NCBI GenBank assembly: GCA_013697735.1
Contig: JACCWH010000050.1
Location: 62-64,061, forward strand
Length of the DNA: 64,000 nt
DNA from: Trueperaceae bacterium
Lineage (GTDB): Bacteria; Deinococcota; Deinococci; Deinococcales; Trueperaceae
Direction: 5' to 3'
How positions within the stretch are numbered: position 1 is the first letter of the stretch; each line of letters opens with the position of its first letter. Below the pieces are notes generated by a model. The model saw nothing but the letters and a program-made list of their open reading frames with translations, was not told the DNA's origin and did not search any database. The position numbers and the translations under genes were made by a program. Of this stretch, positions 1-64,000 are shown piece by piece.

Positions 1-20
1 CGCTCCACCGCGGAGGCTTC

Positions 21-572
21 ATGGCAAAGACCGAAACCGTGACGATCGAAGAGACCCCCATCACCCTCGTCCGACCGACCTTCGGGAAGATGGGCACGAT
101 GGCCGCAGCCGTCCAGAAGCTCTACGAGATGAGCGACGCGGGCGCCGTCCTCACGCACCCGAGCTTCGCCGTCGTGGTCGAGAAGGCGTGCGCGACGCCC
201 GCCGATTACGAGATGGCGCGCGAGTTGTCCTTCGCGGGCATGTGGGAACTGTGGGAGGCGTACCTCGACTTCGGCGGCTACGAACAGTTTTTCACGGAGG
301 CCTCCGAGCGGCAGCGGAGGCGGCAGGAGGAGCTGACGGAACGGCGACTCAAGGCGCAAAGCGCGCAGTTCGACCAGATGAAGCGGCTTGGCTTCTTGGA
401 CAAAGACTTCTCGCTCGGCGACGTAATGAAGGACAGCCTCATCCAGGGCGCGCACTCACAGTTGCAGACTGGCGCGCCGACGCCCAACGTAGGGGGCGAG
501 GAGCCGATCCCGACCTCGCCATCGTTTACGACTACTACGCCGGAGCCTACGGCTGGCGACCCGAAGAAGTAG
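21..572 (+). CDS. tail assembly chaperone (gpG-like)
   Basis: 183-aa ORF with GGAGG 6 nt upstream of ATG 21. It lies between the major tail protein (63364..63996, contiguous if the window is circular) and the tape measure gene, the conserved chaperone position. It is overlapped in the -1 frame by ORF 188..892. Confidence 0.6.
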   Translation: MAKTETVTIEETPITLVRPTFGKMGTMAAAVQKLYEMSDAGAVLTHPSFAVVVEKACATPADYEMARELSFAGMWELWEAYLDFGGYEQFFTEASERQRRRQEELTERRLKAQSAQFDQMKRLGFLDKDFSLGDVMKDSLIQGAHSQLQTGAPTPNVGGEEPIPTSPSFTTTTPEPTAGDPKK

Positions 573-892
573 ACGCGCAAGACTACTGGCTGATCGCTCT
601 CGACATGCCGATGGCGGCCCGCAAGCGCCGCGCGCTGGAGCAACTCGACCTCGCCTACCTAGAGGTCGACTTGCGCGGCCCCGAAGGCCAACAGGTCTCC
701 TACGACGAGAAGGGCAAGCGCGTCAGCGGTAAGGCGCGCACCGACTACATCGGCTTCAAGAAGCGCATCGAGCGCTTGCAGGTGGAGGCGGGCCTCGTCG
801 ACCGCGACCTCCTCCGCATCGTCGAGGAGATCAAGCGCCAGGATCGCTTCTTCGGCGAAGCGACGACGGGTCTGAAATCCGTGGACGGCTGA
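21..892 (+). CDS. candidate gpGT-like -1 frameshift fusion (frame of 21..572 joined to frame of 188..892)
   Basis: The -1 frame stays open across the 3' part of 21..572 and runs to 892, where its TGA overlaps the next ATG. An independent start at ATG 605/611 has no visible RBS. The G-run at 492-496 is the best slippery candidate. Synteny matches lambda G/GT. Confidence 0.35.
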
Positions 893-1431
893 TGCTCTCA
901 CGCCCCTCGGTTGCGCCTGGGGTCTCTGCTATCCTCCCGCCGATGCGGGTCACGGTGATCGTCGAGGATCGCAAGCTCGTCCGGGCGCTGGGGCTCATCC
1001 GCTCCCGAGCACCCGGCGAGATGGAGATCATCGCCCGCACGCTCGCCGCGATCGGCAAGGAGTATGCGCGCGACATCATCACCGTAGTGATCTACGCGAC
1101 CCCGCAACGGAGCGGCTACAAGCGCACGCGCTTCCTGCTCCGCTCGATCTTCGGCGAGTTCCAGAAGATGGAGCGCGGTCACGTCGTCACCATCGGCGCA
1201 GCCGCGAAGTACGCGTACTTCAACGAGCTGGGCACCTATGACAGTGCCATCCTTCCCGAGACCGTCCTCGATGATGCCCGCCGGAACCGCTCGGACTTGA
1301 TCACGCTCGAATACGGGTCGCCCGAGCGGGGCTTGGAGCCGCGCCCGTTCATCCTCCCGGCCATGATCAAGCTCGAACGCGAACTACCAGGCCTCGTGCT
1401 CACCGCCTACCGGAGGCTCGGCCGTGGCTGA
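892..1431 (+). CDS. HK97 gp10-family head-tail/tail-completion protein
   Basis: The motifs AAKYAYFNELGT and RPFILPAM fit the HK97 gp10-family signature. ATG 892 overlaps the upstream TGA. An alternative start, ATG 943 (MRVTVIV...), lies exactly 7 nt after a TGcTATCCT extended -10. Confidence 0.7.
   Translation: MLSRPSVAPGVSAILPPMRVTVIVEDRKLVRALGLIRSRAPGEMEIIARTLAAIGKEYARDIITVVIYATPQRSGYKRTRFLLRSIFGEFQKMERGHVVTIGAAAKYAYFNELGTYDSAILPETVLDDARRNRSDLITLEYGSPERGLEPRPFILPAMIKLERELPGLVLTAYRRLGRG
927..942 (+). promoter_or_regulatory. extended -10 promoter candidate (TATCCTCC class)
   Basis: TGcTATCCT at 927-935, followed by exactly 7 nt and then ATG 943. Confidence 0.4.
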
Positions 1432-4400
1432 CCTGCCGGACTTCAGCGCGAAGTTCCTCCTCGACTCCAGCCAGTTCGACGACGCCGTCGACAAGGTCCT
1501 CGGGCGGATCGGTCGCGTCCGCGCCGCCGTCAGCGGGTGGTCGGAGGACCTCACCCAACTCTCGAACCGCGCCGCCGCCCTCGGTGTCTCGCTCGGCATC
1601 GGCCTCGCCCCCGGCGTCGCGGGCATGATCTCGCTGGAGAGCGCGCTCGCGCGCACGCTCTCCGTCGGTGACGCGACCGAGCTACAGATCGCCCGGATCA
1701 CCGCCGCCGCGAAAGAGATGGGCAGCGGCGTGATCGGGCCGACCCAAGTCGCCGACTCGCTCTACAACCTCGCCTCCGCGGGCTTGGAGACCGAGCAACA
1801 GCTCACGGCGCTCCCGACCGTGATCCAGCTCGCCGTCGCGAGCGCGGTCGACCTCGACACGTCCTCGCAGCTCCTCGTCCAGACGATGCGGGCATTCAAC
1901 CTCGAAGCCAGCCAGACAGCGCGAATCGCGAACGTGATCGCCGCGTCGAACGCGGTCTCCTCGTCGAACGCCTTGCGCCTCGCCGAGGCCTACAAGCTCG
2001 TCGCTGCGAACGCCTCCGCCGCGAACCTGACGCTGGAAGAGACCACCGCCGCCCTCAACATCCTGATCGACGTCTTCCAGAACGGCGAGCAGGCGGGCAC
2101 CGGCTTGCGCAACGTGATCACCCGCCTCGCCGCGGGCGGACCGCAGTTGCGCGAGGCGGCCGACAAGGCCGGGATCTCGATTCGCAACCTCAACCCCAGC
2201 GTCGTCGGCTTGGGCGTCGCCATCGAGAACCTCGCGCAGCTCATGGCGGTCGACGCCTCCGCCGCGTTCGCGATCTTCGGCGACCGCGGGCAGACCACCG
2301 CGAACATCCTCGCCGCGAACGCCGAGCGCTTCGCCGACATGGAGGAGGCGATCACCGGCACGAACGCCCTACTGGGGCAGTTCAACCGGCAGACGGCGAC
2401 GACGAGTGCGCGGTTGCGCACCATGCGCAATCAGGTGGTCGTCACCGGGATCGCTTACTCCCAGGGCCTCAAGCCGTTCATCGACGCCTCCGCGGGCGCC
2501 CTCACGGGGCTCATGGTCGTCCTCAACGCCGTTCCCGCACCCCTGAAGGCAGTGATCGGCGCCGTCGCCGCCGCCGTAGCGGGCTTCCTCCTGTGGCAAG
2601 CGATCCTCTTCCGCATGATCAAGGCCCTGCTCACGACCACGTTCGCCCAGAACATCCTCAACGCGACCCAGAAGGCCTTTTGGGGGCTGCTCGCGGAATC
2701 GGGCGTGAACGTGGAGCACCTCCAGGGGCTATTGAGAGGGCTCACGGTAGCGAACCTGCAAGCGGCTGCGTCGGGCGACAAACTCGCGCTCGTGCAGGTT
2801 CGTCAGGGCGCGGTCGCGGTCGTGCTCGCCGCGAAAGCCGCGATCCTCGCGACGGCGCTGGGGGCTCTCAGGAACGCCACGATGGCCGCGAAGGCTGCGC
2901 TAGCCATTCTGATAGCCAACCCCGTGCTCGTCGCCATCGGGCTGGCGCTGGTCATACTGCAACAGCTCGCGCGCTACGCCGAGATCCTCCGTCCCGCCCT
3001 CGTGCAACTCCGCGGTTCGTTCAGCGCCATGGCCTCCACCGCGCTCGGGTTGCGCGAGGTGTCCGACGTCCTCAAGGTGATGGGCGCGTTCCTCAATAGC
3101 GTGCTGATCGCGGCGATGGAGGTCCTAGCCCTCGTCACGGCGGACGTCGCCTACCGCTTCCGACTGCTCGCACTGAATCTCCAGTTCATGCGTGACGCGG
3201 GCGCCGCCCGCAACCTCGCGCAAATCGCAGAGGCGCAAGCTCGGCTTCGGGAGGAGACCGCGGCCGCCACCGAAGAATGGATGCAACTGCGGCGCGAGAT
3301 CGACGCGACCGCGCAAGCCGCCACGAACGCCGCCTGGGGAATCGCCGCCGCCGACCTCGAAGAGCTACGTCGCCAGCTCGGCATGACCGAGGCGGAGTTC
3401 GCCGCCCTCCGCGCGACCGCGCTCGCCACCTACGCTTCCTTCACGCAGCTCGCCTCCGACATCGTCTTCGACATCGACGCGACACCCTTCGAGCGCACCA
3501 TCCGCTCGATCCGGGAGACCACCGCGCAGCTCATCAAGGACCTCGCCGCCGAGCTGGACGAGAATCCCCTCCTGGGGCTGCTCGACGTCGACGGCAACGA
3601 AGTCCAGAACCTCGCCGACTCGATGTACGGCACCCTCCTCGCCGCCATCGAGCGGGCCGGGCGCGACGCGGACGCGATCGCCACCGCGCGCTTCATCGCC
3701 GACATCCAACGCCAGGTCGATGATGCCCGCATCAACGCCTTGCGCGATGGCGCGGAGAAGCTCGAAGCCCAGCACGCCCTCCGGGAGGCCGACATCGCGC
3801 GGCAACAGGCCGAATCGCTGCGCGGGCTCGAAGAGGGGAGCCTCGATTACATCGCCGTGCTGGAGCACTACACCGACCTCATCCTCCTCAACCGAGCGCG
3901 CTACGCCGAGGAGTTGGCCGAGCTGGAAGAGCGCATCGCGCAGACCGTCGAGAATGCGCAGCGCGAGGTCACGGATCGACGCATCGCAGCGATGGAGGAC
4001 GGCGAGGCGAAGATCCGCGCCCAAGCCGCCTTGCGCGTCGAGGACGCGCGCAAGCAATCGACCGAGCGCCTAGAGTTCGTCCAGGACGACACCGACGCGT
4101 ACGAGGCGATCAAGAACGCCGAAGCGGAGCTGGTGGGGCTCCTCAACGCCGAGATGCTGCGAGAGATCGAGCTGCACAATAAGCGCGTCGCGGACGCCCT
4201 CCGCCAGAGCACCGAGACCTACCGCGGCGTCCTCGACGAGCTGCAGCGTGAATCGCGCCGCCTCACGACCGGAGCGCAGGGCGATCCCTTCACGGCGCTG
4301 CTCCTCGGGCAACAGGTGGAGTTGGAACGCGCCGCCGAGGGGATCCGCAGCGCCCTCGCCGCGGTCGCCGCGGACGCGGAGACGGGCATCATCACCCTCG

Positions 4401-7144
4401 CCGAAGCGACCGAGCGAGGCGCCGCGATCATGGCCGCCTGGGCCGCGAACGAAGCGGCCACCCGAGGGGGGCACTTGCGCGACCAGCGCGCCTTCAACGC
4501 GAGCCGCGAAGCCGATCAGCTCGCGCACCGGGACCGCATCGCCGCGATCTACGACAGCATGGCCGCCGCCGCAATCGAGGATCCAGTCCAACAGGCGGCC
4601 GCAGAGCGCGACGCGGAGCTGGCCCGCCTCGACGCTTGGCTCGCCGAGCGAGCGTTGCGCACCGAGCGCGATTACGCCCAACGCCTCGCTGACGAGGAGG
4701 AGTTCCAGGCTCGCCGAGCGCAGACCATCGCGAACGCCGAGCGCGCCATCGCGGCGGCGCAAGAGCGCGCTAGTGAAGAGCTGCAGCGAGCCATCGCCGA
4801 ACGCGTCAGCGCCGAAGCAACCACCAGCGCCTCGCTCCGCCAGAGCGGAATCGCGGGCATCGTGAACGTCGAGGACTTGCGCCTCAGTGCCCAGCGCCTC
4901 CGGGAGGTCGCGAGCGAGTTACGCGCGCTCGGCGCCACGGGCGAGACGCTCGCGGGGCTCCGTGAGGAGCTGGAGGACACGCAACGCGCCATCGCCACCC
5001 TCGCTCGCGAGGCCCGGACCTTCCTGGGCGACACGCTCGCCTCCGTTGCCGCCGAAGTTCGGGAGCTGACGGAGGATCTCTACTTCACCGACGCCGAACG
5101 CGGCCAGAGCGCGCTCCGGCGGACCCTGCAGGGCTTCGACGAGCAGCTCGTGAGCGCTCGGTCTTACCTGCGCGAGCGCTTGGGGGATACGAGCGCCTTC
5201 CACGACGCGATGGCGAGCCTCGAAGAGGCCACCGCAGAGCGTCGACGCTTGACCGTGGAGCGCTTCAATCGGGACGTCGCCAAAGCCGAGAGCGATCGCG
5301 TCGACGCGGTGCAGGACGCGAACGCGCAGATCGGCCGGGAGACCGATCGGCTCCAGGCGGGCCTCATCCGCGACCGCGTGCGAAGCGAGCAAGCGCTCTA
5401 CCGGGTCGAACAGGCGGATCGCCGCCGTCAGTTCTTCGACCAGCTCGACGACTTGAGGGCGACGAACGAAGAGCGCATCGAGCTGATCGGCGGCTTCCGG
5501 CGGCGCGAGATGGCGATCGAGGAGGAGCACGCTCGCAGCGTGACCGCCCTCATCCGCCAATCGACCGAAGCGCGCTTCAGCGGCTTCGCGCAAGCGCAAG
5601 CGCAAGCACTCCAGTTGCAAGACGGCGCCGCCCAAGCCGCCGCCCGCGCGTACATCACGAACGTGGACGCGCAGATCGAAGCGTTGCGCCGCCAGGAGGA
5701 GGCCCAGCGGGCCAGCCTCACCACTACAGCGCGCGAGATCGACCTCCTCCGGGAGCGCAACACCGCGCTGCTCGCGTCGATCAGCGCGGTCTCGCAAGTG
5801 CGCTCCTACTACGAGCAGGTCCGCGACCTCTTCCAGGACCCCCGGGACGCTGGGGATCCACGCGTCGAGGCCGAGCGCGACCGCGCCATCGCGAAGCAGC
5901 TCTTCGACGACGCCGTACGGGCGAATGTCCCCCTCAACGAACGCGCGGCGCTGCTCCGGGACCTCATCGCCCTCAACGAACGCGTCGTCGAGTCGGGCGG
6001 CGAGTCCATCGGCCCCGACTTCGCGATCGTCGCGGCCGCTCGCGCCGAGTACGAGAGGACGATCGCGACCGCGCAACGCGCCGCTGACGAATGGAACCGT
6101 AACGAGAGCGCGATCACCGAGATGGAGGGCTCGGCCGGAACCCTCGAAAGCGCGCTCGCGACGCTCGCGGTCGAGATCAAGGCCCTCGGCGACGAGCTGA
6201 CGCGCCTCAACCGCATCACCCAGGGCGAGATCTGGGACGCGGCGGAGGGCCGCTTCCTCGACGTAGCGGACGCCGCCGTGCTCGCCAGGCAGCGCTACCT
6301 GGACGCCATTACGCAGATCGTCATGGAGTCGGGCAACTTCATCGGCGCGGTCTCGCCGCAGATCGCCGAGGAGCTGCTCTCGCAACTCGAACGCGGCGAC
6401 TTCCAGGCGCTCCTACGCACGTACTCCCTACAGACGGGCCACACCATGACCCAGGGGATGCTGGAGGGGCTCCTCAACACCCCCGTCCCGGGCAACACGG
6501 GCGAAACGCTCGCCGAGACGCTCGGCATCACCGACGTTCCCGCCCTGATGGAGAAGCTCGCGACGCAAGGAATGATCAAGCTCGCGGAGGAAATCGGCGA
6601 GAGCGGCGAAGCCGAGGCCGAGGGCGAGGAGTCGGCCGAGCAGATCTTCGCGGCCATGAAGCCGGTGATCGACGAGGCCGTCCTGCAACTCGGTGAAGTA
6701 GCCGGGCGCGGCCTGATGGAGGCGTTCGCGGAGGGAATCCGCGCGAATGAGGGCGTGATCCTCTCCGCGGTCGAGGCCGTGCTCGTGAAGGTGCGCGATC
6801 TGCTCCCCTCCTCGGACGCGAAGCGCGGGCCGCTCTCGGACTTGACCTTCTCGGGCGGTAGGCTCGTCACCACCTTCGCCAAGGGCGCCGAGAACCGCTC
6901 GGGCGAGCTGGCGAAGCGCATGGAGGGCGTCTTCGCGCACGCTCGGCCGGGCGCGATGGGACCCTCCCCCACCCGCATGCACTTCGGTGTGGGCGGCGGG
7001 GACACGCACTCGACCTCGATCACCATCAATGACAAGCGCGAGGGTGTCACCGGCCCCGTGCACATGGCGACGAACACGCTCATGAGCGCCGTACGCCGCG
7101 AGGTCGACGTGACTCGGCGCTTACGCCAGGGTGGGGGACGCTGA
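1424..7144 (+). CDS. tail tape measure protein (1906 aa)
   Basis: GTG 1424 has GGAGG 8 nt upstream. The N-terminus carries a tape-measure core motif (IGPTQVADSLYNLASAGLETEQ...). A hydrophobic segment spans roughly aa 340-590, followed by more than 1000 aa of Ala/Glu/Arg/Leu coiled coil. It sits after the chaperone genes. Confidence 0.95.
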   Translation: MADLPDFSAKFLLDSSQFDDAVDKVLGRIGRVRAAVSGWSEDLTQLSNRAAALGVSLGIGLAPGVAGMISLESALARTLSVGDATELQIARITAAAKEMGSGVIGPTQVADSLYNLASAGLETEQQLTALPTVIQLAVASAVDLDTSSQLLVQTMRAFNLEASQTARIANVIAASNAVSSSNALRLAEAYKLVAANASAANLTLEETTAALNILIDVFQNGEQAGTGLRNVITRLAAGGPQLREAADKAGISIRNLNPSVVGLGVAIENLAQLMAVDASAAFAIFGDRGQTTANILAANAERFADMEEAITGTNALLGQFNRQTATTSARLRTMRNQVVVTGIAYSQGLKPFIDASAGALTGLMVVLNAVPAPLKAVIGAVAAAVAGFLLWQAILFRMIKALLTTTFAQNILNATQKAFWGLLAESGVNVEHLQGLLRGLTVANLQAAASGDKLALVQVRQGAVAVVLAAKAAILATALGALRNATMAAKAALAILIANPVLVAIGLALVILQQLARYAEILRPALVQLRGSFSAMASTALGLREVSDVLKVMGAFLNSVLIAAMEVLALVTADVAYRFRLLALNLQFMRDAGAARNLAQIAEAQARLREETAAATEEWMQLRREIDATAQAATNAAWGIAAADLEELRRQLGMTEAEFAALRATALATYASFTQLASDIVFDIDATPFERTIRSIRETTAQLIKDLAAELDENPLLGLLDVDGNEVQNLADSMYGTLLAAIERAGRDADAIATARFIADIQRQVDDARINALRDGAEKLEAQHALREADIARQQAESLRGLEEGSLDYIAVLEHYTDLILLNRARYAEELAELEERIAQTVENAQREVTDRRIAAMEDGEAKIRAQAALRVEDARKQSTERLEFVQDDTDAYEAIKNAEAELVGLLNAEMLREIELHNKRVADALRQSTETYRGVLDELQRESRRLTTGAQGDPFTALLLGQQVELERAAEGIRSALAAVAADAETGIITLAEATERGAAIMAAWAANEAATRGGHLRDQRAFNASREADQLAHRDRIAAIYDSMAAAAIEDPVQQAAAERDAELARLDAWLAERALRTERDYAQRLADEEEFQARRAQTIANAERAIAAAQERASEELQRAIAERVSAEATTSASLRQSGIAGIVNVEDLRLSAQRLREVASELRALGATGETLAGLREELEDTQRAIATLAREARTFLGDTLASVAAEVRELTEDLYFTDAERGQSALRRTLQGFDEQLVSARSYLRERLGDTSAFHDAMASLEEATAERRRLTVERFNRDVAKAESDRVDAVQDANAQIGRETDRLQAGLIRDRVRSEQALYRVEQADRRRQFFDQLDDLRATNEERIELIGGFRRREMAIEEEHARSVTALIRQSTEARFSGFAQAQAQALQLQDGAAQAAARAYITNVDAQIEALRRQEEAQRASLTTTAREIDLLRERNTALLASISAVSQVRSYYEQVRDLFQDPRDAGDPRVEAERDRAIAKQLFDDAVRANVPLNERAALLRDLIALNERVVESGGESIGPDFAIVAAARAEYERTIATAQRAADEWNRNESAITEMEGSAGTLESALATLAVEIKALGDELTRLNRITQGEIWDAAEGRFLDVADAAVLARQRYLDAITQIVMESGNFIGAVSPQIAEELLSQLERGDFQALLRTYSLQTGHTMTQGMLEGLLNTPVPGNTGETLAETLGITDVPALMEKLATQGMIKLAEEIGESGEAEAEGEESAEQIFAAMKPVIDEAVLQLGEVAGRGLMEAFAEGIRANEGVILSAVEAVLVKVRDLLPSSDAKRGPLSDLTFSGGRLVTTFAKGAENRSGELAKRMEGVFAHARPGAMGPSPTRMHFGVGGGDTHSTSITINDKREGVTGPVHMATNTLMSAVRREVDVTRRLRQGGGR

Positions 7145-7530
7145 TGCTGAAACTCGCGACCGTCGAGGTAGAGGCGCACCACGAGCCCCCACGGCCGATG
7201 CTGCCCCCGCGACGCCGAGTGCAGGTGCTCCATGGCGCGGTGGGGGACCTGGAGGAGCACGTCGTGGATTGGGGGCTCGAAGCGAGCCGCCCCATCCGCT
7301 TCGCGTCGAGCCCGCACCAGGGCTTCCTCACCGGCCCCCAAGTGGAGGCGCTGCACGCCCTCTACGAGGCGGGCGCCACGTTCGCGTTGGAGACCGACCT
7401 CCTGAAGCCCCTCGGTGGGCTCGCCGACACCTATACCTGCCGCTTCGACACCCGAACGGTGCCGATCTTCCCGCCCGCGGATCCAGCGGGCAACCTCTAC
7501 TACCTCGACATGGTCCTACTCATCTTGTGA
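7144..7530 (+). CDS. hypothetical tail protein (distal-tail position)
   Basis: 128-aa ORF whose ATG overlaps the tape-measure TGA. GC3-rich frame. First gene after the tape measure. Confidence 0.6.
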   Translation: MLKLATVEVEAHHEPPRPMLPPRRRVQVLHGAVGDLEEHVVDWGLEASRPIRFASSPHQGFLTGPQVEALHALYEAGATFALETDLLKPLGGLADTYTCRFDTRTVPIFPPADPAGNLYYLDMVLLIL

Positions 7531-7542
7531 TGGAGGTCTGAT

Positions 7543-7929
7543 ATGCCCCCCGTTCTGCAATGGTTCGAGAGCGATGGCGTGACACCGCTCGGCAGCCTCG
7601 CCCTCGGCACCGTCGGCCCGGGCGAGAGTTACTTCGGCAAGAACGGCTCCTACCGGGAGTTGATCCTGAAGAACACCGGGAACGCCGTCGCCGACTCCGT
7701 CGAGATCAACATCCAGAAGGTCATGACCTTCGCGATCGACGAGTACCTCCAGGTCGCCTACGGCGTTACACCCGGCGCCTTCTCTGGGTACGCGGATCCA
7801 CCCCTCGCCCTCGGCACACTCGCGCCGGACGCCACCGTGCAGGTCTACGTCGATCTGGTGATTCCCGTCATGGCAGCCAGGCGCAGCGGCCAGTGGGCCA
7901 ACCTCGCCGTCGGTTACGTGGACGCATAG
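7543..7929 (+). CDS. hypothetical tail-associated protein
   Basis: 128-aa ORF with GGAGG 6 nt upstream of the ATG and a beta-rich composition, within the tail module. Confidence 0.6.
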   Translation: MPPVLQWFESDGVTPLGSLALGTVGPGESYFGKNGSYRELILKNTGNAVADSVEINIQKVMTFAIDEYLQVAYGVTPGAFSGYADPPLALGTLAPDATVQVYVDLVIPVMAARRSGQWANLAVGYVDA

Positions 7930-7938
7930 GCTCCGAGC

Positions 7939-9042
7939 GTGCCTCCGCGCTGGTTCTACCCCCTCGACCCCGTCCTCGACCCGGCGCTACTGCCCGCGGT
8001 TCGCGAGGGCGCGGCCTGGGGCCTGCACGCGGGGCGCTACTACCTGCTCGGCGGCTTCGACGCCGCCTACGGCGCGACGACGAGCGTCTACTCCTACTCA
8101 CCCCTCGATAACGCCTGGGTCACGCACGATCCCATCACACCCGCGATCGCTCAGTACCTCGCTATCGCGAGCGTCGGCGACTGGATCTACTTCACCGGCC
8201 CGCTTGGATCCTTCCACCGCTACAACCCCGCCACTGGGGTCAGCGAAGCGCTCACCGCGAGTGGGATCGGCGACGAGCACCCCCTCGTCGCGCGAGGTTC
8301 GAGCATCTATCACGGCGTCACCACACCCCAACCCCGCGTCTACGACACGATGGTCGGCGCCTGGAGCGACACCCCCGGCGTGACGCCGTTCGTCTCTCCC
8401 GCTCCCCTCCCGGGCCTGATGGCTGACGGCTCCACGATCATCGTGAGCACCCAGGTGGGCGCGACGACGGTAGTGCGCCGCTGGACGCCCCTCACTGGCG
8501 CCTGGAGCGACCTACCCACGGCGGCCGTCGACCGCTGGCAACCCTCGCTCGTGCGCTACCGCGGCACCCTCTACCTCATCGGCGGCGTGGCGTCGGATGG
8601 CGTGAGCCCGCAACCGGGCTTCGCGACCCTCGAAGCGGGCGCACCCTCGTGGACGGAGTCGCCCGATGGCGACCTGGCCGCGTGGGCGAACGGTGTGCTG
8701 GTCGGTGATCGCTTCGTCGCCGCGGGCGGCTACGATCACGTCGCCCTCGCGCCGACGGACACCATCGCCTTGTACGGCCAACCGCTTCACGTACTCGGCG
8801 CGAGCGCGAGCGTCGAACTGCCGATCGCGACCAACGTCGTACTCCTATCGGTCTCGGCGAGCGTTCAGGGCGGCCCCGGCAGGCGCCTCGACCTGCTCGT
8901 CTCCTCGCACACGGGCGCCCAGCGCAGCGTGAACCTACCGATCGTCGTCTCGACGCGCGACGAAGCGCTCGTCGCGATCACTGACCACTCCGACTTCGAC
9001 CCCCTGGACGAGACGATCATCATCCCGCCCGGTGGCGCCTGA
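7939..9042 (+). CDS. Kelch-repeat-like beta-propeller protein (tail module)
   Basis: About six repeats of the Kelch pattern (hydrophobic-x-GG ... Y/W ... W): YYLLGGFD..VYSYSPLDNAW, IYFTG..FHRYNPATG, IYHG..VYDTMVGAW, VRRWTPLTGAW, LYLIGGV, FVAAGGYD. Confidence 0.65.
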   Translation: MPPRWFYPLDPVLDPALLPAVREGAAWGLHAGRYYLLGGFDAAYGATTSVYSYSPLDNAWVTHDPITPAIAQYLAIASVGDWIYFTGPLGSFHRYNPATGVSEALTASGIGDEHPLVARGSSIYHGVTTPQPRVYDTMVGAWSDTPGVTPFVSPAPLPGLMADGSTIIVSTQVGATTVVRRWTPLTGAWSDLPTAAVDRWQPSLVRYRGTLYLIGGVASDGVSPQPGFATLEAGAPSWTESPDGDLAAWANGVLVGDRFVAAGGYDHVALAPTDTIALYGQPLHVLGASASVELPIATNVVLLSVSASVQGGPGRRLDLLVSSHTGAQRSVNLPIVVSTRDEALVAITDHSDFDPLDETIIIPPGGA

Positions 9043-10910
9043 TGCCGTGGGGACCCGACCGCGTTCGCCGCCCGGCGGCGTACGTCGACTACTCGCTCGA
9101 TTGGGCGCTCGGCGGGGGCCTCGCTGGCACCGCGACGCGCATCGGCCGCTCACAGCCGGGCGATCCCGGCGTCACGCCCCCCGGGGAGTACCGCGACGAC
9201 CTCGCTCACGCCTGGCAACGCGGCGGCGCCATCACGACGCAACGCTCCTACTTCGCGAGCGCCGCCCTGGCGCTCTCGGATGGCCTTATCGAGGTCGAGC
9301 TGGTGCCCGACATCGAAGCGCTGCTCCCGGGCTTCGGCAGGGCACCCGATTGCCTCTACCCGCTCGAAGCGCTGCTCTGCGAGGTCGAGCACCTGGATCA
9401 CGTCTGCGGTGACGCGGCGCAGGACCTCATCGACGCGGTGATGCCGACCCGCTTGGAGTTGGCGACGTCCGCCGCGCTGGGGGCTGGCGTCGTGCTCGCA
9501 CTCACGCGCGGGCCGGGACTCTACGGCGTCGACGATAGGGTGCCGACGGACTACACCACGCTCGGCAAGGCCCCCATGGCGGTGATCGGCGAGCTGCTCT
9601 TGCGCACGGACGCGCGGTATTGGTTCACGCCCGGGATCCTCCACATCGACGGGCGAGCGATGCCGAGCGCCGCGAGCGCCGACCCACCCAGTGACCCCAT
9701 GACGGGGCCGGGAGCGTTGTGGCTCGATCAGGCGACCGAGAGCGGTTCGGTGAGCGTCGACCTCGACGCCTCCACGACGAAAGCGCAGGCCGCCCTCGCG
9801 TTGAAGGCGCCGGACCTCGCCGAGTTCCTGAAAGACTGCGATCCGAGCGAGGCCGACGGCTGCGTGGGGCGCACGTTCGAGACGATGGAGAACGGGGTAC
9901 TGGCCTGGACGGAGGAGTCGGGGGATCCGACCACCGGCTCGTACACCGAGACCGCCTACCGCATCACCAAGGTCGGCGGCCAGGTGGTCGAGGAGCGCAC
10001 CACCACCAGCGCCAACCGCATCGTCTGGAGGCGCGACCTCCTGAACGACTGGACTCCCGGGCTCGGCTACTGGCGCCCCACGCCGGTGCTGATGGTGGTG
10101 GAGTGGACGATCAAGACCAACACCTTCCTCGGCTGTTGCCCGAACGCCCTCTCGCACTCGGTCGAGAACACGTGGGTACCCCGGCTACCCGACGAGCGCT
10201 TCAGCCCCGAGGGGGATCCGCGCTTGCAGGCTGGCGCGAACGAGGCGGCGGGCGTCTACCTGAGCGCGACGCGCGAGACGACGCAAACGTGGCACGCGGA
10301 GGGGTGGTTGCGTACTCGCGTCGAGGCCGAAGCGAAGCAGGACGGTTGGACGTACGCCTTCGGGGGCGAGAACCTGACGCTGGAAGTCACGTACGTGCCC
10401 TCCTACAAGCGTTCCAGCCGCAGCGAGAAGTTCATTCCCATCGGCGGCGGCAAGTGGCACATCGACACCCGCATCAATGGCGTGGTGCCGATGGCGATTC
10501 GCGAGTACACCAGCCTCGGCACCGAAATCGTGGGCGCGCACGACACCGTGATCGTCAACTCCTACACGATCGAGAGCGATGGCGGCCCACCCACCGTGTC
10601 GTGCGACGTCGATCCCTGCAACCCGGACGAAACGTGCGAGGAGCGCGCGCAACGGCGTTACGACGAGGCGCTGGAGGAGCACGCCGAGGAGACGGCCGTC
10701 CTGGCCTCTCGGGCCATCAACCGCCCAGCGCGCCTGTTGCGTCAGAGCTTCGCCGTCAACCGCTCCGAGGACGTCCAGGTGGGCGACTTCGTCACCACCA
10801 CCCGCGGCCCCGCCGTCGTCACCCGCATCACCTGGTCGGGAGCGAGCCCGCACGGCGGCGGCGAGCCGAGCGACGAGACGTCGATCGAGTGCTGGAGCGC
10901 GCTGCCGTGA
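9042..10910 (+). CDS. large tail tip/baseplate-like protein (622 aa)
   Basis: The ATG overlaps the upstream TGA. GC3-rich frame. Size and position are typical of tail tip proteins. No specific motif recognised. Confidence 0.6.
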   Translation: MPWGPDRVRRPAAYVDYSLDWALGGGLAGTATRIGRSQPGDPGVTPPGEYRDDLAHAWQRGGAITTQRSYFASAALALSDGLIEVELVPDIEALLPGFGRAPDCLYPLEALLCEVEHLDHVCGDAAQDLIDAVMPTRLELATSAALGAGVVLALTRGPGLYGVDDRVPTDYTTLGKAPMAVIGELLLRTDARYWFTPGILHIDGRAMPSAASADPPSDPMTGPGALWLDQATESGSVSVDLDASTTKAQAALALKAPDLAEFLKDCDPSEADGCVGRTFETMENGVLAWTEESGDPTTGSYTETAYRITKVGGQVVEERTTTSANRIVWRRDLLNDWTPGLGYWRPTPVLMVVEWTIKTNTFLGCCPNALSHSVENTWVPRLPDERFSPEGDPRLQAGANEAAGVYLSATRETTQTWHAEGWLRTRVEAEAKQDGWTYAFGGENLTLEVTYVPSYKRSSRSEKFIPIGGGKWHIDTRINGVVPMAIREYTSLGTEIVGAHDTVIVNSYTIESDGGPPTVSCDVDPCNPDETCEERAQRRYDEALEEHAEETAVLASRAINRPARLLRQSFAVNRSEDVQVGDFVTTTRGPAVVTRITWSGASPHGGGEPSDETSIECWSALP

Positions 10911-11089
10911 GCAATAACGCGACGGGTGTGGTCGTCGCGATCGGCGCGAACGCCGTGCGCGTGCGCCTCGCGAACGGACGTAGCGTCACCTGCCGCAACA
11001 CCTTGGGTGCGCGCACGCCGCCCGGCTCGACCGTGATCGTCGTGACCACCGACGCGGGTGGGACCGACATCGTGGGGAGAGTGCGTTGA
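10907..11089 (+). CDS. small tail-module protein (60 aa)
   Basis: GTG 10907 overlaps the upstream stop (GTGA), and its TGA overlaps the next start (TTGA). Beta-strand-rich sequence (VVVAIGANAVRVRL...VIVVTTD). It is the terminal part of track ORF 9719..11089. Confidence 0.45.
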   Translation: MSNNATGVVVAIGANAVRVRLANGRSVTCRNTLGARTPPGSTVIVVTTDAGGTDIVGRVR

Positions 11090-13869
11090 CCTTCGACCAG
11101 CGCTTCCTGGCGTGGTTCATCAGGGTCCTGGCCGAAGCGATCGAAGCGATGGACCTCACCGATGGCGACGAGGACGTGAGCGCGGGAACCGTGGTGGTAC
11201 CCGGCGTCCTGGGGCAGGTCGCTCGCGACACCCGGGGTGGCCTCATCGCCACGCCCAGGGAAAGCAACCTCTACGCGAGACCGCGGCTACCGTTGACGAT
11301 GGGCGTCGTGGATGGTTGGCAGTTCGCGTACGGCGACAACCGGCGCATCCACCTCGCCCTACAGGCGGACGAGAGCGCGCTCGCCATATCGCCCCCCCAC
11401 CTCATCGTCACCTTCGCCGACATCCTCACGCCGCAGAGCCCCGCGCACTTCGCCGCAGCGTTCGCCTTTCGCACCTACCCGACCAGCCCCCACTACGTCG
11501 ACACCGCGCTCCTCTCCCTACCGGGCGTCGCCGCCTACCCGCTCCGCACCACCCCCCAGGGCGCCTGGGCGACCCCGTACCCGCCACCACCGACGCACTA
11601 CGGGGAGCTGGGCTACCTGCCCCTCATGGACGACGGCAACTACGATCACACGTTCCACTTCTTCTCCTCACCCACGCGCGACACCGACACCTGGGGGCTA
11701 CTCCCCGCCGTCGGGAATCAGCACCGCCCGAGCGCCTGGTTCACACCCAACGATTACCTCTGGGAGTGGGCGCGACGCCTGGACCCGCGCCACAACACCC
11801 TCCTACCGTTCATGGCGGGCGTCGACTCCGGGGGGCTCTACCTGCGCGTGCCCCAGGCGGTCGCATCACATCGGCCCAACGCCTTCGCCTTCCTGCACGG
11901 CTTCGCCGAGTGGACGTTCCCGCCCCTCAACACCGGCACCATCGGCATCCTCTACGCCGCGACCGAGTGGGGGCAACTGACCGGGCACGTCGCCAAAGAG
12001 GCGGGCTTCCCCTACCTGCCCGAGGGCGCCACCATGCCCGCCAAAGCCATCGCGGTGACGGCGTTCGAGTCACTCTTCATGGCCTATCCGATCACCTCCG
12101 GGTGGAAGTGGGACGCGGACCTGGTGAGGTACTACCTCGACGACTACCAGAGTGTCGCCGCGTACCCGGGTGACATCCTCGCCGTCGGTCAGCACTGGGA
12201 CGACGTCGCTAGCGTCCTCTTCACGGCGCACTCACTCGCGCACGAGAATCAGGTGGAGCGCTACCCTGGGCCGGTGCTCGACAGCGTTAGCGCGCTCACT
12301 CGCTTCACCCAGACGGTGGGGACGCAACGCGTTTACGAGGGCGGAACCGTGAGCGCGGGCGAGGGCGCGTTGCGGATCGAGCGCTTCGGCTTCGCCTCCC
12401 TCTCGGGAGTGGACGGCTACCTCTACAGCACCCCCGAGCGCCGCGTGGTTGATCGCCTCGGTATCCACTGGAGCGTGACCCCAGAGCAAGCCGCCGGGCC
12501 GTTACCGCCACCGCCGGGCGGTGAAAGCGTGAACGCGCCCTACTACCTCAACATGTGGCGCGCTGCGGGCGACGTAAGGCTCCCCGGCACGACCGTCGCG
12601 ACCGCCACCTACGTCGATTGGGGCATCTGCAATCAGGACTACCGGGTGATCGTCTCCCGGGAAAGCGAGGACCGCGGTTTCGGCGCGAGCGAGGGGCAGC
12701 GTTCTCGCCGCCTCTACCTCAACCTCCAGCGCAAGAACAACGGTGGCGACTTCATCGCCGAGCGGGGCCTCACCCACTGGGGGCGGATCACCACCAGCGT
12801 CGGCTTTTGGTTTCGCACGAACCGCCGCTGGGTGCTCCCGGACACGGTGGATGGCTGGTGGACGAACTACAGCGCGCTCGACGTGCGGCCGGGCGGCCGG
12901 AGCGACGAATACTTCGCGTGGCGGCACGCGTGGCAACCCGCTGCCGCCGAGGGGAACCTCACGCACGGATCCGTGAACATGCCGCGCTCCGCCGCGGGCT
13001 TCGAGCAGCAGCGCGGCGACCTCTTCGTCAGCAATCCCAGTGGGAGGATGGTCGACGGCTTGGGTGTCGAGGGCCTCAGTGGCCGCGACCTCGGCCTGCA
13101 CCACGACTACCCCAATCCGCCCGTCACGATGTTCACCACGGTCGGCGGGAACCCCCAGCCGTCCGCCAACGTCGCGCAGCCGAGCGAACGCGCGGGCATC
13201 TGGTACAGCCTCGCCATGATCGAGATTGGCGCACGAACGGCGTTCACCCCCGCGCCCTACCCCACCCTCTTCGACTTCGAGGAGGACAGTGCGGGCGGCG
13301 AGGTCCAAGCGATCATCGACGACGCGGGCGTCCCCTACTGGAACCCCGAGAACGGGACGTTCGACAAGCACTCCGCGCTCGGCTACCCCAACCTCGCCGA
13401 CATCCTCGCGCGCTACGTCAACGGCGCGAACCTCTACGAGGGGCCTCTCGGTACACTGCCGGTCCCGCTGGCGGGCGTGAGTCGAATCGAGACCTTCTGC
13501 GGGCTCGACTTCGACGCTGGCGGCTTTCACGCGCTCGACGTGGCGCTCGCGCCCGATGGGGACCTGATCTGCGTCGCGGTCGACATCGCCTGGTCGTACC
13601 GCATCAGCCGCGGCTCGCCCGCGGGCGGCTGGAGCCTCGTCGCCGCGGGCGCGTCGATCACCGAGCTGCTCCTGGGTAACGACGCGACCGACTTCGACAC
13701 GAGCGACATGCCGATCCAGGAGTACCGCTTCATCCTGCCCGACTGGCCGAGCCCCATCGGCACCCTCCGCTCCACCCGCACCTCGATCGCCTTCCGGGCT
13801 AGGGAGCCGCACGCCGCCAGTGGCGACACACGCCCCGTGATCGCCCGCATCGCCGGGTGGCTGACGTGA
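11086..13869 (+). CDS. large tail fibre/host-recognition candidate (927 aa)
   Basis: Longest distal tail ORF, with a TTG start overlapping the upstream stop and a GC3-rich frame. No specific motif recognised. Confidence 0.6.
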   Translation: MTFDQRFLAWFIRVLAEAIEAMDLTDGDEDVSAGTVVVPGVLGQVARDTRGGLIATPRESNLYARPRLPLTMGVVDGWQFAYGDNRRIHLALQADESALAISPPHLIVTFADILTPQSPAHFAAAFAFRTYPTSPHYVDTALLSLPGVAAYPLRTTPQGAWATPYPPPPTHYGELGYLPLMDDGNYDHTFHFFSSPTRDTDTWGLLPAVGNQHRPSAWFTPNDYLWEWARRLDPRHNTLLPFMAGVDSGGLYLRVPQAVASHRPNAFAFLHGFAEWTFPPLNTGTIGILYAATEWGQLTGHVAKEAGFPYLPEGATMPAKAIAVTAFESLFMAYPITSGWKWDADLVRYYLDDYQSVAAYPGDILAVGQHWDDVASVLFTAHSLAHENQVERYPGPVLDSVSALTRFTQTVGTQRVYEGGTVSAGEGALRIERFGFASLSGVDGYLYSTPERRVVDRLGIHWSVTPEQAAGPLPPPPGGESVNAPYYLNMWRAAGDVRLPGTTVATATYVDWGICNQDYRVIVSRESEDRGFGASEGQRSRRLYLNLQRKNNGGDFIAERGLTHWGRITTSVGFWFRTNRRWVLPDTVDGWWTNYSALDVRPGGRSDEYFAWRHAWQPAAAEGNLTHGSVNMPRSAAGFEQQRGDLFVSNPSGRMVDGLGVEGLSGRDLGLHHDYPNPPVTMFTTVGGNPQPSANVAQPSERAGIWYSLAMIEIGARTAFTPAPYPTLFDFEEDSAGGEVQAIIDDAGVPYWNPENGTFDKHSALGYPNLADILARYVNGANLYEGPLGTLPVPLAGVSRIETFCGLDFDAGGFHALDVALAPDGDLICVAVDIAWSYRISRGSPAGGWSLVAAGASITELLLGNDATDFDTSDMPIQEYRFILPDWPSPIGTLRSTRTSIAFRAREPHAASGDTRPVIARIAGWLT

Positions 13870-14354
13870 GTTCCCGCCACCGCCTCCCCAGCTACGCCGT
13901 GATCCCCCAGGGCGGGGGACCGGCCTGGATCCGCCCAGCGACGCTGGAGGTGGTGTCTGGCACCGTCACTGGCGGCGACGTGTTGGCGACCGCACCCTAC
14001 CCGTACGATCCCGACCCCCTGCTCCGCGCCTCCCTCGCGTCTGGCGGTGTCCGCATCGGCGGTGTCGGCGCCCCCGCGACCGCCCGGCTCACTTTCCCCG
14101 TCGCGGTGGCGTCACAAGCGAGTGGACCGTCGATCGACTCCTTCCTGGCCCAGCTCCTCCTCGTGCACTCGGGCGCGTTGACGATCGACATGCCGAGCGC
14201 GGCAGGCTACCCGCACGATTACGGCTTGACGGGCATACTCTTCACCACCTTCGGCCAGCGGCTCACGTACGGCGCCACCCCCGACCGCGTCGACATCACG
14301 AGCGAGGGCGCCCTCGTCAGGTGTGCGCTCGGGCTCATCGGTTTCACGCTGTAG
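13857..14354 (+). CDS. hypothetical tail protein
   Basis: 165-aa ORF whose GTG start overlaps the end of the previous gene. Last gene of the plus-strand tail block. Confidence 0.55.
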   Translation: MADVSSRHRLPSYAVIPQGGGPAWIRPATLEVVSGTVTGGDVLATAPYPYDPDPLLRASLASGGVRIGGVGAPATARLTFPVAVASQASGPSIDSFLAQLLLVHSGALTIDMPSAAGYPHDYGLTGILFTTFGQRLTYGATPDRVDITSEGALVRCALGLIGFTL

Positions 14355-14357
14355 CGG

Positions 14358-15338
14358 CTAGTCCTCCGGCCGTGAGAGGGTCGGCACGGCGACGCCCTCA
14401 CGCCGCAGAGCGGTCACGGTCGCGGGCGTGTCGCGCTGGTAGGCCCAGCGGGCCGTGCGCTTCAACTCCGTCGCCATGTCGCGCCCCGTATCCCACCCCG
14501 TCACGATCGGCGAGAGATCCGAGACCGCTTGCGCTTCGCTCACGCCGAACTTCAACGCGACCCCGCACGCGATCGTGAGCACCCGGTGGCGCGCGAGCGG
14601 CACCGGGTACCAGGCGAAGAGCGCGTCGACGATCTTGTCCCAGTCCCCCGTGCCCGACACGCGCGTGGAGCGGTCGAAATCCCGCCGGTAGGCTCGCGCG
14701 GGCGGCGGAAACGCGCCTTGCAGCTCCGAATCGAGGTAGAAGGCCTCGGGCGCCTCGAAGAGCACTCGGGAGATGAACGGTTCCGGCATGACGCCGCCCG
14801 CCTTGCGTTTCCTGTGCGCGAACCCGGGCGCGCGCAGCACCCGAGCGATGTCTTTCACGCTCTGATCGCCCCCCCAGTAGCCGATCACGCCCTCCTCGAC
14901 GTCCCGGTACCGCTCTAGTGCGAGGTCGGCGCCCGGCACGGCGTACCACAGCGCGTGGACGCCGTTGCGGGTCTCGACGATCAGCGAGGGGGGGAGGTCG
15001 TGAGCGAGCAGCTTGCGCGTCACCGCGCGCTTCACCCCCTCGTCGGGGATCCCGTCGATGTCGGTGTACCAGGCGCGAATCTCGATGATGTCCTCGGCTC
15101 GGCGGCGACCGTTCATGCGCGTCTCATTCACGGTGTAGTAGATCCCCGCCCCGCGATCGTTCTCGTCCATCAGCTCCACGTAGCTCTCTTCCCAGGTCCC
15201 TTCGAGGACGCGCGGCACGATCTCGGCGTCCTCGTCGTCCCGGAAGACCTGCCACGCTTGCGGGCCGTAGAGGAGCGAGCAGGGCGGCGGGGGAATCCTC
15301 ACGCGCCTACCGTAACCCGCTACGCACCGCCTGGGCAT
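14358..15338 (-). CDS. archaeo-eukaryotic (AEP) primase-polymerase with PriCT-like C-terminus
   Basis: Motifs GIYYTVNE, WYTDIDG (DxD) and ETRNGVHALW (sxH) appear in AEP order, followed by a helical C-terminal domain. An alternative start, GTG 15302, lies 4 nt after the upstream stop. Confidence 0.7.
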   Translation of the reverse strand: MPRRCVAGYGRRVRIPPPPCSLLYGPQAWQVFRDDEDAEIVPRVLEGTWEESYVELMDENDRGAGIYYTVNETRMNGRRRAEDIIEIRAWYTDIDGIPDEGVKRAVTRKLLAHDLPPSLIVETRNGVHALWYAVPGADLALERYRDVEEGVIGYWGGDQSVKDIARVLRAPGFAHRKRKAGGVMPEPFISRVLFEAPEAFYLDSELQGAFPPPARAYRRDFDRSTRVSGTGDWDKIVDALFAWYPVPLARHRVLTIACGVALKFGVSEAQAVSDLSPIVTGWDTGRDMATELKRTARWAYQRDTPATVTALRREGVAVPTLSRPED

Positions 15339-15591
15339 ACTCGCGCTCGGCCTTGTCGGCGCGCACGAGCGCGTCGGTCATGTCGAGGATGCAGCGCTCG
15401 CGGTGCTCGTTGGCGCCCTTCAGGCGGTCCTCCAGGTCGGCTACCCGCCAACGGAGCGTCCTCGCCTCCGCCACGGCAACGCGCTCCCTCTCTTCGAGCT
15501 GCGCGATGTAGTCACGCATGGGCGCGGCGATCGCGCTCGACTTGACCGAGTCCAGCGCCGCCCGAGCGGTGCGACGGAGGTCGCTACTCAC
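15307..15591 (-). CDS. hypothetical coiled-coil protein
   Basis: 94-aa ORF with heptad-like Glu/Arg/Leu/Ala content. Overlaps its neighbours within the operon. Confidence 0.55.
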   Translation of the reverse strand: MSSDLRRTARAALDSVKSSAIAAPMRDYIAQLEERERVAVAEARTLRWRVADLEDRLKGANEHRERCILDMTDALVRADKAEREYAQAVRSGLR

Positions 15592-16613
15592 GCTGCCGCC
15601 CGATCGGCCAAGCTCTGCAGCGTGCGAACCGCCGTCTTGATCTGCCCGAGGGTCAAGTCGCGCAAGCGGGCACCCTGCGTGCGCGCGATGCGGTCGATGA
15701 GGTCGCCCAGCTCGTTATTCGGCCCGCCCTGGTGGGCGTCGTCGCCGTACAACTCCTCGGCCAACTCCCTGATCCTCGCGAGCCCAGCGAGCACCTCCTG
15801 GTCGATCGGCTTGCCGATCGGCTCCTCCACCTCCTCCTCGCGCGGTTCGTCGGCGAGTTGCGCCTTCACCGCGCCGAGCAGCTCGGTGTAGAGCGTGCGC
15901 TGGGCCTCCGCGTCCGCGGGGATCATGTCGATGCGCTCGCCGAAGTGCTCGGCCACCGCGTTCAGCCCCGGCTCGCTGATCACGCGCTCGATCAACGTGC
16001 GCAGCGCTCGCGCGCCCGCCGTCTCACCGGGAGCCTGAAGGAAGATCGCGAGGTCGAGGTTGTCGCGTTCGAGCTGGATCAGGAAGGCGGTGGCGGTGGA
16101 GCGCAGCGTCTCCTCGCCGGGAGCGCCCACGAACTTCTCCCACACTCGCGCGGACGCCTCGACGCAGGCGGTGTAGGCGGCCTCCAGCTCCGCGAGAGCC
16201 TCCTGAGCGCTTCGCCGGGGCCGCGAGGCACTCCGAGCCCCTGGCGCCTCGCGTAGCGGCGCCTCGTCGGCCTGGGGCTGTGGTGGCGCCTGCTCGCGTC
16301 GCGGCGCGACTGCCGTTCCTGGGTCGATCACGTCGATCTTCCAGGCGAGCGACTTCGAGCCGGGGATGTCGCACTTCGTGATGTCGGCCGTCGCTCCCTT
16401 ACCGATCCCGGCCTTGCCGATCTCCTCGTGCAACCGCGGGGTGGCGAAGAGACCGCGCTCATTGTCCTCCTCGTCCGTGACTTTATACAGGAAGGAATCA
16501 TCGTATTCGGGGTTAGTGGAGGGGATCCGCTTGCCGTCGCCGTACGTGAAGACGAGCCGCTCGGTAATGTTGGTACGAAACTGCATCTTGGGGGGATACT
16601 TCTTGTCAGCCAC
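15588..16613 (-). CDS. hypothetical protein (possible ssDNA-binding/replication accessory)
   Basis: GTG 16613 has AAGGAG 7 nt upstream, so the track start at 16631 was trimmed. The N-terminal ~100 aa are beta-rich (KMQFRTNITERLVFTYGDG...), followed by an acidic Pro-rich linker and a helical C-terminus. The functional guess is weak. Confidence 0.6.
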   Translation of the reverse strand: MADKKYPPKMQFRTNITERLVFTYGDGKRIPSTNPEYDDSFLYKVTDEEDNERGLFATPRLHEEIGKAGIGKGATADITKCDIPGSKSLAWKIDVIDPGTAVAPRREQAPPQPQADEAPLREAPGARSASRPRRSAQEALAELEAAYTACVEASARVWEKFVGAPGEETLRSTATAFLIQLERDNLDLAIFLQAPGETAGARALRTLIERVISEPGLNAVAEHFGERIDMIPADAEAQRTLYTELLGAVKAQLADEPREEEVEEPIGKPIDQEVLAGLARIRELAEELYGDDAHQGGPNNELGDLIDRIARTQGARLRDLTLGQIKTAVRTLQSLADRAAA

Positions 16614-16842
16614 GGGCTCGCTCCTTCGCAATGCGCGCGATCGCCAAGCGAAAGCGGCGCTCCTGGCGGGGCGTCACGCCGCGCACGCCCTTCTCGACGC
16701 GCGCCACGTACGGCTGCGAGACGCCCAGGACGCGCGCTAGGTAGGTCTGCGAGATGGCGTGCTCGACGCGCAACGCGCGCATCTCGGGGCCGAAGTTACG
16801 TCCGGGCGGTCGCCCGCCGGTGTCGGGAGTCGATTCGTTCAT
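16606..16842 (-). CDS. XRE-family helix-turn-helix regulator (78 aa)
   Basis: The sequence EMRALRVEHAISQTYLARVLGVSQPYVARVEKG is a classic HTH_XRE pattern. The ATG overlaps the upstream TGA (ATGA). Trimmed from track ORF 16606..17181. Confidence 0.75.
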   Translation of the reverse strand: MNESTPDTGGRPPGRNFGPEMRALRVEHAISQTYLARVLGVSQPYVARVEKGVRGVTPRQERRFRLAIARIAKERARG

Positions 16843-17600
16843 GCTGATGCCTCGAATACCTGCAAGCGCGAGCGCCTGCGGAGATCGTCGAGCGTGCCGC
16901 CGTGCGAACCATCCACACTCGCGATCACGGTCAGGTTGGAGAGCGGGAACCGCGCGATGATCGCGCTCTGGTACGAGCGTTGCCCAGTGAGGTCGACCCC
17001 GGGAGCGTGGACCTCGTAGGCGAAGTCGTCGAAGCGCCGCAAGTCGACCGACGAGAGCCCCAGTGAGCGCAGCTCGTTGTCGCCCGCCTTGCCGGGGGGA
17101 TCGACCCAGAGGGTGCGCGAGCACGCCACGCTCGGTGGGACGGAGAAGTGCGCTTCGGAGCCGCGCCGAACGTGAGCGCACTTCCTCACGAGCGCGCTCG
17201 GCGTAGTGGCGAAGTAGTCCGACAGGAGCGCGTAGTGCGCCGGGTAGCCGCGAGCGTGCACGAAGTAGATCAACGAGCCCGGCCCCAGGCGCTCGACCTC
17301 GACGGCTGACGAGATCCGGCGGCTGAAGCCCTTGCGGCGCCCCTCTTCGAGGAAGTCCGCGGGGTAGGGGTAGTGCTTCGAGCCGACCCAGTCGAGCACG
17401 TGCGTGACACCATCGGGATCATCGAAGAGGGTGATGCCGAGTTGGGCGAGTCCCAACTCCTCGGGCGTGACGCTCACGAGCGGATCGACGAGGTAGGCCT
17501 CGATCGGTTGGCCTTGCGCGATGCGCTCGACCTCCAGGTAGACGCCCCCCGCCGTGCGCGAGTCGCCACAGCCGCGCGTGACGCCGACCTCGGCGGGCAT
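16839..17600 (-). CDS. hypothetical protein translationally coupled to the ParB-like gene
   Basis: 253 aa starting at ATG 17600, which overlaps the ParB-like TGA (ATGA). GC3-rich frame. No motif recognised. The N-terminal extension in track ORF 16839..18506 is rejected. Confidence 0.65.
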   Translation of the reverse strand: MPAEVGVTRGCGDSRTAGGVYLEVERIAQGQPIEAYLVDPLVSVTPEELGLAQLGITLFDDPDGVTHVLDWVGSKHYPYPADFLEEGRRKGFSRRISSAVEVERLGPGSLIYFVHARGYPAHYALLSDYFATTPSALVRKCAHVRRGSEAHFSVPPSVACSRTLWVDPPGKAGDNELRSLGLSSVDLRRFDDFAYEVHAPGVDLTGQRSYQSAIIARFPLSNLTVIASVDGSHGGTLDDLRRRSRLQVFEASA

Positions 17601-18394
17601 CACGCCACCTCGAAGGCGCGCTGTAGCGCGGCGAGCGCGTCGTCGAAGGTGAGCCCCTCGGCGCGAGCGGATCCGGCGGCGTCTTCGAGCATGTCGGCGG
17701 GCGCGAAGAGCCGCGCTTCGCCCATCACCTCGTCGACGCGTGCCATCACGCCCTCGCGCGAGACGCGCAGCACGTCCGAGATGTGCGCGCTGGTGATCCT
17801 CGCCTCGCCGCGAGTGTGCAGGACCAACCTCTCCTGTTGCGCTGGCGTGAGGTTCGCGATGCGCTCGGCCGTGCCGATCGCGACCTCGCCCGCCCAGACC
17901 CGATCGAGGAGGTCCTCGCGCAAGCCCTCGACGAGCTTCAGGCGCTTGGCGATGGTCGAGCGCGAGATCCCGAGGTCCCGGGAGATCTCGTCGAGGGTGA
18001 AGCCCGCCCGGCGGAGCGTCTGGAAGTGCTCGGCTTCCCGCAGGGGATTCGGCGCACGAAGCAGGTTCAGGCTCGTCGCCATCGCGGCGATCTCCGCCTC
18101 GTCGACGTCGGCGGGAAGGATGGCGGCCATGATGCGCTCGTAGCCTTGCGCTCGCATCACGGCGATGCGCCTCGCGCCGTCGATCACGCGGTAGCGGACG
18201 CAGCCGAGGCCCAGGTCGCTCTCGAAGGCGACGCTCTGGAGCAGGGGCAGGGTGAGCTGGCCGAAGGTTTCGATGGATCGCCCGACGAGTGAGCGGGCTC
18301 GGCTGGGGACGTCGATGTCGACGTCGACGAGCGCGACCGAGGCCGTGAAGGGCTTGGAGCGCTCGAAGAGGCGTTCGGGTTTGGTAGCGGGCAT
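17600..18394 (-). CDS. ParB/Spo0J-like N-terminal domain protein with HTH
   Basis: ParB box RVIDGARRIAVMRAQG, followed by an HTH (FTLDEISRDLGISRSTIAKRL). GGAGG lies 4 nt upstream of the ATG. Confidence 0.8.
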   Translation of the reverse strand: MPATKPERLFERSKPFTASVALVDVDIDVPSRARSLVGRSIETFGQLTLPLLQSVAFESDLGLGCVRYRVIDGARRIAVMRAQGYERIMAAILPADVDEAEIAAMATSLNLLRAPNPLREAEHFQTLRRAGFTLDEISRDLGISRSTIAKRLKLVEGLREDLLDRVWAGEVAIGTAERIANLTPAQQERLVLHTRGEARITSAHISDVLRVSREGVMARVDEVMGEARLFAPADMLEDAAGSARAEGLTFDDALAALQRAFEVA

Positions 18395-18445
18395 GACTCC
18401 TCCGTAACCGCTTTGCGGTACGGATAGCGTATAACCTATTCCACC

Positions 18446-18850
18446 CTAGCGCAAGCCCTCGCCCACGATGCGCAACTCGCTCGCCATGCGCACCGAATCC
18501 GCCCACGAACCGTAGCGGCGGATGAACGTGTTGGCGTGCACGGTGCGCGGATCCCGCGACATCTCCGTCGAGGAGGGCGGCCGCCCCAGCTCGCGCGTGA
18601 GCAGCTTCATGTCGCGCCGCAACCTCGCCTCACTCGTGCCCGGGTTGCCGCGCCGCACCTGCACGCGCAACGCCAACGCGAGCGCCCTCGACCACGAACC
18701 GAACCGGACCTTCACCGTCGCCGCCGCGGGCAGCGTGAGCCCGGGGATCCCCCGATCCAGGTCGTCCATCGTCGGCGGCCGCCCCAGCGCGCGCTTGGCC
18801 TGCCGCAGGGCGGCCAGTAGCTCTCGGTCGGTGTAGAGGCGCCTCGTCAC
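18446..18850 (-). CDS. protein made of two homing-endonuclease-associated repeats (no nuclease domain)
   Basis: Two copies of the pattern ...LGRPPt..d......y..rFGSW..A: YTDRELLAALRQAKRALGRPPTMDDL...VRFGSWSRAL and LRRDMKLLTRELGRPPSSTEM...IRRYGSWADSV. GTG 18850 lies 7 nt after a TGgTAGAAT -10. Confidence 0.6.
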   Translation of the reverse strand: MTRRLYTDRELLAALRQAKRALGRPPTMDDLDRGIPGLTLPAAATVKVRFGSWSRALALALRVQVRRGNPGTSEARLRRDMKLLTRELGRPPSSTEMSRDPRTVHANTFIRRYGSWADSVRMASELRIVGEGLR

Positions 18851-18927
18851 GACCGCGATTCTACCAAAATGCGCGACATTGGCACGAGGCCTGAAACACG
18901 CGTTACGCTGCGCGGTGGAGGAACCAA
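18851..18927. promoter_or_regulatory. divergent promoter region (lowest-GC intergenic spacer)
   Basis: Minus strand: TGgTAGAAT (complement of 18858-18866), then 7 nt to GTG 18850. Plus strand: TTGGCA 18880-18885, 18 nt, TACGCT, GGAGG, ATG 18928. Confidence 0.5.
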
Positions 18928-19230
18928 ATGGAGCTGTTGAAAGCCGATCGCATGACCGAGCGCATCGTGGGCGAAGCCATGCGCCGCTGGCCCCTCGTCT
19001 ACCATCGCCGGGCCTCGTACCACGCCACCGACGTCCTGCACGACTACGGGCTGGCGCTCGCCGCGCTCTCCCTCCCCTGGTGGCGCTGGTCGCTCGTCTA
19101 CGGCGTCGCCGCCCCCACGCGACCCTGGGGGATCCCCGCGCACCTCCGCCGAGTCGTGAGCGCTCGCCGAGTGATCCGCGAGTCGATCGAGCGCGCCGTG
19201 AGCTGCGATGTCCGCGCCATCTTCCGCTAG
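18928..19230 (+). CDS. hypothetical protein
   Basis: 100-aa ORF with GGAGG 6 nt upstream of the ATG and a GC3-rich frame. First gene of the rightward early block. Confidence 0.55.
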   Translation: MELLKADRMTERIVGEAMRRWPLVYHRRASYHATDVLHDYGLALAALSLPWWRWSLVYGVAAPTRPWGIPAHLRRVVSARRVIRESIERAVSCDVRAIFR

Positions 19231-19603
19231 CACGAGGCAGCTCGCTCGCGCTCTGCGCCGCCTCGAAGAGGCCGCCAGGTCGAAGCGCGACGCACTCAAG
19301 AAGGGACCAGACGGCCACTTCACCGCCGCGAGCGCCACGATCGGCGGCTACCGCCTCTCCGTGCGCTACAACCGCCACGGCCAACGCGAGGTCAGCGTGA
19401 GCGCGCTAGAGCGCGGCGGTCACTACCTCGCCCTCGACCCGACCGTGATCGCGACCGTGAGCGCAGCGCACCGAGAGGTCTACGGTTCCTCACTGCGCAC
19501 GGCATACACTGAGCCGCGACGCATTCGAGACGGCGGGCCGCTCTACTGGGCGGTGCTCCACCAGGACGAAACCAACGTCCAGGGCCGCCTCGACCCCACA
19601 TAG
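19208..19603 (+). CDS. hypothetical protein
   Basis: 131-aa ORF with a GC3-rich frame, followed by a 9-bp-stem hairpin. Confidence 0.6.
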   Translation: MSAPSSASTRQLARALRRLEEAARSKRDALKKGPDGHFTAASATIGGYRLSVRYNRHGQREVSVSALERGGHYLALDPTVIATVSAAHREVYGSSLRTAYTEPRRIRDGGPLYWAVLHQDETNVQGRLDPT

Positions 19604-19606
19604 AAC

Positions 19607-19632
19607 CGGCCGGAGAGGGTGGACTCCGGCCG
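19607..19632 (+). terminator. hairpin (9-bp GC stem)
   Basis: CGGCCGGAG / CTCCGGCCG with an 8-nt loop, 4 nt after the stop at 19603. No U-tract. Confidence 0.4.
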
Positions 19633-19751
19633 ACTCACCTGCAGGTCTGCGGCAAGCAGGCTTACAGCGTACCGCAAGGGTGGCACACACAGCACATGCC
19701 TGTAACACAGCCGATCGCCGTCCGCATCGAGCCCAACTCGTGAAGAGCATC

Positions 19752-20750
19752 ATGCGCAAGGAGCTGCGCGCATCCTTCACGCACGTCCCCAACGAGATTA
19801 TTCGAGATCCCGACGTGTCGCCCCAGGCGCGACTCCTACTGATCCTGATGCTGTCCTTCCCGGACGACTGGGTGTTCAGCATGGAACACCTACGCGTGAC
19901 GTACTTGAGGGTTGGCAAGCACGCGGCGAGAGCTGCGCTAGCGGAGCTGATGGCGATCGGTTACGTGTCCCGACAACCGCGCCAGGAGGACGACGGCCGA
20001 ATGCACGGGCACACCTACATCGTCCGCGATCACCGGGCAGCGACTCAGGCGCCGCCACCGAAGTCCGGTTTTCCGACTGTCGGTGAACCGCCCACACCGA
20101 AGTCCGGTTTTTCGATCATCGGTGAACCGCAACCTACTAAGACTGAAAGATCTACGAAGACTGAAAGACCGAAGATCTTAGAACCTAAGATCACAACATC
20201 TGTCGGCAAAGCCGACGAGGGTGTCCAGGCAGAGAGCGCAAAGGCTGAAGCGCGAGCTGCCGTCGAAGCGGTGCGCGCTACCTGGAACGCCCGATGCGGC
20301 GCGCTCGCGAAGAGCCGCAACGGCAGCGCCGAGATCGAGAAGAAGATCCGCGCGCTGCAAAAGCGCCATGGCGCCGCGCTCCCCGAAATGTTCGCGAGCG
20401 GAATCGCGGCCGTGCGCGACGACCCGTACTGGCTCGGCTCGAAGGCTCCCGAGCGCTCGCGCCGCCGCGATGGCGCGCCGTACGGGCTGATCAACTACCT
20501 CCGGCACGTCGAGGGCAAAGCGGACATGGCCGCAGGGAGCCCTCAGATCGCCGTGGCGGGCTTGCAAGCGCCGCAGGTAGGGGAGAGTTGGTATCTCGCG
20601 GACGGCCACGCCACGGTGGTCCAGAACGAACAGGCGGGCTATGTGCGCGTTCGCCTCGACTTCGTCGTCAACTCCACGCCCGGCCGCCGAATCGGTGACA
20701 CGATCGAGGTCGACGTGCAACAGCTCCGCCGAAAGCGCATGGCGCCATGA
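19752..20750 (+). CDS. replisome organiser / replication initiator-like winged-helix protein
   Basis: The N-terminus (FTHVPNEIIRDPDVSPQARLLLILMLSFPDDW...) fits the phage replication-protein HTH pattern. It lies directly upstream of the DnaB-type helicase and contains tandem DNA repeats. The track start GTG 19680 is an alternative. Confidence 0.65.
   Translation: MRKELRASFTHVPNEIIRDPDVSPQARLLLILMLSFPDDWVFSMEHLRVTYLRVGKHAARAALAELMAIGYVSRQPRQEDDGRMHGHTYIVRDHRAATQAPPPKSGFPTVGEPPTPKSGFSIIGEPQPTKTERSTKTERPKILEPKITTSVGKADEGVQAESAKAEARAAVEAVRATWNARCGALAKSRNGSAEIEKKIRALQKRHGAALPEMFASGIAAVRDDPYWLGSKAPERSRRRDGAPYGLINYLRHVEGKADMAAGSPQIAVAGLQAPQVGESWYLADGHATVVQNEQAGYVRVRLDFVVNSTPGRRIGDTIEVDVQQLRRKRMAP
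20055..20192 (+). repeat. iteron-like direct repeats plus a less GC-rich palindromic stretch inside the organiser gene (origin candidate)
   Basis: Two ~39-bp units (CCGAAGTCCGGTTTT(C/T)CGA..(G/A)TCGGTGAACCGC at 20055-20091 and 20093-20130). Two 18-bp units share AAGACTGAAAGA (20139-20150 and 20157-20168). AGATCT palindromes lie at 20148-20153 and 20173-20178. Confidence 0.55.
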
Positions 20751-22066
20751 GCCAACTCCAGCCCATCGAAGTCGAACGCGCGGTGCTCTCGATCATCGTC
20801 CAGCACGGCGCTACCAGCCTCTTCGACGACCTCACGCCCGAGCACTTCGGTCACGACGGCAACCGCGCGCTCTTCACCGCCCTCGCTGCGCTGCACCGAG
20901 CCGGTCGACCGCTCGACCAGCCGACCGTGACCGACGCCCTCACCGGCACGCCCGCCCTCTCGCGCGTGGGCGGCGTCGCCGCGCTCGCCCTGCTCTGGTT
21001 CGACGACTCGGCGGTCGCCGCGAACCTGCCGCACTACCGCCGCACGATGGTCGAGGCGGCCAGCCGCCGCGCTCTCTCGCTCACCCTGGCGACCCTCGCC
21101 CGGGCGGTGGAGACCGAGGACGATCTCGCCGCCCTCGTCGACCGCGTCGAGCGCGAGGTCCTGGAGCGCACCACGCGCTCGGGCGCCTCCTCCGCCTTCG
21201 TCTCCTCGAAGGAGATGGTCCTCGACGCCATGGCGCTGATCGACGCCGTGCGCGAGGACGGCCTGGTCGGCTTCGACACCGGCATCGCCGAACTAAATGC
21301 GCTCTTCGGCGGCTGGGAGCCCGGCACCCTCAACATCATCCTGGGTGCTCCGGGTGTCGGGAAGACGGCGCTGTGGCTGCAGAGCGCGCTGCACGTCGCC
21401 ACCCAGGCGCCCGTGGCGCTCGTGCAGCTCGAAATGACGCCCGGCAAGATGGGCTTGCGCGCGCTCGCGAACATGTCCCGGGTCTCCTTCGGCCGAATGC
21501 GCAAGAACGGCCTGCAGGACCGGGACTTCCAGCGCATGAGCGATCACCTGGGCCGCCTCGCCGCGCTACCCATCCACATCGCCCCGAGCGGCGTCGAGAC
21601 CCTCGACGAGGTCCGCGCCTGGTACCGACGCATGTACGTCGATCACGGCTGCCGCTCGCTCTGGATCGACAACATGAAGCTCATCACCCTCGCCGACACC
21701 CGCGTGCGCGACCTCGATCGCTTCACCGTGATCACGCGCTCCCTCAAGCGCCTGTCGATGGAGCTGCTCTCGCCCATCCAGACGATCCACCACATGAATC
21801 GCGGCGAGGACGAACTGAAGGCGCCGACCTTGCGCTCGGGGTACGGCTCCTCCTCGATCGAGCAGGACGCCGACATCGTGCTCGCGCTCTGGCGCCCCAT
21901 CCCCGACGCCGTGGCGGAGGTCGAGGTCCTGCCGCTGAAGGTGCGCGACGCCTTCGGCCAGGCCTTCCTCCTCAACTGGATCGGCGACCAACAGCGGTAC
22001 GCCAGCCTCTCCCGAGCCGCCGAGCCGCCGCTCTACAGCGACCAGGGCTACGCGGAGCACAACTGA
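20747..22066 (+). CDS. dnaB: DnaB-type replicative helicase
   Basis: The N-terminus begins IEVERAVLSIIV.... Walker A is GAPGVGKTALWLQ and Walker B is SLWIDNMKLI. Length of 439 aa fits. Confidence 0.9.
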   Translation: MSQLQPIEVERAVLSIIVQHGATSLFDDLTPEHFGHDGNRALFTALAALHRAGRPLDQPTVTDALTGTPALSRVGGVAALALLWFDDSAVAANLPHYRRTMVEAASRRALSLTLATLARAVETEDDLAALVDRVEREVLERTTRSGASSAFVSSKEMVLDAMALIDAVREDGLVGFDTGIAELNALFGGWEPGTLNIILGAPGVGKTALWLQSALHVATQAPVALVQLEMTPGKMGLRALANMSRVSFGRMRKNGLQDRDFQRMSDHLGRLAALPIHIAPSGVETLDEVRAWYRRMYVDHGCRSLWIDNMKLITLADTRVRDLDRFTVITRSLKRLSMELLSPIQTIHHMNRGEDELKAPTLRSGYGSSSIEQDADIVLALWRPIPDAVAEVEVLPLKVRDAFGQAFLLNWIGDQQRYASLSRAAEPPLYSDQGYAEHN

Positions 22067-22428
22067 TGGGACCGCGGCCCGTGCGGGCGAGGGGACCGCG
22101 GATCCCCGAGAGCGCCTTCCAAGCGCAGTTCCTCACGTACGCGAGCATGAACGGCTGGCGATCGTTCCACGCTCGGCCCGCCCAGAACCGCCGGGGGGAG
22201 TGGGGCACCGCGGTGGCGGGCGACGGCAAGGGTTTCCCCGACACCGTGCTGCTCCGCGACGAGCGCATCGTCGTCGCCGAGCTGAAGGCCGAGGGCGGCA
22301 CCCTGCGCCCCGACCAGCGCGCCTGGATCGCCGCTTGGCGCCTCACTCCGGCGGAGGTCTACGTGTGGACGCCGGAAGATTGGTCGGTGATCTTCAAGGT
22401 TCTGAGCCGTGTCACGCGAAGGGGTTGA
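22066..22428 (+). CDS. VRR-NUC domain nuclease
   Basis: GFPDTVLLRDERIVVAELKAEGGTLRPDQRAWI matches the PD-(D/E)xK VRR-NUC pattern. The ATG overlaps the dnaB TGA. It is the terminal part of track ORF 20641..22428. Confidence 0.75.
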   Translation: MGPRPVRARGPRIPESAFQAQFLTYASMNGWRSFHARPAQNRRGEWGTAVAGDGKGFPDTVLLRDERIVVAELKAEGGTLRPDQRAWIAAWRLTPAEVYVWTPEDWSVIFKVLSRVTRRG

Positions 22429-22469
22429 CACGCGGAGGTTTAGGTTATACAATGCGGGCGGAGGAAACC
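22411..22469 (+). promoter_or_regulatory. cassette promoter P1
   Basis: TTGACA 22425-22430, 17-nt spacer, TACAAT 22448-22453, GGAGGAAACC, ATG 22470. Member of the 9-copy cassette family. Confidence 0.7.
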
Positions 22470-22727
22470 ATGAAGAAGCCAGCCAAGACCATCAAGATCG
22501 CCGTCGACTCGAAGGGCAAGCGCTACCGCATCCGCCGCGACGGACGCTGCTACCAGTGGTCGAGCGTCGCCTCGTCCTACCCTTACGCCGCCGCCGTCGA
22601 CCAGATCGAAGCGGAGGGGGGCCACGTCGAGATCGAGCCGAACCCCTACTACGAGGCCGAGCTGAAGCGCTACGAGGACGCGAAGATCCGGCGCGACTGG
22701 AACCTGTGGCTGGGATTCGGTCGATGA
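22470..22727 (+). CDS. hypothetical early protein
   Basis: 85 aa. First ORF behind cassette promoter P1 (GGAGGAAACC ATG). Confidence 0.65.
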   Translation: MKKPAKTIKIAVDSKGKRYRIRRDGRCYQWSSVASSYPYAAAVDQIEAEGGHVEIEPNPYYEAELKRYEDAKIRRDWNLWLGFGR

Positions 22728-23038
22728 ATAACGGCGAGGGGGGCCCCACGGGGCCCCACCCCCTACCCCTCGGCCGAGTCGTCGCCACCCCCGGCGCGAT
22801 CGACCTACTCGACCGCCTCGGCGGACCCCGAAGCAAGTTGACGATCGCCACCCTGATCCGCCGCCACTCGAACGGCGACTGGGGCGACCTCTGCGACGAG
22901 GACCGACAGGTCAACGTCGACGCGCTCGCGAACGGCGAGCGAATCATGTCGGTCTACACCGTGCACGACGCGCGCCTCTACGTGATCACCGAAGCCGACC
23001 GCAGCGCCACCACCTTCCTGCTCCCGAGCGAATACTGA
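22724..23038 (+). CDS. conserved small protein with GDWG motif (family common on plasmids and phages)
   Basis: LGRVVATPGAIDLL...RHSNGDWGDLCDEDRQVN...ITEADRSATTFLLPSEY matches a widespread family of unknown function that I recognise from memory. ATGA overlap with the upstream gene. Confidence 0.65.
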   Translation: MNNGEGGPTGPHPLPLGRVVATPGAIDLLDRLGGPRSKLTIATLIRRHSNGDWGDLCDEDRQVNVDALANGERIMSVYTVHDARLYVITEADRSATTFLLPSEY

Positions 23039-23059
23039 GGCCGGACCCGCCCTGGACGG

Positions 23060-23077
23060 GGGCGCCTTCGGGCGCCC
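23060..23077 (+). terminator. hairpin with TTCG tetraloop
   Basis: GGGCGCC TTCG GGCGCCC, located between the gene ending at 23038 and cassette P2. Weak T-tract (TCGTTATC). Confidence 0.45.
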
Positions 23078-23082
23078 TCGTT

Positions 23083-23145
23083 ATCACGCGATAGGGTTGA
23101 CACGCAGAGGTTTAGGTTATAGCATGGGTCTTAGGAGGAAACACC
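23083..23145 (+). promoter_or_regulatory. cassette promoter P2
   Basis: TTGACA 23097-23102, 17-nt spacer, TAGCAT 23120-23125, GGAGGAAACACC, ATG 23146. Confidence 0.7.
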
Positions 23146-23355
23146 ATGAAGCAGCCCAGCCCCGCACAAGTCAAGCTCCTCGAAGCAATGAGCAACGGCG
23201 CCACCCTGACCATCAGCACCATGTACGATCGCTCCGCCTATCTCGTCGACGGATCTTCGCGGCGGAAAGTCTCCCTCGCGACCGCCATGGCCGTCGCCGA
23301 GCGCCCCGAAGTCCGCCGTAAGGCCGGGGGCTACGTGCTCCGCGGGGGGGCGTGA
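23146..23355 (+). CDS. hypothetical early protein
   Basis: 69 aa, behind cassette promoter P2. Confidence 0.6.
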   Translation: MKQPSPAQVKLLEAMSNGATLTISTMYDRSAYLVDGSSRRKVSLATAMAVAERPEVRRKAGGYVLRGGA

Positions 23356-23555
23356 GCGCCATGCCCGAGACCGCCACCACCCCCGAGCCCATCCTGATCC
23401 GTCGACTCTTCCACCCCTACGGGACCTCACCCCCCGTCTGGCAGGTCTTCCGCTGGCAGGGCTCCCACGTCGTCAACCTCGGGAAGTGGACGACCGAGGC
23501 GAAGGCGCTCACCGCGAAGCGCGCGATCGAGAAGCAGGAAGCCGCCGATGCCTGA
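23352..23555 (+). CDS. hypothetical protein
   Basis: 67 aa. GTG start overlaps the upstream stop. Confidence 0.5.
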   Translation: MSAMPETATTPEPILIRRLFHPYGTSPPVWQVFRWQGSHVVNLGKWTTEAKALTAKRAIEKQEAADA

Positions 23556-23793
23556 CGAAGCGCGCCCGACCCTGCTCGTGCCTGAGCCGTGGAACCTGGA
23601 CGATCACCACCTCGGCGGCTACCGAGAGGCCGACGTCGGCGACGCGCTCGCGTTCCTGGGGCTGACCGTGGATCACCTGGCCTATGCGATCGCCGCGCTT
23701 CGGTATCGGCATCGCGGTCTCGGGGTCGATGAGGAGACGGAGGTCGCGCTAGAAGCCGTCCTCGATCGTCTCGACGAGGAGAGAGCGCCGTGA
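23548..23793 (+). CDS. hypothetical protein, paralogue of 24115..24399
   Basis: 81 aa. Shares MPDE.RPT..., DALAFLGLTVDHL and VLDRL.EE with 24115..24399, including a 36-nt identical DNA stretch. Confidence 0.6.
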   Translation: MPDEARPTLLVPEPWNLDDHHLGGYREADVGDALAFLGLTVDHLAYAIAALRYRHRGLGVDEETEVALEAVLDRLDEERAP

Positions 23794-24122
23794 CCGACTA
23801 CCTGCCCAACGTGAGCGGTCTGCTGCGTGTCTGTGCAGGATGCCGTACGATCGTTACCCCCGAGCAGTTGCAGGGTTCCGATTGGCACGACGTGTTCTTC
23901 CACGGCGACCACGCGCCTTGCGGCCCCGTCCTGTCATACGTGGCGTCTCGCGCGGACCTGCTGCGAGCGATCCACCCGAGACTGACAGAGCAGGACATGC
24001 GGATCGCATCCACCCTGTTCGAGGAGGAAGCCGCTCGCCTGCACCCCGACTGCATCGCGCGTGGGCGGTACGAGGCTCGCGCTGAGCGTTTTCGACCGCC
24101 AGAGGAGCCACGCGATGCCTGA
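23790..24122 (+). CDS. hypothetical Cys-containing protein
   Basis: 110 aa. GTGA overlap with the upstream gene. Contains CAGC...H..H..C, a possible metal site. Confidence 0.55.
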   Translation: MTDYLPNVSGLLRVCAGCRTIVTPEQLQGSDWHDVFFHGDHAPCGPVLSYVASRADLLRAIHPRLTEQDMRIASTLFEEEAARLHPDCIARGRYEARAERFRPPEEPRDA

Positions 24123-24399
24123 CGAGCCGCGCCCGACCAAGGTCAAGACCCTAGCCGTTCGTACCGATTACGAGTTCGGCGATGTCGAGTGGGTAAATGC
24201 CACCACCGCTGATGCGCTCGCGTTCCTGGGGCTGACCGTGGATCACCTGTCACGGCTGGCCCTCGCCGCCACCATGGGCGCAGGTACGCGGCGGTGGGAC
24301 CATCCGGTGTTTCACGAAGCCAGGGCCGAGGGCGACGTTGCCGCAATCAAGGCGGTCGCCGTCGTCCTCGATCGTCTCGGTGAGGAGGTGAAGCCGTGA
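24115..24399 (+). CDS. hypothetical protein, paralogue of 23548..23793
   Basis: 94 aa from ATG 24115 (trimmed from the track start at 24061). Uses the same ATGCCTGA overlap with its upstream gene as its paralogue. Confidence 0.6.
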   Translation: MPDEPRPTKVKTLAVRTDYEFGDVEWVNATTADALAFLGLTVDHLSRLALAATMGAGTRRWDHPVFHEARAEGDVAAIKAVAVVLDRLGEEVKP

Positions 24400-24593
24400 A
24401 CCTTCGGCTGCGCTGGCTCTATCTGAGGGTGTGGTGCAGCTCGCGCTGGCGCTGGGTAACGGGGCAGCCACCGCGCACCTTCACCGAGCACGAGCGCGCG
24501 CAGATCAGGTGGATGCTGCACGAGTCGGGCGCCGACGCGAAGACGATGGATCTCGTCGACGAGCGCATCGAGCGGCGACGGAGGGGGCCGTGA
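24396..24593 (+). CDS. hypothetical protein
   Basis: 65 aa, Trp/Arg-rich. GTGA overlap with the upstream gene. Confidence 0.45.
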   Translation: MNLRLRWLYLRVWCSSRWRWVTGQPPRTFTEHERAQIRWMLHESGADAKTMDLVDERIERRRRGP

Positions 24594-24598
24594 ACGAC

Positions 24599-24660
24599 GT
24601 CACGCAATAGGGTTGACACGCTCGGGGTTTAGGGTATAGGATGCTGGTGGAGGAAACACC
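24599..24660 (+). promoter_or_regulatory. cassette promoter P3
   Basis: TTGACA 24613-24618, 18-nt spacer ending GGTTTAGGGTA, TAGGAT 24637-24642, GGAGGAAACACC, ATG 24661. Confidence 0.7.
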
Positions 24661-25803
24661 ATGACGACGCGCACCGATCCCCACAGCCCCAAGAACTTCG
24701 AGCCCACGCACTACACCTTCATCGGCTGGATCTACACCGGCTCCAACGTCGAAGCCGCCGACGCCCTCAACGATCCCGAGGCCGTCGACTTCATGGACGC
24801 GCACCCGCACGTCGGCGTCTACGGCGCGAGCCAGTGCGATCACTGCGGCTCGCGCTTCGCCTACGGCGCCGTCTTCTCCTACCGCGGCGAAGGCTGGATC
24901 ACCGTCGGCCACGACTGCGCCTCCGGCCGCTTCAACTGCCCCGACCGCTTCACCTTCGAGCTGGCGACCATGCGCCGGAAGGTCGCCGCCCTGCGCGAGT
25001 ACGGCAAGAAGAGCGCCGCCGTCCGCAAGCTGATGGCCGCGCACCCGGACCTCGCCGTCGCCGCCGAGTGGAGCACCGAGGCCTGGGAGATCCGCAACGA
25101 TCTCCGGGCGCAAGACACCGAAGAGGGCGAGCGCGAAGCCCGCGTCCTCGGCCACCTCGTCGGCTTCAACATCGACACCATCCGCGACATCGTCGCGAAG
25201 CTCTTCCGGTACGGCTCGATCTCCGAGAAGCAGACCGCCTTCGTGATCCGCCTCGCCCGAGAGGGCCAGGAGAAGCTCACGCAGGCCAAGGCGATCGCCG
25301 AGCGCATCGCGGCTATGGAGCCCCTCACCGCGGGTCGCCAGGCGCTCGAAGGCACCCTGAAGAGCGTCAAGAGCTACGACGGCTTCAACGGCCCCGTCTG
25401 GAAGATGGTCGTCGCCCTCGACTCCGGCCACGCCGTCTTCGGCACCGTCCCCGGATCCCTCTGGGAGGACGCCAACCGCATCGCCTTCGGCGAGGGCACC
25501 GTCCCGATGGATGGGCTGAAGGGGATCCGCGTGCGCTTCGACGCCAACGTCGACCCGAGCGTCGGCGATAACGACTTCGCGAAGTACAGCCGCCCGACGA
25601 AGTGCGAGGTCCTCGACGTCACCCCCATGCGCGCCGCCCAAGCGCGCGCCGAGGCGAGCGAGATCGAGCGCCGCCTCGCCCAGGTCGCCGAGCTGGCCGC
25701 CAACGATGCCGACGACGCGGCCTGGACCGAGGTTGCCGCGAAGCTCGCAACCCGCCGCGCCGAGGTTGCCGCGCGAGTGGCGATCGTCACGCAAAGGAGT
25801 TGA
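24661..25803 (+). CDS. hypothetical early protein (380 aa) with N-terminal Cys/His cluster
   Basis: Behind cassette promoter P3. Contains CDHCGS...GHDCAS. Its stop codon lies inside the -35 box of P4. Confidence 0.7.
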   Translation: MTTRTDPHSPKNFEPTHYTFIGWIYTGSNVEAADALNDPEAVDFMDAHPHVGVYGASQCDHCGSRFAYGAVFSYRGEGWITVGHDCASGRFNCPDRFTFELATMRRKVAALREYGKKSAAVRKLMAAHPDLAVAAEWSTEAWEIRNDLRAQDTEEGEREARVLGHLVGFNIDTIRDIVAKLFRYGSISEKQTAFVIRLAREGQEKLTQAKAIAERIAAMEPLTAGRQALEGTLKSVKSYDGFNGPVWKMVVALDSGHAVFGTVPGSLWEDANRIAFGEGTVPMDGLKGIRVRFDANVDPSVGDNDFAKYSRPTKCEVLDVTPMRAAQARAEASEIERRLAQVAELAANDADDAAWTEVAAKLATRRAEVAARVAIVTQRS

Positions 25804-25847
25804 CGCCAAGTAGGTTTAGGGTATAGGATGGTCTCGGAGGAAACACC
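25786..25847 (+). promoter_or_regulatory. cassette promoter P4
   Basis: TTGACG 25800-25805, 18-nt spacer, TAGGAT 25824-25829, GGAGGAAACACC, ATG 25848. Confidence 0.7.
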
Positions 25848-26231
25848 ATGATGAAGATCGTCGCCCGCCGCCGCACCATCGAGATCGAGAACCTTCACCG
25901 CGTCTTCCAGCACGCCACCCACTCCAGCTCCAGCTACTCCTTTTCGTGCCACCCCAACGGGGACGTCGACTTCAACGCGCTCGCCCCGATCGCGGCCCAG
26001 AACGCTCGCGAGCTGCTCGCTGGCCGCGACGCCGACTACCGCGACGTCGGCGTGCGCATCAGCGCCGAGCGCCAGGTCGATCCCGCCATCGGCCAGTGCG
26101 AGTGTGGCCAGCGCACCTCGCTCTGGACCAACGACAACGAGTGCGGCTGTGGCCGCTGGTACAACGCGAGCGGCCAGGAGCTACTCGCCCCCGACGCCCG
26201 CGATCGCGACGCCGAGCGGGCGGGCTACTGA
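25848..26231 (+). CDS. hypothetical Cys-rich protein
   Basis: 127 aa, behind cassette promoter P4. Contains the zinc-ribbon-like sequence GQCECGQ...NECGCGRWYN. Confidence 0.6.
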   Translation: MMKIVARRRTIEIENLHRVFQHATHSSSSYSFSCHPNGDVDFNALAPIAAQNARELLAGRDADYRDVGVRISAERQVDPAIGQCECGQRTSLWTNDNECGCGRWYNASGQELLAPDARDRDAERAGY

Positions 26232-26386
26232 TGCACGCCGCCCAGGCCGAAGCCAAGCGCATCGCGCTCCTCTGCGCCGCCGCCGCCGCCGCCGTCGCCC
26301 TCCGTGAACTGAGCGGCCGACTTCGCGAGATCTCGAACCGCCTCGCCGACCTGGACCGCACGCTCGAACCGCCCCGCGATCACTGA
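26231..26386 (+). CDS. hypothetical small protein (51 aa)
   Basis: ATGA overlap with the upstream gene. Hydrophobic Ala-rich segment followed by a helix. A strong hairpin follows. Confidence 0.45.
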   Translation: MHAAQAEAKRIALLCAAAAAAVALRELSGRLREISNRLADLDRTLEPPRDH

Positions 26387-26401
26387 CACAAGCGCAGCAC
26401 G

Positions 26402-26431
26402 AGAGGCCCCTCGCTCACCCGGGGGGCCTCT
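26402..26431 (+). terminator. hairpin (9-bp stem)
   Basis: AGAGGCCCC ... GGGGCCTCT after the stop at 26386. Marks the end of accessory cluster A. Confidence 0.5.
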
Positions 26432-26441
26432 GCTATCCTCC
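26431..26441 (+). promoter_or_regulatory. extended -10 promoter candidate (TATCCTCC class)
   Basis: TGcTATCCTCC lies immediately after the 26402-26431 hairpin. The flanks CTCTGCTATCCTCC are identical to the copy at 923-937. It is upstream of the fibre-like block. Confidence 0.45.
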
Positions 26442-26514
26442 GCCGCGATAGCGGCCGGGCGACACCACCATCACGGTGATTCCCCCAGGGCTCGGTCAAC
26501 GCAACGGAGGGCCC

Positions 26515-26916
26515 ATGGCCGCAATGTCCGACTTCCTCGAATCCGCGCTCGCCGCGCACATCTTCAAGAACACGGCTTTTGCGACACCCGGCAATAGCCT
26601 TTTCGTGGCCGCGTTCGTCGGCGACAACGGTCTCGAAGCGGGCACGCTCACGAGCGAGGTTGCGGGCGGCGCGTACGCCCGCCAACAGGTCGTCGCCGCC
26701 GGGTGGACGCAGACGGGCGGCGTCGTGGCGAACACCGCCGCCGTCGAGTTCCCCCTCGCCACCGCCTCGTGGGGCACCGTGACGCACGTCGCCATCATGA
26801 GCGCGATCACCGGCGGCAACGTCCTCGTCCACGGCCTGCTCGCCTCCTCTCGCGTGATCGGGAACGGCGACCAGCTCAAGTTCGCAGCGGGCGACTTGAC
26901 TCTCACCTTCCTGTAG
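26515..26916 (+). CDS. conserved phage protein of a family usually encoded beside tail-fibre genes
   Basis: The pattern ...EVAGGAYARQQV...NTAAVEFPLATASWGTVTHVAIMSAITGGNVL...GDQLKFAAGDLTLTF is a recurrent phage family recognised from memory. GGAGG lies 5 nt upstream of ATG 26515. Confidence 0.65.
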   Translation: MAAMSDFLESALAAHIFKNTAFATPGNSLFVAAFVGDNGLEAGTLTSEVAGGAYARQQVVAAGWTQTGGVVANTAAVEFPLATASWGTVTHVAIMSAITGGNVLVHGLLASSRVIGNGDQLKFAAGDLTLTFL

Positions 26917-27297
26917 GTGAACGCGCTCCGCTGGAGCGTCCGCTATTGGCATGGGGACGATCGCTTCTCCACCGTCGATTCGGCCACCAGCCGATGGCGC
27001 GCGCTCCCGGTCGACGGCGTCGTCTGGGTCCACGTTTGGAACGGTGCGTACCGGCACGAACTAAAGGGGATGGACAACTACTGGCTTATGGAGGACGTTC
27101 ACAGCTACGGACTCTATAACGACCCCGAGAGCCTCTCGTGGTACGCCAACCCGGCCGCCCCGCAGGCGTTCGCGTTCGTATGGCCGACCCCCGAGACCGC
27201 CATGCCCCTCGCGAACGCCCGCCCGCCCGCCCGCGTTCATACGCTCATCGGCGTCATGATGCCCGACTCGCTCGCGCGCGCTGAGGGGATCCTCTAA
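26917..27297 (+). CDS. hypothetical protein
   Basis: 126 aa. GTG start immediately after the upstream TAG. Trp-rich. Confidence 0.55.
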   Translation: MNALRWSVRYWHGDDRFSTVDSATSRWRALPVDGVVWVHVWNGAYRHELKGMDNYWLMEDVHSYGLYNDPESLSWYANPAAPQAFAFVWPTPETAMPLANARPPARVHTLIGVMMPDSLARAEGIL

Positions 27298-29363
27298 TGC
27301 CGCGCGTCTACACCCGCGACACTCAAGTCAACATCGGGTCGGGCGGACTCATCTACGACCTGAGCGACACAACCGACGTCAACGCCTCGCTTGCCACCGG
27401 CAACTACAGCAACTCCGCGTACGACGTGAAGTTCTCCTGGCAGATCGAACTGCCGCAAGCCGCCGCGGACATGCCGAGCAACACGGTCTTTCCCGTATCC
27501 GTCGTGATCGGCAGCATCACGTCGACGTCGCTCGCGCGTTTCCGGCTGGAGCACTACAACGGCACGACGTTCACGGCGGCGAGCGCGTACTCCGCGGAGT
27601 TCAGCACGCCCGGGACCAAAACCTTCAACCTCACGCTCGCCGCGACGTGGAACCCCCTCAACTTCAACCGCCTCCGGCTGGTGGTGGAGGCACGCAAGGT
27701 GTCGTCTCACGGCAGCGACAGCCTGTCAATGACCGTGAACGGCGCCAGCGGCTACGTCGATTACGTGACCGACCCCAGCCGCTACATCGCCGCCGCGCTC
27801 ACCGCTACGGCGACCCTCGCCGCCACCGGAACCGTGGTACTGCCACCGCGTGCGAACTTGCAGGCCGCCCTCACGTTCACGGCGGTCGCGAACCGCTACA
27901 TGGTCGAGGAGGTCTACCCCGCGGGCCTCATCCGAGCGACCACGACCCCCGCCCAGTGGACGATCCAATCCCGCACGCTGGTCGCCCTCAACTCGATCAC
28001 CGCGTACAGCGTCCCGTTCGGCCGCAAACGCGCGGCGGGCGGCGTCTACACGGGCGTCCTCGCCATCGGCAAGATCGCGGCCGCGGGCGAGGCCGATTAC
28101 CCGCCGTTCGCGACCATCCAAGTCACGCTGCCCGAGGAGGCGCCCTACACCCTCACCACCGCCCGCCTACCGGGCTGGCCCACGAACGCCGTCCGAGTCG
28201 ATGGCGGCTGTGGCCTCGTGGAGTGGAACGGTGGGCTGTACCTCTCCTACACGTGGTTCGACGCGACCGCCACGCAAGGCGCCCGCTACGGCTTCTCGGT
28301 CGACCGTTTCGACCTCACCACCCTAGCGTGGGCGAACGTCGCGCAACAGGGCGGGCTGGACTCGTGGGCGGACTCTGGCAACACGATCGAATCGAACGCC
28401 GGAAACCGCCGCGGGTACGCCTACCCGGTGATCGCCGACGGAGCGCAGTTCATCCTCGTCGGGTGCGGCGACCGAAACTCCGCGACCTTCAACCCCTCGA
28501 CCACGAAGATCGTCTCCTACCGCTGCTACCGCCTCACGACCGGCCACGCCCTCACGTTCGAGGCGGCGATCGCCGGGAGCAGCATCCTCGCCACGAACAC
28601 CTACGGTGACAACGGTGGATCGACCGTGCCGTGGGCCCCCCGCGCCATGCGCGGCTTCGTCGCGAGCGACGGGCGCCCCGCGTGGATCTTCCTCTCCTCG
28701 GCGTTCTCAAGCGGGTGGGCGATCATTCGGCTCACCACCACACCGAGCCTCGTGCGCGATTACCTCTCCGGCCTCCTCGTGACCGGGTACTTCACGTCCG
28801 ACAACGGCAAGCGGAACGCCGACAACATCGTGCCGTTTCGCACCAGCGCCGGTCGCGTGGGGATCGTCGAGAGCACCGTCAATACCGGCGTAGAGCGCAA
28901 CCTCTTGCGCGTGTACGATTACGTGGCGGGCACCGCGCTGGGTAGTAACTACCAAGTCGGCAACCCAGCGATCCCCGTGGGCGTGCTCGACGGGATCCAC
29001 TTCGCGGATCCGGGACACTCTGACGTCACCGCCGTGCGCGCGCTCTCCCACCCGTGGGTCATGGGGAGCATCGACTACGCGCTCACCGGCGCGCAACCCA
29101 ACCTCGCGAACTTGCCCGCCACCCGCACCGAGTACGTGCGGGCGCTCCGAAGCCCCTTCGTCGACACCCCCTCGCTCACGCTCGCCCCCGCGGGCGCGAG
29201 CGATACGGGCTTCTCGTGGAACGGTGACGACTACATCGTCCGCCCGATCGTCTCGGGACCCTTCTCCGGCCCGTACTTCCTGGAGACGTGGATCACGCGG
29301 CGCGGAACCAAACTCGCCACCCTCTTACCGGCGACACTCACGCCGCTCCGGTCGCCGGGGTAG
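27297..29363 (+). CDS. large structural-like protein (688 aa)
   Basis: TAATG overlap with the upstream gene. Beta-rich, Thr/Ser/Gly/Ala-rich composition typical of fibre or receptor-binding proteins. No motif recognised. Confidence 0.6.
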   Translation: MPRVYTRDTQVNIGSGGLIYDLSDTTDVNASLATGNYSNSAYDVKFSWQIELPQAAADMPSNTVFPVSVVIGSITSTSLARFRLEHYNGTTFTAASAYSAEFSTPGTKTFNLTLAATWNPLNFNRLRLVVEARKVSSHGSDSLSMTVNGASGYVDYVTDPSRYIAAALTATATLAATGTVVLPPRANLQAALTFTAVANRYMVEEVYPAGLIRATTTPAQWTIQSRTLVALNSITAYSVPFGRKRAAGGVYTGVLAIGKIAAAGEADYPPFATIQVTLPEEAPYTLTTARLPGWPTNAVRVDGGCGLVEWNGGLYLSYTWFDATATQGARYGFSVDRFDLTTLAWANVAQQGGLDSWADSGNTIESNAGNRRGYAYPVIADGAQFILVGCGDRNSATFNPSTTKIVSYRCYRLTTGHALTFEAAIAGSSILATNTYGDNGGSTVPWAPRAMRGFVASDGRPAWIFLSSAFSSGWAIIRLTTTPSLVRDYLSGLLVTGYFTSDNGKRNADNIVPFRTSAGRVGIVESTVNTGVERNLLRVYDYVAGTALGSNYQVGNPAIPVGVLDGIHFADPGHSDVTAVRALSHPWVMGSIDYALTGAQPNLANLPATRTEYVRALRSPFVDTPSLTLAPAGASDTGFSWNGDDYIVRPIVSGPFSGPYFLETWITRRGTKLATLLPATLTPLRSPG

Positions 29364-29372
29364 GGGGAAGCG

Positions 29373-31877
29373 ATGGCCTACTCGCGTGACCTCATCATCT
29401 CCGAGGGATCCATCGCGCCGATCACGTCGGCGACCCTCTACGAGCGCAAGCCGACCGGCGTGTACGACCCCATCCTCACGCTCACGATCCCGACCCCCTC
29501 CAACCCGCGCGGGCGATCGTGGGTCGACGCGGTCGACAAGATCGCGCTCATCAGTACCCCCGCCTTCGACTCGACCGAGCTGTACTTCAAGGTGTTCGAT
29601 CGCGCCACCGGCGCCGTGCTGGAGGAAGAGAACACCAGCTACGCCGCCATCAACGGTGACGTAACCGCGATCGACAACACGGCAGCGACCGCGAACGCGA
29701 TCGCCGTCTCGGACAGCTTCTACAACCTCGGCTTTCACTCCGACACGAACCGCTTGCGGGTCGTCGTCACGCGGCGCGTGTTCGGCGGCGGCTGGACCGG
29801 CCGCTATGTCGATACGACCGACACCAACCGCGTTCTGCTAGCGGTCGGCGCGCCGCGCGCAATCAGCGGCGTCGTGCACTGGCCGGTGATCGAACAGCGC
29901 AGCGGTTCTGGGCACCCGCTCATCTACGCGGTCTACAAGTACGCGATCGCCACGAACACGCTCACCCGCACGCAAGTCGGGACCACCTCCAAGCCCGCGA
30001 GCGAGACAGGCTCGCCCGTGGTGATCGCGCTGGAGGTCGGTGCTACCTCGCCGTTCACCGTTCGCGCCCTCACCGGCCGCAGCGGCACCGCCACCGCGGA
30101 GAGCGGCATGTACGCCGAGTTCGACCTCGCCGAAAGCGCGCTCCTCGCCTCCGGCGCCCTCTCCACCACGCGCACGTTCGCTAACACCGTTCACCGCGGC
30201 GGCGTGATCGCTGGCGACCGGCTGTACATCACGGAGCGCGGCGCCACGAACGACAGGCGCGTCCTGTGGCGCGTGGATCACCCCGCCCTCGTGCTGGTCG
30301 ACACGTCGCCCGCCACCGGCCTGGACGTCGACGGCTCACTCGACATGCACTCCCGGTTCGCTCCGCCCGATACGCACTGGTGGGCGCAGCGCCTCAACAT
30401 CTCTTCTTCGAGCACCCTGCACTACAACAGCGACGCGCTCGCCGAGATCCAGTCGACGCTGGTCCTCGACGAACCCGGCGAGGTGTTTGGCTCCGCGCAC
30501 CTGAGCGCCGCCCTCACCATCGCCGCGTCCGCCACGCGAGTCCAGCACGTCAGCGCGGAACTGCAAGCGAGCGCGACCCTCACCGCCACCCCCACCCGCG
30601 TCGTCGCTGCGAGTGCCGACCTGAGCGCGCTCGCCGTAGCGAGCGCCAACGCGCTCGCCGTTCGCTACGCCACCGCCACCCTCACCGCCGAAGCCGACCT
30701 CACCGCCAGCACGGTCGGCATCATCTTCGCGAGCGCCGCCCTGATCGCGGCCACCGACCTCACCGCCAACGCGCTCGCCGTTCGTGGCGCCACCGCCACC
30801 CTCACCGCAGTGGGGACGATGGCCTCACAGGCCACGCGCGTTCGCTCGGGCGCGCTCGCCCTCCAAGCGACCGCCACCCTCACCGCCAACGCGCTCCGAG
30901 TCCGGCACGCGACCCTCGCGCTCGACCCCACCGCCACCCTCACCGCCAACGCGCTCCGAGCGCGACTCGTCGCCGCCGACCTGCAAGCCACCCTCACCCT
31001 CGAAGCAAACAGCGTCGGCGTCTCCCTCGCGAGCGCCGCCCTCGACGCCACCCTCACCCTCACCGCGGTCCCCACCCGCGTCGTCGCGGCCACCCTCACC
31101 CTCACCGCGAGCGCGACCCTCGACGCCACCGCCACGACGATCCGCACCACCAGCGCCACCCTCACCGCAGAGGCAGCGCTTTACGCCCTCCCCGCCAGCC
31201 CCACCGACGCCGCCGACCTGCAAGCCACCCTCACCCTCACCGCGGTCCCCACCCGCGCCCGCACCACCAGCGTCGCCCTCACCACCGAAGCCGAGCTGGC
31301 CGCGTCCCCCACGCGCGTCCGCCCGGCGACCCTCACCCTCGACGCCACCGCCACCCTCTACGCCCTCGCCACCCGCGTGGGGTCCGCGCAACTCGACCTC
31401 CTCGCCGAAGCGATCCTCACCGCCGACGCCACCGTCGGAACCCCCATCCAGAACGCCGAAGCGCACCTGAGCGCCACGGCGCTCCTCGCCACCAACGCCA
31501 GCGTCGTCAAGCGCGGCGGTGCCACCCTAAGCGCCGCCCTCACCCTGCAAGCCACCGCGCTCCGCGCACGTCACGCGCTCGCCCAGCTCGACGCCACCGC
31601 CCAACTACAAGCGACCCCCACCAAGCACGTCCTCGCCAGCGCGGACGTGCAGGCCCTCGCCACCCTCTACGCTCGCGCCAACATCGTGCGTTACGCTCAC
31701 GCCGAGCTGCAGGCCCTCGCCACCCTCACCGCCATCGGTGGCGTCGCCGAGACCTCCCCCCTCGGCCTCATCCTCAACCCCCAAGGCAGGAACACCAACG
31801 CCTCACTTGGCGCGCGTAACGCCGCCCCAGGCCTCGGTGGCCGTACTACCGGCCCCGGCCAGAATGAGACACCATGA
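29373..31877 (+). CDS. repeat-containing fibre-like protein (834 aa; about 21 x 20-aa repeats)
   Basis: The N-terminal ~375 aa are non-repetitive. Residues 377-790 form a strict 20-residue period (L-x-A-T-A-T-L-T-A-x-x-x-R-V-R...), visible as a 60-nt period in the DNA. Confidence 0.7.
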   Translation: MAYSRDLIISEGSIAPITSATLYERKPTGVYDPILTLTIPTPSNPRGRSWVDAVDKIALISTPAFDSTELYFKVFDRATGAVLEEENTSYAAINGDVTAIDNTAATANAIAVSDSFYNLGFHSDTNRLRVVVTRRVFGGGWTGRYVDTTDTNRVLLAVGAPRAISGVVHWPVIEQRSGSGHPLIYAVYKYAIATNTLTRTQVGTTSKPASETGSPVVIALEVGATSPFTVRALTGRSGTATAESGMYAEFDLAESALLASGALSTTRTFANTVHRGGVIAGDRLYITERGATNDRRVLWRVDHPALVLVDTSPATGLDVDGSLDMHSRFAPPDTHWWAQRLNISSSSTLHYNSDALAEIQSTLVLDEPGEVFGSAHLSAALTIAASATRVQHVSAELQASATLTATPTRVVAASADLSALAVASANALAVRYATATLTAEADLTASTVGIIFASAALIAATDLTANALAVRGATATLTAVGTMASQATRVRSGALALQATATLTANALRVRHATLALDPTATLTANALRARLVAADLQATLTLEANSVGVSLASAALDATLTLTAVPTRVVAATLTLTASATLDATATTIRTTSATLTAEAALYALPASPTDAADLQATLTLTAVPTRARTTSVALTTEAELAASPTRVRPATLTLDATATLYALATRVGSAQLDLLAEAILTADATVGTPIQNAEAHLSATALLATNASVVKRGGATLSAALTLQATALRARHALAQLDATAQLQATPTKHVLASADVQALATLYARANIVRYAHAELQALATLTAIGGVAETSPLGLILNPQGRNTNASLGARNAAPGLGGRTTGPGQNETP
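30501..31742 (+). repeat. about 21 tandem 60-nt (20-codon) coding repeats
   Basis: Recurrent ACCGCCACCCTCACCGCCAACGCGCTCCGAG-type units. Examples are 30873 vs 30933 (60 nt apart) and higher-order copies 31051 vs 31231. Confidence 0.85.
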
Positions 31878-32224
31878 TCCTCCACACCTTCTACCTCCAG
31901 CACGACAACGAGCAAGCCTTCGAGCTACTCGAAGGCGGAGCCAACCTCAACCTCGCCCGCTACAACGGCATCACGCGCATCACCATCGACCTCGATCGCG
32001 GCCCCACACTCGACTCCGCGATCACACCCAACCTCATCAAGTGGGGCGACCAAGACCACGACGTCGACGACAAAGTCGTGATCGAGGGAGCGGTGCTCGC
32101 CGAGGTACCCGACCTCCTCCCCGGCCGCTACGGCGCCCGCGTCGTCGTCTACAGCCTCGACCAACCCAAAGGAATCGTCTTCCTCGACTACCTCGACTAC
32201 CGCATCACCATCCACGGCGACTAG
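31874..32224 (+). CDS. hypothetical protein
   Basis: 116 aa. ATGA overlap with the repeat-protein gene. Confidence 0.55.
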   Translation: MILHTFYLQHDNEQAFELLEGGANLNLARYNGITRITIDLDRGPTLDSAITPNLIKWGDQDHDVDDKVVIEGAVLAEVPDLLPGRYGARVVVYSLDQPKGIVFLDYLDYRITIHGD

Positions 32225-32256
32225 CACGCGAGCGCGAGAGGCGGCCGACAGTGAGA

Positions 32257-32517
32257 ATGCGCTTCGTCGCGCGAACGGGAGGCAAAACGCACGAGGTGAG
32301 GGTCAGCATCATTCACGAGGATGGCGACAGAATCCGCCTACGATGTGAGGGGATTCTTCCCTATCCTGGGTACTGGAAGTTTGAGAAGATAGAGCGGGGC
32401 CAGACGGTTCAGCTCATCCAGCCCGACGGAACGACCCTACGGGCACGCTTCACGGGCGGTAGTGGCAGAAGGATGCACGTCGTACTCCTGCCGCTTGAAA
32501 CCGCCCGAGTCGAGTGA
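32257..32517 (+). CDS. hypothetical protein with atypical codon usage
   Basis: 86 aa. Visibly lower GC with many A/T-ending codons (aga, ata, att, ctt, tat, ttt, agt, gta) that are rare elsewhere. GTG 32251 is an alternative start. Confidence 0.5.
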   Translation: MRFVARTGGKTHEVRVSIIHEDGDRIRLRCEGILPYPGYWKFEKIERGQTVQLIQPDGTTLRARFTGGSGRRMHVVLLPLETARVE

Positions 32518-32533
32518 CCCTCGGGAGTGTGCT

Positions 32534-32797
32534 ATGCCTGCTCGATCCGAAAGGAAACCATACGAACCTCGCCGCTACTGCCTCCACCTCGTCGGGTGGA
32601 CGTACCGAGGCTGGTACCAATGCCGCGCGCACGTCTTCGCCACGCACGATCCAGACGTCGTCTATTGCGGCCTCTGCGGCCGATACTCGCCCGTCGCCTG
32701 GACCGAAGCCGTCGACAGACCCCGCCCCATGGCGACGCTGTACGAGCGCGCTTCGGCGCTCGTCAAGTGGGCCGAGCCCAAGGAAAAGATCGCGTGA
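32534..32797 (+). CDS. hypothetical Cys4 protein
   Basis: 87 aa from ATG 32534. Contains four Cys residues (C..C...C..C spacing). Confidence 0.5.
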   Translation: MPARSERKPYEPRRYCLHLVGWTYRGWYQCRAHVFATHDPDVVYCGLCGRYSPVAWTEAVDRPRPMATLYERASALVKWAEPKEKIA

Positions 32798-33231
32798 CCA
32801 GCCCCCCCATCGACCGCACGCTCGGCAGCCTCCATCCAATGTTCCGCAACGCTCTCGAAGCGTGGCTCACCGAAGCGAGAGCACGCGTGGAGCACGTCGA
32901 CTTCCGCGTCACCGAAACGCGACGCACGCTCGAACGCCAAGCGTGGCTCTACGCGCAAAGCCGCGAAGCGCCGTACCTCCGCTCACCGCCCGTCACCTGG
33001 ACCCTCGACTCACGGCACCGCTTCGGCCTCGCCGCGGATCTCGCCATGATCCGCAAGGACACTAAGCGCGCCATCTGGGAAGTGTCGTCCTGGCGATGGC
33101 TCTACCGCACCATCCCCGTAGAGCCGTATGGGCTACGCCACCTCGACCCGATCGAGCTGGTGCACCTCGAATGGCGTTACGCCGACGAAGCGATCGCCGA
33201 AGCCCCCGTCGTCGACCTCGTGCAGACGTGA
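32794..33231 (+). CDS. peptidase M15-type endolysin
   Basis: SRHRFGLAAD is a perfect SxHxxGxAxD motif, with a downstream D....H (DPIELVH). GTGA overlap with the upstream gene. Trimmed from track ORF 32527..33231. Confidence 0.8.
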   Translation: MTSPPIDRTLGSLHPMFRNALEAWLTEARARVEHVDFRVTETRRTLERQAWLYAQSREAPYLRSPPVTWTLDSRHRFGLAADLAMIRKDTKRAIWEVSSWRWLYRTIPVEPYGLRHLDPIELVHLEWRYADEAIAEAPVVDLVQT

Positions 33232-33236
33232 CACAC

Positions 33237-33269
33237 CCCGCCACAGGCCGCCCAGAAGCCCGTGGCGGG
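33237..33269 (+). terminator. hairpin (8-bp stem)
   Basis: CCCGCCAC ... GTGGCGGG after the endolysin stop at 33231. Confidence 0.35.
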
Positions 33270-33371
33270 CCCCAGTCGCCCCAGGCACCCTCCGGTAGGG
33301 GTGAAAGCCGCCCCGCTACGCCCTGAGCGCCTCATGCCACAGTCGGTAACGAATCACCCCAGGAGGTCGCC

Positions 33372-33854
33372 GTGCTCACCGAGTTCTGGAACGACACAGC
33401 CCTACCCGCGCTCCTCAGCGTCCTCAGCGTCGCGCTGACGATCGGCACCGCGTACGCCATCGGCGCCATCCGAGCTTGGGGCGCAGCCCAACAGGCCGCC
33501 TGGCTGCACGCCACCATCGCCAGCGCAGCCGACGCAGTCGAAACCGCCGTCGCCGCCGTCAACCAAACGCTCGTGAACGACCTCCGCGCCGCCAGCGCGG
33601 ACGGCCGCCTCACCCTCGACGAAGCCCAAGTCGCACTCGACCGCGCCATCACCCTCGCCCGCCGACAACTCGGCGCTGCAGGCCTCACCGCCCTCAACCG
33701 AGCGCTCGGCGACAACGTCGATCAGGTACTCACCAGCATGGTCGAAGCCACACTCAACGAAACGAAAGCCGACGACGCGCACGTCAGCGACTTCACGCTC
33801 CGCGAAGAGCAACTCGATCGGCTCGAAGCCGAGATACTGAGGCGCACACCATGA
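33372..33854 (+). CDS. holin-like membrane protein (LL-H-type architecture)
   Basis: AGGAGG lies 5 nt upstream of GTG 33372. An N-terminal transmembrane (TM) helix (ALPALLSVLSVALTIGTAYAIGAI) is followed by a long helical region. It sits next to the endolysin. Confidence 0.5.
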   Translation: MLTEFWNDTALPALLSVLSVALTIGTAYAIGAIRAWGAAQQAAWLHATIASAADAVETAVAAVNQTLVNDLRAASADGRLTLDEAQVALDRAITLARRQLGAAGLTALNRALGDNVDQVLTSMVEATLNETKADDAHVSDFTLREEQLDRLEAEILRRTP

Positions 33855-34129
33855 AAACAGCACTCACGCAACTCCTCCTCACCCTCGCCACGTTCCTACC
33901 CGAAGCATGGCGACCGACCACACGCACCCTCGCCGCCATGGTCAGCGCCGCCAAATGGCACGACGACGACGCCCGCTGGACGGAAGTGATGGTCGTCATA
34001 AACGAAGCGCTCCGAGACATGCAAGCCGCAGGCCAACAGACAGGCAGCGTCACCAAAGCAGCCCGCGTCGCCGCGGACCTCAAGATCGGCCGCGAACTAC
34101 GCCGCCTCGGCCTCGTGGACGTCGTCTGA
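33851..34129 (+). CDS. hypothetical lysis-cassette protein
   Basis: 92 aa. ATGA overlap with the upstream gene. Hydrophobic N-terminus (ALTQLLLTLATFL). Confidence 0.55.
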   Translation: MKTALTQLLLTLATFLPEAWRPTTRTLAAMVSAAKWHDDDARWTEVMVVINEALRDMQAAGQQTGSVTKAARVAADLKIGRELRRLGLVDVV

Positions 34130-34473
34130 TGCGCCACCACCTCGCCCTCGCCCTCGCGTACCTCGCGCTCACAGCCTGCGCGCCCGCGTTCCTCCCCACC
34201 ACCACCCGCACGAACGGTGACGTAGTGATCCTCCTCACCGTCAACGAAGCCGCCTACGACGTCACCCTCACCGTGATCGGCGGCACCATCGACGACGACC
34301 GCTGCGTCGTCAGCGAGGGTGACACCGTCTGCCTCCTCGGCGACCTCCACGCACGATCGCGCCACACCCTCACAGCCACCGGCGCAGCCATCTCCTGCCA
34401 CGCGACCGGCTTCACCCGCCCAACGTTCGATCCACGCGCCGCACGCATCTACACCTGCCGCGCCCAGGGATAA
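34129..34473 (+). CDS. lipoprotein
   Basis: Signal peptide with lipobox (LALAYLALTAC). The ATG overlaps the upstream TGA. Confidence 0.6.
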   Translation: MRHHLALALAYLALTACAPAFLPTTTRTNGDVVILLTVNEAAYDVTLTVIGGTIDDDRCVVSEGDTVCLLGDLHARSRHTLTATGAAISCHATGFTRPTFDPRAARIYTCRAQG

Positions 34474-34651
34474 GCTTCAGCCACCGTTCACGAAGCGCCC
34501 GCGACGAACGATTCCCCACGCCACCCACCCCCCCACATTCGTAGCGTGAGGCCGGGAGGCCACACGTTGCCACCACAACCGCCCGGCGCCCCACGCGCCG
34601 GGTTGGCCCCCCTGCCGACGCTCCCAAGAGAGCGCGGGCAAGGAGGCGCAC

Positions 34652-35221
34652 ATGAACGGCGTTCCGGTGGTGATCGGCATCGTGCTCGCATGGGCCGGAA
34701 TCACATTCCCAGTCGAGAATCCACGCATCACCGGCGCCTTCGGAGCGACGAGCGGCGCCCACTACAACGCCGCCAGACGCCACCAAGGCGTCGACGTCGT
34801 GCCCTACGGCGGCGCCACGGGCAGAGCCGTCCTCGCACCCGCCAACGGCGTCGTGCACAGGGTCTACTACAGCCACACGACCGGCTGGGTCGTCGTGCTC
34901 GCAATCCAAGCGCCCGCCACGTTTTGGGCGACGTCACTCGCAGGACAAGTCCACACCATCGCGCAAGGCGAAACGTTCTTCATCGGCCTCAAGCACCACC
35001 AACGCGTGCTCGTCACCGAAGGACAACGCGTCACGTCGGGCCAAACGATCGCCGCGATCGGCTCCACCGGCTCCACCAGCACCGGAGCGCACGTGCACAT
35101 GGAGTTGCGGATCGGCCCACGCTGGACGGGCGGCTACCGCCTCGACCCCCTCGACTTCTTCCTCGCGTTCATCCCCGAACTACGCCCCCACCTCACCGCA
35201 CGAGGCTGGCGTGGACGCTGA
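34652..35221 (+). CDS. M23 (LytM-type) metallopeptidase with N-terminal membrane anchor
   Basis: HQGVD (HxxxD) and GSTGSTSTGAHVHMEL (HxH) motifs, plus an N-terminal hydrophobic helix (VPVVIGIVLAWAGI). AAGGAGG lies upstream of the ATG. Confidence 0.8.
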   Translation: MNGVPVVIGIVLAWAGITFPVENPRITGAFGATSGAHYNAARRHQGVDVVPYGGATGRAVLAPANGVVHRVYYSHTTGWVVVLAIQAPATFWATSLAGQVHTIAQGETFFIGLKHHQRVLVTEGQRVTSGQTIAAIGSTGSTSTGAHVHMELRIGPRWTGGYRLDPLDFFLAFIPELRPHLTARGWRGR

Positions 35222-35549
35222 ACGCCCCCCCACCACCGACACCAGCGCCCCGACCACCATCGAAGACCGCGTCGCAGCGCTCGAACAGTTCGCCATCCTC
35301 CTCGCGAACGACATGCGCTGGGTCAAAACCACCTTCGATCGAGACACCAGCCACGCCCACGCCGACAGTGACCGACGCGGCCACACAACCACCACCCGAG
35401 CCCTCCTCATCGTCGGCGTCGCCCTCGCCATCGTCGCCGGAGTCCTCGGCATCAAACTCCCCGGAATGCTCGGGAGCAACACCCCCCCAAGCGCCACCAG
35501 CGAACGATGGCCGCGATCCGAACTGCGCTACGAGGGCGTCACCGAGTAA
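35211..35549 (+). CDS. tail-anchored membrane protein
   Basis: 112 aa with a GC3-rich frame. A coiled segment is followed by a C-proximal TM helix (ALLIVGVALAIVAGVLGI). Its 3' end is duplicated at 35959..36050. Confidence 0.55.
   Translation: MDAERPPTTDTSAPTTIEDRVAALEQFAILLANDMRWVKTTFDRDTSHAHADSDRRGHTTTTRALLIVGVALAIVAGVLGIKLPGMLGSNTPPSATSERWPRSELRYEGVTE
35475..35549 (+). repeat. left copy of a diverged direct repeat flanking the lipoprotein gene
   Basis: Encodes ...NTPPSATSERWPRSELRYEGVTE*. The 25-nt core at 35508-35532 matches 35992-36016 with one mismatch. Confidence 0.7.
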
Positions 35550-35574
35550 CCGCGACCACCACCAAGGAGACCAC

Positions 35575-35946
35575 ATGCATACCCACCGCACCATCACCAC
35601 CCTCCTCACGCTCGCCCTCACCCTCGCAGCCTGCACGCCCAGCACCACGCCCCACACCACACCCGCACCCAACCACCGCACCATCGAAATCCCACGGATC
35701 CACCGCCCCATCGCGACCATCACCCAGCCCACACCCACCCTGCCGCCCCCCCGAGCGCGAGAGATCAGAACACCAACGACCCGCACCCCCAACCCCCAAC
35801 CGACACCCGCGCCCCCGACAATCCCGCCAGGCCTCCCACCCACCGACTGCCGACTCCACACCCTCCCACCGCAGAGCAGGGTCGACACGATCACGAAATG
35901 CCCGCAAGGACCCACAGACGTACGCAAACGCCAGCACCCCCAATAG
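35575..35946 (+). CDS. Pro/Thr-rich lipoprotein
   Basis: GGAGA lies 6 nt upstream of ATG 35575. Lipobox LALTLAAC, then extreme Pro/Thr/His richness. It is the terminal part of track ORF 34546..35946. Confidence 0.6.
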   Translation: MHTHRTITTLLTLALTLAACTPSTTPHTTPAPNHRTIEIPRIHRPIATITQPTPTLPPPRAREIRTPTTRTPNPQPTPAPPTIPPGLPPTDCRLHTLPPQSRVDTITKCPQGPTDVRKRQHPQ

Positions 35947-35958
35947 GGGCGCCGTGGC

Positions 35959-36050
35959 AACAGCACACCGCCCGCCGTTACGGGCGAGCGGTGGCCGCGA
36001 TCCGAACAGCGCTACGGGCAGGCCCGCTACGAGTACGCCATAACGGAGTG
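35959..36050 (+). repeat. right copy of the diverged direct repeat (relic 3' coding end)
   Basis: In frame after TAG 35944-35946 it reads ...NSTPPAVTGERWPRSEQRYGQARYEYAITE*. Confidence 0.7.
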
Positions 36051-36209
36051 ATAGCGCCGACCCATCCTGGCGTCCCCGTCCTCGGCCTCGCCCGTGTCGC
36101 CGTCCTCGCCCGTGTCGGGATTGGGATGCGGAACCGTGCCCGTATCGGGCGGTGGTTGATTCGTGTCCTGGTCGGGCTTCGGGCGGTCGGTCTGCGTACG
36201 ATCTGTCAT
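36027..36209 (-). CDS. small acidic low-complexity protein (60 aa)
   Basis: AGGAG lies 6 nt upstream of ATG 36209. It is the only minus-strand ORF in this region. Asp/Thr/Pro/Gly-rich. Trimmed from track ORF 36027..36605. Confidence 0.35.
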   Translation of the reverse strand: MTDRTQTDRPKPDQDTNQPPPDTGTVPHPNPDTGEDGDTGEAEDGDARMGRRYHSVMAYS

Positions 36210-36410
36210 GATGCGCTCCTCTCGGGGGGATAGATTCACGCTACCGCGACACCCCGCCCGACCGCGGTGACGGCACGGAGTAGTACCGTCGAAGGCGATC
36301 ACGCGGTCTCCGGGGAGGCGCACGAGCCGATAGGCCCCTGCGTGCCACCGCAAAGCGTGATGTAGGCTGACGTGGAGGAGGACCGCCACGCCAGCCCCGA
36401 AGGGGGGCAC

Positions 36411-36629
36411 ATGAAAGACCTCGCCTGGAAGAGCCGCACCCGACCAACCGGCGACCCCATGACGATCAACACCGCCAGCCCCTTCGAGCCCGGCATACCC
36501 ATGGTTCCTGACGACGGCCGCCCCATCTGCTCGCGCCACCTGCAACCAATCGGGCGCTACGGATGCACCGCCTGCAACGTCGGCAACGGCCACAAAGCGC
36601 GTCAAAGCGGCCCCACAAGTCGCTCATAA
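36411..36629 (+). CDS. hypothetical small Cys-containing protein
   Basis: 72 aa from ATG 36411, with a purine-rich stretch upstream. Contains C..H...C.AC. Confidence 0.35.
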   Translation: MKDLAWKSRTRPTGDPMTINTASPFEPGIPMVPDDGRPICSRHLQPIGRYGCTACNVGNGHKARQSGPTSRS

Positions 36630-36675
36630 CCCGCGCCGAAATCGCCCAGGACCACAGGGAAACGGCGATCAACAC

Positions 36676-37155
36676 ATGGACATTACGCCCGCTACCACGC
36701 TCTCCCAAGCCCGACGATACGTGGAGGTCGAACGCTTCACCGGCGTCCACTGCCCATGCTGCGACGCCTTCGTCAAGGTCTACCGACGCAAGATCACCAA
36801 CTCGCAAGTCCGTTTCCTCCGAGACCTCTACCAACTCGCGCGGCAGGCCGTTCCCTCGTTCCACGCGGGCACGGGCATCGGCGTCGACGTGCGGCAGATC
36901 ACCGGCCAACACATGCGCGGCGGCGACTACTCCAAGCTCCGCCACTGGGAGCTGATCGAGGACCACAGCGACATCGAGGGAGCGAGCGGCTACTGGGCCA
37001 TCACAGCGAAAGGCAAGGCGTTCCTCCTCGGCCAGATCGAAGTCCCGAAGTACGCTTGGGTGCTTCGCGACGCACCCGTCACGTACAGCGACGAAACGAT
37101 CAGCGTCCACGACGCCTGGGGCTTCGCCTTCGACGTCGGCGAGCTGATGGTGTGA
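36676..37155 (+). CDS. hypothetical zinc-finger/winged-helix-like protein
   Basis: 159 aa. HCPCCD motif followed by ...GDYSKLRHWELIE...GYWAITAKGKAFL, a DNA-binding-like pattern. Confidence 0.6.
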   Translation: MDITPATTLSQARRYVEVERFTGVHCPCCDAFVKVYRRKITNSQVRFLRDLYQLARQAVPSFHAGTGIGVDVRQITGQHMRGGDYSKLRHWELIEDHSDIEGASGYWAITAKGKAFLLGQIEVPKYAWVLRDAPVTYSDETISVHDAWGFAFDVGELMV

Positions 37156-37334
37156 GCGAGGGGGAGGCGCTGGATCCCAGGACGCTCCCCTCTCGCATCG
37201 TGGCCTCGAAGCGTCAGCGGTACCTGTGGGCGCTGGAACGCCTCGGCCGCTCCTACCCGATCGCGCGCAAGGACATCACCGCCTACGTCGACGAGCTGCT
37301 CGCGGAGCGCGCCGAGGAACTGCTCGCCGAGTAA
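37152..37334 (+). CDS. hypothetical protein
   Basis: 60 aa. GTGA overlap with the upstream gene. Confidence 0.45.
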   Translation: MSEGEALDPRTLPSRIVASKRQRYLWALERLGRSYPIARKDITAYVDELLAERAEELLAE

Positions 37335-37336
37335 GC

Positions 37337-37397
37337 GTCACGCGATACGGTTGACGTGGCCCCCCCCAAGGCGCTAGGCTCGACCCCGGAGGAACCA
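37337..37397 (+). promoter_or_regulatory. cassette promoter P5 (diverged copy)
   Basis: GTCACGCGATACGG left arm, TTGACG 37351-37356, 18-nt spacer (lacks TTTAGGGTA), TAGGCT 37375-37380, GGAGGAACCA, ATG 37398. Confidence 0.55.
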
Positions 37398-37445
37398 ATG
37401 CAAGAAGCCGCTACCGCCCACCCTGACCCTCGCGTGACGCCATGA
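37398..37445 (+). CDS. 15-codon leader ORF coupled to 37442..38428
   Basis: The cassette RBS (GGAGGAACCA) is positioned for ATG 37398. The ORF MQEAATAHPDPRVTP ends in a TGA that overlaps ATG 37442 (ATGA). Confidence 0.4.
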   Translation: MQEAATAHPDPRVTP

Positions 37446-38428
37446 TGCAGACGGCTGGACTATCGACCTACGGCGTCGCCAGCACCGACTGGCGCTCCCT
37501 ACAACGCGCCCTCAGCCGCTTTGGCGCCAAGAGGCTCCGCTCGACCGGCGGCCACCAACAGGTCGTCATGGAGTTGCGATCAACGCAAATCTACGCCGGG
37601 CCGCACGCAGGCAAGATCCCCCGCACCACCCCCGTCCACGTCAACAGCATCAAGCAGCTCCTCGGCCAAGTCGCCGCCGCGGGCATCCCGCCGATGCTCT
37701 TCGTCGCCGTCGTCGATAACGTCGGCCGCGTGCAATGGCGCCACCGCCCCCAAGCCCTCAAGCGCCTACTCACTATGCTGCGCAACGAAAAGCCCAACCT
37801 GAGCACGATCGAAGCCTGCCGCGATCTCATGTACCGCTTCACCAGCGAGGAGACGGGCGCCGAGATCGACGAGGTTCACGCCGTGGCGGACGACGAGCCC
37901 ACCCAAGCCGAACCTATCCAAGCCGAATCTACCCAGGACGAGCTTCCCATCGCCGAGACGCATCGGTACCGCATCAGCGAGATCGTCAGCGTCCTCGGCC
38001 TCGACTACGCGAATCCGCTGCGTCGCCGGGCAATCGGCTTCGTTGCCGCGCAGATCTCCGGGCACCACGCGGTCTCCGGCCGCCTCATCGACGAGGGCGC
38101 GATCGTGCTGAAGGCTCACGGCAAGGTGAACTTCTCCTACCTCAACACTCACGCCGTGCTGACGCTCGCCGAGGTGGTGCAGAACCACTTCGGCCTCGCC
38201 CCTGAAACGCGTGAGGAGCCCCAGGCGGCCCCAGAGCCCACACCAGCGCCCCCAGAGCCCCCCCAACCTCGGGACGAGCCCCAGGCGCCCCTGAGCGCCG
38301 CAGACGGCCTGCTCTTCATGTGCGCCCGCCTGGGCGTGAAGCCGACGTGGGACGGCTTCGGAATCAACGTCACGGCGACGATCGTCGACCTTGCGAACAC
38401 CTGGCGAGCGAATGGGGACCCGTGCTGA
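37442..38428 (+). CDS. hypothetical protein (328 aa), possible HicA-like N-terminal fold
   Basis: GC3-rich frame. The N-terminus (LQRALSRFGAKRLRSTGGHQQVV...IPRTTPVHVNSIKQLLGQVAAAGI) weakly resembles the HicA pattern. Acidic and Pro-rich linkers follow. Confidence 0.6.
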   Translation: MMQTAGLSTYGVASTDWRSLQRALSRFGAKRLRSTGGHQQVVMELRSTQIYAGPHAGKIPRTTPVHVNSIKQLLGQVAAAGIPPMLFVAVVDNVGRVQWRHRPQALKRLLTMLRNEKPNLSTIEACRDLMYRFTSEETGAEIDEVHAVADDEPTQAEPIQAESTQDELPIAETHRYRISEIVSVLGLDYANPLRRRAIGFVAAQISGHHAVSGRLIDEGAIVLKAHGKVNFSYLNTHAVLTLAEVVQNHFGLAPETREEPQAAPEPTPAPPEPPQPRDEPQAPLSAADGLLFMCARLGVKPTWDGFGINVTATIVDLANTWRANGDPC

Positions 38429-38742
38429 TGGATAAAGATGCAGAAAAGGCTCCCGAAACCCCGCGTGTAGACCCGGGGGAGCCGCATACGAATGCAGCGA
38501 CGCCGCCCAAGGTCTACATCTCGTCGCCCACGGAGGGCGTCTGGCGAGCCCTGATCGAGAGCGACGCCGAGCTGGGGGGATCCGCATCGTTCACCATCGA
38601 CCGGAGCGACCACGAACCCCGCTACCGCCTGTTCTTCGGCGGCGGGACCGCCTGGCGCGTAGCGCTCACCACCAACGAGCTGACGGCCTTGCGCTACCTG
38701 ATCGACCGCGCCCTCCTGGGCGAAGAGACGATCCCCTTCTGA
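38428..38742 (+). CDS. hypothetical protein
   Basis: 104 aa. The ATG overlaps the upstream TGA. Confidence 0.55.
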   Translation: MDKDAEKAPETPRVDPGEPHTNAATPPKVYISSPTEGVWRALIESDAELGGSASFTIDRSDHEPRYRLFFGGGTAWRVALTTNELTALRYLIDRALLGEETIPF

Positions 38743-39011
38743 TGCCACGCTGCCGCACCTGCCACCAAGCCATCGTGCGCCGAGCGAGGGAATCCGAGCG
38801 CAGCCTCGCCGAACGCCGCTATTGCAGCCCCGCCTGCGTCGCGCTCCGCGGCGGCCGCTACAAGTGGACCGACAAATCACCGCGCGCCACACCCGAGATC
38901 GTCGACGCCCGCCGCATCCCACAACGCGTGCGCGCCCTCCTCCTGAGCGCCGTCCAAGAGCACCCGTACCTACTGCGAGCCTTCGCCAGAGTCGCCAAGG
39001 GAGAACCATGA
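38742..39011 (+). CDS. hypothetical zinc-ribbon-like protein
   Basis: 89 aa. Contains CRTC ... CSPAC. Confidence 0.5.
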   Translation: MPRCRTCHQAIVRRARESERSLAERRYCSPACVALRGGRYKWTDKSPRATPEIVDARRIPQRVRALLLSAVQEHPYLLRAFARVAKGEP

Positions 39012-39199
39012 ACACACCATCCCAATCCTTCACCATCGCCGCGCTCGCCAGCGCCCTCACCCTCGCCATCGTCTTCGTCCTGATCTACGCGAACAGCGCC
39101 AACCTCGCCGCCGCCGCCCTCGGCACGGGCGCCACCGGGATCCTCACCGTGCTCACCATCGGCCTGCTCGACCTCCGCCGCACCAGGGGGCACCAATGA
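39008..39199 (+). CDS. small membrane protein (two TM helices)
   Basis: 63 aa with two hydrophobic helices. ATGA overlap with the upstream gene. Confidence 0.5.
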   Translation: MNTPSQSFTIAALASALTLAIVFVLIYANSANLAAAALGTGATGILTVLTIGLLDLRRTRGHQ

Positions 39200-39522
39200 G
39201 CAAAGCCAGCGTCCGAAGACTGATCAAGAACGCCGAACCGAGCGACGGCGTGGTGGTCATACCGTCCTCCGGCGACGCCCGCGACCCGGTTCAGATGTAC
39301 CGCGTGGGCGACGATGGCCGCTGGCAGCACTACGGCTACCCCTTCGATCGCCCGATGGGCGCCACCCTCGACGCGGTCGGGCTCATCAACGCGATTGGCC
39401 CGGGCGGCATGGTGCTGCACGTCCGAAGCGAGAAGTTCGACCTCTACGCCGAAGCCCTCCGCGACGGCGTCTCGGCGCTCCGCGACGCGCGCCCAGACGA
39501 CCGGGGCGCGATCGCGTCGTGA
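39196..39522 (+). CDS. hypothetical protein
   Basis: 108 aa. ATGA overlap with the upstream gene. Confidence 0.55.
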   Translation: MSKASVRRLIKNAEPSDGVVVIPSSGDARDPVQMYRVGDDGRWQHYGYPFDRPMGATLDAVGLINAIGPGGMVLHVRSEKFDLYAEALRDGVSALRDARPDDRGAIAS

Positions 39523-39528
39523 GAGATT

Positions 39529-39660
39529 CGCGACACCGCGACACTGGGAGCGCCCGAAACGACCGTAGCGCCGCACGCGAAACGGTGAAACGCGGCTATC
39601 ATGCGCTGCCAGGGGGAGCCATGACCGATCAGCCGCCCATCGCCGCACCATCGTGAAACC
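39529..39660 (+). repeat. short direct repeats upstream of terS
   Basis: Tandem CGCGACAC CGCGACAC at 39529-39544. GAAAC(G/C) occurs at 39556, 39579, 39587 and 39655. Confidence 0.4.
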
Positions 39661-40525
39661 GAAAGCCAAGGCGCCCCTCACCGTGGCGGAGAAGCGCGTC
39701 GCGCGAGCCAAGCGCACCGCGCGAGAGAAGGCGGCGAAGCACCCGAAGGAGCACCCGAAGTGCGGAGCGAGGAAGCGCCAGGGCGAAGGAACCTGCAAGA
39801 TGCACGCGGGCTGGGGCACCGACCACGTCGGTTACGGCCGCTGCAAGCGGCATGGGGGCAGCACGATCACGCACCGCCGCGCCGCCGCCAGGCAGATCGA
39901 GGAGGAAGCCGCGCGGGACACGCCCTACGAGGAGCTGGTCAAGCGCACGGACCTCGCCGACCTGATCGTCGAGCTGAAGAGTCGCAGCGACATCGCCGAC
40001 ATCACCGAGGAGCTGGCGCTCGCCCGCGCGGTCACGATCAACTTCATCAACCGCGCCGACGAGATGGAGCACGCCCTCCTACGCTGGTCAGCGAGCTTCG
40101 ATCCCTCCTACCGAGAAGCGCAACAGCTTCACCTGCACGAGCTGATCGACGCCCGCGCGAGCGAAGAGTGGGAGCGCTACACCGAGCTGATGGAGCGCCA
40201 ACCCGACCCCCTCGCCTTCGTCGATCGACCGAAGAAGATCATCGACCTCGCCAACGCCGTGAAGATGCTCCGCGACGTCGTCGCGATGGCCGACCGAGTG
40301 CTGGAGCGACGCGACGCCGGAGCGATCCCCGTACGCGACCTAGAGCGCGCGTTGGGGGAGATCGTCGGTGTCACTGAAGGCGCCATACGAGAGAACATTG
40401 GGGACGTCGCTCTTCGCGCAGCTATCCTCGCCGCGATCGAGCACGGCTGGTCCTCCATCGTCCTTGGACGTCGCGACCCGGCTGACGAGCGCACTCAGGA
40501 CGTTCACAGCCGACTCGCCAACTAG
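39653..40525 (+). CDS. terS: putative small terminase subunit
   Basis: Lies directly upstream of the large terminase. Basic N-terminus with the Cys/His motif CGARKRQGEGTCKMHAGWGTDHVGYGRCKRHGG, then a helical domain. The call rests mainly on position. Confidence 0.5.
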   Translation: MKPKAKAPLTVAEKRVARAKRTAREKAAKHPKEHPKCGARKRQGEGTCKMHAGWGTDHVGYGRCKRHGGSTITHRRAAARQIEEEAARDTPYEELVKRTDLADLIVELKSRSDIADITEELALARAVTINFINRADEMEHALLRWSASFDPSYREAQQLHLHELIDARASEEWERYTELMERQPDPLAFVDRPKKIIDLANAVKMLRDVVAMADRVLERRDAGAIPVRDLERALGEIVGVTEGAIRENIGDVALRAAILAAIEHGWSSIVLGRRDPADERTQDVHSRLAN

Positions 40526-42056
40526 CCGCTCCTGGACCTCCGCCCAACGAGCGCGCCTCAAGAGCGGCGAGTGCTCCCTCGTCGAGTGGGCCAGCTACTA
40601 CCTCCCCGACCTCGCGTACCTGGAGCCGGGCGAGATCCACCGCCGCATCGTCGCCAGCTTCGGCAACGGCGACTCCCTACGCGCGGCCGCAATGGCGTCG
40701 CGCGGCTCGGCGAAGTCGACGCTCATCGGCGTAGCGAACACCCTCCGCCTCGCCGCGCTCGGGCGCAAGCGCTTCATCGTCTACGTCTCACCCGAAGCCG
40801 AAGCGCACCTCGCGCGGATCCTCAACCAAGTGGTCGAGAACGATCGACTGCTCTTCGACTACCCGCACCTCCGCCCCCAGGACCACCGCCGCCTGAAGAT
40901 CATGCGCAAGCGCAAGCGCAAAGAGACGCAAGCGGAGTTCACCACCGAGGGTGGCGTGACCTTCATCGCGAAGACGCCCGGATCCGCCATCCGCGGCATG
41001 GTCCGCGACGCGCACCGCCCCGATCACCTCGTCCTGGACGACATCGAGAATAAGGACACGGCCGCCAACCCCGACCGCACGCGCAAGCTCATCAAGTGGG
41101 TGAAGGAAGACCTCATGGGCCTGGCAGGCCCAGGCAACGAAGCGATGAGCATCCACGCGATCGGCACCCCCCTCGCGCACTTCACGATGATCGGCACCCT
41201 CGTCGACGAGTGGAGCGGCGGCGTGATCCCCATCCACGACGCCCTCACGGGCGAGAACCTGTGGCCCGAGGGGCTCCCCGACGAGGAGCTGGACCGCAGG
41301 CGTTACGGCTTCTGGGCCGTCTTCGACGTCGACCTCCTCCGCGAGCTGCGCTATGCGCACGACACGCCCAGCGAGCAACTACCCGAGGGCGTGAAGTTCG
41401 TGGCTGGCATGGGCGACCGCGCCTACCACCAGGAGTACGAGATGAAGCCGATCGAGGACGGCGCCGCGGACTTCCAGCGGCACTGGTTCGACGATCGCTT
41501 CATCGACGCCGACGACGTCAACCCCGCCGACTTCGTGCAAACCGTACGCTCCTGGGACTTCGCGGCCACCGAGAAGGCGGCGAAAAGCCCCGACCCCGAC
41601 TGGACGGCGTGCGTAAAGATGGGCGTTGACAAGCGTGGCAGAGTCGTTATCCTCCACGCGTGGCAGGATCGACTCACCCCGCACGCGGTCGAGCAACGGG
41701 CCCAATCCTTCGCGAGGGAGGACGGTCAACGCGTGCGCATCACGATCCCGCAGGACCCCGGGCAGGCGGGCAAATCGCAAGTGTTCAACTGGGTCGTGAA
41801 GGTACTCCGCGGCTACCACGCGACCGCCGTCATACCCAGCGGCGACAAGCGCGTGCGCTGGTCGGGGCTCTCCGCGCAGGCCGAAGTGGGTAACGTCTGG
41901 ATCGTCCGCGCCCCCTGGAACAGCACATGGCTCGATCACATGTGCCAACTCCCCTTCGGCGCGCATGACGACATCGGCGATGCATCCGCGGACGCGTTCA
42001 ACTTCCTCAACCCCGGCGAGCCCATCTGGAGCGCCATGGAGGCCTTCCCCTCATGA
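40368..42056 (+). CDS. terL: large terminase subunit
   Basis: Walker A is ASRGSAKST and Walker B is HLVLDDIE. C-terminal nuclease motifs are WDFAAT...DWTACV and GAHDDIGDASADAF. GTG 40368 has GGGGGAG 7 nt upstream but overlaps terS by 158 nt, so the start is uncertain (TTG 40464 is an alternative). Confidence 0.85.
   Translation: MSLKAPYERTLGTSLFAQLSSPRSSTAGPPSSLDVATRLTSALRTFTADSPTSRSWTSAQRARLKSGECSLVEWASYYLPDLAYLEPGEIHRRIVASFGNGDSLRAAAMASRGSAKSTLIGVANTLRLAALGRKRFIVYVSPEAEAHLARILNQVVENDRLLFDYPHLRPQDHRRLKIMRKRKRKETQAEFTTEGGVTFIAKTPGSAIRGMVRDAHRPDHLVLDDIENKDTAANPDRTRKLIKWVKEDLMGLAGPGNEAMSIHAIGTPLAHFTMIGTLVDEWSGGVIPIHDALTGENLWPEGLPDEELDRRRYGFWAVFDVDLLRELRYAHDTPSEQLPEGVKFVAGMGDRAYHQEYEMKPIEDGAADFQRHWFDDRFIDADDVNPADFVQTVRSWDFAATEKAAKSPDPDWTACVKMGVDKRGRVVILHAWQDRLTPHAVEQRAQSFAREDGQRVRITIPQDPGQAGKSQVFNWVVKVLRGYHATAVIPSGDKRVRWSGLSAQAEVGNVWIVRAPWNSTWLDHMCQLPFGAHDDIGDASADAFNFLNPGEPIWSAMEAFPS
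41626..41655 (+). promoter_or_regulatory. promoter candidate inside terL (TATCCTCC class)
   Basis: TTGACA 41626-41631, 16-nt spacer, TATCCTCC 41648-41655. TATCCTCCACGCG is shared with the copy at 59365. Confidence 0.35.
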
Positions 42057-43666
42057 CCCGACGCTCCGGTGCGCCCGAGATCGTTCGCAAGATCCGCAAG
42101 AGCCACCACGGCGAGATCGTCATGCTCTCGACGCTAGAGCAAGCCTTCGTCGGCTGGGAGGACGAGAAGTCGACGCCCGAAAGCAGCCCCCACCACCCCG
42201 CGCGAGTGCTCTCAGCGAGCGAGATCGGCCAAGTCGACTTCCTCCGCCACTGGAAACCGCGGAACTTCCTCGCGAAGGTGATCGAGGAGCCCGTCGGTTT
42301 CCTCGGCCTCGCCCGCCCCCGCATCAACGTCGTGCGCCTACAGCCCGACGGCACACGCGTGCAACTCGACCCCGACCTCGGCGAAGACAAGGCGCTACAG
42401 ACGAAGGTCGAGGACTTCTACCAACGCAAGATCCGCCCCCGCCAAGCCGACATCGTGCTGTGGCAAGGCTGGTACGGCCGCAGCTTCATCAAAGTCGCGT
42501 ACGACCCCGGGGGATTCCCCTACCTCAACGCGGACGGTGAGGTCGCAGAGTTCGAGCGAACGCCCGGGATCCACGTGATCCCCTACCCCCGCTTCGAGGG
42601 CGGCACCGAACGCGCCGAAGCGTGGCATGACGGCGACGACCCCGACCTCATCACCGCCGCAGTCGTGTACTGGAACGAACGCGACGTCGAGGACCCCGAC
42701 GACACCGTCGAGACGCGGCACGCGCAACTCCTCTACCCCGACCGGATCGAGTGGCTCGTGCACACCGGCTCCGGCTGGGTGATCGACCCCACCCGCGGCG
42801 TGAGCGGCACCGGCATCGACCCGCACACGTGGGGCGTCGTGCCGCTCGTCGAGTGCTGGAACAACGGCAAGCCCGACGTGATCGACGCGCTCGACATCCA
42901 AGCGACGATCAACAAGGACGTGTACGACATGAACGCGCACGGCAACACCGTCGCCTTCCCCCAGCGTTACCGCAAGGGTTTGATCCCCGCGGGCGGCTGG
43001 CACCGCAATCCGATCACCGGCCAAGTCGAGGACGTCCGTCCACTCAAGAGCGGTCCCCACATCGTCTGGGACGTGCCTGACGGCGGCGACGTCGGGCAAC
43101 TCCCGAGCGACGCGGGCGAGTTCCTACTCGCGAAGTACAACGGCGACATCGAGGACCTCGCGACCCTCACGCGCTCCGTGGCGATCTCGAAGATGAAGCA
43201 ATCGAACGATACGAGCGGCGAGAGCAAGCACATGGACACCGCGCAGCTCCTCGGCCCACGCCTACAAGGCAAAGCCGAGGCCCTCGGGGCCGCCATCCGC
43301 AGCGTCTACCAGACCGCCTTCGCGATGGCGCGCAACGATAGGAACGTCGCCGCCATCCTCGACATGGAGGGCTTCGAGCAGCTCGACGTCGAGGTGATCT
43401 TCGAGCTGGACATCGACCGCGACAAGACCCGCGAAGCGCAGATGGATCAACTCGACCGCAACAGCGGCAACCTGAGCCTGCAGACGTACCTGATCCGCAG
43501 GGGCTTCACCGAGAGCGAAGCGAGCAAGGAGGTCGAGCGGATTCGCGACGAGCAGGCAGCCGCGCAAGAGATCAGCGAGGACGACGAAGCGCGCGCCGTC
43601 ACGGCCGCGAAGCGCGGCGCCAACGGTGCCATCGACAAGAGGGAGCCGAATGCCGAAGCTCGTTGA
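42053..43666 (+). CDS. portal protein
   Basis: 537 aa. ATGA overlap with terL. Size and position fit a portal. Acidic C-terminus. Confidence 0.75.
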   Translation: MTRRSGAPEIVRKIRKSHHGEIVMLSTLEQAFVGWEDEKSTPESSPHHPARVLSASEIGQVDFLRHWKPRNFLAKVIEEPVGFLGLARPRINVVRLQPDGTRVQLDPDLGEDKALQTKVEDFYQRKIRPRQADIVLWQGWYGRSFIKVAYDPGGFPYLNADGEVAEFERTPGIHVIPYPRFEGGTERAEAWHDGDDPDLITAAVVYWNERDVEDPDDTVETRHAQLLYPDRIEWLVHTGSGWVIDPTRGVSGTGIDPHTWGVVPLVECWNNGKPDVIDALDIQATINKDVYDMNAHGNTVAFPQRYRKGLIPAGGWHRNPITGQVEDVRPLKSGPHIVWDVPDGGDVGQLPSDAGEFLLAKYNGDIEDLATLTRSVAISKMKQSNDTSGESKHMDTAQLLGPRLQGKAEALGAAIRSVYQTAFAMARNDRNVAAILDMEGFEQLDVEVIFELDIDRDKTREAQMDQLDRNSGNLSLQTYLIRRGFTESEASKEVERIRDEQAAAQEISEDDEARAVTAAKRGANGAIDKREPNAEAR

Positions 43667-44051
43667 CGACCTCCACTACGCCGCCGCCCTCACGCTCACT
43701 CTCAAGATCCACGAGGAAGAGACGCACGCCTTCAAGGCTCGCCTCGCCGACCGCTCGGTCGCCCTCGTGTACGACGCCATGAGCGAGATGGGCGCCGAGT
43801 TCAACGAGGCGACGGTGCGCCGTCACCTCGCGAGGATGCCCGACGTGTACGTCGAGGAGTCGCTGCGCTACATCCGCCGCGTGCTCGTGCGCGTGGGCGA
43901 GGTCGAGTTGGCGAAGAAGCTCGAAGAGGCCGAGCGCGTGGTGGGGCTCGATGATCTGCCCGAGGCGTTCCGCGATGGGTACGACGAGATGTTGCGTGGT
44001 GGGCTGCTCGGTTCGCAAGAGGGCCCGGAGCCGCGAGTCGTCACGCAATAG
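43650..44051 (+). CDS. hypothetical protein
   Basis: 133 aa from ATG 43650 (GGGAG upstream); GTG 43626 is an alternative. Its last codons (VVTQ*) lie inside the left arm of cassette P6. Confidence 0.55.
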   Translation: MPKLVDDLHYAAALTLTLKIHEEETHAFKARLADRSVALVYDAMSEMGAEFNEATVRRHLARMPDVYVEESLRYIRRVLVRVGEVELAKKLEEAERVVGLDDLPEAFRDGYDEMLRGGLLGSQEGPEPRVVTQ

Positions 44052-44101
44052 GGTTGACATGCCGAGGGTTTAGGGTATAGGATGATCTCGGAGGAAACAC
44101 C
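44040..44101 (+). promoter_or_regulatory. cassette promoter P6
   Basis: TTGACA 44054-44059, 18-nt spacer, TAGGAT 44078-44083, GGAGGAAACACC, ATG 44102. Confidence 0.7.
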
Positions 44102-44335
44102 ATGCCACGCACCGAGACCGCCAACACCGACCGCCCCACCCTCGAAGCCCTCAAGGCCCGCATCGTCGCCCTCGGCGAAACCCCCAGCGGATGCTGGGAA
44201 GACGACCACCACGTCTACGCCTTCTCCGCTCGCGGCCTCGGCTCCGGCACGTACGGCCACCCCGCGCTCACGCTCCACTGGCAAGCAGCCGGGCGCTACT
44301 ACATCGAAACGATCACCCCCCGGAAGGGGCGGTGA
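44102..44335 (+). CDS. hypothetical early protein
   Basis: 77 aa, behind cassette promoter P6. Confidence 0.6.
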   Translation: MPRTETANTDRPTLEALKARIVALGETPSGCWEDDHHVYAFSARGLGSGTYGHPALTLHWQAAGRYYIETITPRKGR

Positions 44336-44631
44336 TCGCGGTGCTCCGCATGGCCATCGCCCGCATCGACATGCACCGAACCTTCGTCTTCGAGGTCGCC
44401 GACATCCGGGCGGCCTCACGCCACTACGCCGAACTGCGCGACTTCGGCGACTACACACCGAGCCAGATGGGCGACGGGATCATCTCCGATTCCGAGGGTG
44501 AGACGATCGCGGTCGTGACCTACAACGCTCGCGTCTGGGCGTACGACGCCGACGACGTCGAACGGCGCACCGCGCTGCTCTTCGATCCCGCCGCCCCCCT
44601 CACGCCGAAACCCGGCGAGGGGGGCTTCTGA
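44332..44631 (+). CDS. hypothetical protein
   Basis: 99 aa. GTGA overlap with the upstream gene. ATG 44350 is an alternative start. Confidence 0.5.
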   Translation: MIAVLRMAIARIDMHRTFVFEVADIRAASRHYAELRDFGDYTPSQMGDGIISDSEGETIAVVTYNARVWAYDADDVERRTALLFDPAAPLTPKPGEGGF

Positions 44632-44680
44632 TGGCTCTGTACGAATCCGCTGCAGTGACCGCTCGACCACAGGAGGATCC

Positions 44681-45430
44681 ATGCAAGACACCGCTACCAC
44701 CGCTACCATCGACTTCGACGCCCTCGACGCCATGTTCGACGACGGCATGGAGTACGCCCTAGCCGCTCACGATCGCCCCGACGCCGAGGAGTGGCCGAGC
44801 GCCCCCGGCTGGTCGAGCGAGGGCTTCGTGATCGACTCGCTCGACCTGGCCTCCTGGGCCAGCCGCCGGATCGACACCGCCGAGGAGATGAAGCTCGAAC
44901 AGACCGAGTGGCGCGCCCGCGAGATCGCCCGCATCGAGCACGCCTTCACGCGCAACGTCGCGCGCCACGCGGACACCATCGCCTTCCTCACGTCGAGCCT
45001 CGAAGTCTGGCACCGAGCACGCTACGCGCTCGACAAGAAGAAGACGATCGACCTCCCGGGTGGGCGCTTGCAGATCCGCAAGTCCGTGCAGACGATCCAG
45101 ATCCTCGACGAGGTCGCCGCGATCGCGGCCCTGAAAGCGGACGAGGCGACGCGCCCCATCGTGCGGGTCGAAGAGTCGATCATCATGAGCGCGCTGAAGG
45201 CGGCCCTGGCGCAGGGCGAGGCGGTCCTGGGCGAGGAGGGTGCCGAGAGCGAGACCCCGGGCATGGTGGCCCACCTGACCACCACCGGCGAGCGCGTCGA
45301 CTGGGCGATCTGGACGCCGCCGGGTGACTCGGTGAAGTTCGCGAGTGCCAGCGCGAAGGCCGCCAAGTCGAGCGCGAAGACCGCCAAGAAGGCCGCCAAG
45401 TCGGCGGGGGCCGACGATGAAGAGGCGTAG
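44681..45430 (+). CDS. Mu Gam-like host-nuclease inhibitor protein
   Basis: GGAGGA lies 3 nt upstream of the ATG. A coiled N-terminus (IDSLDLASWASRRIDTAEEMKLEQTEWRAREIARIEH...) is followed by KKTIDLPGGRLQIRK, typical of the Mu Gam-like family. Lys/Ala-rich tail. Confidence 0.6.
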   Translation: MQDTATTATIDFDALDAMFDDGMEYALAAHDRPDAEEWPSAPGWSSEGFVIDSLDLASWASRRIDTAEEMKLEQTEWRAREIARIEHAFTRNVARHADTIAFLTSSLEVWHRARYALDKKKTIDLPGGRLQIRKSVQTIQILDEVAAIAALKADEATRPIVRVEESIIMSALKAALAQGEAVLGEEGAESETPGMVAHLTTTGERVDWAIWTPPGDSVKFASASAKAAKSSAKTAKKAAKSAGADDEEA

Positions 45431-45572
45431 CCGCCTCCGGCGTAAGGCGACCTCCCTCCACGTCTACGTGCGTCCCTGGACGCACTCCGAGTGGGCGGGC
45501 GCGATTGTCGTCGCCCTCACCGCGCTGGGCGCGGTCGGCTACCTGATCTGGCATGTGGCGCGAAGCGGTTGA
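45417..45572 (+). CDS. small membrane protein (51 aa)
   Basis: Basic N-terminus followed by a TM helix (AGAIVVALTALGAVGYLIW). Its stop TGA lies inside the -35 TTGACA of cassette P7. Confidence 0.45.
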   Translation: MKRRSRLRRKATSLHVYVRPWTHSEWAGAIVVALTALGAVGYLIWHVARSG

Positions 45573-45616
45573 CACTCGCGAGGTTTAGGGTATAGGATGC
45601 GGGCGGAGGAAACACC
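45555..45616 (+). promoter_or_regulatory. cassette promoter P7
   Basis: TTGACA 45569-45574, 18-nt spacer, TAGGAT 45593-45598, GGAGGAAACACC, ATG 45617. Confidence 0.7.
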
Positions 45617-46168
45617 ATGACGAACGCTGCGCGCTACATCACCGGAACCGAGCAAGCGAAGATGATCCGCACCAGCCTGCGCGAGGCCTTCCCGGCCACC
45701 ACCTTCACCGTGCGCCAGTCGCGCGGCTCGGCGATCACCGTCGCCTGGGCCGACGGCCCGACCGTGAAGCAGGTCGACGCGCTCGTGCAGCGCTTCGCGG
45801 GCGGCGGCTTCGAGGCCTCCCTGGACCTCGGCTACAGCGTCCAGAGCTACGTCAAGGGCGAGCCCGTCCTCTTCGGCCAGCACTTCATCTTCGCCAACCG
45901 GCGCCTCTCCCTCGCCTTCGCATCGCGCTACCTCGCCCGCGCGAGCGCCTACTACGGTTTCAACGCCGACGCCTTCGCGCTCCGCGGTGACGGTGAGCGC
46001 GGCTACCGGATCGACGCGTCCGACACGAGGCTCGTCGGTTGGGATGCAATCGCGCTCGTCGCCAGGAAGGTCGACGCCTACTCGCACGAGGCCGCCAAGG
46101 ACTCTCCCACGGCTCGCCAGACCGGCACGCACGCGGAGGTCCCCTCGTACATCCAACGCGGCGAGTAG
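45617..46168 (+). CDS. LPD29-like protein (stand-alone large-polyvalent-protein-associated domain)
   Basis: TEQAKMIRTSLREAFPATTFTVRQSRGSAITVAWADGPTVKQVDALVQRF matches my memory of the LPD29 family pattern (TAKliR..Lk..FP..kFsVrs....sI.V.WtDGPt). Behind cassette promoter P7. Confidence 0.55.
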   Translation: MTNAARYITGTEQAKMIRTSLREAFPATTFTVRQSRGSAITVAWADGPTVKQVDALVQRFAGGGFEASLDLGYSVQSYVKGEPVLFGQHFIFANRRLSLAFASRYLARASAYYGFNADAFALRGDGERGYRIDASDTRLVGWDAIALVARKVDAYSHEAAKDSPTARQTGTHAEVPSYIQRGE

Positions 46169-46186
46169 GATCACCGCGGCTCGACC

Positions 46187-46206
46187 GGGCGCCCCACGGG
46201 GCGCCC
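46187..46206 (+). terminator. hairpin
   Basis: GGGCGCCCC AC GGGGCGCCC, between the stop at 46168 and cassette P8. Confidence 0.45.
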
Positions 46207-46213
46207 TACTCGT

Positions 46214-46275
46214 GTGCCGCGATACGGTTGACACGTGCGCAGTTTAGGGTATAGGATGATCTCGGAGGAAACACC
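46214..46275 (+). promoter_or_regulatory. cassette promoter P8
   Basis: TTGACA 46228-46233, 18-nt spacer, TAGGAT 46252-46257, GGAGGAAACACC, ATG 46276. Confidence 0.7.
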
Positions 46276-47085
46276 ATGACCCAGAACTACAACACCATCG
46301 CCCGCGTCCGCACCGGCTACCCCACCCGCGCCCCAGAGCCCAAGGACATCCTCGTGCGCATGAACGTCGACGGCACCGTCCACGAGGCCGGGCTCCTCGC
46401 GAGCCTGAAGCAGTATGGACTCCTCGGGGCCGACACCCGCGCGATCTACCTGGAGTCGTACGTCGACGGCGGCGCCCGCGACCACTTCGCGATCATGGAT
46501 GGCGGCAAGACGATCGGCTCGCTGCAGCTCCTCGGCGACGACGACAACACCCTCCACAATCGCGCCGCCGAGGGCGCCTGGCGGAACGTGATGGACGAGA
46601 AGGGCGACTCGGTCTACGAGGTCTGGTACACCACCGCCCCCGCCGCCTACGACTACAGCTACGTCCGCGCGAGCGACGCGACGCGCTTCGAGGCCACGAA
46701 AGAGGGCGCCGTGCTGCGCCGCGTCGAGATCCCCCGGGCCTCGGTGGCCTACCAGACCGCCCGCTACATGTCGGGGCTGCACATCGCCATCAACGAGGAG
46801 CAGGCCGAGCACGAGGCGCAACAGCGTTACGCCCTCGTGCGCTACGCTCGCGCCCACGTCGCGGGCGCCTACGAGGCCGGGATCTGGCTGGCGATCGTCG
46901 GCGATCGCCTCGTCGCCGATGTGCTGCGCCAGGCGCGGATCGACTCGGGCTGGAGACCCGGCGACGACCACCCAGCGCTCGCTACGATCGCCGTGGCGCT
47001 CCTCGACGGCTCCACGTCGCCCCTGGCGCGCCAGGTCGACCGCCTGGCGCTCCTGGGGGCTCTGACGCGCCACCTGAGCCGCTGA
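46276..47085 (+). CDS. hypothetical early protein
   Basis: 269 aa, behind cassette promoter P8. GC3-rich frame. Confidence 0.65.
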   Translation: MTQNYNTIARVRTGYPTRAPEPKDILVRMNVDGTVHEAGLLASLKQYGLLGADTRAIYLESYVDGGARDHFAIMDGGKTIGSLQLLGDDDNTLHNRAAEGAWRNVMDEKGDSVYEVWYTTAPAAYDYSYVRASDATRFEATKEGAVLRRVEIPRASVAYQTARYMSGLHIAINEEQAEHEAQQRYALVRYARAHVAGAYEAGIWLAIVGDRLVADVLRQARIDSGWRPGDDHPALATIAVALLDGSTSPLARQVDRLALLGALTRHLSR

Positions 47086-47106
47086 TCTCCCCCCACTCCC
47101 CCGGTC

Positions 47107-47169
47107 GTCCCGCAAAGCGGTTGACACCGGGGGAGTTTAGGGTATAGGCTTGCAATCGGAGGAAACACC
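47107..47169 (+). promoter_or_regulatory. cassette promoter P9
   Basis: TTGACA 47121-47126, 18-nt spacer, TAGGCT 47145-47150, GGAGGAAACACC, ATG 47170. Confidence 0.65.
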
Positions 47170-47979
47170 ATGACGAACACCGACAAAATCTTCGCCCCCA
47201 TCACCCTACCGATCACCCTCTCGGTCGGCCGAGCGCGCGCCTCCGCCATCGCCTGCTCCCTCGCCACCTACTCCGAAACCCTCACCGAGGCGGACGAGGC
47301 CTACCCGGTGCTCGCCATCGAGGAAGTGTTCCGCACGCTCTCCTGGCGCCTCCGCTCCCCCGCGGAGGTCTACCTGACCGGCCCCGAAGCCACCCTGATC
47401 GAGAAGGCCGTCGCCCACATCGTCTTCACCGTCGGCGGCACCATCGACGACACGCTGGTCCTGCGCGACCTCGGCAACGCCCACGAGGAGGCCAAAGCCG
47501 CGCAGGCGTCGACCTCGCTCGTCGCCCAGTTCAAGAGGGCACGCGACGACGCCCGCACGGCGTTCGGCGCCTCACGCGCTGGGCGCGCTGGGCGCGACGC
47601 CGCGGTTGCCAACTCCCGCCTCTTCCACGGCGCCACCGTCGACGACGCCACCACCGCCGTGATCGGGGCCATGAGCGCCGAAGACGACCGCGTCGGCCCC
47701 GGCGGCAACCGTTCCCACCACGTCTTGCACCGCCTCATACCCCTCATGTCGATCCTCTCAACCGTGCGCGACCTCGACTCGGACCTCTTCGTCGACGACA
47801 TTCGCGCCGCCCACCTCGTCCACTGGCACGGCAGCCTGTTTCAGCCCGAACACCTCGACGCCGCCCGCGCGATCGTCGCGAACGCGCGAGCGGACCAGGG
47901 CGCCGCCATCCTCTACGTCTACCGCGACGCGACCGGCGCCGCCTGGCGCTGCACGCACGAGCCCGTCACCACCCCCTGA
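47170..47979 (+). CDS. hypothetical early protein
   Basis: 269 aa, behind cassette promoter P9. Followed by a hairpin. Confidence 0.65.
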   Translation: MTNTDKIFAPITLPITLSVGRARASAIACSLATYSETLTEADEAYPVLAIEEVFRTLSWRLRSPAEVYLTGPEATLIEKAVAHIVFTVGGTIDDTLVLRDLGNAHEEAKAAQASTSLVAQFKRARDDARTAFGASRAGRAGRDAAVANSRLFHGATVDDATTAVIGAMSAEDDRVGPGGNRSHHVLHRLIPLMSILSTVRDLDSDLFVDDIRAAHLVHWHGSLFQPEHLDAARAIVANARADQGAAILYVYRDATGAAWRCTHEPVTTP

Positions 47980-47986
47980 CCCCCTC

Positions 47987-48004
47987 GGGCGCCCTCGGGC
48001 GCCC
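47987..48004 (+). terminator. hairpin
   Basis: GGGCGCC CTCG GGCGCCC after the stop at 47979. Confidence 0.45.
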
Positions 48005-48038
48005 CACCGCACTCCCCGTGCTGACGCCCTCAGCCTCG

Positions 48039-48067
48039 TTGACGATCCCGCCGCAGGCGCGTACCAT
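48039..48067 (+). promoter_or_regulatory. sigma-70-type promoter candidate (non-cassette)
   Basis: TTGACG 48039-48044, 17-nt spacer, TACCAT 48062-48067. It would give a ~125-nt leader upstream of ATG 48198. Confidence 0.4.
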
Positions 48068-48096
48068 CGACTCGGTCCTCCGAGACCCGTCGTTTG

Positions 48097-48177
48097 GTAG
48101 CGGCGTTACATACCGGATCAGGCCCCTCGTTTCCTCCAGAAGTCGGGGGCCTTATCCGTGGCACCGTAACGCGCTAC
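48097..48177 (+). promoter_or_regulatory. long imperfect hairpin in the 5' leader, with an anti-RBS sequence in the loop
   Basis: Nested stems are GTAGCG-GCGTTAC/GTAACGC-GCTAC, CGGAT/ATCCG and AGGCCCC/GGGGCCT. The apical loop carries TCCTCC (48132-48137), complementary to the RBS GGAGGA (48188-48193). Confidence 0.4.
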
Positions 48178-48197
48178 ACTCGCCGCCGGAGGATCGC

Positions 48198-48374
48198 ATG
48201 ACGAAGACACAAGCAGAACGAATCGAAGCCGATCAGGCGCGACGTGACGCCTACATCCAAGCCGCCCTCACTGGCCTCTTGGCCGGGAGGGAGGGCGATC
48301 TCCTCCTCGTCGACATCGGCGGGGACGCCGTCCAGTACGCCGAAGCCACCATGAAGGCCGCGGGCGAGTCCTGA
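48198..48374 (+). CDS. hypothetical small protein
   Basis: 58 aa from ATG 48198, with GGAGGA 4 nt upstream. Trimmed from track ORF 48018..48374. Confidence 0.5.
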   Translation: MTKTQAERIEADQARRDAYIQAALTGLLAGREGDLLLVDIGGDAVQYAEATMKAAGES

Positions 48375-49165
48375 TGGCGCACCAGCGCGGGCTCGCCTTC
48401 TTCGACGCTGGCCGCCGCGAGGATCACTTCCTCGACGCCAACTGGCCTGACAGGCCAATCGTCGCCTTCGACCTGGAGACCACCGGCGTCGACCCGCACG
48501 AAGCGCGCATCGTCACCTGGGCGTGGGCGGTCGTCCACCCCGACGGCGACGCTAACGCCGAGAGCGGCCTGGTGAAACCCGACGGCTTCGAGATCCCCGA
48601 GGGCGCCACCGCCGTGCACGGCATCAGCACCGAGGTGGCCCTCGCCGAGGGAAAGAGCCTCGCGCAGGCCCTCACCATCCTGAGCGCGAGGATCCACAAT
48701 GCCGCCATCACCGGAAAGCCGCTAGCGATCTTCAACGCGCCGTACGACATCACCGTCTTCGAGGCCGAACTGGCCCGCGTCGCCGGAGTGAGCGCGGGCG
48801 AGGTCGACCACACTGGCGACTACCCGCCGATCATCGACCCCCTCGTGCTCGACCGGCGCATCGAGAAGTACCGGAAGGGCAAGCGGCAGCTCGGCATCCT
48901 CGCCCCCACCTACGGCGTCGAGCTGGCCCCGGAAGAGGCGCACTCCGCCACCGCGGACGCCATCGCCGCCGGTCGCCTCGCGCTGGCGATGGCCGCGCAG
49001 CACCCGGATGCTCTGCGGATTCCAGCACTGCACCTGCACGAGCGCCAGGTGGCCTGGGCCGAAACGCAGACGACCGACTTCGAGGCCTACCTGCGCAGAT
49101 CGAAGAGCGACCCCACGATCACCCTCGGCCGCGGGTGGCCGCGCCAGCACCCGGTGAGCACGTGA
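48374..49165 (+). CDS. DEDDh 3'-5' exonuclease (DnaQ/epsilon-like)
   Basis: ExoI is FDLETTG, ExoII is FNAPYD and ExoIII is HSATADA. Confidence 0.85.
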   Translation: MAHQRGLAFFDAGRREDHFLDANWPDRPIVAFDLETTGVDPHEARIVTWAWAVVHPDGDANAESGLVKPDGFEIPEGATAVHGISTEVALAEGKSLAQALTILSARIHNAAITGKPLAIFNAPYDITVFEAELARVAGVSAGEVDHTGDYPPIIDPLVLDRRIEKYRKGKRQLGILAPTYGVELAPEEAHSATADAIAAGRLALAMAAQHPDALRIPALHLHERQVAWAETQTTDFEAYLRRSKSDPTITLGRGWPRQHPVST

Positions 49166-49308
49166 GCGCCTTCTGGCCCGCCCTCCTCGGCGGCTTCCTC
49201 GGGGCCACCCTCGGGCTCACCGTGATCATCTACCTCGCCGATCTGATGGACGCGTTCCGCCGAGGGCGACACAGCGCTCGCGTGCGCCGGGGTGGCTTGA
49301 AACCGTAG
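49162..49308 (+). CDS. small membrane protein (48 aa)
   Basis: GTGA overlap with the exonuclease gene. TM helix FWPALLGGFLGATLGLTVIIYL followed by a basic tail. Too short to appear in the ORF track. Confidence 0.4.
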   Translation: MSAFWPALLGGFLGATLGLTVIIYLADLMDAFRRGRHSARVRRGGLKP

Positions 49309-49361
49309 GGAGAGCGAGGCACCTCGCGCAACGCCCCGCCCAGGGCGTACCCTTCGGCCCG

Positions 49362-52300
49362 ATGGCCGACCCGACGAAGATCGACGACGAAATCGGCAGC
49401 GCCTTCCATGCCCTCTTCGGGTCAGGCGTTCGCCCCGCCAACCTCGCTGCCGCCGAAACGCACCTGGCCCGCCGCTTCACGGACGGGCCAGAGCTGTCGA
49501 CGCGCCTGTGGGGCGCCGGGCAGAGCGAGCGCGAGTCGATCATCGACTACCTACGCAAGGAGTACACGCTCGGGAGCGGCTTCGGCGAGACGCCCGGCTA
49601 CCCCTCCAACCGCATCCTCGACAACCTCCGCACGTGGTACACCGACGGCCCCTCCTCCGGCTTGCGTGGCGACCCCACGTACGTCGCGCGCCGCATCGCC
49701 GTGACCGAGTCGGCCTTCTTCACGCAAGCGCTCGATAACGCCGTTGACGAGGAGCTAGAGGCCGCCGGAATGATCGACGGCTACGAGATCCTCCTCGCGC
49801 CCGAACGCGACGATTGGGATTGCGAGTGCCCGGGGCACGCTGACGGCGGGCCCTACCCGACCCTGCTCGACACGCCCGAGCCCCCCTTCCACCCGTTCTG
49901 CGCGTGCAGGCGCCGCCCGATCTTCCTCGACGAACCCAAGCGCAAGAAGCAAGCCGATCGGCGTCGCGCCCTCACCGACTACGCCAGGGGCGTCGGCGTC
50001 GACGTGGCCGCCACCATGCTCGACCGGGAGATCGCCGACCCCAACGATCACCCCGTCCTCACGCTCTTCAAGCAGTACCTCGTCGACTACCTCGCCGGTG
50101 GAACCAAAGCGCACCTGCTCGGCAGCTCGCCACGCTGGGGGCGCCTGATCGGGCGCACCGCCCTCAACTTCACGCTGCGGCACGGCCGCGATTACGTGAT
50201 CAAGACCGCCGTCGACGCCGCCGCGTTGATCCAGAACACCCCCCGCGGCGTCCTCCTGCAAGCCATGACGCACCACCTCGCGCGCCACTACTACCTCGTG
50301 GGCCGCGAACGCCTCCGAACGATGTTCGCCCCCCGGCCGTACGGCGGCCGCGTTGGTGGCCCCCCAGGCGCGGGTAGCAGGCGAGGCCCCCCCGCGGCTC
50401 TCGTCGCGGACACGCGAGCAGTGAGCACCCTCACGCCCGAGATCATCGAGAACGCGGTCGAGTTGGAACGCGCGATGGTGCTCGCGCGCCAAGCGGGCGC
50501 GAAGCTCGGTCCGCCCCTCTCGCCCGCCGAGTTCGACGACAAGATCCGCACGCTCCTCAAGGACGCGATGGTGGGCGGTCGCCCCGTCACCGGCCACGGT
50601 GTCTTCCGGCCGAAGCCGGGAGAGAAGTGGACCGGCAACGAGATCCTCACGCAAGTCTTCGGTGACGGCCTACCGACCACGATCTCCGCCGAGCTGACGA
50701 CCTGGCAGGCGGGCGGGCAGATCGCTCGGCCTCGGCCGAACCTGATCGGCACCGTCACCCCCGACGGCCGCGCGCTCGCCCCCGGGGCCAGGCACGAGGT
50801 CGAGTACCGCGTCTGGCCCGTGAGCGCCATCGACGCCGCCACCCTCGGTGGGGCTCCGGGGGAAGTCTTCCTCCCCCCCGGCGCGACACTGCGCCCGTTC
50901 GCGGTCCAGGAGGAACGCGGGCGCTGGGTGGTCGACTTCCGGGAGATGCCATCGTGGTCGAAGCCCCTCGCGTACGCGGACGACGAGATCACCGCCTGGG
51001 CCAACCTCCCCGTCGGCGTACCCCTCGAACCGAGCGCGGCGCAGGACCTCGTCGACGCCTGGCGTTCACTCTTCCCCCTCCCACCGATGCAAGCCGTCGA
51101 GCACATGCTCTTCGGTCTCCCCGTGAACCTGCAACGCGTCGGCATCACCGGCCGCGCGAACACCATCAACCTCTCGATCACCACCGACGCCTTCACCGCC
51201 ACGCGCACCTTCACCCTGCGCGACGACGGGGTCCGCGTGAGCCACGACACCCTCCGAGTGATTCCCGACCGCCAGGGCGAGGGGCTCGCGCGATCGTTCC
51301 TCGCGAACAGCGTCTACCTGTACGAGGCGCTCGGCTTCAAGGCGATCGAGACGAACGCCTCCGCCCGCGGCGACGACGGCGGTGCTTACACCTGGGCGCG
51401 CTTCGGCTTCACGCCGCAGATCCCGGATTGGCAGGCCGTTCGTGATCGCAACGTCAGGGTGTGGCTCGAACAGAACCGCATCAACCTGACCGTCGCCGAG
51501 GTCAACCTGATCGAGGCCGCGCTCGCCAATCGCCACCCGCGAGCGCTCTGGGCGATCGCCGACCTACCCATCGGCCGCGAAGCGCTCCTCGGCGGCGCGG
51601 GCGTGGGATGGCGCGGGGTGCTCGACCTCACGGATCTGGAGGCGATGCAGCGCTTCAACGCCTACACGCGCCGCTTGCCCCTGGTGATGGAGCGCCAACA
51701 GATCGACCTATCCGAGGTCACGATCAGAAGCTACGCCCCCCCGCCGGATCCGCCACCCGCCATCACGCACGAGGACCAAGTCCGTTACCAGCTCGTCGAA
51801 AGCGAGTTCGCCGGGCCGAACGTGCGCAATGGCGACATCGACGTCAACGCCCAGCGTTGGGACGTCTTCGCGGGCGCCGATACGCCAGCCTCCCTCGTCG
51901 AGCGGCTCCGCAGCGCGCTCGCCGACATCAACCCGAACGTCTACGCCGGGCGCGACCTCGACACCGCGATCATCTCCTTCAGCGAGACCGGCCGCGCCCT
52001 CTACATGGACTACTACTTCCGGGTGGAGGGCGACGCCTTCGGCACCACGATCCAGCTCCGGCATGAGGGCGGGCGGTCGTACGTCGACAAGGTCCGCTTC
52101 TCGAACCCCGAGCGGATCCAGGAGTCCATCGACCTCCTGGGCGTGATCGAACGCGTCTTCCGCGACGAGCTTGGCTTCAACGGGATCAACGTTGACGTCG
52201 ACAGCATCGAGAGGCTCCGCGGCGGGCTGGGCATGGGCCTGCAGGTGCCCGCGTACCAGCGTATCCGGTTGGATATCCACCTGCGCGAAACGATCACCGA

Positions 52301-55300
52301 GGGGCTCGCGGGGAGCCCACGCAACGCGCAACTCCTCGAAGCCTACCTAAGTGACTCGGACGACGTCGGGACCTACCTGCCCATCGCCGCCGCGCTCGAA
52401 CCAACTTGGGCGATCACGCCGAGCGCCGCCTTTGCCCTGCAGACCACACCCCTCTCCCTCATCCTCCCGGTGCGGTCGTCGCCTCGGCGGCGCCTCTACG
52501 ACGCGCTCTCCAGCTCGGGGGGAGGGCCGATCATTCGCGGCCTCCTCGATCGAGCCGAAGAGATCCGCATCGAGGCCATGGCGATCCCCCAGGGCGCCGA
52601 CGTCCAGGGCGACATCACCTTCCCCGACGCCGCGCCCGCGGCCGCGCCGCTGCCCGATCGGAGCGGCTGGCCGACTGAGGCGCGCATCACCCAAATGCGC
52701 AGCGAATGGGGTGACGCCCCGACGACCGCCCAGGAGTTCCAGGACGTCTTCGGGCAGACGATGGATGATGTGCAGGTCGCCGTCTGGAATCAGCGCATCA
52801 ACATCCGACCCGAGCAGTTCGTCGAGTACCTCTACCAGTTCGCGCCGCCCGAAATGGTCGGCGCCTACACCTGGAACTGGCGCATCGGGCACCAGGGGCA
52901 CGTCGAGTTGGATCTGAGGACGACGGCGGGCGTGACCGGCGTCAGCATGGAGATGCGGCGCACCTTCGACTTCTCCCGGCACGGCGATCACAGCGTCTAC
53001 CACGGCTACTACCGGGTCAGCCGCGACTCGGCGAGCCCCCTGCGTGGCGTCGCCCGCGCCGTCTTCTCGGGCTTCTGGGACATCTACGACCACATGGGCA
53101 TCGCGCGAGTCGGCGTCTCCGCCTCCCTCTCTCGCGGCGGTTACGTCTGGGCGCGCTTCGGCTTCCTCCCCGACGGCAACATCTCCGACCTGGGCGACCG
53201 CATGGCGCAGCACCTGGGCTTCGACGCCGTCGCCGCAATCGCGCAGCACGTCGATCCGAACGAGATCGCCGCCACCCTCCGCGGCGCGGCGATCGCGGAG
53301 TACGCCGACGAGCTGGTCGACCTCTACGAGAGCGTGAGCGGCCCCGGCCTCTTCCAGGACCAACTGAGCGTCCTGGTCCCCACCGACCCCGACCGCGTCG
53401 CGGAGATCTTCCGGGAGGTCGATCTCGCCGTCACCCAAGCCGACATCGACGACGCCGTCGACGACGCCGCGAACGCGCTCATGGGCGCTCACAACTCGCC
53501 GATCGAGGCGCTCACCGCCGACTTCCTCGACCAGGAGGGCATCACCGGCTACCCCGACGAGCCGCGCATGCTCTGGGACATCGCCGACCACCTCCAGGGC
53601 GCCGACGTCCTCATGGGCCAAAGCTGGTCGGGCACGTTCGACATGAACGATCCCGACCAGCTCGACCGCTTCAACGGGTACGTGCGGCGCGGTCAGCCGT
53701 GGACGGACCTCCTCGACTACACCGAACAGATCACCGGCTCGCGCCACATGACCTTCTCCCTCAACCGCGCCAAGGTCGCCCGCGCACTCGCGCAACAGAC
53801 GCCCGCCGTTCCCGACGCCCAACTCCCCGTGTGGGAGCCGGACCCCCTCCTCCAGCGCGGGCTCATGCCGAATGTCGGTGTCGCCCCGGCGGGCGTCGAC
53901 CAGGCCTCCTTCGAGTTCATCGCTCGGCACGTCTGGCAGACCACGCCCACGCTCCAGGGCGGTTCCGCGGCCACACACACCGTGGGCAGGCTACGCGAGC
54001 GCGCGGCACACACGATGGAGGGGATGGTGGCGACCCTGAATGTCCCGCCCGCCGCCATCGAGCGCATGATCCTCCCCCCGAAGAGCTGGCCCGCCACGTT
54101 CCAGCTCGCCGCCGAGCCGGTCCACGCGGGAACGGTCGGGAGTCGCGGCGTCCAGTACGAGTTCGAGCTGAGCGCCGCCACGCCGAACCCCGAGTTTGAC
54201 CCCGCCGCCACGCCGAACGCTGATACCAACCCCGAACGGCTCTCCATGCACGTGCTCCTGACGAGCACGCTCGGAACGGGCGAGACGCTCCCGACGACGG
54301 TGATCGACTTCGGCGCGAGCGCATACTTGCGCGTCACGCCCGCGCAGATGATCGAGTCGATCGGCGAGGCCTACCGCGTGGTCCGCGCCGTGACCGCCGA
54401 AGCGAGCAACGTCCAGATCTCGTTCGACACGCTCTCCTTCAGCCACCTCCTCACCCTCGACCTCGCGGATCCCGCGCGGATCCGCGGCATGTCCGAGCTG
54501 GGCTCGATCTTCGCGTGGGCGCCGCACGACCCCAACATGGTGAGCGCGTTGCGCTCGGGGCTCACCAACGCCCACTACTTCCTGCAGGGCCCGACCGGGA
54601 ACGCTGGCATCGTCGACGACGCCACCTTGCGCCGCGTCGAGGCGCACGCGCTCGGGAGCGACATGGGTCGCTGGGTGATGATCGACGACCTCGCCCGGCA
54701 CGGCGAGTACCGCGCCCTCGGTGAGATCGTCATGCAGGGAACCTGGGGCGGTCGGGTGACGCTCGATGTCGTGCGCGAGCGCGCCACGCACCTGATCCCA
54801 ATGCGCCCCCTCTCCCAGCCGATCGTGCGCCTCCCCGAGCGCGTGCTCACCACGGCTGATCCCGAAGCCCAACGCGCTTGGGAGGCGGCGATCGGCCCCG
54901 CCTTCCCAACGCGCTCGGGCGGCGACATGAGCCTCCTGCAACAGCGCGAATCCGGCACCATCGACCTGTGGCTCTCGCAATCACAACGCGACGTGTGGCT
55001 CGCCGATCCCGGCCTCGCCGACGTGCAACGCCTGGCGGTGCTCGACATGATCGCAGGCCCCCGCGCCCCCATGGGGCAACCTCACGCGGATGTCGCGGCG
55101 ACCTTCTACCACCTCCTCAACACTCCCGTGGCGCGGCACCTGAGCCCCGCCGAGCTGTGGCGCGGGTCGGGATTGCGCGATGTTCACCTCGACACCCTCG
55201 CCAACTCCTTCTCGGTCATGCTCTCGCCGCCCGGCCACCAGCTCGGCCGCATCGGCGTCCAGATCCAAGTGCCGCACGCCATCGACGAGCCGGTCCAGAG

Positions 55301-58300
55301 CGTGATCACCGGCTTGGGGGCCGCCCAAGCGATCCTGACCCGCGCTGAAGTGATCGGCCTGGTCGCGAGCGTGGCCGAGGCGGCGTACACCGTCAACCGG
55401 CACCGCATGGGTGGTCGGAGCCGCGCGCAGCTCGCCCTCAACGTGTACGACGGCGAGATCGCCGAGCGGTTGATGCGCGTCTTCTTCGAGCCGGTCGACC
55501 CGGTGCAGATCGAGATGGTCCTCACGCAGATGAAGGTCGTCGCCGAGCGTTCGATGGGTCGCACGCAAGCGAGCGGCGACACTGACGCCTGGAACCGCTA
55601 TCGCAACGTGGTCGAGCGGCTCGAATACTACATCCACGGGACCGACGACCTCGCCACCCGACAGGGGGCCTTCACGAGCCCGAACCACTACATGGCCGGG
55701 ATCGTTCGCACGGCCATCGACGAGCTGGGGCTCGACATCCACCTGCGCGCCACCGGCATCACGGTCGGCGCCTCCGACCGGATCCGCGATCAGGTCGACC
55801 GGATCCTCGACCCGACCTACGGTTCGCGCCTTGAAGTCAGCCTCCCCCCCGGCCTCGATGGCGTGATCACGACCACCAACTACCGAGCGGACGCCGCCGT
55901 CGCCGCCGATGATCTCCTCCGCGACGCTCGCGCGGGGCTCGACCTCGAACGCTGGAACGCCGATCCCGTCCTGCGGCAAGACCAGGCCTTTCCCACCATC
56001 GTCACGGAACGCGCGGCGCGGCCACCCCTCGTCCGCCGCGCTGGCGTTCCCGTCGCGATGGGGCTCGACGAGGTTGGCCTGCAGGGCCTCGGCACGCTGA
56101 TCAACCTCGGCAACCGCACGACCACCCCCTTCGCCGCGATCGTCGGTGCGGGAACCGAGCCGTTCAACACCGAGAGCGTCTTCCTGCAGCTCCGTCGCAT
56201 GTTCGACCTCGACACCCTCTACGGGCGCGGGCCCATGGAGCAGCTCACCGGCTTGCGCGCGGTCTTCGACGAGTCCGCGGCGGTCCTGGCCGTCAGGGGC
56301 ACCCCGCTACTCGGCTTCGTCAACCTCGATCGGTTGATGTCCGGTAGTAAACCCTTCGTCAACCCGTCACCCACCTACCCCGACGCCGTCGCCCCCAACG
56401 ATCACACGGACCTCCCGGGCTATCGCCCCATCGGGCGCTGGGACACATCGAACGACGTGATGGGCGTGATCATCCACGAACACGCGCACATCGCCACGAC
56501 CAGGGTGCTTCACGAGGTCAAGGAGGGCGTGGCGCACGCTCGCACGAGCGCGGGCCCGCACGACGACGCCATCCGGGATTGGGTCGCCCAGGTAGTAGCG
56601 GTCGACCTGAGCGTGCCATCGCACACGGCCCTCCGCGTGCTCTTTCCCTCCGATTACGTCTTCAACACCTACATCCACGAGCGTGAGGTCGATAGGCAGT
56701 ACCGCGAGATCGCCACGTTTGCGAACCTCGTCCCACCACCGCCGCTCTACCCGGACAAAGCGGTGAACGAAATGATCGCGGAGAGCTTCACCGCGATGGC
56801 GATCGACGCCGATCGCTTCCGTCGCGAGCATCCCCTCCTCGCGAACATCGTGGATCTCGTCCTGGTCGAGGCGGGCACCCCGATCATCTGGCCCGCACCC
56901 GGTGAGTTGCGGCGAGTCAATCGCGGCGCCAAGCCGCCGGTCCCGGCGGTCACGCTCGCCCCCCCCGAGCGACCCGTGACGCGCTGGTCGGCTGGGACCC
57001 ACGACCCCCTCACCGTCCCCCGCCTCCCCCCCTTGCCCATCCCCGAAACCGACGAAATCGCGCTCGCCCTCGTTCACGGCGCGGCCCACCAGGCCGCCCT
57101 CACCGCGATGGAGGAGGGCACCGGCATCGTCGTGGTCAATATCGACGCCGTTCAACCGCCGACCCCCACCGCAGAGCGCCGCGGTGGAGTGACGGTCAGC
57201 GCTCTCTCCCGGCATCTGTCGCCCCTCCCCGGCCCACCCCAGGATCCGGTCGCGTGGTTCGCGGGCCTGAAGGAGACGCTCCGCCCGGGCGGCCTGCTCG
57301 TCGCCTACACCCAGAACGTTCACGTGACCCCAGCGACGGGCCAACCGATCGGCAACCTGCTCGACACGCCCGCCGAACGCGCCGCCCTAGAGAGCAACTT
57401 CGCCTACGTCATGCACGTGCACCAGCTCCCCAACGGCCTCAACGTCTGGATGGCGAGCGACGATCGGGCGCGACTCACCGCGGCTACTGCCGAGTTCGCC
57501 GCCCGCTACAACCCGCACCCCCGCCCGGGCGCGATCCCCCCCGGCTCACCCCTCGCGGGGTTGCGCTCACACCCCCTGCGCTTCGACACGGAGATCAACG
57601 AAACCTTCTCGTACGGCGACGCAGCGCTCTATCACGGCACCCGCATCGACATGGCGCTGCGAATCGAGGAGGAGGGCCTGCTCCCCCGCACGGGCGACCT
57701 CACCGAGTCGGTCTACAGCGACTACCCCGGCCAGGTGATCCCCGGCGCCGCCTTCTTCGTCCAGGAGGACCGCCTCGACGCTTTCATCGTCAACCTGATC
57801 GCGATGCGCTACCACGTCGGCCAGAAGCTCGATACGGACATCTCGAAGGTCACGCTGCGCGACGTCCTCGAACACGGCGCGCTGATCGTCGTCGAGCGGT
57901 ACGACCCGGAGGAAGTCTTCCAGCGCAACTGGGAGGGGTGGGACGACGACGAGGGCGAGGAGCGCGCCCTCTTCGTCGACCTCAACGGCGCGCCGGTCAA
58001 CGCGTCGCGCTTCGAGGGGTTGGTCCAGATCGAGGAGGAGGACATCTTCTCGCTCGAACCCCTCCCGGCGAGCGACATCCTCGTCGGCCAACGCCTCCTC
58101 GACTTCTTCCTCACCACCGAACAGCGCCGCACGTCGGTCGAGGAGGCCTTCCCCGGTCAGCTCGACGACATGTACGCCCGCGATCCCCTCTTCCCGGACG
58201 TCCCCCCCGAAGCGAAGCGCAACATCTTCGCTGACGTCTACACCCCCGTGCAACTCCTGGAGCGCGCTATCGAGGAGCAGGGCTTCACCCGGCCGAGCAT

Positions 58301-58634
58301 CCTCGACGACCTCGGCATCGGCCCCGCCGCCCACTGGCCGAGCGTGCGTGAGGGGGCGAACGTGATCGAGCTGGCCGACCTCCTGGCGCTCGACCGGACC
58401 ATCACACCGCGCCTCACCCCCGCCGAGGCCGCCCTCTACACACCCACGTACCTCGCCGCGCGTTACGGTTATCAAGCGGTCGCCTTCGGTGGGATGTATG
58501 CTGTTCTGGACGTCGACGCGGAGCCGGAAGTGGAGGCGGCAGCGTTGATCGGTGGCACGCGGAGACAGCTCGAACAGATCCGTAGCGCCAACCCCGACGT
58601 CGAGTTCCGCTACCTGCGTTATGGAGGACGATAG
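49362..58634 (+). CDS. giant MuF-fused polyvalent protein (3090 aa)
   Basis: Single uninterrupted GC3-rich ORF. The N-terminal MuF/SPP1-gp7 head-morphogenesis signature is RIAVTESAFF...DDWDCECPGHADGG...PPFHPFCACRRRP. Two GNAT-like modules, an HEHAH metallopeptidase motif and other modules lie downstream. Confidence 0.9.
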   Translation: MADPTKIDDEIGSAFHALFGSGVRPANLAAAETHLARRFTDGPELSTRLWGAGQSERESIIDYLRKEYTLGSGFGETPGYPSNRILDNLRTWYTDGPSSGLRGDPTYVARRIAVTESAFFTQALDNAVDEELEAAGMIDGYEILLAPERDDWDCECPGHADGGPYPTLLDTPEPPFHPFCACRRRPIFLDEPKRKKQADRRRALTDYARGVGVDVAATMLDREIADPNDHPVLTLFKQYLVDYLAGGTKAHLLGSSPRWGRLIGRTALNFTLRHGRDYVIKTAVDAAALIQNTPRGVLLQAMTHHLARHYYLVGRERLRTMFAPRPYGGRVGGPPGAGSRRGPPAALVADTRAVSTLTPEIIENAVELERAMVLARQAGAKLGPPLSPAEFDDKIRTLLKDAMVGGRPVTGHGVFRPKPGEKWTGNEILTQVFGDGLPTTISAELTTWQAGGQIARPRPNLIGTVTPDGRALAPGARHEVEYRVWPVSAIDAATLGGAPGEVFLPPGATLRPFAVQEERGRWVVDFREMPSWSKPLAYADDEITAWANLPVGVPLEPSAAQDLVDAWRSLFPLPPMQAVEHMLFGLPVNLQRVGITGRANTINLSITTDAFTATRTFTLRDDGVRVSHDTLRVIPDRQGEGLARSFLANSVYLYEALGFKAIETNASARGDDGGAYTWARFGFTPQIPDWQAVRDRNVRVWLEQNRINLTVAEVNLIEAALANRHPRALWAIADLPIGREALLGGAGVGWRGVLDLTDLEAMQRFNAYTRRLPLVMERQQIDLSEVTIRSYAPPPDPPPAITHEDQVRYQLVESEFAGPNVRNGDIDVNAQRWDVFAGADTPASLVERLRSALADINPNVYAGRDLDTAIISFSETGRALYMDYYFRVEGDAFGTTIQLRHEGGRSYVDKVRFSNPERIQESIDLLGVIERVFRDELGFNGINVDVDSIERLRGGLGMGLQVPAYQRIRLDIHLRETITEGLAGSPRNAQLLEAYLSDSDDVGTYLPIAAALEPTWAITPSAAFALQTTPLSLILPVRSSPRRRLYDALSSSGGGPIIRGLLDRAEEIRIEAMAIPQGADVQGDITFPDAAPAAAPLPDRSGWPTEARITQMRSEWGDAPTTAQEFQDVFGQTMDDVQVAVWNQRINIRPEQFVEYLYQFAPPEMVGAYTWNWRIGHQGHVELDLRTTAGVTGVSMEMRRTFDFSRHGDHSVYHGYYRVSRDSASPLRGVARAVFSGFWDIYDHMGIARVGVSASLSRGGYVWARFGFLPDGNISDLGDRMAQHLGFDAVAAIAQHVDPNEIAATLRGAAIAEYADELVDLYESVSGPGLFQDQLSVLVPTDPDRVAEIFREVDLAVTQADIDDAVDDAANALMGAHNSPIEALTADFLDQEGITGYPDEPRMLWDIADHLQGADVLMGQSWSGTFDMNDPDQLDRFNGYVRRGQPWTDLLDYTEQITGSRHMTFSLNRAKVARALAQQTPAVPDAQLPVWEPDPLLQRGLMPNVGVAPAGVDQASFEFIARHVWQTTPTLQGGSAATHTVGRLRERAAHTMEGMVATLNVPPAAIERMILPPKSWPATFQLAAEPVHAGTVGSRGVQYEFELSAATPNPEFDPAATPNADTNPERLSMHVLLTSTLGTGETLPTTVIDFGASAYLRVTPAQMIESIGEAYRVVRAVTAEASNVQISFDTLSFSHLLTLDLADPARIRGMSELGSIFAWAPHDPNMVSALRSGLTNAHYFLQGPTGNAGIVDDATLRRVEAHALGSDMGRWVMIDDLARHGEYRALGEIVMQGTWGGRVTLDVVRERATHLIPMRPLSQPIVRLPERVLTTADPEAQRAWEAAIGPAFPTRSGGDMSLLQQRESGTIDLWLSQSQRDVWLADPGLADVQRLAVLDMIAGPRAPMGQPHADVAATFYHLLNTPVARHLSPAELWRGSGLRDVHLDTLANSFSVMLSPPGHQLGRIGVQIQVPHAIDEPVQSVITGLGAAQAILTRAEVIGLVASVAEAAYTVNRHRMGGRSRAQLALNVYDGEIAERLMRVFFEPVDPVQIEMVLTQMKVVAERSMGRTQASGDTDAWNRYRNVVERLEYYIHGTDDLATRQGAFTSPNHYMAGIVRTAIDELGLDIHLRATGITVGASDRIRDQVDRILDPTYGSRLEVSLPPGLDGVITTTNYRADAAVAADDLLRDARAGLDLERWNADPVLRQDQAFPTIVTERAARPPLVRRAGVPVAMGLDEVGLQGLGTLINLGNRTTTPFAAIVGAGTEPFNTESVFLQLRRMFDLDTLYGRGPMEQLTGLRAVFDESAAVLAVRGTPLLGFVNLDRLMSGSKPFVNPSPTYPDAVAPNDHTDLPGYRPIGRWDTSNDVMGVIIHEHAHIATTRVLHEVKEGVAHARTSAGPHDDAIRDWVAQVVAVDLSVPSHTALRVLFPSDYVFNTYIHEREVDRQYREIATFANLVPPPPLYPDKAVNEMIAESFTAMAIDADRFRREHPLLANIVDLVLVEAGTPIIWPAPGELRRVNRGAKPPVPAVTLAPPERPVTRWSAGTHDPLTVPRLPPLPIPETDEIALALVHGAAHQAALTAMEEGTGIVVVNIDAVQPPTPTAERRGGVTVSALSRHLSPLPGPPQDPVAWFAGLKETLRPGGLLVAYTQNVHVTPATGQPIGNLLDTPAERAALESNFAYVMHVHQLPNGLNVWMASDDRARLTAATAEFAARYNPHPRPGAIPPGSPLAGLRSHPLRFDTEINETFSYGDAALYHGTRIDMALRIEEEGLLPRTGDLTESVYSDYPGQVIPGAAFFVQEDRLDAFIVNLIAMRYHVGQKLDTDISKVTLRDVLEHGALIVVERYDPEEVFQRNWEGWDDDEGEERALFVDLNGAPVNASRFEGLVQIEEEDIFSLEPLPASDILVGQRLLDFFLTTEQRRTSVEEAFPGQLDDMYARDPLFPDVPPEAKRNIFADVYTPVQLLERAIEEQGFTRPSILDDLGIGPAAHWPSVREGANVIELADLLALDRTITPRLTPAEAALYTPTYLAARYGYQAVAFGGMYAVLDVDAEPEVEAAALIGGTRRQLEQIRSANPDVEFRYLRYGGR
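49629..49931 (+). other. MuF-like head morphogenesis domain of the giant protein (aa ~90-190)
   Basis: The pattern TE..a...A.n......e.g......l.a..D...C..C....G......PP.HP.C.CRR is present. Confidence 0.75.
51084..51432 (+). other. GNAT-like module 1 of the giant protein (aa ~575-690)
   Basis: RQGEGLARSFL fits the Q/R-x-x-G-x-G/A motif, followed by LYEALGFKAIETNAS...GAYTWARFGFTP. Confidence 0.5.
52809..53187 (+). other. GNAT-like module 2 of the giant protein (aa ~1150-1275)
   Basis: LRGVARAVFSGFWDIYDHMGIARVGVSAS...GGYVWARFGFLP. Shares an 18-nt identical DNA stretch (53148-53165) with module 1 (51393-51410). Confidence 0.5.
56259..56862 (+). other. HExxH metallopeptidase-like region of the giant protein (aa ~2300-2500)
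   Basis: VIIHEHAHIATT (HEHAH at nt 56475-56489), with a downstream acidic NEMIAESF that could supply the third zinc ligand. Confidence 0.5.
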
Positions 58635-58918
58635 TGATCGAATACGGCAACGAAAACGAAACCATGGAGTTACTCTTTGCTGCGTTGACCGACATGAAAG
58701 TGCGCATCGGCAAAGCCGCCTACACGGGCACCCTCACCGAGGAGATGTTCGATCGTGAGGCCGCGAGCTTCAAGGCGCTGCACGAGGAGCACCGTGGGGA
58801 CTACCGGATGATGCGCCTCGTGCGCAGCCACCGCGAGGACTTCGGCGACTTCAGCGCGCAAGCGATCCACGATTGGATCAACCGCGGCCGCCTGAACGAT
58901 AGCGAGGAGAGGACCTGA
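58634..58918 (+). CDS. hypothetical protein
   Basis: 94 aa. The GTG overlaps the TAG of the giant gene. The 5' part is visibly less GC-rich. Confidence 0.55.
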   Translation: MIEYGNENETMELLFAALTDMKVRIGKAAYTGTLTEEMFDREAASFKALHEEHRGDYRMMRLVRSHREDFGDFSAQAIHDWINRGRLNDSEERT

Positions 58919-59244
58919 TGGCGAAACGGGAACGATCCCCCGAGGAGGAGGCCCGGTGGCTCGCGTGGACCGCCAAGATGCGCGCGTACTACGCCGAGAC
59001 GTACCCCGGCAAGGTCGAGAGCGGCCTCGACATGATCGACGAGAATAACGAGGGCGAGCTACTGATCTCTCTCGGCCACATCGTTCGGCTGATGAAGAGC
59101 GGGCGCACGTACGGCGAGGCGGTCCAGCTCTTCGGGATCCGCGGCCACCCCTACTTCGCGGAGTTCTGGGCCCCGACCCCCCTGTGGGGGGATGCGAAGT
59201 GGGCCGACGAGACACGCAAGCGCCTCGCCAAGGAACCGGAGTAG
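58918..59244 (+). CDS. hypothetical protein
   Basis: 108 aa. The ATG overlaps the upstream TGA. A 9-bp-stem hairpin follows. Confidence 0.55.
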   Translation: MAKRERSPEEEARWLAWTAKMRAYYAETYPGKVESGLDMIDENNEGELLISLGHIVRLMKSGRTYGEAVQLFGIRGHPYFAEFWAPTPLWGDAKWADETRKRLAKEPE

Positions 59245-59289
59245 CGGTACCCTTCACGGGCGTGACTCGCTCACGCTCCCTGGAACGAC

Positions 59290-59325
59290 CTACCGCCCTC
59301 GGGATACCTCGCTCGGGGGCGGTAG
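59290..59325 (+). terminator. hairpin (9-bp stem)
   Basis: CTACCGCCC ... GGGCGGTAG after the stop at 59244, directly upstream of the 59342 promoter candidate. Confidence 0.45.
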
Positions 59326-59341
59326 CTGTGCGGCAACCGCC

Positions 59342-59372
59342 TTTACAACTTCACGGTCGTCACGTATCCTCC
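59342..59372 (+). promoter_or_regulatory. late promoter candidate for the scaffold/decoration/capsid operon (TATCCTCC class)
   Basis: TTTACA 59342-59347, 17-nt spacer, TATCCTCC 59365-59372. Located in a 240-nt intergenic region just after a hairpin. Confidence 0.55.
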
Positions 59373-59483
59373 ACGCGATCCAGGCAGGGACACCCATGGC
59401 GGCGTCATGGACGGCCCCGCGTAGCGTCAACCCCAACCACGCCGGTGGCGTGCGGGCCGATGGCCCAGACCGGAGACCCAACC

Positions 59484-60176
59484 ATGACGATCAAGGTCGG
59501 CAAGCCCCCCGCAGGCCTGAAGGGCGACGAGATCGACGCGTGGTACGCCGAGGCGTACCGCGATGCGTACGAATCGGCCTCCTTCAAGCAGCGTGAAGCG
59601 AAGCGCGAAGCCGAAACGGCCTTAGAGGCCATGACGAAAGAGCGCGACGAGCTGACGAAGCGCGTCCCAGGCGACGACGCCGTCCTCCTCAAGGGCGACG
59701 ACGTGAAGCGCTGGGAGGAGCTGACCAAGCTCGACGTGGACGCCCTCAAGGCGTCGGCGTTGAAGGGCGAGAAGATCGCTCGGCAGACGTTCCTCACCGC
59801 CGTGGCTGAAGCCGAGGGCTTCAACCCCAAGACCTTCGCCGAGCTGGTCGAGCTGCGTGGCGTCAAGATCGACGCCGAGGAGAAGGACGGCGTCGTCGCC
59901 TACTCCATCGCGCTCACCCAAGACGGCAAGGAATCTCGGGTCGCCGTGCGCGAGCACTTCGAGCACGCTTTCGCGGATTGGCTTCCCGCCCTCGACGTCG
60001 CTCCCGGCGACAGTCGTCGCCCGCCCCCCACGTTCACGCCCGCAGGCGGCCGCCTCCCCACGCCCCCACGACTCAAGCCCGGGGACGTGCAAGCCGACTT
60101 CGTCGCGAAGCGCAACGCGGAGGCCGTGAAGTCGACGAACGTCGTCACACGCGCACTCACAGGAGGTAAGTCCTAA
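59484..60176 (+). CDS. scaffolding protein
   Basis: 230 aa from ATG 59484, with GGAGA 7 nt upstream. Helical, Lys/Glu/Ala/Asp-rich. Lies immediately upstream of the decoration and major capsid genes. Trimmed from track ORF 59184..60176. Confidence 0.6.
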   Translation: MTIKVGKPPAGLKGDEIDAWYAEAYRDAYESASFKQREAKREAETALEAMTKERDELTKRVPGDDAVLLKGDDVKRWEELTKLDVDALKASALKGEKIARQTFLTAVAEAEGFNPKTFAELVELRGVKIDAEEKDGVVAYSIALTQDGKESRVAVREHFEHAFADWLPALDVAPGDSRRPPPTFTPAGGRLPTPPRLKPGDVQADFVAKRNAEAVKSTNVVTRALTGGKS

Positions 60177-60178
60177 CC

Positions 60179-60568
60179 ATGCCCACGTACAACATCGGGC
60201 GACCGAAGTTCGTCGCTCACGAAGGCAGCGTGATGCTCTACGGTACCGGCGTCCAGATCGACTGGGCCACCGTCACCGCGGACGGGAACGGCGTCAAGAA
60301 GATGCTGTCCGGTACGCTGCTCCACATCGACCCCACGACGCAGCTCGCGCAAGCCGCCGACACCGGCGGTACGCCCGACGCGCCCGCCAGCGCCATCCTC
60401 GTGTCGGACGTCAGCGATACCCCCGGCCAAAATAAGGGGTTTCACGGCGCCTACGTCGGCGGCGTGTTCTACGAGAACCTCATGGCGACGCCCCCCACCG
60501 CGGGTGACAAGACGGCCCTCGGGTCGCGCTTCGTCTTCCAGGTCTACGCTGATTCGAGGCTCGACTAA
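60179..60568 (+). CDS. head decoration protein (lambda gpD-like)
   Basis: 129 aa directly upstream of the gpE-like capsid gene. The segment ...ASAILVSDVSDTPGQNKGFHGAYVGGVFYENL... parallels the gpD pattern. Confidence 0.6.
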   Translation: MPTYNIGRPKFVAHEGSVMLYGTGVQIDWATVTADGNGVKKMLSGTLLHIDPTTQLAQAADTGGTPDAPASAILVSDVSDTPGQNKGFHGAYVGGVFYENLMATPPTAGDKTALGSRFVFQVYADSRLD

Positions 60569-61680
60569 TGCGCTTCGATCTCCGGCACTACATCAACAAT
60601 CTCGACGGCGACGTGATGCACCAGCTCGCCAACGGCGTGCCCGATGGCGAAATGCTGTGGGCCACGTTCCTGCCCGAGCAAGCGCGCGACACCTACCGGA
60701 TCGACGACTCCCAGATGGTCGTCTACTCGACGATGGCTGGCATCGTCGGTCGGGACTCGCCGTACGCGCCCGGCGGGGTCGTGGTCGCGAGCGACTTCAA
60801 GGAAGACGTCGTGAAGTGGTCGATCGAGGCCGCGCTCGGCGAGAACCAGATGATCAAGCTCCAGGAGCTTGCCAGGAAGATCGACATGGGCTCGTCCTCG
60901 CCCCAAGCGATGGTCGAGACCCTCCTCAACTTCTCGGACAAGATCATCGGCCAGTCGCTCCGCGACGGTCTGGAGTACGCCCGCGGTCGCGCGATCCAGG
61001 ACGGCTCGCTCGACTGGACCTTCAACGGCAAGCGGCTCCAGGCCGACTACAACTACCCCGCCGGGCACGTGATCGCCCGCGCGGCCGACGCCGGTGGCGA
61101 CTGGGGCGGCCCCAACTCGACCTTCTGGGCCGACATCGAGCACGCTCGTCGCCTGCTCGACCGCCAAGTGCGCGTGATCGTCATGACCACGAACACCCTC
61201 AACCGGATCATGGCGAACCCGGAAAATAAGCTCCAGGTCACGGAGTTGGCTCGCTCGCGCTACACGGCCAGCTACTCCCTCAAGCAAGTTGCGCAGATCG
61301 GGTACGCGAACGTCGTGCCCGAGGACTACCGCTCGCAGGTGGAGATCGTCACCTACGACCGCAACTTCACGCTCTTCGATCCCGACTCCGCGGACGCGAT
61401 GAAGCACGTCCCGGCGATGGACGACGACCGAGTGATCATCATGGGGCAACCCACGGGCATCCGCTTCGAGGTCGGCTCCACCGAGCTGCCCGAGTACGCG
61501 TACGGCTACACGCACGTGGCGCCCACCGTCGAGGGCGGCGGCTCGTCCGGGCGCTGGATGCGCGTCTACACCCCCGAGGATCAGCCCTGGCGGCTGATCG
61601 GTCAGGGCGTCATGAACGCTCTGCCGGTGATTCGCGAAGCACGCCGGATCGTGGTCTTCAACCTCACGCCGCAGGCCTGA
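60568..61680 (+). CDS. major capsid protein (lambda gpE-like family)
   Basis: 370 aa. The C-terminal part (RVIIMGQPTGIRFEVG...RWMRVYTPEDQPWRLIGQGVMNALPVI...) parallels lambda gpE. The D-then-E gene order supports the call. Confidence 0.8.
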   Translation: MRFDLRHYINNLDGDVMHQLANGVPDGEMLWATFLPEQARDTYRIDDSQMVVYSTMAGIVGRDSPYAPGGVVVASDFKEDVVKWSIEAALGENQMIKLQELARKIDMGSSSPQAMVETLLNFSDKIIGQSLRDGLEYARGRAIQDGSLDWTFNGKRLQADYNYPAGHVIARAADAGGDWGGPNSTFWADIEHARRLLDRQVRVIVMTTNTLNRIMANPENKLQVTELARSRYTASYSLKQVAQIGYANVVPEDYRSQVEIVTYDRNFTLFDPDSADAMKHVPAMDDDRVIIMGQPTGIRFEVGSTELPEYAYGYTHVAPTVEGGGSSGRWMRVYTPEDQPWRLIGQGVMNALPVIREARRIVVFNLTPQA

Positions 61681-61718
61681 GAGTCGCAATAGCCCCCCGG
61701 GGCGGAGAGAGGTAGGGC

Positions 61719-62228
61719 ATGGCTGAAATCGTAGTGGTCGAAGCGAAGCTGGTCGCTCGGGTCGGCACCACCGCGGGGCGCTCCGTGGACGTCACGGGCG
61801 TCTTCGCGGTCGATCGCGACCGCATCGCGGCGACCCTCCGAGCCGCACCCCGCCGCATCACCGTCCTCGATCGGGGGCCCACGGACGACGAGATGGCAGC
61901 CGCGCGCTCGCGGGGACTGATCGGGGACTCGAACCCCGACGCCACCCCGAAAGAGGGCGCGGAGGCCACTCGGGCGACCGAAGATAGTGCCGCCCTCGAA
62001 GTCTCGGCCACACTCACGGCCAACGCTTCGGCAGAGGAGCCGGTGTACCTCACGGACCTGAACCGCGACGAGCTGCTCGTCACCGTCGAAGCCCTCGGGC
62101 TCCCCGCCAAAGGCAACATGCCCACCCTGATCAAGTCGATCCGGGACCTGGCGGCCGAGAAGGGCGTCGAGAGCGAGGACGTCAACGAGATCGTCGCCGG
62201 GATCCTCGCGAAGGAGTCGACTGAGTGA
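61719..62228 (+). CDS. hypothetical head-associated protein with SAP/HeH-like motif
   Basis: 169 aa. LTDLNRDELLVTVEALGLPAKGNMPTLIKSIRD resembles a SAP/Rho-N-type helix-extended-helix motif. Confidence 0.5.
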   Translation: MAEIVVVEAKLVARVGTTAGRSVDVTGVFAVDRDRIAATLRAAPRRITVLDRGPTDDEMAAARSRGLIGDSNPDATPKEGAEATRATEDSAALEVSATLTANASAEEPVYLTDLNRDELLVTVEALGLPAKGNMPTLIKSIRDLAAEKGVESEDVNEIVAGILAKESTE

Positions 62229-62665
62229 GCCTCGTCCTCGCCACGGACTTCCCCCGCTGGACCCGCTCGAAGCTGGGACTCCCCCCAGATGGGGATCTCG
62301 CCTACGAGATCGAGGTGGCGATCGACCGGGCCGTGGACCACGTCCGCGACCTGATCGGGGTGGCGGCGTACGACGCCCTCGCCCTGGACACGGTGGCGAA
62401 CACCCCCAGACGCAAGCGCCTCAAGCGCGCTCTCGTCGCCCTGATCGAAAGCCGCCTGCACGACCTAGCGGCCGAGCACGCTGGCGCACGGGTCGGCTCG
62501 ACCACGCAAGGGCGCCGATCGAAGACGTTCGGCACCGAAGCGATCACGACCTCGCGCCGCGCGAGTTCGCGCGCCTTCAGTGATTACGCTACCGAGATGT
62601 TCGCCCTCGGCCACACAGTCCGACCCGAGGCGACGTCGATCCACTACACGGTGGTGGAGCGCTGA
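62225..62665 (+). CDS. head-tail connector (gp6-like position)
   Basis: 146 aa. GTGA overlap with the upstream gene. Position after the capsid gene. Confidence 0.5.
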   Translation: MSLVLATDFPRWTRSKLGLPPDGDLAYEIEVAIDRAVDHVRDLIGVAAYDALALDTVANTPRRKRLKRALVALIESRLHDLAAEHAGARVGSTTQGRRSKTFGTEAITTSRRASSRAFSDYATEMFALGHTVRPEATSIHYTVVER

Positions 62666-62991
62666 TGGAGCTGATCGAGGAGCGACTGAAGCCTTACGTC
62701 GCCTCGCGGACCCTCTTCGGGACCATGGGACCGACGGGGCTCCAGTCGCCGCCCTCCACGACGACCCTCACCGTCAACATCGACATCCAAGAGTCGGGCG
62801 GACCCCGCTTCGAGGGCGGCACCCTCGTGCGCAACACCGGCGCCTACGTCGGCTTCAGCTACGACGCCCTCGCCATCCACGATCGCCTCCTCGCCACCCC
62901 CTACGGCGCCCTCGTCGTCGTCTCGGCGTACCTCTGGGACGACGAGGAGGGGGAACCCAACCACTACGAGATCGGCCTCGACCCGGCATGA
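62665..62991 (+). CDS. head closure/adaptor protein (positional)
   Basis: 108 aa. The ATG overlaps the upstream TGA. Confidence 0.45.
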   Translation: MELIEERLKPYVASRTLFGTMGPTGLQSPPSTTTLTVNIDIQESGGPRFEGGTLVRNTGAYVGFSYDALAIHDRLLATPYGALVVVSAYLWDDEEGEPNHYEIGLDPA

Positions 62992-63353
62992 AAGCCGACG
63001 TCTACACCTACCTCCACACCCGACTGGTGGCCGCCACCCCCGCGAGCGCCGACTACTACCCGCCCGATCGCGCGCCGGATCTCGCGACGCACCTCTCGAA
63101 CGGGCGCACGTGGGTGAAGCTCTACGCGCCCACCGAGGACGGCGACGCCGCCCCCGTGCAGCACTACTCGATCATCGTCGACGTCGGCAACATCAGCCTC
63201 GAAGCCGCCCGCAGTGTCGCGGAGGGAATCCGCGCGTCCCTCGATCACGCGCTCCGCGCTCCCAGCCCCTTCCGTCGTCAACGCATCGTCGCGCTCGACG
63301 AGGGATCCTTCCACCGCGTGCAGTTCACCTACCGACTGCAACGCGCGACATAG
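62988..63353 (+). CDS. tail completion/neck protein (positional)
   Basis: 121 aa from ATG 62988 (ATGA overlap). Trimmed from track ORF 62580..63353. Confidence 0.45.
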   Translation: MKADVYTYLHTRLVAATPASADYYPPDRAPDLATHLSNGRTWVKLYAPTEDGDAAPVQHYSIIVDVGNISLEAARSVAEGIRASLDHALRAPSPFRRQRIVALDEGSFHRVQFTYRLQRAT

Positions 63354-63363
63354 AGGAGCACCC

Positions 63364-63996
63364 ATGCCCTTCGTAGTCACAAACGCCGCCACGGCTCCCT
63401 CCGCGGATCCCGTGGCGGTCCTCGGCCTCCGGTCCTACTTCCGTGGGGATGCGAACGCCTGGCACGACTTCGGCCACGTGCGCGCCCCCCAGCGCGAGCA
63501 AGACCTCACCGAGCTGGAGATCAAGAGCGCTCGCCTGGGGCGCCTCGCCGTGATCAAGAAGGTCACGACCGAAGCCTCCCTGGAGTTCACGTTCGAGTCC
63601 ATCAGCGTCTTCGACCAGGCGACCGTCGCGCTGCACTCGGGTGGTCCCGCGGGCGATGGCGTGATCGGTGCGGGCGCCTTCTACGCCACCGAGGAGTTCC
63701 TCGGCACCCCCGGCCAGCTCCTCCTGGTGAAGCCGAACGCCGAGGCGGGCGGCATGGCGTTGATCCAGTTCTACCCGAACGTCCTCATGAAGGGCGACGG
63801 TGAGGAGGGCGCCGACGGTGAGAACGAATCCAGCCTCACCTTCCGAGTGACGATCCTCCCGGACGAGGACTACGTGGTCCCCGCTGGAATCGCCGTCGCA
63901 ACACCCGCCGCGCCCTTCGGCTTCCGGTACGCGACGCCCGCCGCGAGCGTCGACGCCGCGATCGACGCGATCTCCGATGGTGCCAACCCCGCCTGA
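63364..63996 (+). CDS. major tail protein
   Basis: 210 aa from ATG 63364, with GGAG upstream. Last gene before the chaperone and tape measure genes if the window is circular. Trimmed from track ORF 63214..63996. Confidence 0.6.
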   Translation: MPFVVTNAATAPSADPVAVLGLRSYFRGDANAWHDFGHVRAPQREQDLTELEIKSARLGRLAVIKKVTTEASLEFTFESISVFDQATVALHSGGPAGDGVIGAGAFYATEEFLGTPGQLLLVKPNAEAGGMALIQFYPNVLMKGDGEEGADGENESSLTFRVTILPDEDYVVPAGIAVATPAAPFGFRYATPAASVDAAIDAISDGANPA

Positions 63997-64000
63997 TCGG

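Follow-up and report, generated by a model that had tools for sequence, protein, structure and literature searches.

The vRNAP of coliphage N4 is a protein of ~3500 amino acids (aa). Together with DarB of phage P1, it has been discussed as a virion protein in the 2017 study that described the 'polyvalent proteins' as a class (Iyer, Burroughs, Anand, de Souza and Aravind, J Bacteriol, PMC5512222), a class that includes fusions of MuF domains with GNAT, metallopeptidase, ADP-ribosyltransferase (ART) and methylase domains. The N4-like vRNAPs carry a metallopeptidase, and that of Roseovarius podovirus RPP1 carries in addition an ART, which is a polyvalent-protein prototype in the same study (PMC5512222). 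A second described system comprises the MuF polymorphic toxins (Jamet et al. 2017, BMC Biol, PMC5576092), in which an N-terminal MuF domain is followed by toxin-type enzymes, metallopeptidases and ARTs being common among them; such proteins possess one variable C-terminal toxin, are accompanied by an immunity gene and are found mostly in temperate phages.

The protein described here (3090 aa, the 'giant protein') is a very large, rare variant within the known polyvalent class and not a new kind of system, since the class was described in 2017 (PMC5512222) and larger MuF-GNAT giants (6205 aa) exist. Like the proteins of that study, it is one giant polypeptide of unrelated domains encoded among virion genes, and its established and candidate domains (MuF, zincin metallopeptidase, H-Y-D/E ART, GNAT and methylase fold) are all hub domains listed there, with an LPD29 gene nearby. 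Unlike them, it has no SWI2/SNF2-methylase dyad, ParB or ArdC and carries GNAT twice, and the Pfam models that came from the study (ART-PolyVal, LPD families, ddrB-ParB, MuF_C and others) match it nowhere. At least two unrelated effector-type domains are joined in this one phage polypeptide, whose gene lies among packaging and virion genes; the multi-enzyme, 'polyvalent' character proposed in a first-pass annotation of the DNA is thus upheld, with the MuF domain and two GNAT modules well supported and the zincin motif, ART-like domain and methyltransferase fold more weakly so.

The giant protein resembles N4 vRNAP and P1 DarB in being a very large enzyme, proposed here to reside in the capsid of a phage of ~60-90 kb and to be delivered with the DNA; it differs from both in lacking an RNA polymerase, a helicase and an active DNA methylase, and its capsid targeting would be via MuF. 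LYHGT and IHExAHI motifs are common to RPP1 vRNAP and the giant protein, as short motifs whose sharing is not statistically significant. The likeness to the MuF polymorphic toxins lies in the N-terminal MuF domain followed by toxin-type enzymes, and the difference in the presence of many modules and a conserved C-terminus.

The gene and its surroundings

The DNA that was analysed ('the window') is a stretch of 64,000 nucleotides assigned to a Trueperaceae bacterium. The giant gene and its principal neighbours are as follows.

49362..58634, + strand: whole gene of the MuF-fused polyvalent protein (3090 aa, 338.5 kDa, pI 5.1), intact open reading frame (ORF)
42053-43666: portal gene, upstream of the giant gene
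~59.4-60.2 kb: scaffold-like gene, downstream of the giant gene
60568-61680: capsid protein gene, downstream of the giant gene
1424-7144: tape-measure protein gene, part of the phage context

The gene extends from the ATG at 49362, the earliest start codon after an in-frame stop at 49155, to a stop at 58634, and its 3090 codons contain no internal stop. It occupies 9273 of 64,145 bases (14.5%) of a siphovirus-like genome of 64 kb, in agreement with the first-pass estimate of 'about one seventh'; in relatives the share, estimated as gene length over the whole contig, reaches 17-22%.

An ORF of such length in DNA of 68% GC might have arisen by chance, or from genes fused by assembly or sequencing error; high-GC DNA yields many spurious long ORFs, and dozens in other frames overlap this very region. 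Against such an origin, the GC content at third codon positions (GC3) in the frame of the giant gene stays between 0.86 and 0.93 in successive 900-nt blocks over the full length, with the final partial block (~270 nt) alone lower at 0.76, a uniformity that leaves a splitting frameshift unsupported. Furthermore, an identical protein is recorded on two contigs, with both NCBI and Logan among its sources (the NCBI entry is MBA2666118.1, a 'hypothetical protein' of a Trueperaceae bacterium MAG), and five full-length, colinear homologues of 3147-4037 aa occur on separate metagenome contigs from different sources (JGI, ENA and Logan). Because those five contigs are independent, a chance high-GC ORF and a chimeric assembly are both excluded; an artefactual origin was rejected as effectively refuted, its probability being very small, and the single uninterrupted ORF reported at first stands.

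The homologues are 31-39% identical to the giant protein overall and 64-71% identical in the first 200 aa, and the family accounts for ~4 representative clusters among 1.84 billion. The family alignment comprises six proteins (the giant protein and its five homologues) and seven copies of the protease module described below, as one homologue (P0004) carries two. GenBank phages yielded no match by megablast, by tblastn of aa 1-3000, by distant blastn of the TerL and portal genes, or by tblastn of the ART-like segment at E values up to 10, and none was found in IMG/VR and GTDB genomes scanned with MuF or N-terminal patterns. The giant protein was matched neither by Pfam (whole protein and ten overlapping 400-aa windows) nor by NCBIfam (the same ten windows), and when the complete alignment of the six sequences was searched against PDB profiles, only sub-threshold matches to GNATs and methyltransferases came back.

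The expected phage structural-module context was confirmed: TerL and portal genes lie 5' of the giant gene and the capsid protein gene lies 3', with the scaffold-like and tape-measure genes completing the set. The order portal, giant gene, scaffold-like gene, capsid is the head-assembly placement of a MuF gene, and the giant gene stands at the head of the capsid-assembly block. Portal and giant gene are not adjacent, being separated by ~5.7 kb of other genes, Gam, LPD29 and an exonuclease among them. The homologues are syntenic, with the giant gene followed by two small ORFs, a scaffold-like gene (~232 aa), the major capsid gene (~370 aa) and then the tape-measure gene. The source of the giant gene is an uncultured, siphovirus-like tailed phage of a likewise uncultured host.

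MuF domain and paired GNAT modules

Along the giant protein, the following regions were delineated.

49536..49919, + strand: MuF domain (SPP1 gp7 / Mu F type head morphogenesis), aa 59-186 (PHROG and hhalign)
49929..50516, + strand: predicted helical linker, aa 190-385 (low conservation; AF2 helices, pLDDT 30-45)
50574..50966, + strand: family-specific conserved module, aa 405-535 (GVFR...ELTTW...GEVFLPPGATLRPFAV...REMPSW; conserved in six of six proteins)
51042..51725, + strand: GNAT module A, GNAT fold plus helical subdomain, aa 561-788 (NRHPRALWAIADLP...LDLTD...RFNAY; AF2, Foldseek and HMM)
51729..52772, + strand: region without domain, aa 790-1137 (hhalign against GNAT not significant)
52773..53699, + strand: GNAT module B, paralogue of A, core aa 1138-1273 and helical subdomain aa 1399-1446 (hhalign and HMM)
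53700..56363, + strand: central region without domain, ~890 aa, aa 1447-2334 (no matches, low conservation)
56364..56921, + strand: putative zincin-like metallopeptidase, aa 2335-2520 (invariant motifs, predicted helices)
57084..57509, + strand: apparent class-I methyltransferase-fold relic, aa 2575-2716 (Foldseek fold similarity)
57609..58091, + strand: ART-like domain, aa 2750-2910 (invariant H/Y/E, Foldseek against BFVD)
58329..58631, + strand: conserved C-terminal module, aa ~2990-3090 (YTPTYLAARYGYQAV...GGTRRQLEQIRSANPDVEFRYLRY; conservation 0.33-0.51 across the family)

The motifs quoted in the first-pass annotation were all located: RIAVTESAFF at aa 111-120, DDWDCECPGHADGG at 150-163, PPFHPFCACRRRP at 174-186, and a single HExxH at 2372-2376. 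The first three lie in the N-terminal segment, whose original assignment to MuF is supported, at the level of sequence comparison, by three PHROG families of minor head or head morphogenesis proteins (115, 1657 and 2841, matching aa 25-201 with E values of 4.8e-5, 8.9e-4 and 8.5e-3) and by an hhalign comparison in which the family alignment was set against 48 MuF domains collected from a seed that Pfam validates (prob 93.4, E 2.5e-7, 117 columns, spanning positions 4-125 of 126). Members of that 48-domain set match head-morphogenesis genes in 1143 cultured-phage records. The curated Pfam model Phage_Mu_F (PF04233) does not match the giant protein at any threshold tried, and for this reason MuF membership rests on weaker, more indirect statistics. 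The only cysteines of the giant protein (C154, C156, C180 and C182) all fall within this domain, in the pattern CxC...HPxCxC.

Two paralogous modules of GNAT fold, the number first proposed, are confirmed. Module A retains an intact acetyl-CoA loop (Q638-G-E-G641-L-A643), and the Q/R-x-x-G-x-G/A pattern of that loop is kept in all six family proteins. An AF2 model of aa 540-775 (pLDDT 75-90) gave, in Foldseek searches of the PDB, top matches that are all GNATs (SpeG, NatD, RimI and Naa50; prob 0.97-1.0, with E values of 0.009-0.05 for a query of 790 aa). The module is matched by a local module HMM with an E value of 7e-73, and within the stretch that matches it, its nearest relatives, P0009 and P0010, pass the Pfam Acetyltransf_1 cut-offs (E 3e-11 and 1e-16); Acetyltransf_7 is matched by two family members at E 0.04, the giant protein itself having no Pfam match. 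Module B, in which an insert of ~125 aa splits the GNAT core from the helical subdomain, was recognised by hhalign of module A against aa 1090-1460 (prob 98.7, E 2e-16) and by the module HMM, as two domains with E values of 4.8e-28 and 5.1e-17. Its acetyl-CoA loop is weaker, reading LRGVARA as against GxGxGKA in the homologues.

The 'degenerate GNAT copies' that had also been proposed are not detectable: the module HMM, iterated and used with --max, detects two GNAT copies in each family protein and no more, and hhalign of every other segment gave nothing significant. For aa 790-1137 in particular, identity as a degenerate copy was not demonstrable (hhalign E 0.018, over 18 columns only). The N-terminal part of this region shows a weak match to the lead-in of GNAT modules elsewhere (P0047, E 3e-4).

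Outside the family, the GNAT-plus-helical module is typically a widespread, MuF-linked domain of capsid-cargo or effector type; it is very common as MuF-linked cargo, and no curated model covers the whole of it. Among the best 150 of 2085 representative clusters, at least 140 match the GNAT module only. MuF is present in 38 of 144 GNAT-module relatives, including giants of 6205, 4564 and 2067 aa, and the Pfam Phage_Mu_F model is passed by 15 of 85. The module is also found joined to Acb1 (anti-CBASS), Zeta toxin, NUDIX, topoisomerase IB, ATLF and ADPrib_exo_Tox, and one relative of 2025 aa bears a ddrB-ParB domain, a hallmark of polyvalent proteins.

A cultured representative is gp24 of Alteromonas phage vB_AcoS-R7M (YP_009859573.1, 637 aa, 'head morphogenesis'), in which the GNAT module (E 1.3e-28) and MuF (E 2.3e-15) are both found, and whose gene sits between the portal and scaffold genes. 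Purified virions of R7M yielded 33 peptides of this protein, covering 52.3% of it (PMC8265664 Table S2), which lends indirect experimental support to the proposed packaging of the giant protein. Like the giant protein, gp24 combines MuF with a module of the same GNAT-plus-helical family and is encoded among the head genes of a siphovirus. It differs in being five times smaller, in its reversed order (GNAT N-terminal to MuF), in its single GNAT module and in having no protease, ART or methyltransferase-fold modules, and the GNAT cores of the two are only ~24-29% identical. If the giant protein is indeed an injected effector, gp24, from a cultured phage and virion-associated, could serve to learn what injected phage acetyltransferases do.

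Further enzyme-like modules and the unassigned remainder

Outside module A the AF2 models are poor (mean pLDDT 56 and 47), as the family offers six sequences only, and the Foldseek matches of the C-terminal third are weak and dominated by methyltransferases on account of the low-quality model. The protease and ART calls are drawn from motifs and from this low-confidence model (mean pLDDT 47).

Segment 2335-2520 is, judged by its motifs alone, a probable zincin-like metallopeptidase. The one HExxH site, H2372-E-H-A-H2376, had been noted at the outset and lies in a predicted helix; it is followed by S2430-D-Y2432 and, in a later helix, by E2470/E2474. None of the three motifs (HExxH, SDY and ExxxE) varies among the seven copies of the module, the two of P0004 included, and the helices are modelled with pLDDT values of ~50-74. 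The HExxH helix aligns with the metallopeptidase of the Roseovarius podovirus vRNAP at an hhalign E value of 7e-4 with a prob of 27, and searches of PDB profiles, Pfam and Foldseek gave no match to the zincin fold.

The first-pass annotation had named two ART-like segments. One of them, aa 2750-2910, is ART-like, of H-Y-E/D type, with moderate confidence: L-Y-H2758-G-T, Y2785 and Q2889-x-E2891-xx-D2894 are invariant, on strands placed from a low-confidence model (pLDDT 45-72). The third-ranked Foldseek match in BFVD is an 'ART-PolyVal-like domain-containing protein' (prob 0.98, E 0.19, 141 columns), and three of four PDB profile matches are RNA 2'-phosphotransferases (Tpt1/KptA, of the ART superfamily), aligned over the LYHGT...GL.P stretch at E ~0.5. 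An identical LYHGT occurs in the Roseovarius podovirus vRNAP, perhaps though not necessarily within its ART domain; the Pfam ART-PolyVal model matches the giant protein neither whole nor in ten windows. The other segment, aa 405-535, shows a motif-level resemblance only. Alignment with an ADPrib_exo_Tox domain validated by Pfam brings its R, S/T-T and E motifs into register at E 0.43, no ART is matched in the PDB and the glutamate is not conserved, and an R-S-E ART was accordingly rejected; at most, the segment is a degenerate relic of that type. Outside the family this module is found in the fragments P0007 and P0016 only.

For aa 2575-2716, the leading Foldseek matches in the PDB all have the SAM-methyltransferase fold (best E 0.016, highest prob 0.99), the top BFVD match is a methyltransferase, and Pfam Methyltransf_25 matches two family members only. 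The glycine-rich SAM motif I, VIDVGASEGQFG, is kept in P0002 and P0004 and absent from the giant protein, P0003, P0005 and P0006, and in the giant protein the segment looks like an inactive relic. Thus some modules are taken as relics, since the SAM loop has been lost from the methyltransferase fold and the catalytic glutamate of aa 405-535 is not conserved.

The proportion of the protein with no assigned domain is ~59% (~1800 residues), and the original observation that more than half carried no nameable motif still holds after domain searches. Identity across the family is 0.11-0.25 over aa 1450-2220, and aa 1447-2334 have no match in Pfam, PHROG, NCBIfam or the PDB. Within this central region a tandem repeat (54173-54234, 30 bp, 2.1 copies) encodes a Pro/Thr/Asn-rich linker. 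All-against-all hhalign of the domainless segments found no internal repeats, the lone match (M7-M8) being the duplicated protease module of P0004. The C-terminal module (aa ~2990-3090) has no database match.

Such decay and divergence would suit a protein that is mainly structural or morphogenetic, that is, a giant DNA pilot, inner-body or spacer protein anchored by MuF, whose enzyme-like modules have mostly decayed and are kept for bulk or binding. The absence of motif I from four of the six family proteins, where it has been lost, the unconserved glutamate of aa 405-535, the extent and low identity of the domainless regions and the position of the gene in the head-assembly block of every relative all point in that direction. 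Such a role is nevertheless quite improbable: the acetyl-CoA loop of module A is kept in all six proteins, relatives of the GNAT module have evident effectors, such as Acb1, Zeta toxin and ADPrib_exo_Tox, as fusion partners, and HExxH, SDY and ExxxE in seven copies, together with the ART-like H/Y/E, are invariant despite an overall identity of only 26-36%, a pattern that fits selection on catalytic residues.

A proposed role in infection

The giant protein is probably a capsid-packaged, injected polyvalent effector, recruited by MuF and endowed with several enzymes. MuF domains ordinarily direct proteins into the capsid. While heads assemble, the one at the N-terminus here would bring the 338-kDa polypeptide to portal and procapsid, and the protein would then be packaged with the DNA at low copy number and expelled into the host cell at infection. 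The two GNATs (at least the first of which has an intact acetyl-CoA loop) and the H-Y-E/D ART-like domain may act at the first moments of infection, probably by modifying host proteins or RNAs, such that defence is blunted or host functions are taken over; the zincin-like HExxH domain would most likely release the active parts of the polypeptide from one another by cleavage, or else cleave host targets. We infer packaging by analogy, and infer too the ejection, catalytic activity, substrates and self-processing. The passage of a 338-kDa protein through a siphovirus tail is a point against injection. The expenditure of 14.5% of a genome (in relatives, up to 17-22%) on one protein implies that the delivery of many activities at DNA entry is strongly selected.

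Alternatively, the giant protein might be one of the MuF polymorphic toxins of Jamet et al. 2017, released by lysing lysogens or carried by particles, killing competing bacteria and paired with a downstream immunity gene that protects the producer. Its layout agrees with the one described for these toxins, MuF being N-terminal and the toxin-type domains (metallopeptidase and ART) lying toward the C-terminus (PMC5576092). The small ORF directly 3' of the giant gene (58634-58918) is kept in position among relatives and not in sequence, as immunity genes often are. Nevertheless, the C-terminal ~100 aa (about 2990-3090) are conserved and not polymorphic, variation being found in the internal modules; there are many domains in place of one terminal toxin; a non-exhaustive scan of ~40 ORFs, part of the genome's total, revealed no integrase or lysogeny gene; and the GNAT module is not in the domain list of PMC5576092. 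Such a toxin is therefore decidedly improbable.

Within the injected, multi-enzyme effector reading, a stronger version can be framed, in which the giant protein is a self-processing 'effector polyprotein': the zincin would cut the packaged and injected protein into at least five independent enzymes, the ~1800 unassigned residues (especially aa 790-1137 and 1447-2334) would hold undescribed folds or anti-defence activities, and the MuF-linked GNAT-plus-helical module would represent a new class of injected acetyltransferase directed against host immunity or translation. That all of these points hold jointly is unlikely. The large domainless stretches are candidates for new counter-defence enzymes.

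If the reading of the giant protein as an injected effector is true, the reach of the polyvalent-protein strategy is widened to include phages linked to a MAG of the Deinococcota (Trueperaceae). The LPD29 domain ('large polyvalent-protein-associated domain') stands alone in its gene 3 kb upstream of the giant gene, and does so in a relative's contig as well.

The phage genome and its giant gene

The window holds a siphovirus-like phage genome, on a contig binned in a Trueperaceae MAG. Its structural gene block exits at the window end and resumes at the window start, as a complete genome with circular permutation would be expected to show. Nothing similar to the giant gene or its neighbours was found among GenBank phages, at either the nucleotide or the protein level. 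The main features are these:

1424-7144, tape-measure protein, 1906 aa (PHROG E 3e-38)
14358-15338, minus strand, primase-like gene
19680-20750, replication-initiator-like gene
39653-40525, small terminase (weak match)
40368-42056, large terminase
42053-43666, portal
44681-45430, Mu Gam-like protein (DNA-end protection; Pfam E 1e-12)
45617-46168, solo LPD29 domain gene ('large polyvalent-protein-associated domain'; Pfam E 8e-18)
48374-49165, RNase_T exonuclease
49362-58634, plus strand, giant gene
58634-59244, two small ORFs
about 59.4-60.2 kb, scaffold-like gene
60568-61680, major capsid protein

The giant gene, described in the first-pass annotation as one uninterrupted ORF, is exactly that: its 3090 codons contain no internal stop, it begins at ATG 49362 (the first start codon downstream of an in-frame stop at 49155), and the N-terminus of its product aligns residue for residue with those of its homologues. 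GC content at the third codon position of its frame is 0.86-0.93 in each 900-nt block, versus 0.42-0.54 at position 2, which in a genome of 68% GC is the signature of genuine coding sequence, and GC by codon position reveals no local change of frame. Set beside these data, an artefactual ORF appears extremely improbable.

The protein (338.5 kDa and pI 5.1, as computed) is identical to MBA2666118.1, entered at NCBI as 'MAG: hypothetical protein' of a Trueperaceae bacterium, and its gene occupies 14.5% of the 64,145-bp contig. All motifs previously quoted for it were found at their assigned positions. Within the ORF, a 30-bp tandem repeat (54173-54234, 2.1 copies, 78% match) encodes a Pro/Thr/Asn-rich stretch, ATPNPEFDPAATPNADTNPE, that is probably an inter-domain linker.

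A search among 5.8 billion proteins recovered only five full-length homologues (P0002-P0006; lengths 3588, 3147, 4007, 4023 and 4037 aa; 31-39% overall identity), which originate in assemblies from JGI, ENA and Logan. When a profile of the first 790 residues was run exhaustively with HMMER against 1.84 billion cluster representatives, the whole N-terminal architecture was found in only four of them: the window protein itself, P0005, P0006 and a fragment of 745 aa. The family is therefore very rare. Module boundaries were set from the conservation profile along this family.

The MuF domain and the GNAT modules

The MuF signature proposed for the N-terminus proved to be present in divergent form: Pfam models, Phage_Mu_F included, gave no match to the giant protein, though three PHROG minor head or head morphogenesis families match aa 25-201 (E 4.8e-5, 8.9e-4 and 8.5e-3). 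The seed of an independent MuF alignment was the MuF region of L003 (validated by Pfam, E 3.7e-11), a metagenomic protein that also has the GNAT module described below; the alignment was iterated over the proteins gathered in the analysis, with the giant family left out. In 1143 records of cultured phages, genes annotated 'head morphogenesis' are matched by members of this set. Comparison of the giants' N-terminal alignment with the set by hhalign gave a probability of 93.4% and an E-value of 2.5e-7 over 117 aligned columns; aa 59-186 are paired with columns 4-125 of the 126 in the MuF set, and the TE motif and the closing ...PPxHPxCxC fall into register. At the level of sequence, membership in the MuF group, as a divergent representative, is thus supported. 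Only four cysteines occur in all 3090 residues (154, 156, 180 and 182); they lie within the MuF CxC...CxC motif (CxC...HPxCxC) and are invariant in the giant family, a pattern that suggests a zinc-binding knuckle.

Two GNAT-like modules had also been claimed, and the evidence for both is firm. Module A (aa 561-788) and module B (aa 1138-1446, interrupted by an insert of ~125 aa) are paralogous (hhalign probability 98.7, E 2e-16). The AF2 model of module A has a pLDDT of 75-90, its leading Foldseek matches in the PDB are all GNATs (SpeG, NatD, RimI and Naa50, probability 0.97-1.0), and its acetyl-CoA loop, QGEGLA (638-643), is kept in all homologues. Outside the giant family, the module's nearest relatives are P0009 and P0010 (profile E 8e-83 and 4e-73); within the stretch matched to the module, both pass the Acetyltransf_1 model of Pfam (E 3e-11 and 1e-16, respectively). 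The degenerate GNAT copies of the earlier reading were not recovered: comparisons of the unassigned segments, both among themselves and with the GNAT module, detected no relationship.

The module pairs a GNAT core with a helical subdomain, whose signature reads ...P(K/R)AIW..A......G..LL....W.G.LDL.D...M.RF..Y, and it is widespread, with matches in 2085 representative clusters at E <=1e-3 and 759 at <=1e-10; among the best 150 of the 2085, all but a few match the giant query through the GNAT module alone. A MuF domain is present in 38 of 144 such proteins, including giants of 6205, 4564 and 2067 aa (P0011, P0014 and P0008, where it is N-terminal), and Phage_Mu_F was passed by 15 of the 85 scanned with Pfam. 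Other Pfam partners among those 85 are Acb1 (anti-CBASS), Zeta toxin, NUDIX, topoisomerase IB and ATLF; the Acb1, NUDIX and topoisomerase IB fusions occur in smaller relatives, and P0014 has a Zeta-toxin domain. ADPrib_exo_Tox is carried by P0010, and a 2025-aa metagenomic protein combines a ddrB-ParB domain with the module. In P0008 and in P0021 (4416 aa), seven stretches are matched to the aa 1-790 query profile.

The same combination is found in a cultured phage: gp24 (637 aa) of Alteromonas phage vB_AcoS-R7M, whose gene lies between those for portal and scaffold, resembles the giant protein in joining the module (residues 47-223, E 1.3e-28) to MuF (392-509, E 2.3e-15). In the R7M structural proteome, ORF24 was identified in purified particles as 'Minor head' (71.4 kDa, 33 peptides, 52.3% coverage; PMC8265664 Table S2). 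By analogy, these virion data give the strongest experimental backing so far to the idea of MuF carrying this GNAT module into virions.

Probable zincin, methyltransferase-fold and ART-like segments

The HExxH site noted earlier is real and single (2372-2376). Together with SDY (2430-2432) and E2470/E2474 it is invariant in the seven copies of this segment (aa 2335-2520; P0004 has two such protease modules), at 27-33% identity, and the motif stretches are helical in a low-confidence model. Searches of the segment against the PDB, Pfam and Foldseek yielded no zincin confirmation. The Roseovarius podovirus vRNAP, described as bearing MPTase and ART domains (Iyer et al., PMC5512222), reads AVVIHEMAHII where the giant protein reads GVIIHEHAHIA; the hhalign E-value is 7e-4, but the probability is 27%. 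On motif-level evidence, aa 2335-2520 is rated a probable zincin metallopeptidase.

For aa 2575-2716, Foldseek returned class-I methyltransferase folds only (PDB E 0.016 or weaker, probability up to 0.99), the top BFVD match is a phage methyltransferase, and two giant homologues match Pfam Methyltransf_25. Motif I, VIDVGASEGQFG, is present in P0002 and P0004 and absent from the window protein and three others; judged by its sequence, the segment in the window protein is rated an inactive methyltransferase-fold relic. P0002 and P0004, which keep an intact methyltransferase, also have an extra module of ~350 aa ahead of the C-terminal module (aa about 2990-3090), which is conserved in the giant family and unassigned.

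Two ART-like segments had been suggested, and they fared differently. In aa 2750-2910, LYHGT (H2758), Y2785 and Q2889-x-E2891-xx-D2894 are invariant; the third-ranked BFVD match is an 'ART-PolyVal-like domain-containing protein' (probability 0.98, E 0.19, 141 columns), and three of four PDB profile matches on the LYHGT...GL.P stretch are RNA 2'-phosphotransferases of the ART superfamily (E about 0.5). An identical LYHGT occurs somewhere within the Roseovarius podovirus vRNAP sequence. The ART of polyvalent proteins is defined by a His on strand 1, a Tyr on strand 2 and an Asp on strand 5 (Iyer et al., PMC5512222). An ART-like domain at aa 2750-2910 is moderately supported. In P0005 and P0006 it contains an insert of ~270 aa with R-S-E-type motifs (MYRGMSWEEW...GLTYYAT). 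The other segment, aa 405-535, is a family-specific module. Its VFR, TT and GEVFLPPG can be aligned to the three motifs (R, STS and ExE) of an ADPrib_exo_Tox domain that has been validated, at a non-significant E of 0.43; the Glu is not conserved and no ART was matched in the PDB, and the segment is rated at most an ART relic.

As first stated, over half of the protein has no nameable motif, and about 59% is still without assignment. Relics such as these would suit a mainly structural protein whose enzymes have decayed; set against the invariant zincin and ART-like residues and the retained acetyl-CoA loop, that reading is rather unlikely.

Proposed delivery, downstream genes and novelty

SPP1 gp7 and other MuF proteins are portal-associated head components. 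The MuF homology, the location of the gene where the capsid-assembly block begins, the recurrent MuF-GNAT linkage and the R7M virion data together make a capsid-packaged, injected polyvalent effector the most likely reading. MuF fusions are thought to enter the capsid and be delivered together with DNA (PMC5512222); the giant protein would likewise be carried through its MuF domain, and its GNAT and ART-like domains may then alter macromolecules of the host at an early stage of infection. The probable zincin might process the giant polyprotein itself or else target proteins of the host, in line with what has been proposed for polyvalent proteins (PMC5512222). Packaging, ejection, activity and substrates are what we infer for this protein.

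Downstream of the giant gene, three relatives' contigs share one gene order: a variable small ORF, a conserved small ORF, a scaffold-like protein (~232 aa, 46-59% identity), a ~130-aa protein and a capsid protein of 370-393 aa. On the P0002 and P0004 contigs it runs on through tail genes up to the tape-measure protein. In the window, the variable ORF (58634-58918, 94 aa) begins at the giant gene's stop codon. Every relative has an ORF comparable to it in length and placement, but no similarity of sequence was detected; the variable ORF could be an immunity- or chaperone-type partner. The conserved ORF (58918-59244, 108 aa) has 43-61% identity across relatives. The alternative of a MuF polymorphic toxin with a downstream immunity gene is unlikely, and slightly less probable than that of a mainly structural protein with decayed enzymes.

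Polyvalent proteins and MuF fusions have already been described (PMC5512222; PMC5576092), and GNAT, metallopeptidase, ART and methylase domains are among the parts that recur in them; MuF-GNAT giants larger than the window protein are already in databases. What is new is this giant family, unannotated and matched by none of the curated models tried, with its extreme rarity, its source contig binned in a Trueperaceae MAG, its two copies of the GNAT module and its roughly 1800 residues that have no assigned function. As a by-product, the GNAT-plus-helical module emerges as a very common MuF-linked cargo that has no dedicated family model.

Several observations concern the rest of the genome. Between the portal and giant genes (44681-49165) lie non-structural genes of an 'early-invasion' type (Gam-like, LPD29 and RNase_T), and on the contig of one relative (L001) the equivalent place, just upstream of the giant gene, holds genes for SprT-like, LPD29 and RNase_T proteins. 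The 1906-aa tape-measure protein (among relatives, 2026 aa and, on the P0004 contig, 1391 aa) implies, at the usual 0.15 nm per residue, an unusually long tail of roughly 280 nm. A tRNA-Leu (anticodon GAG) predicted by ARAGORN at 27873-27962 (minus strand) falls within an ORF of 688 aa on the plus strand (27297-29363), for which PHROG gave no match; one of the two calls is spurious. Large ORFs at 29373-31877 and 34546-35946 likewise have no PHROG match. Base skews across 30001-36000 lie well outside those of the rest of the window, with a strongly negative GC skew of -0.28 to -0.29 and an AT skew of up to +0.30, and GC content rises locally to 0.72 at 30-32 kb.
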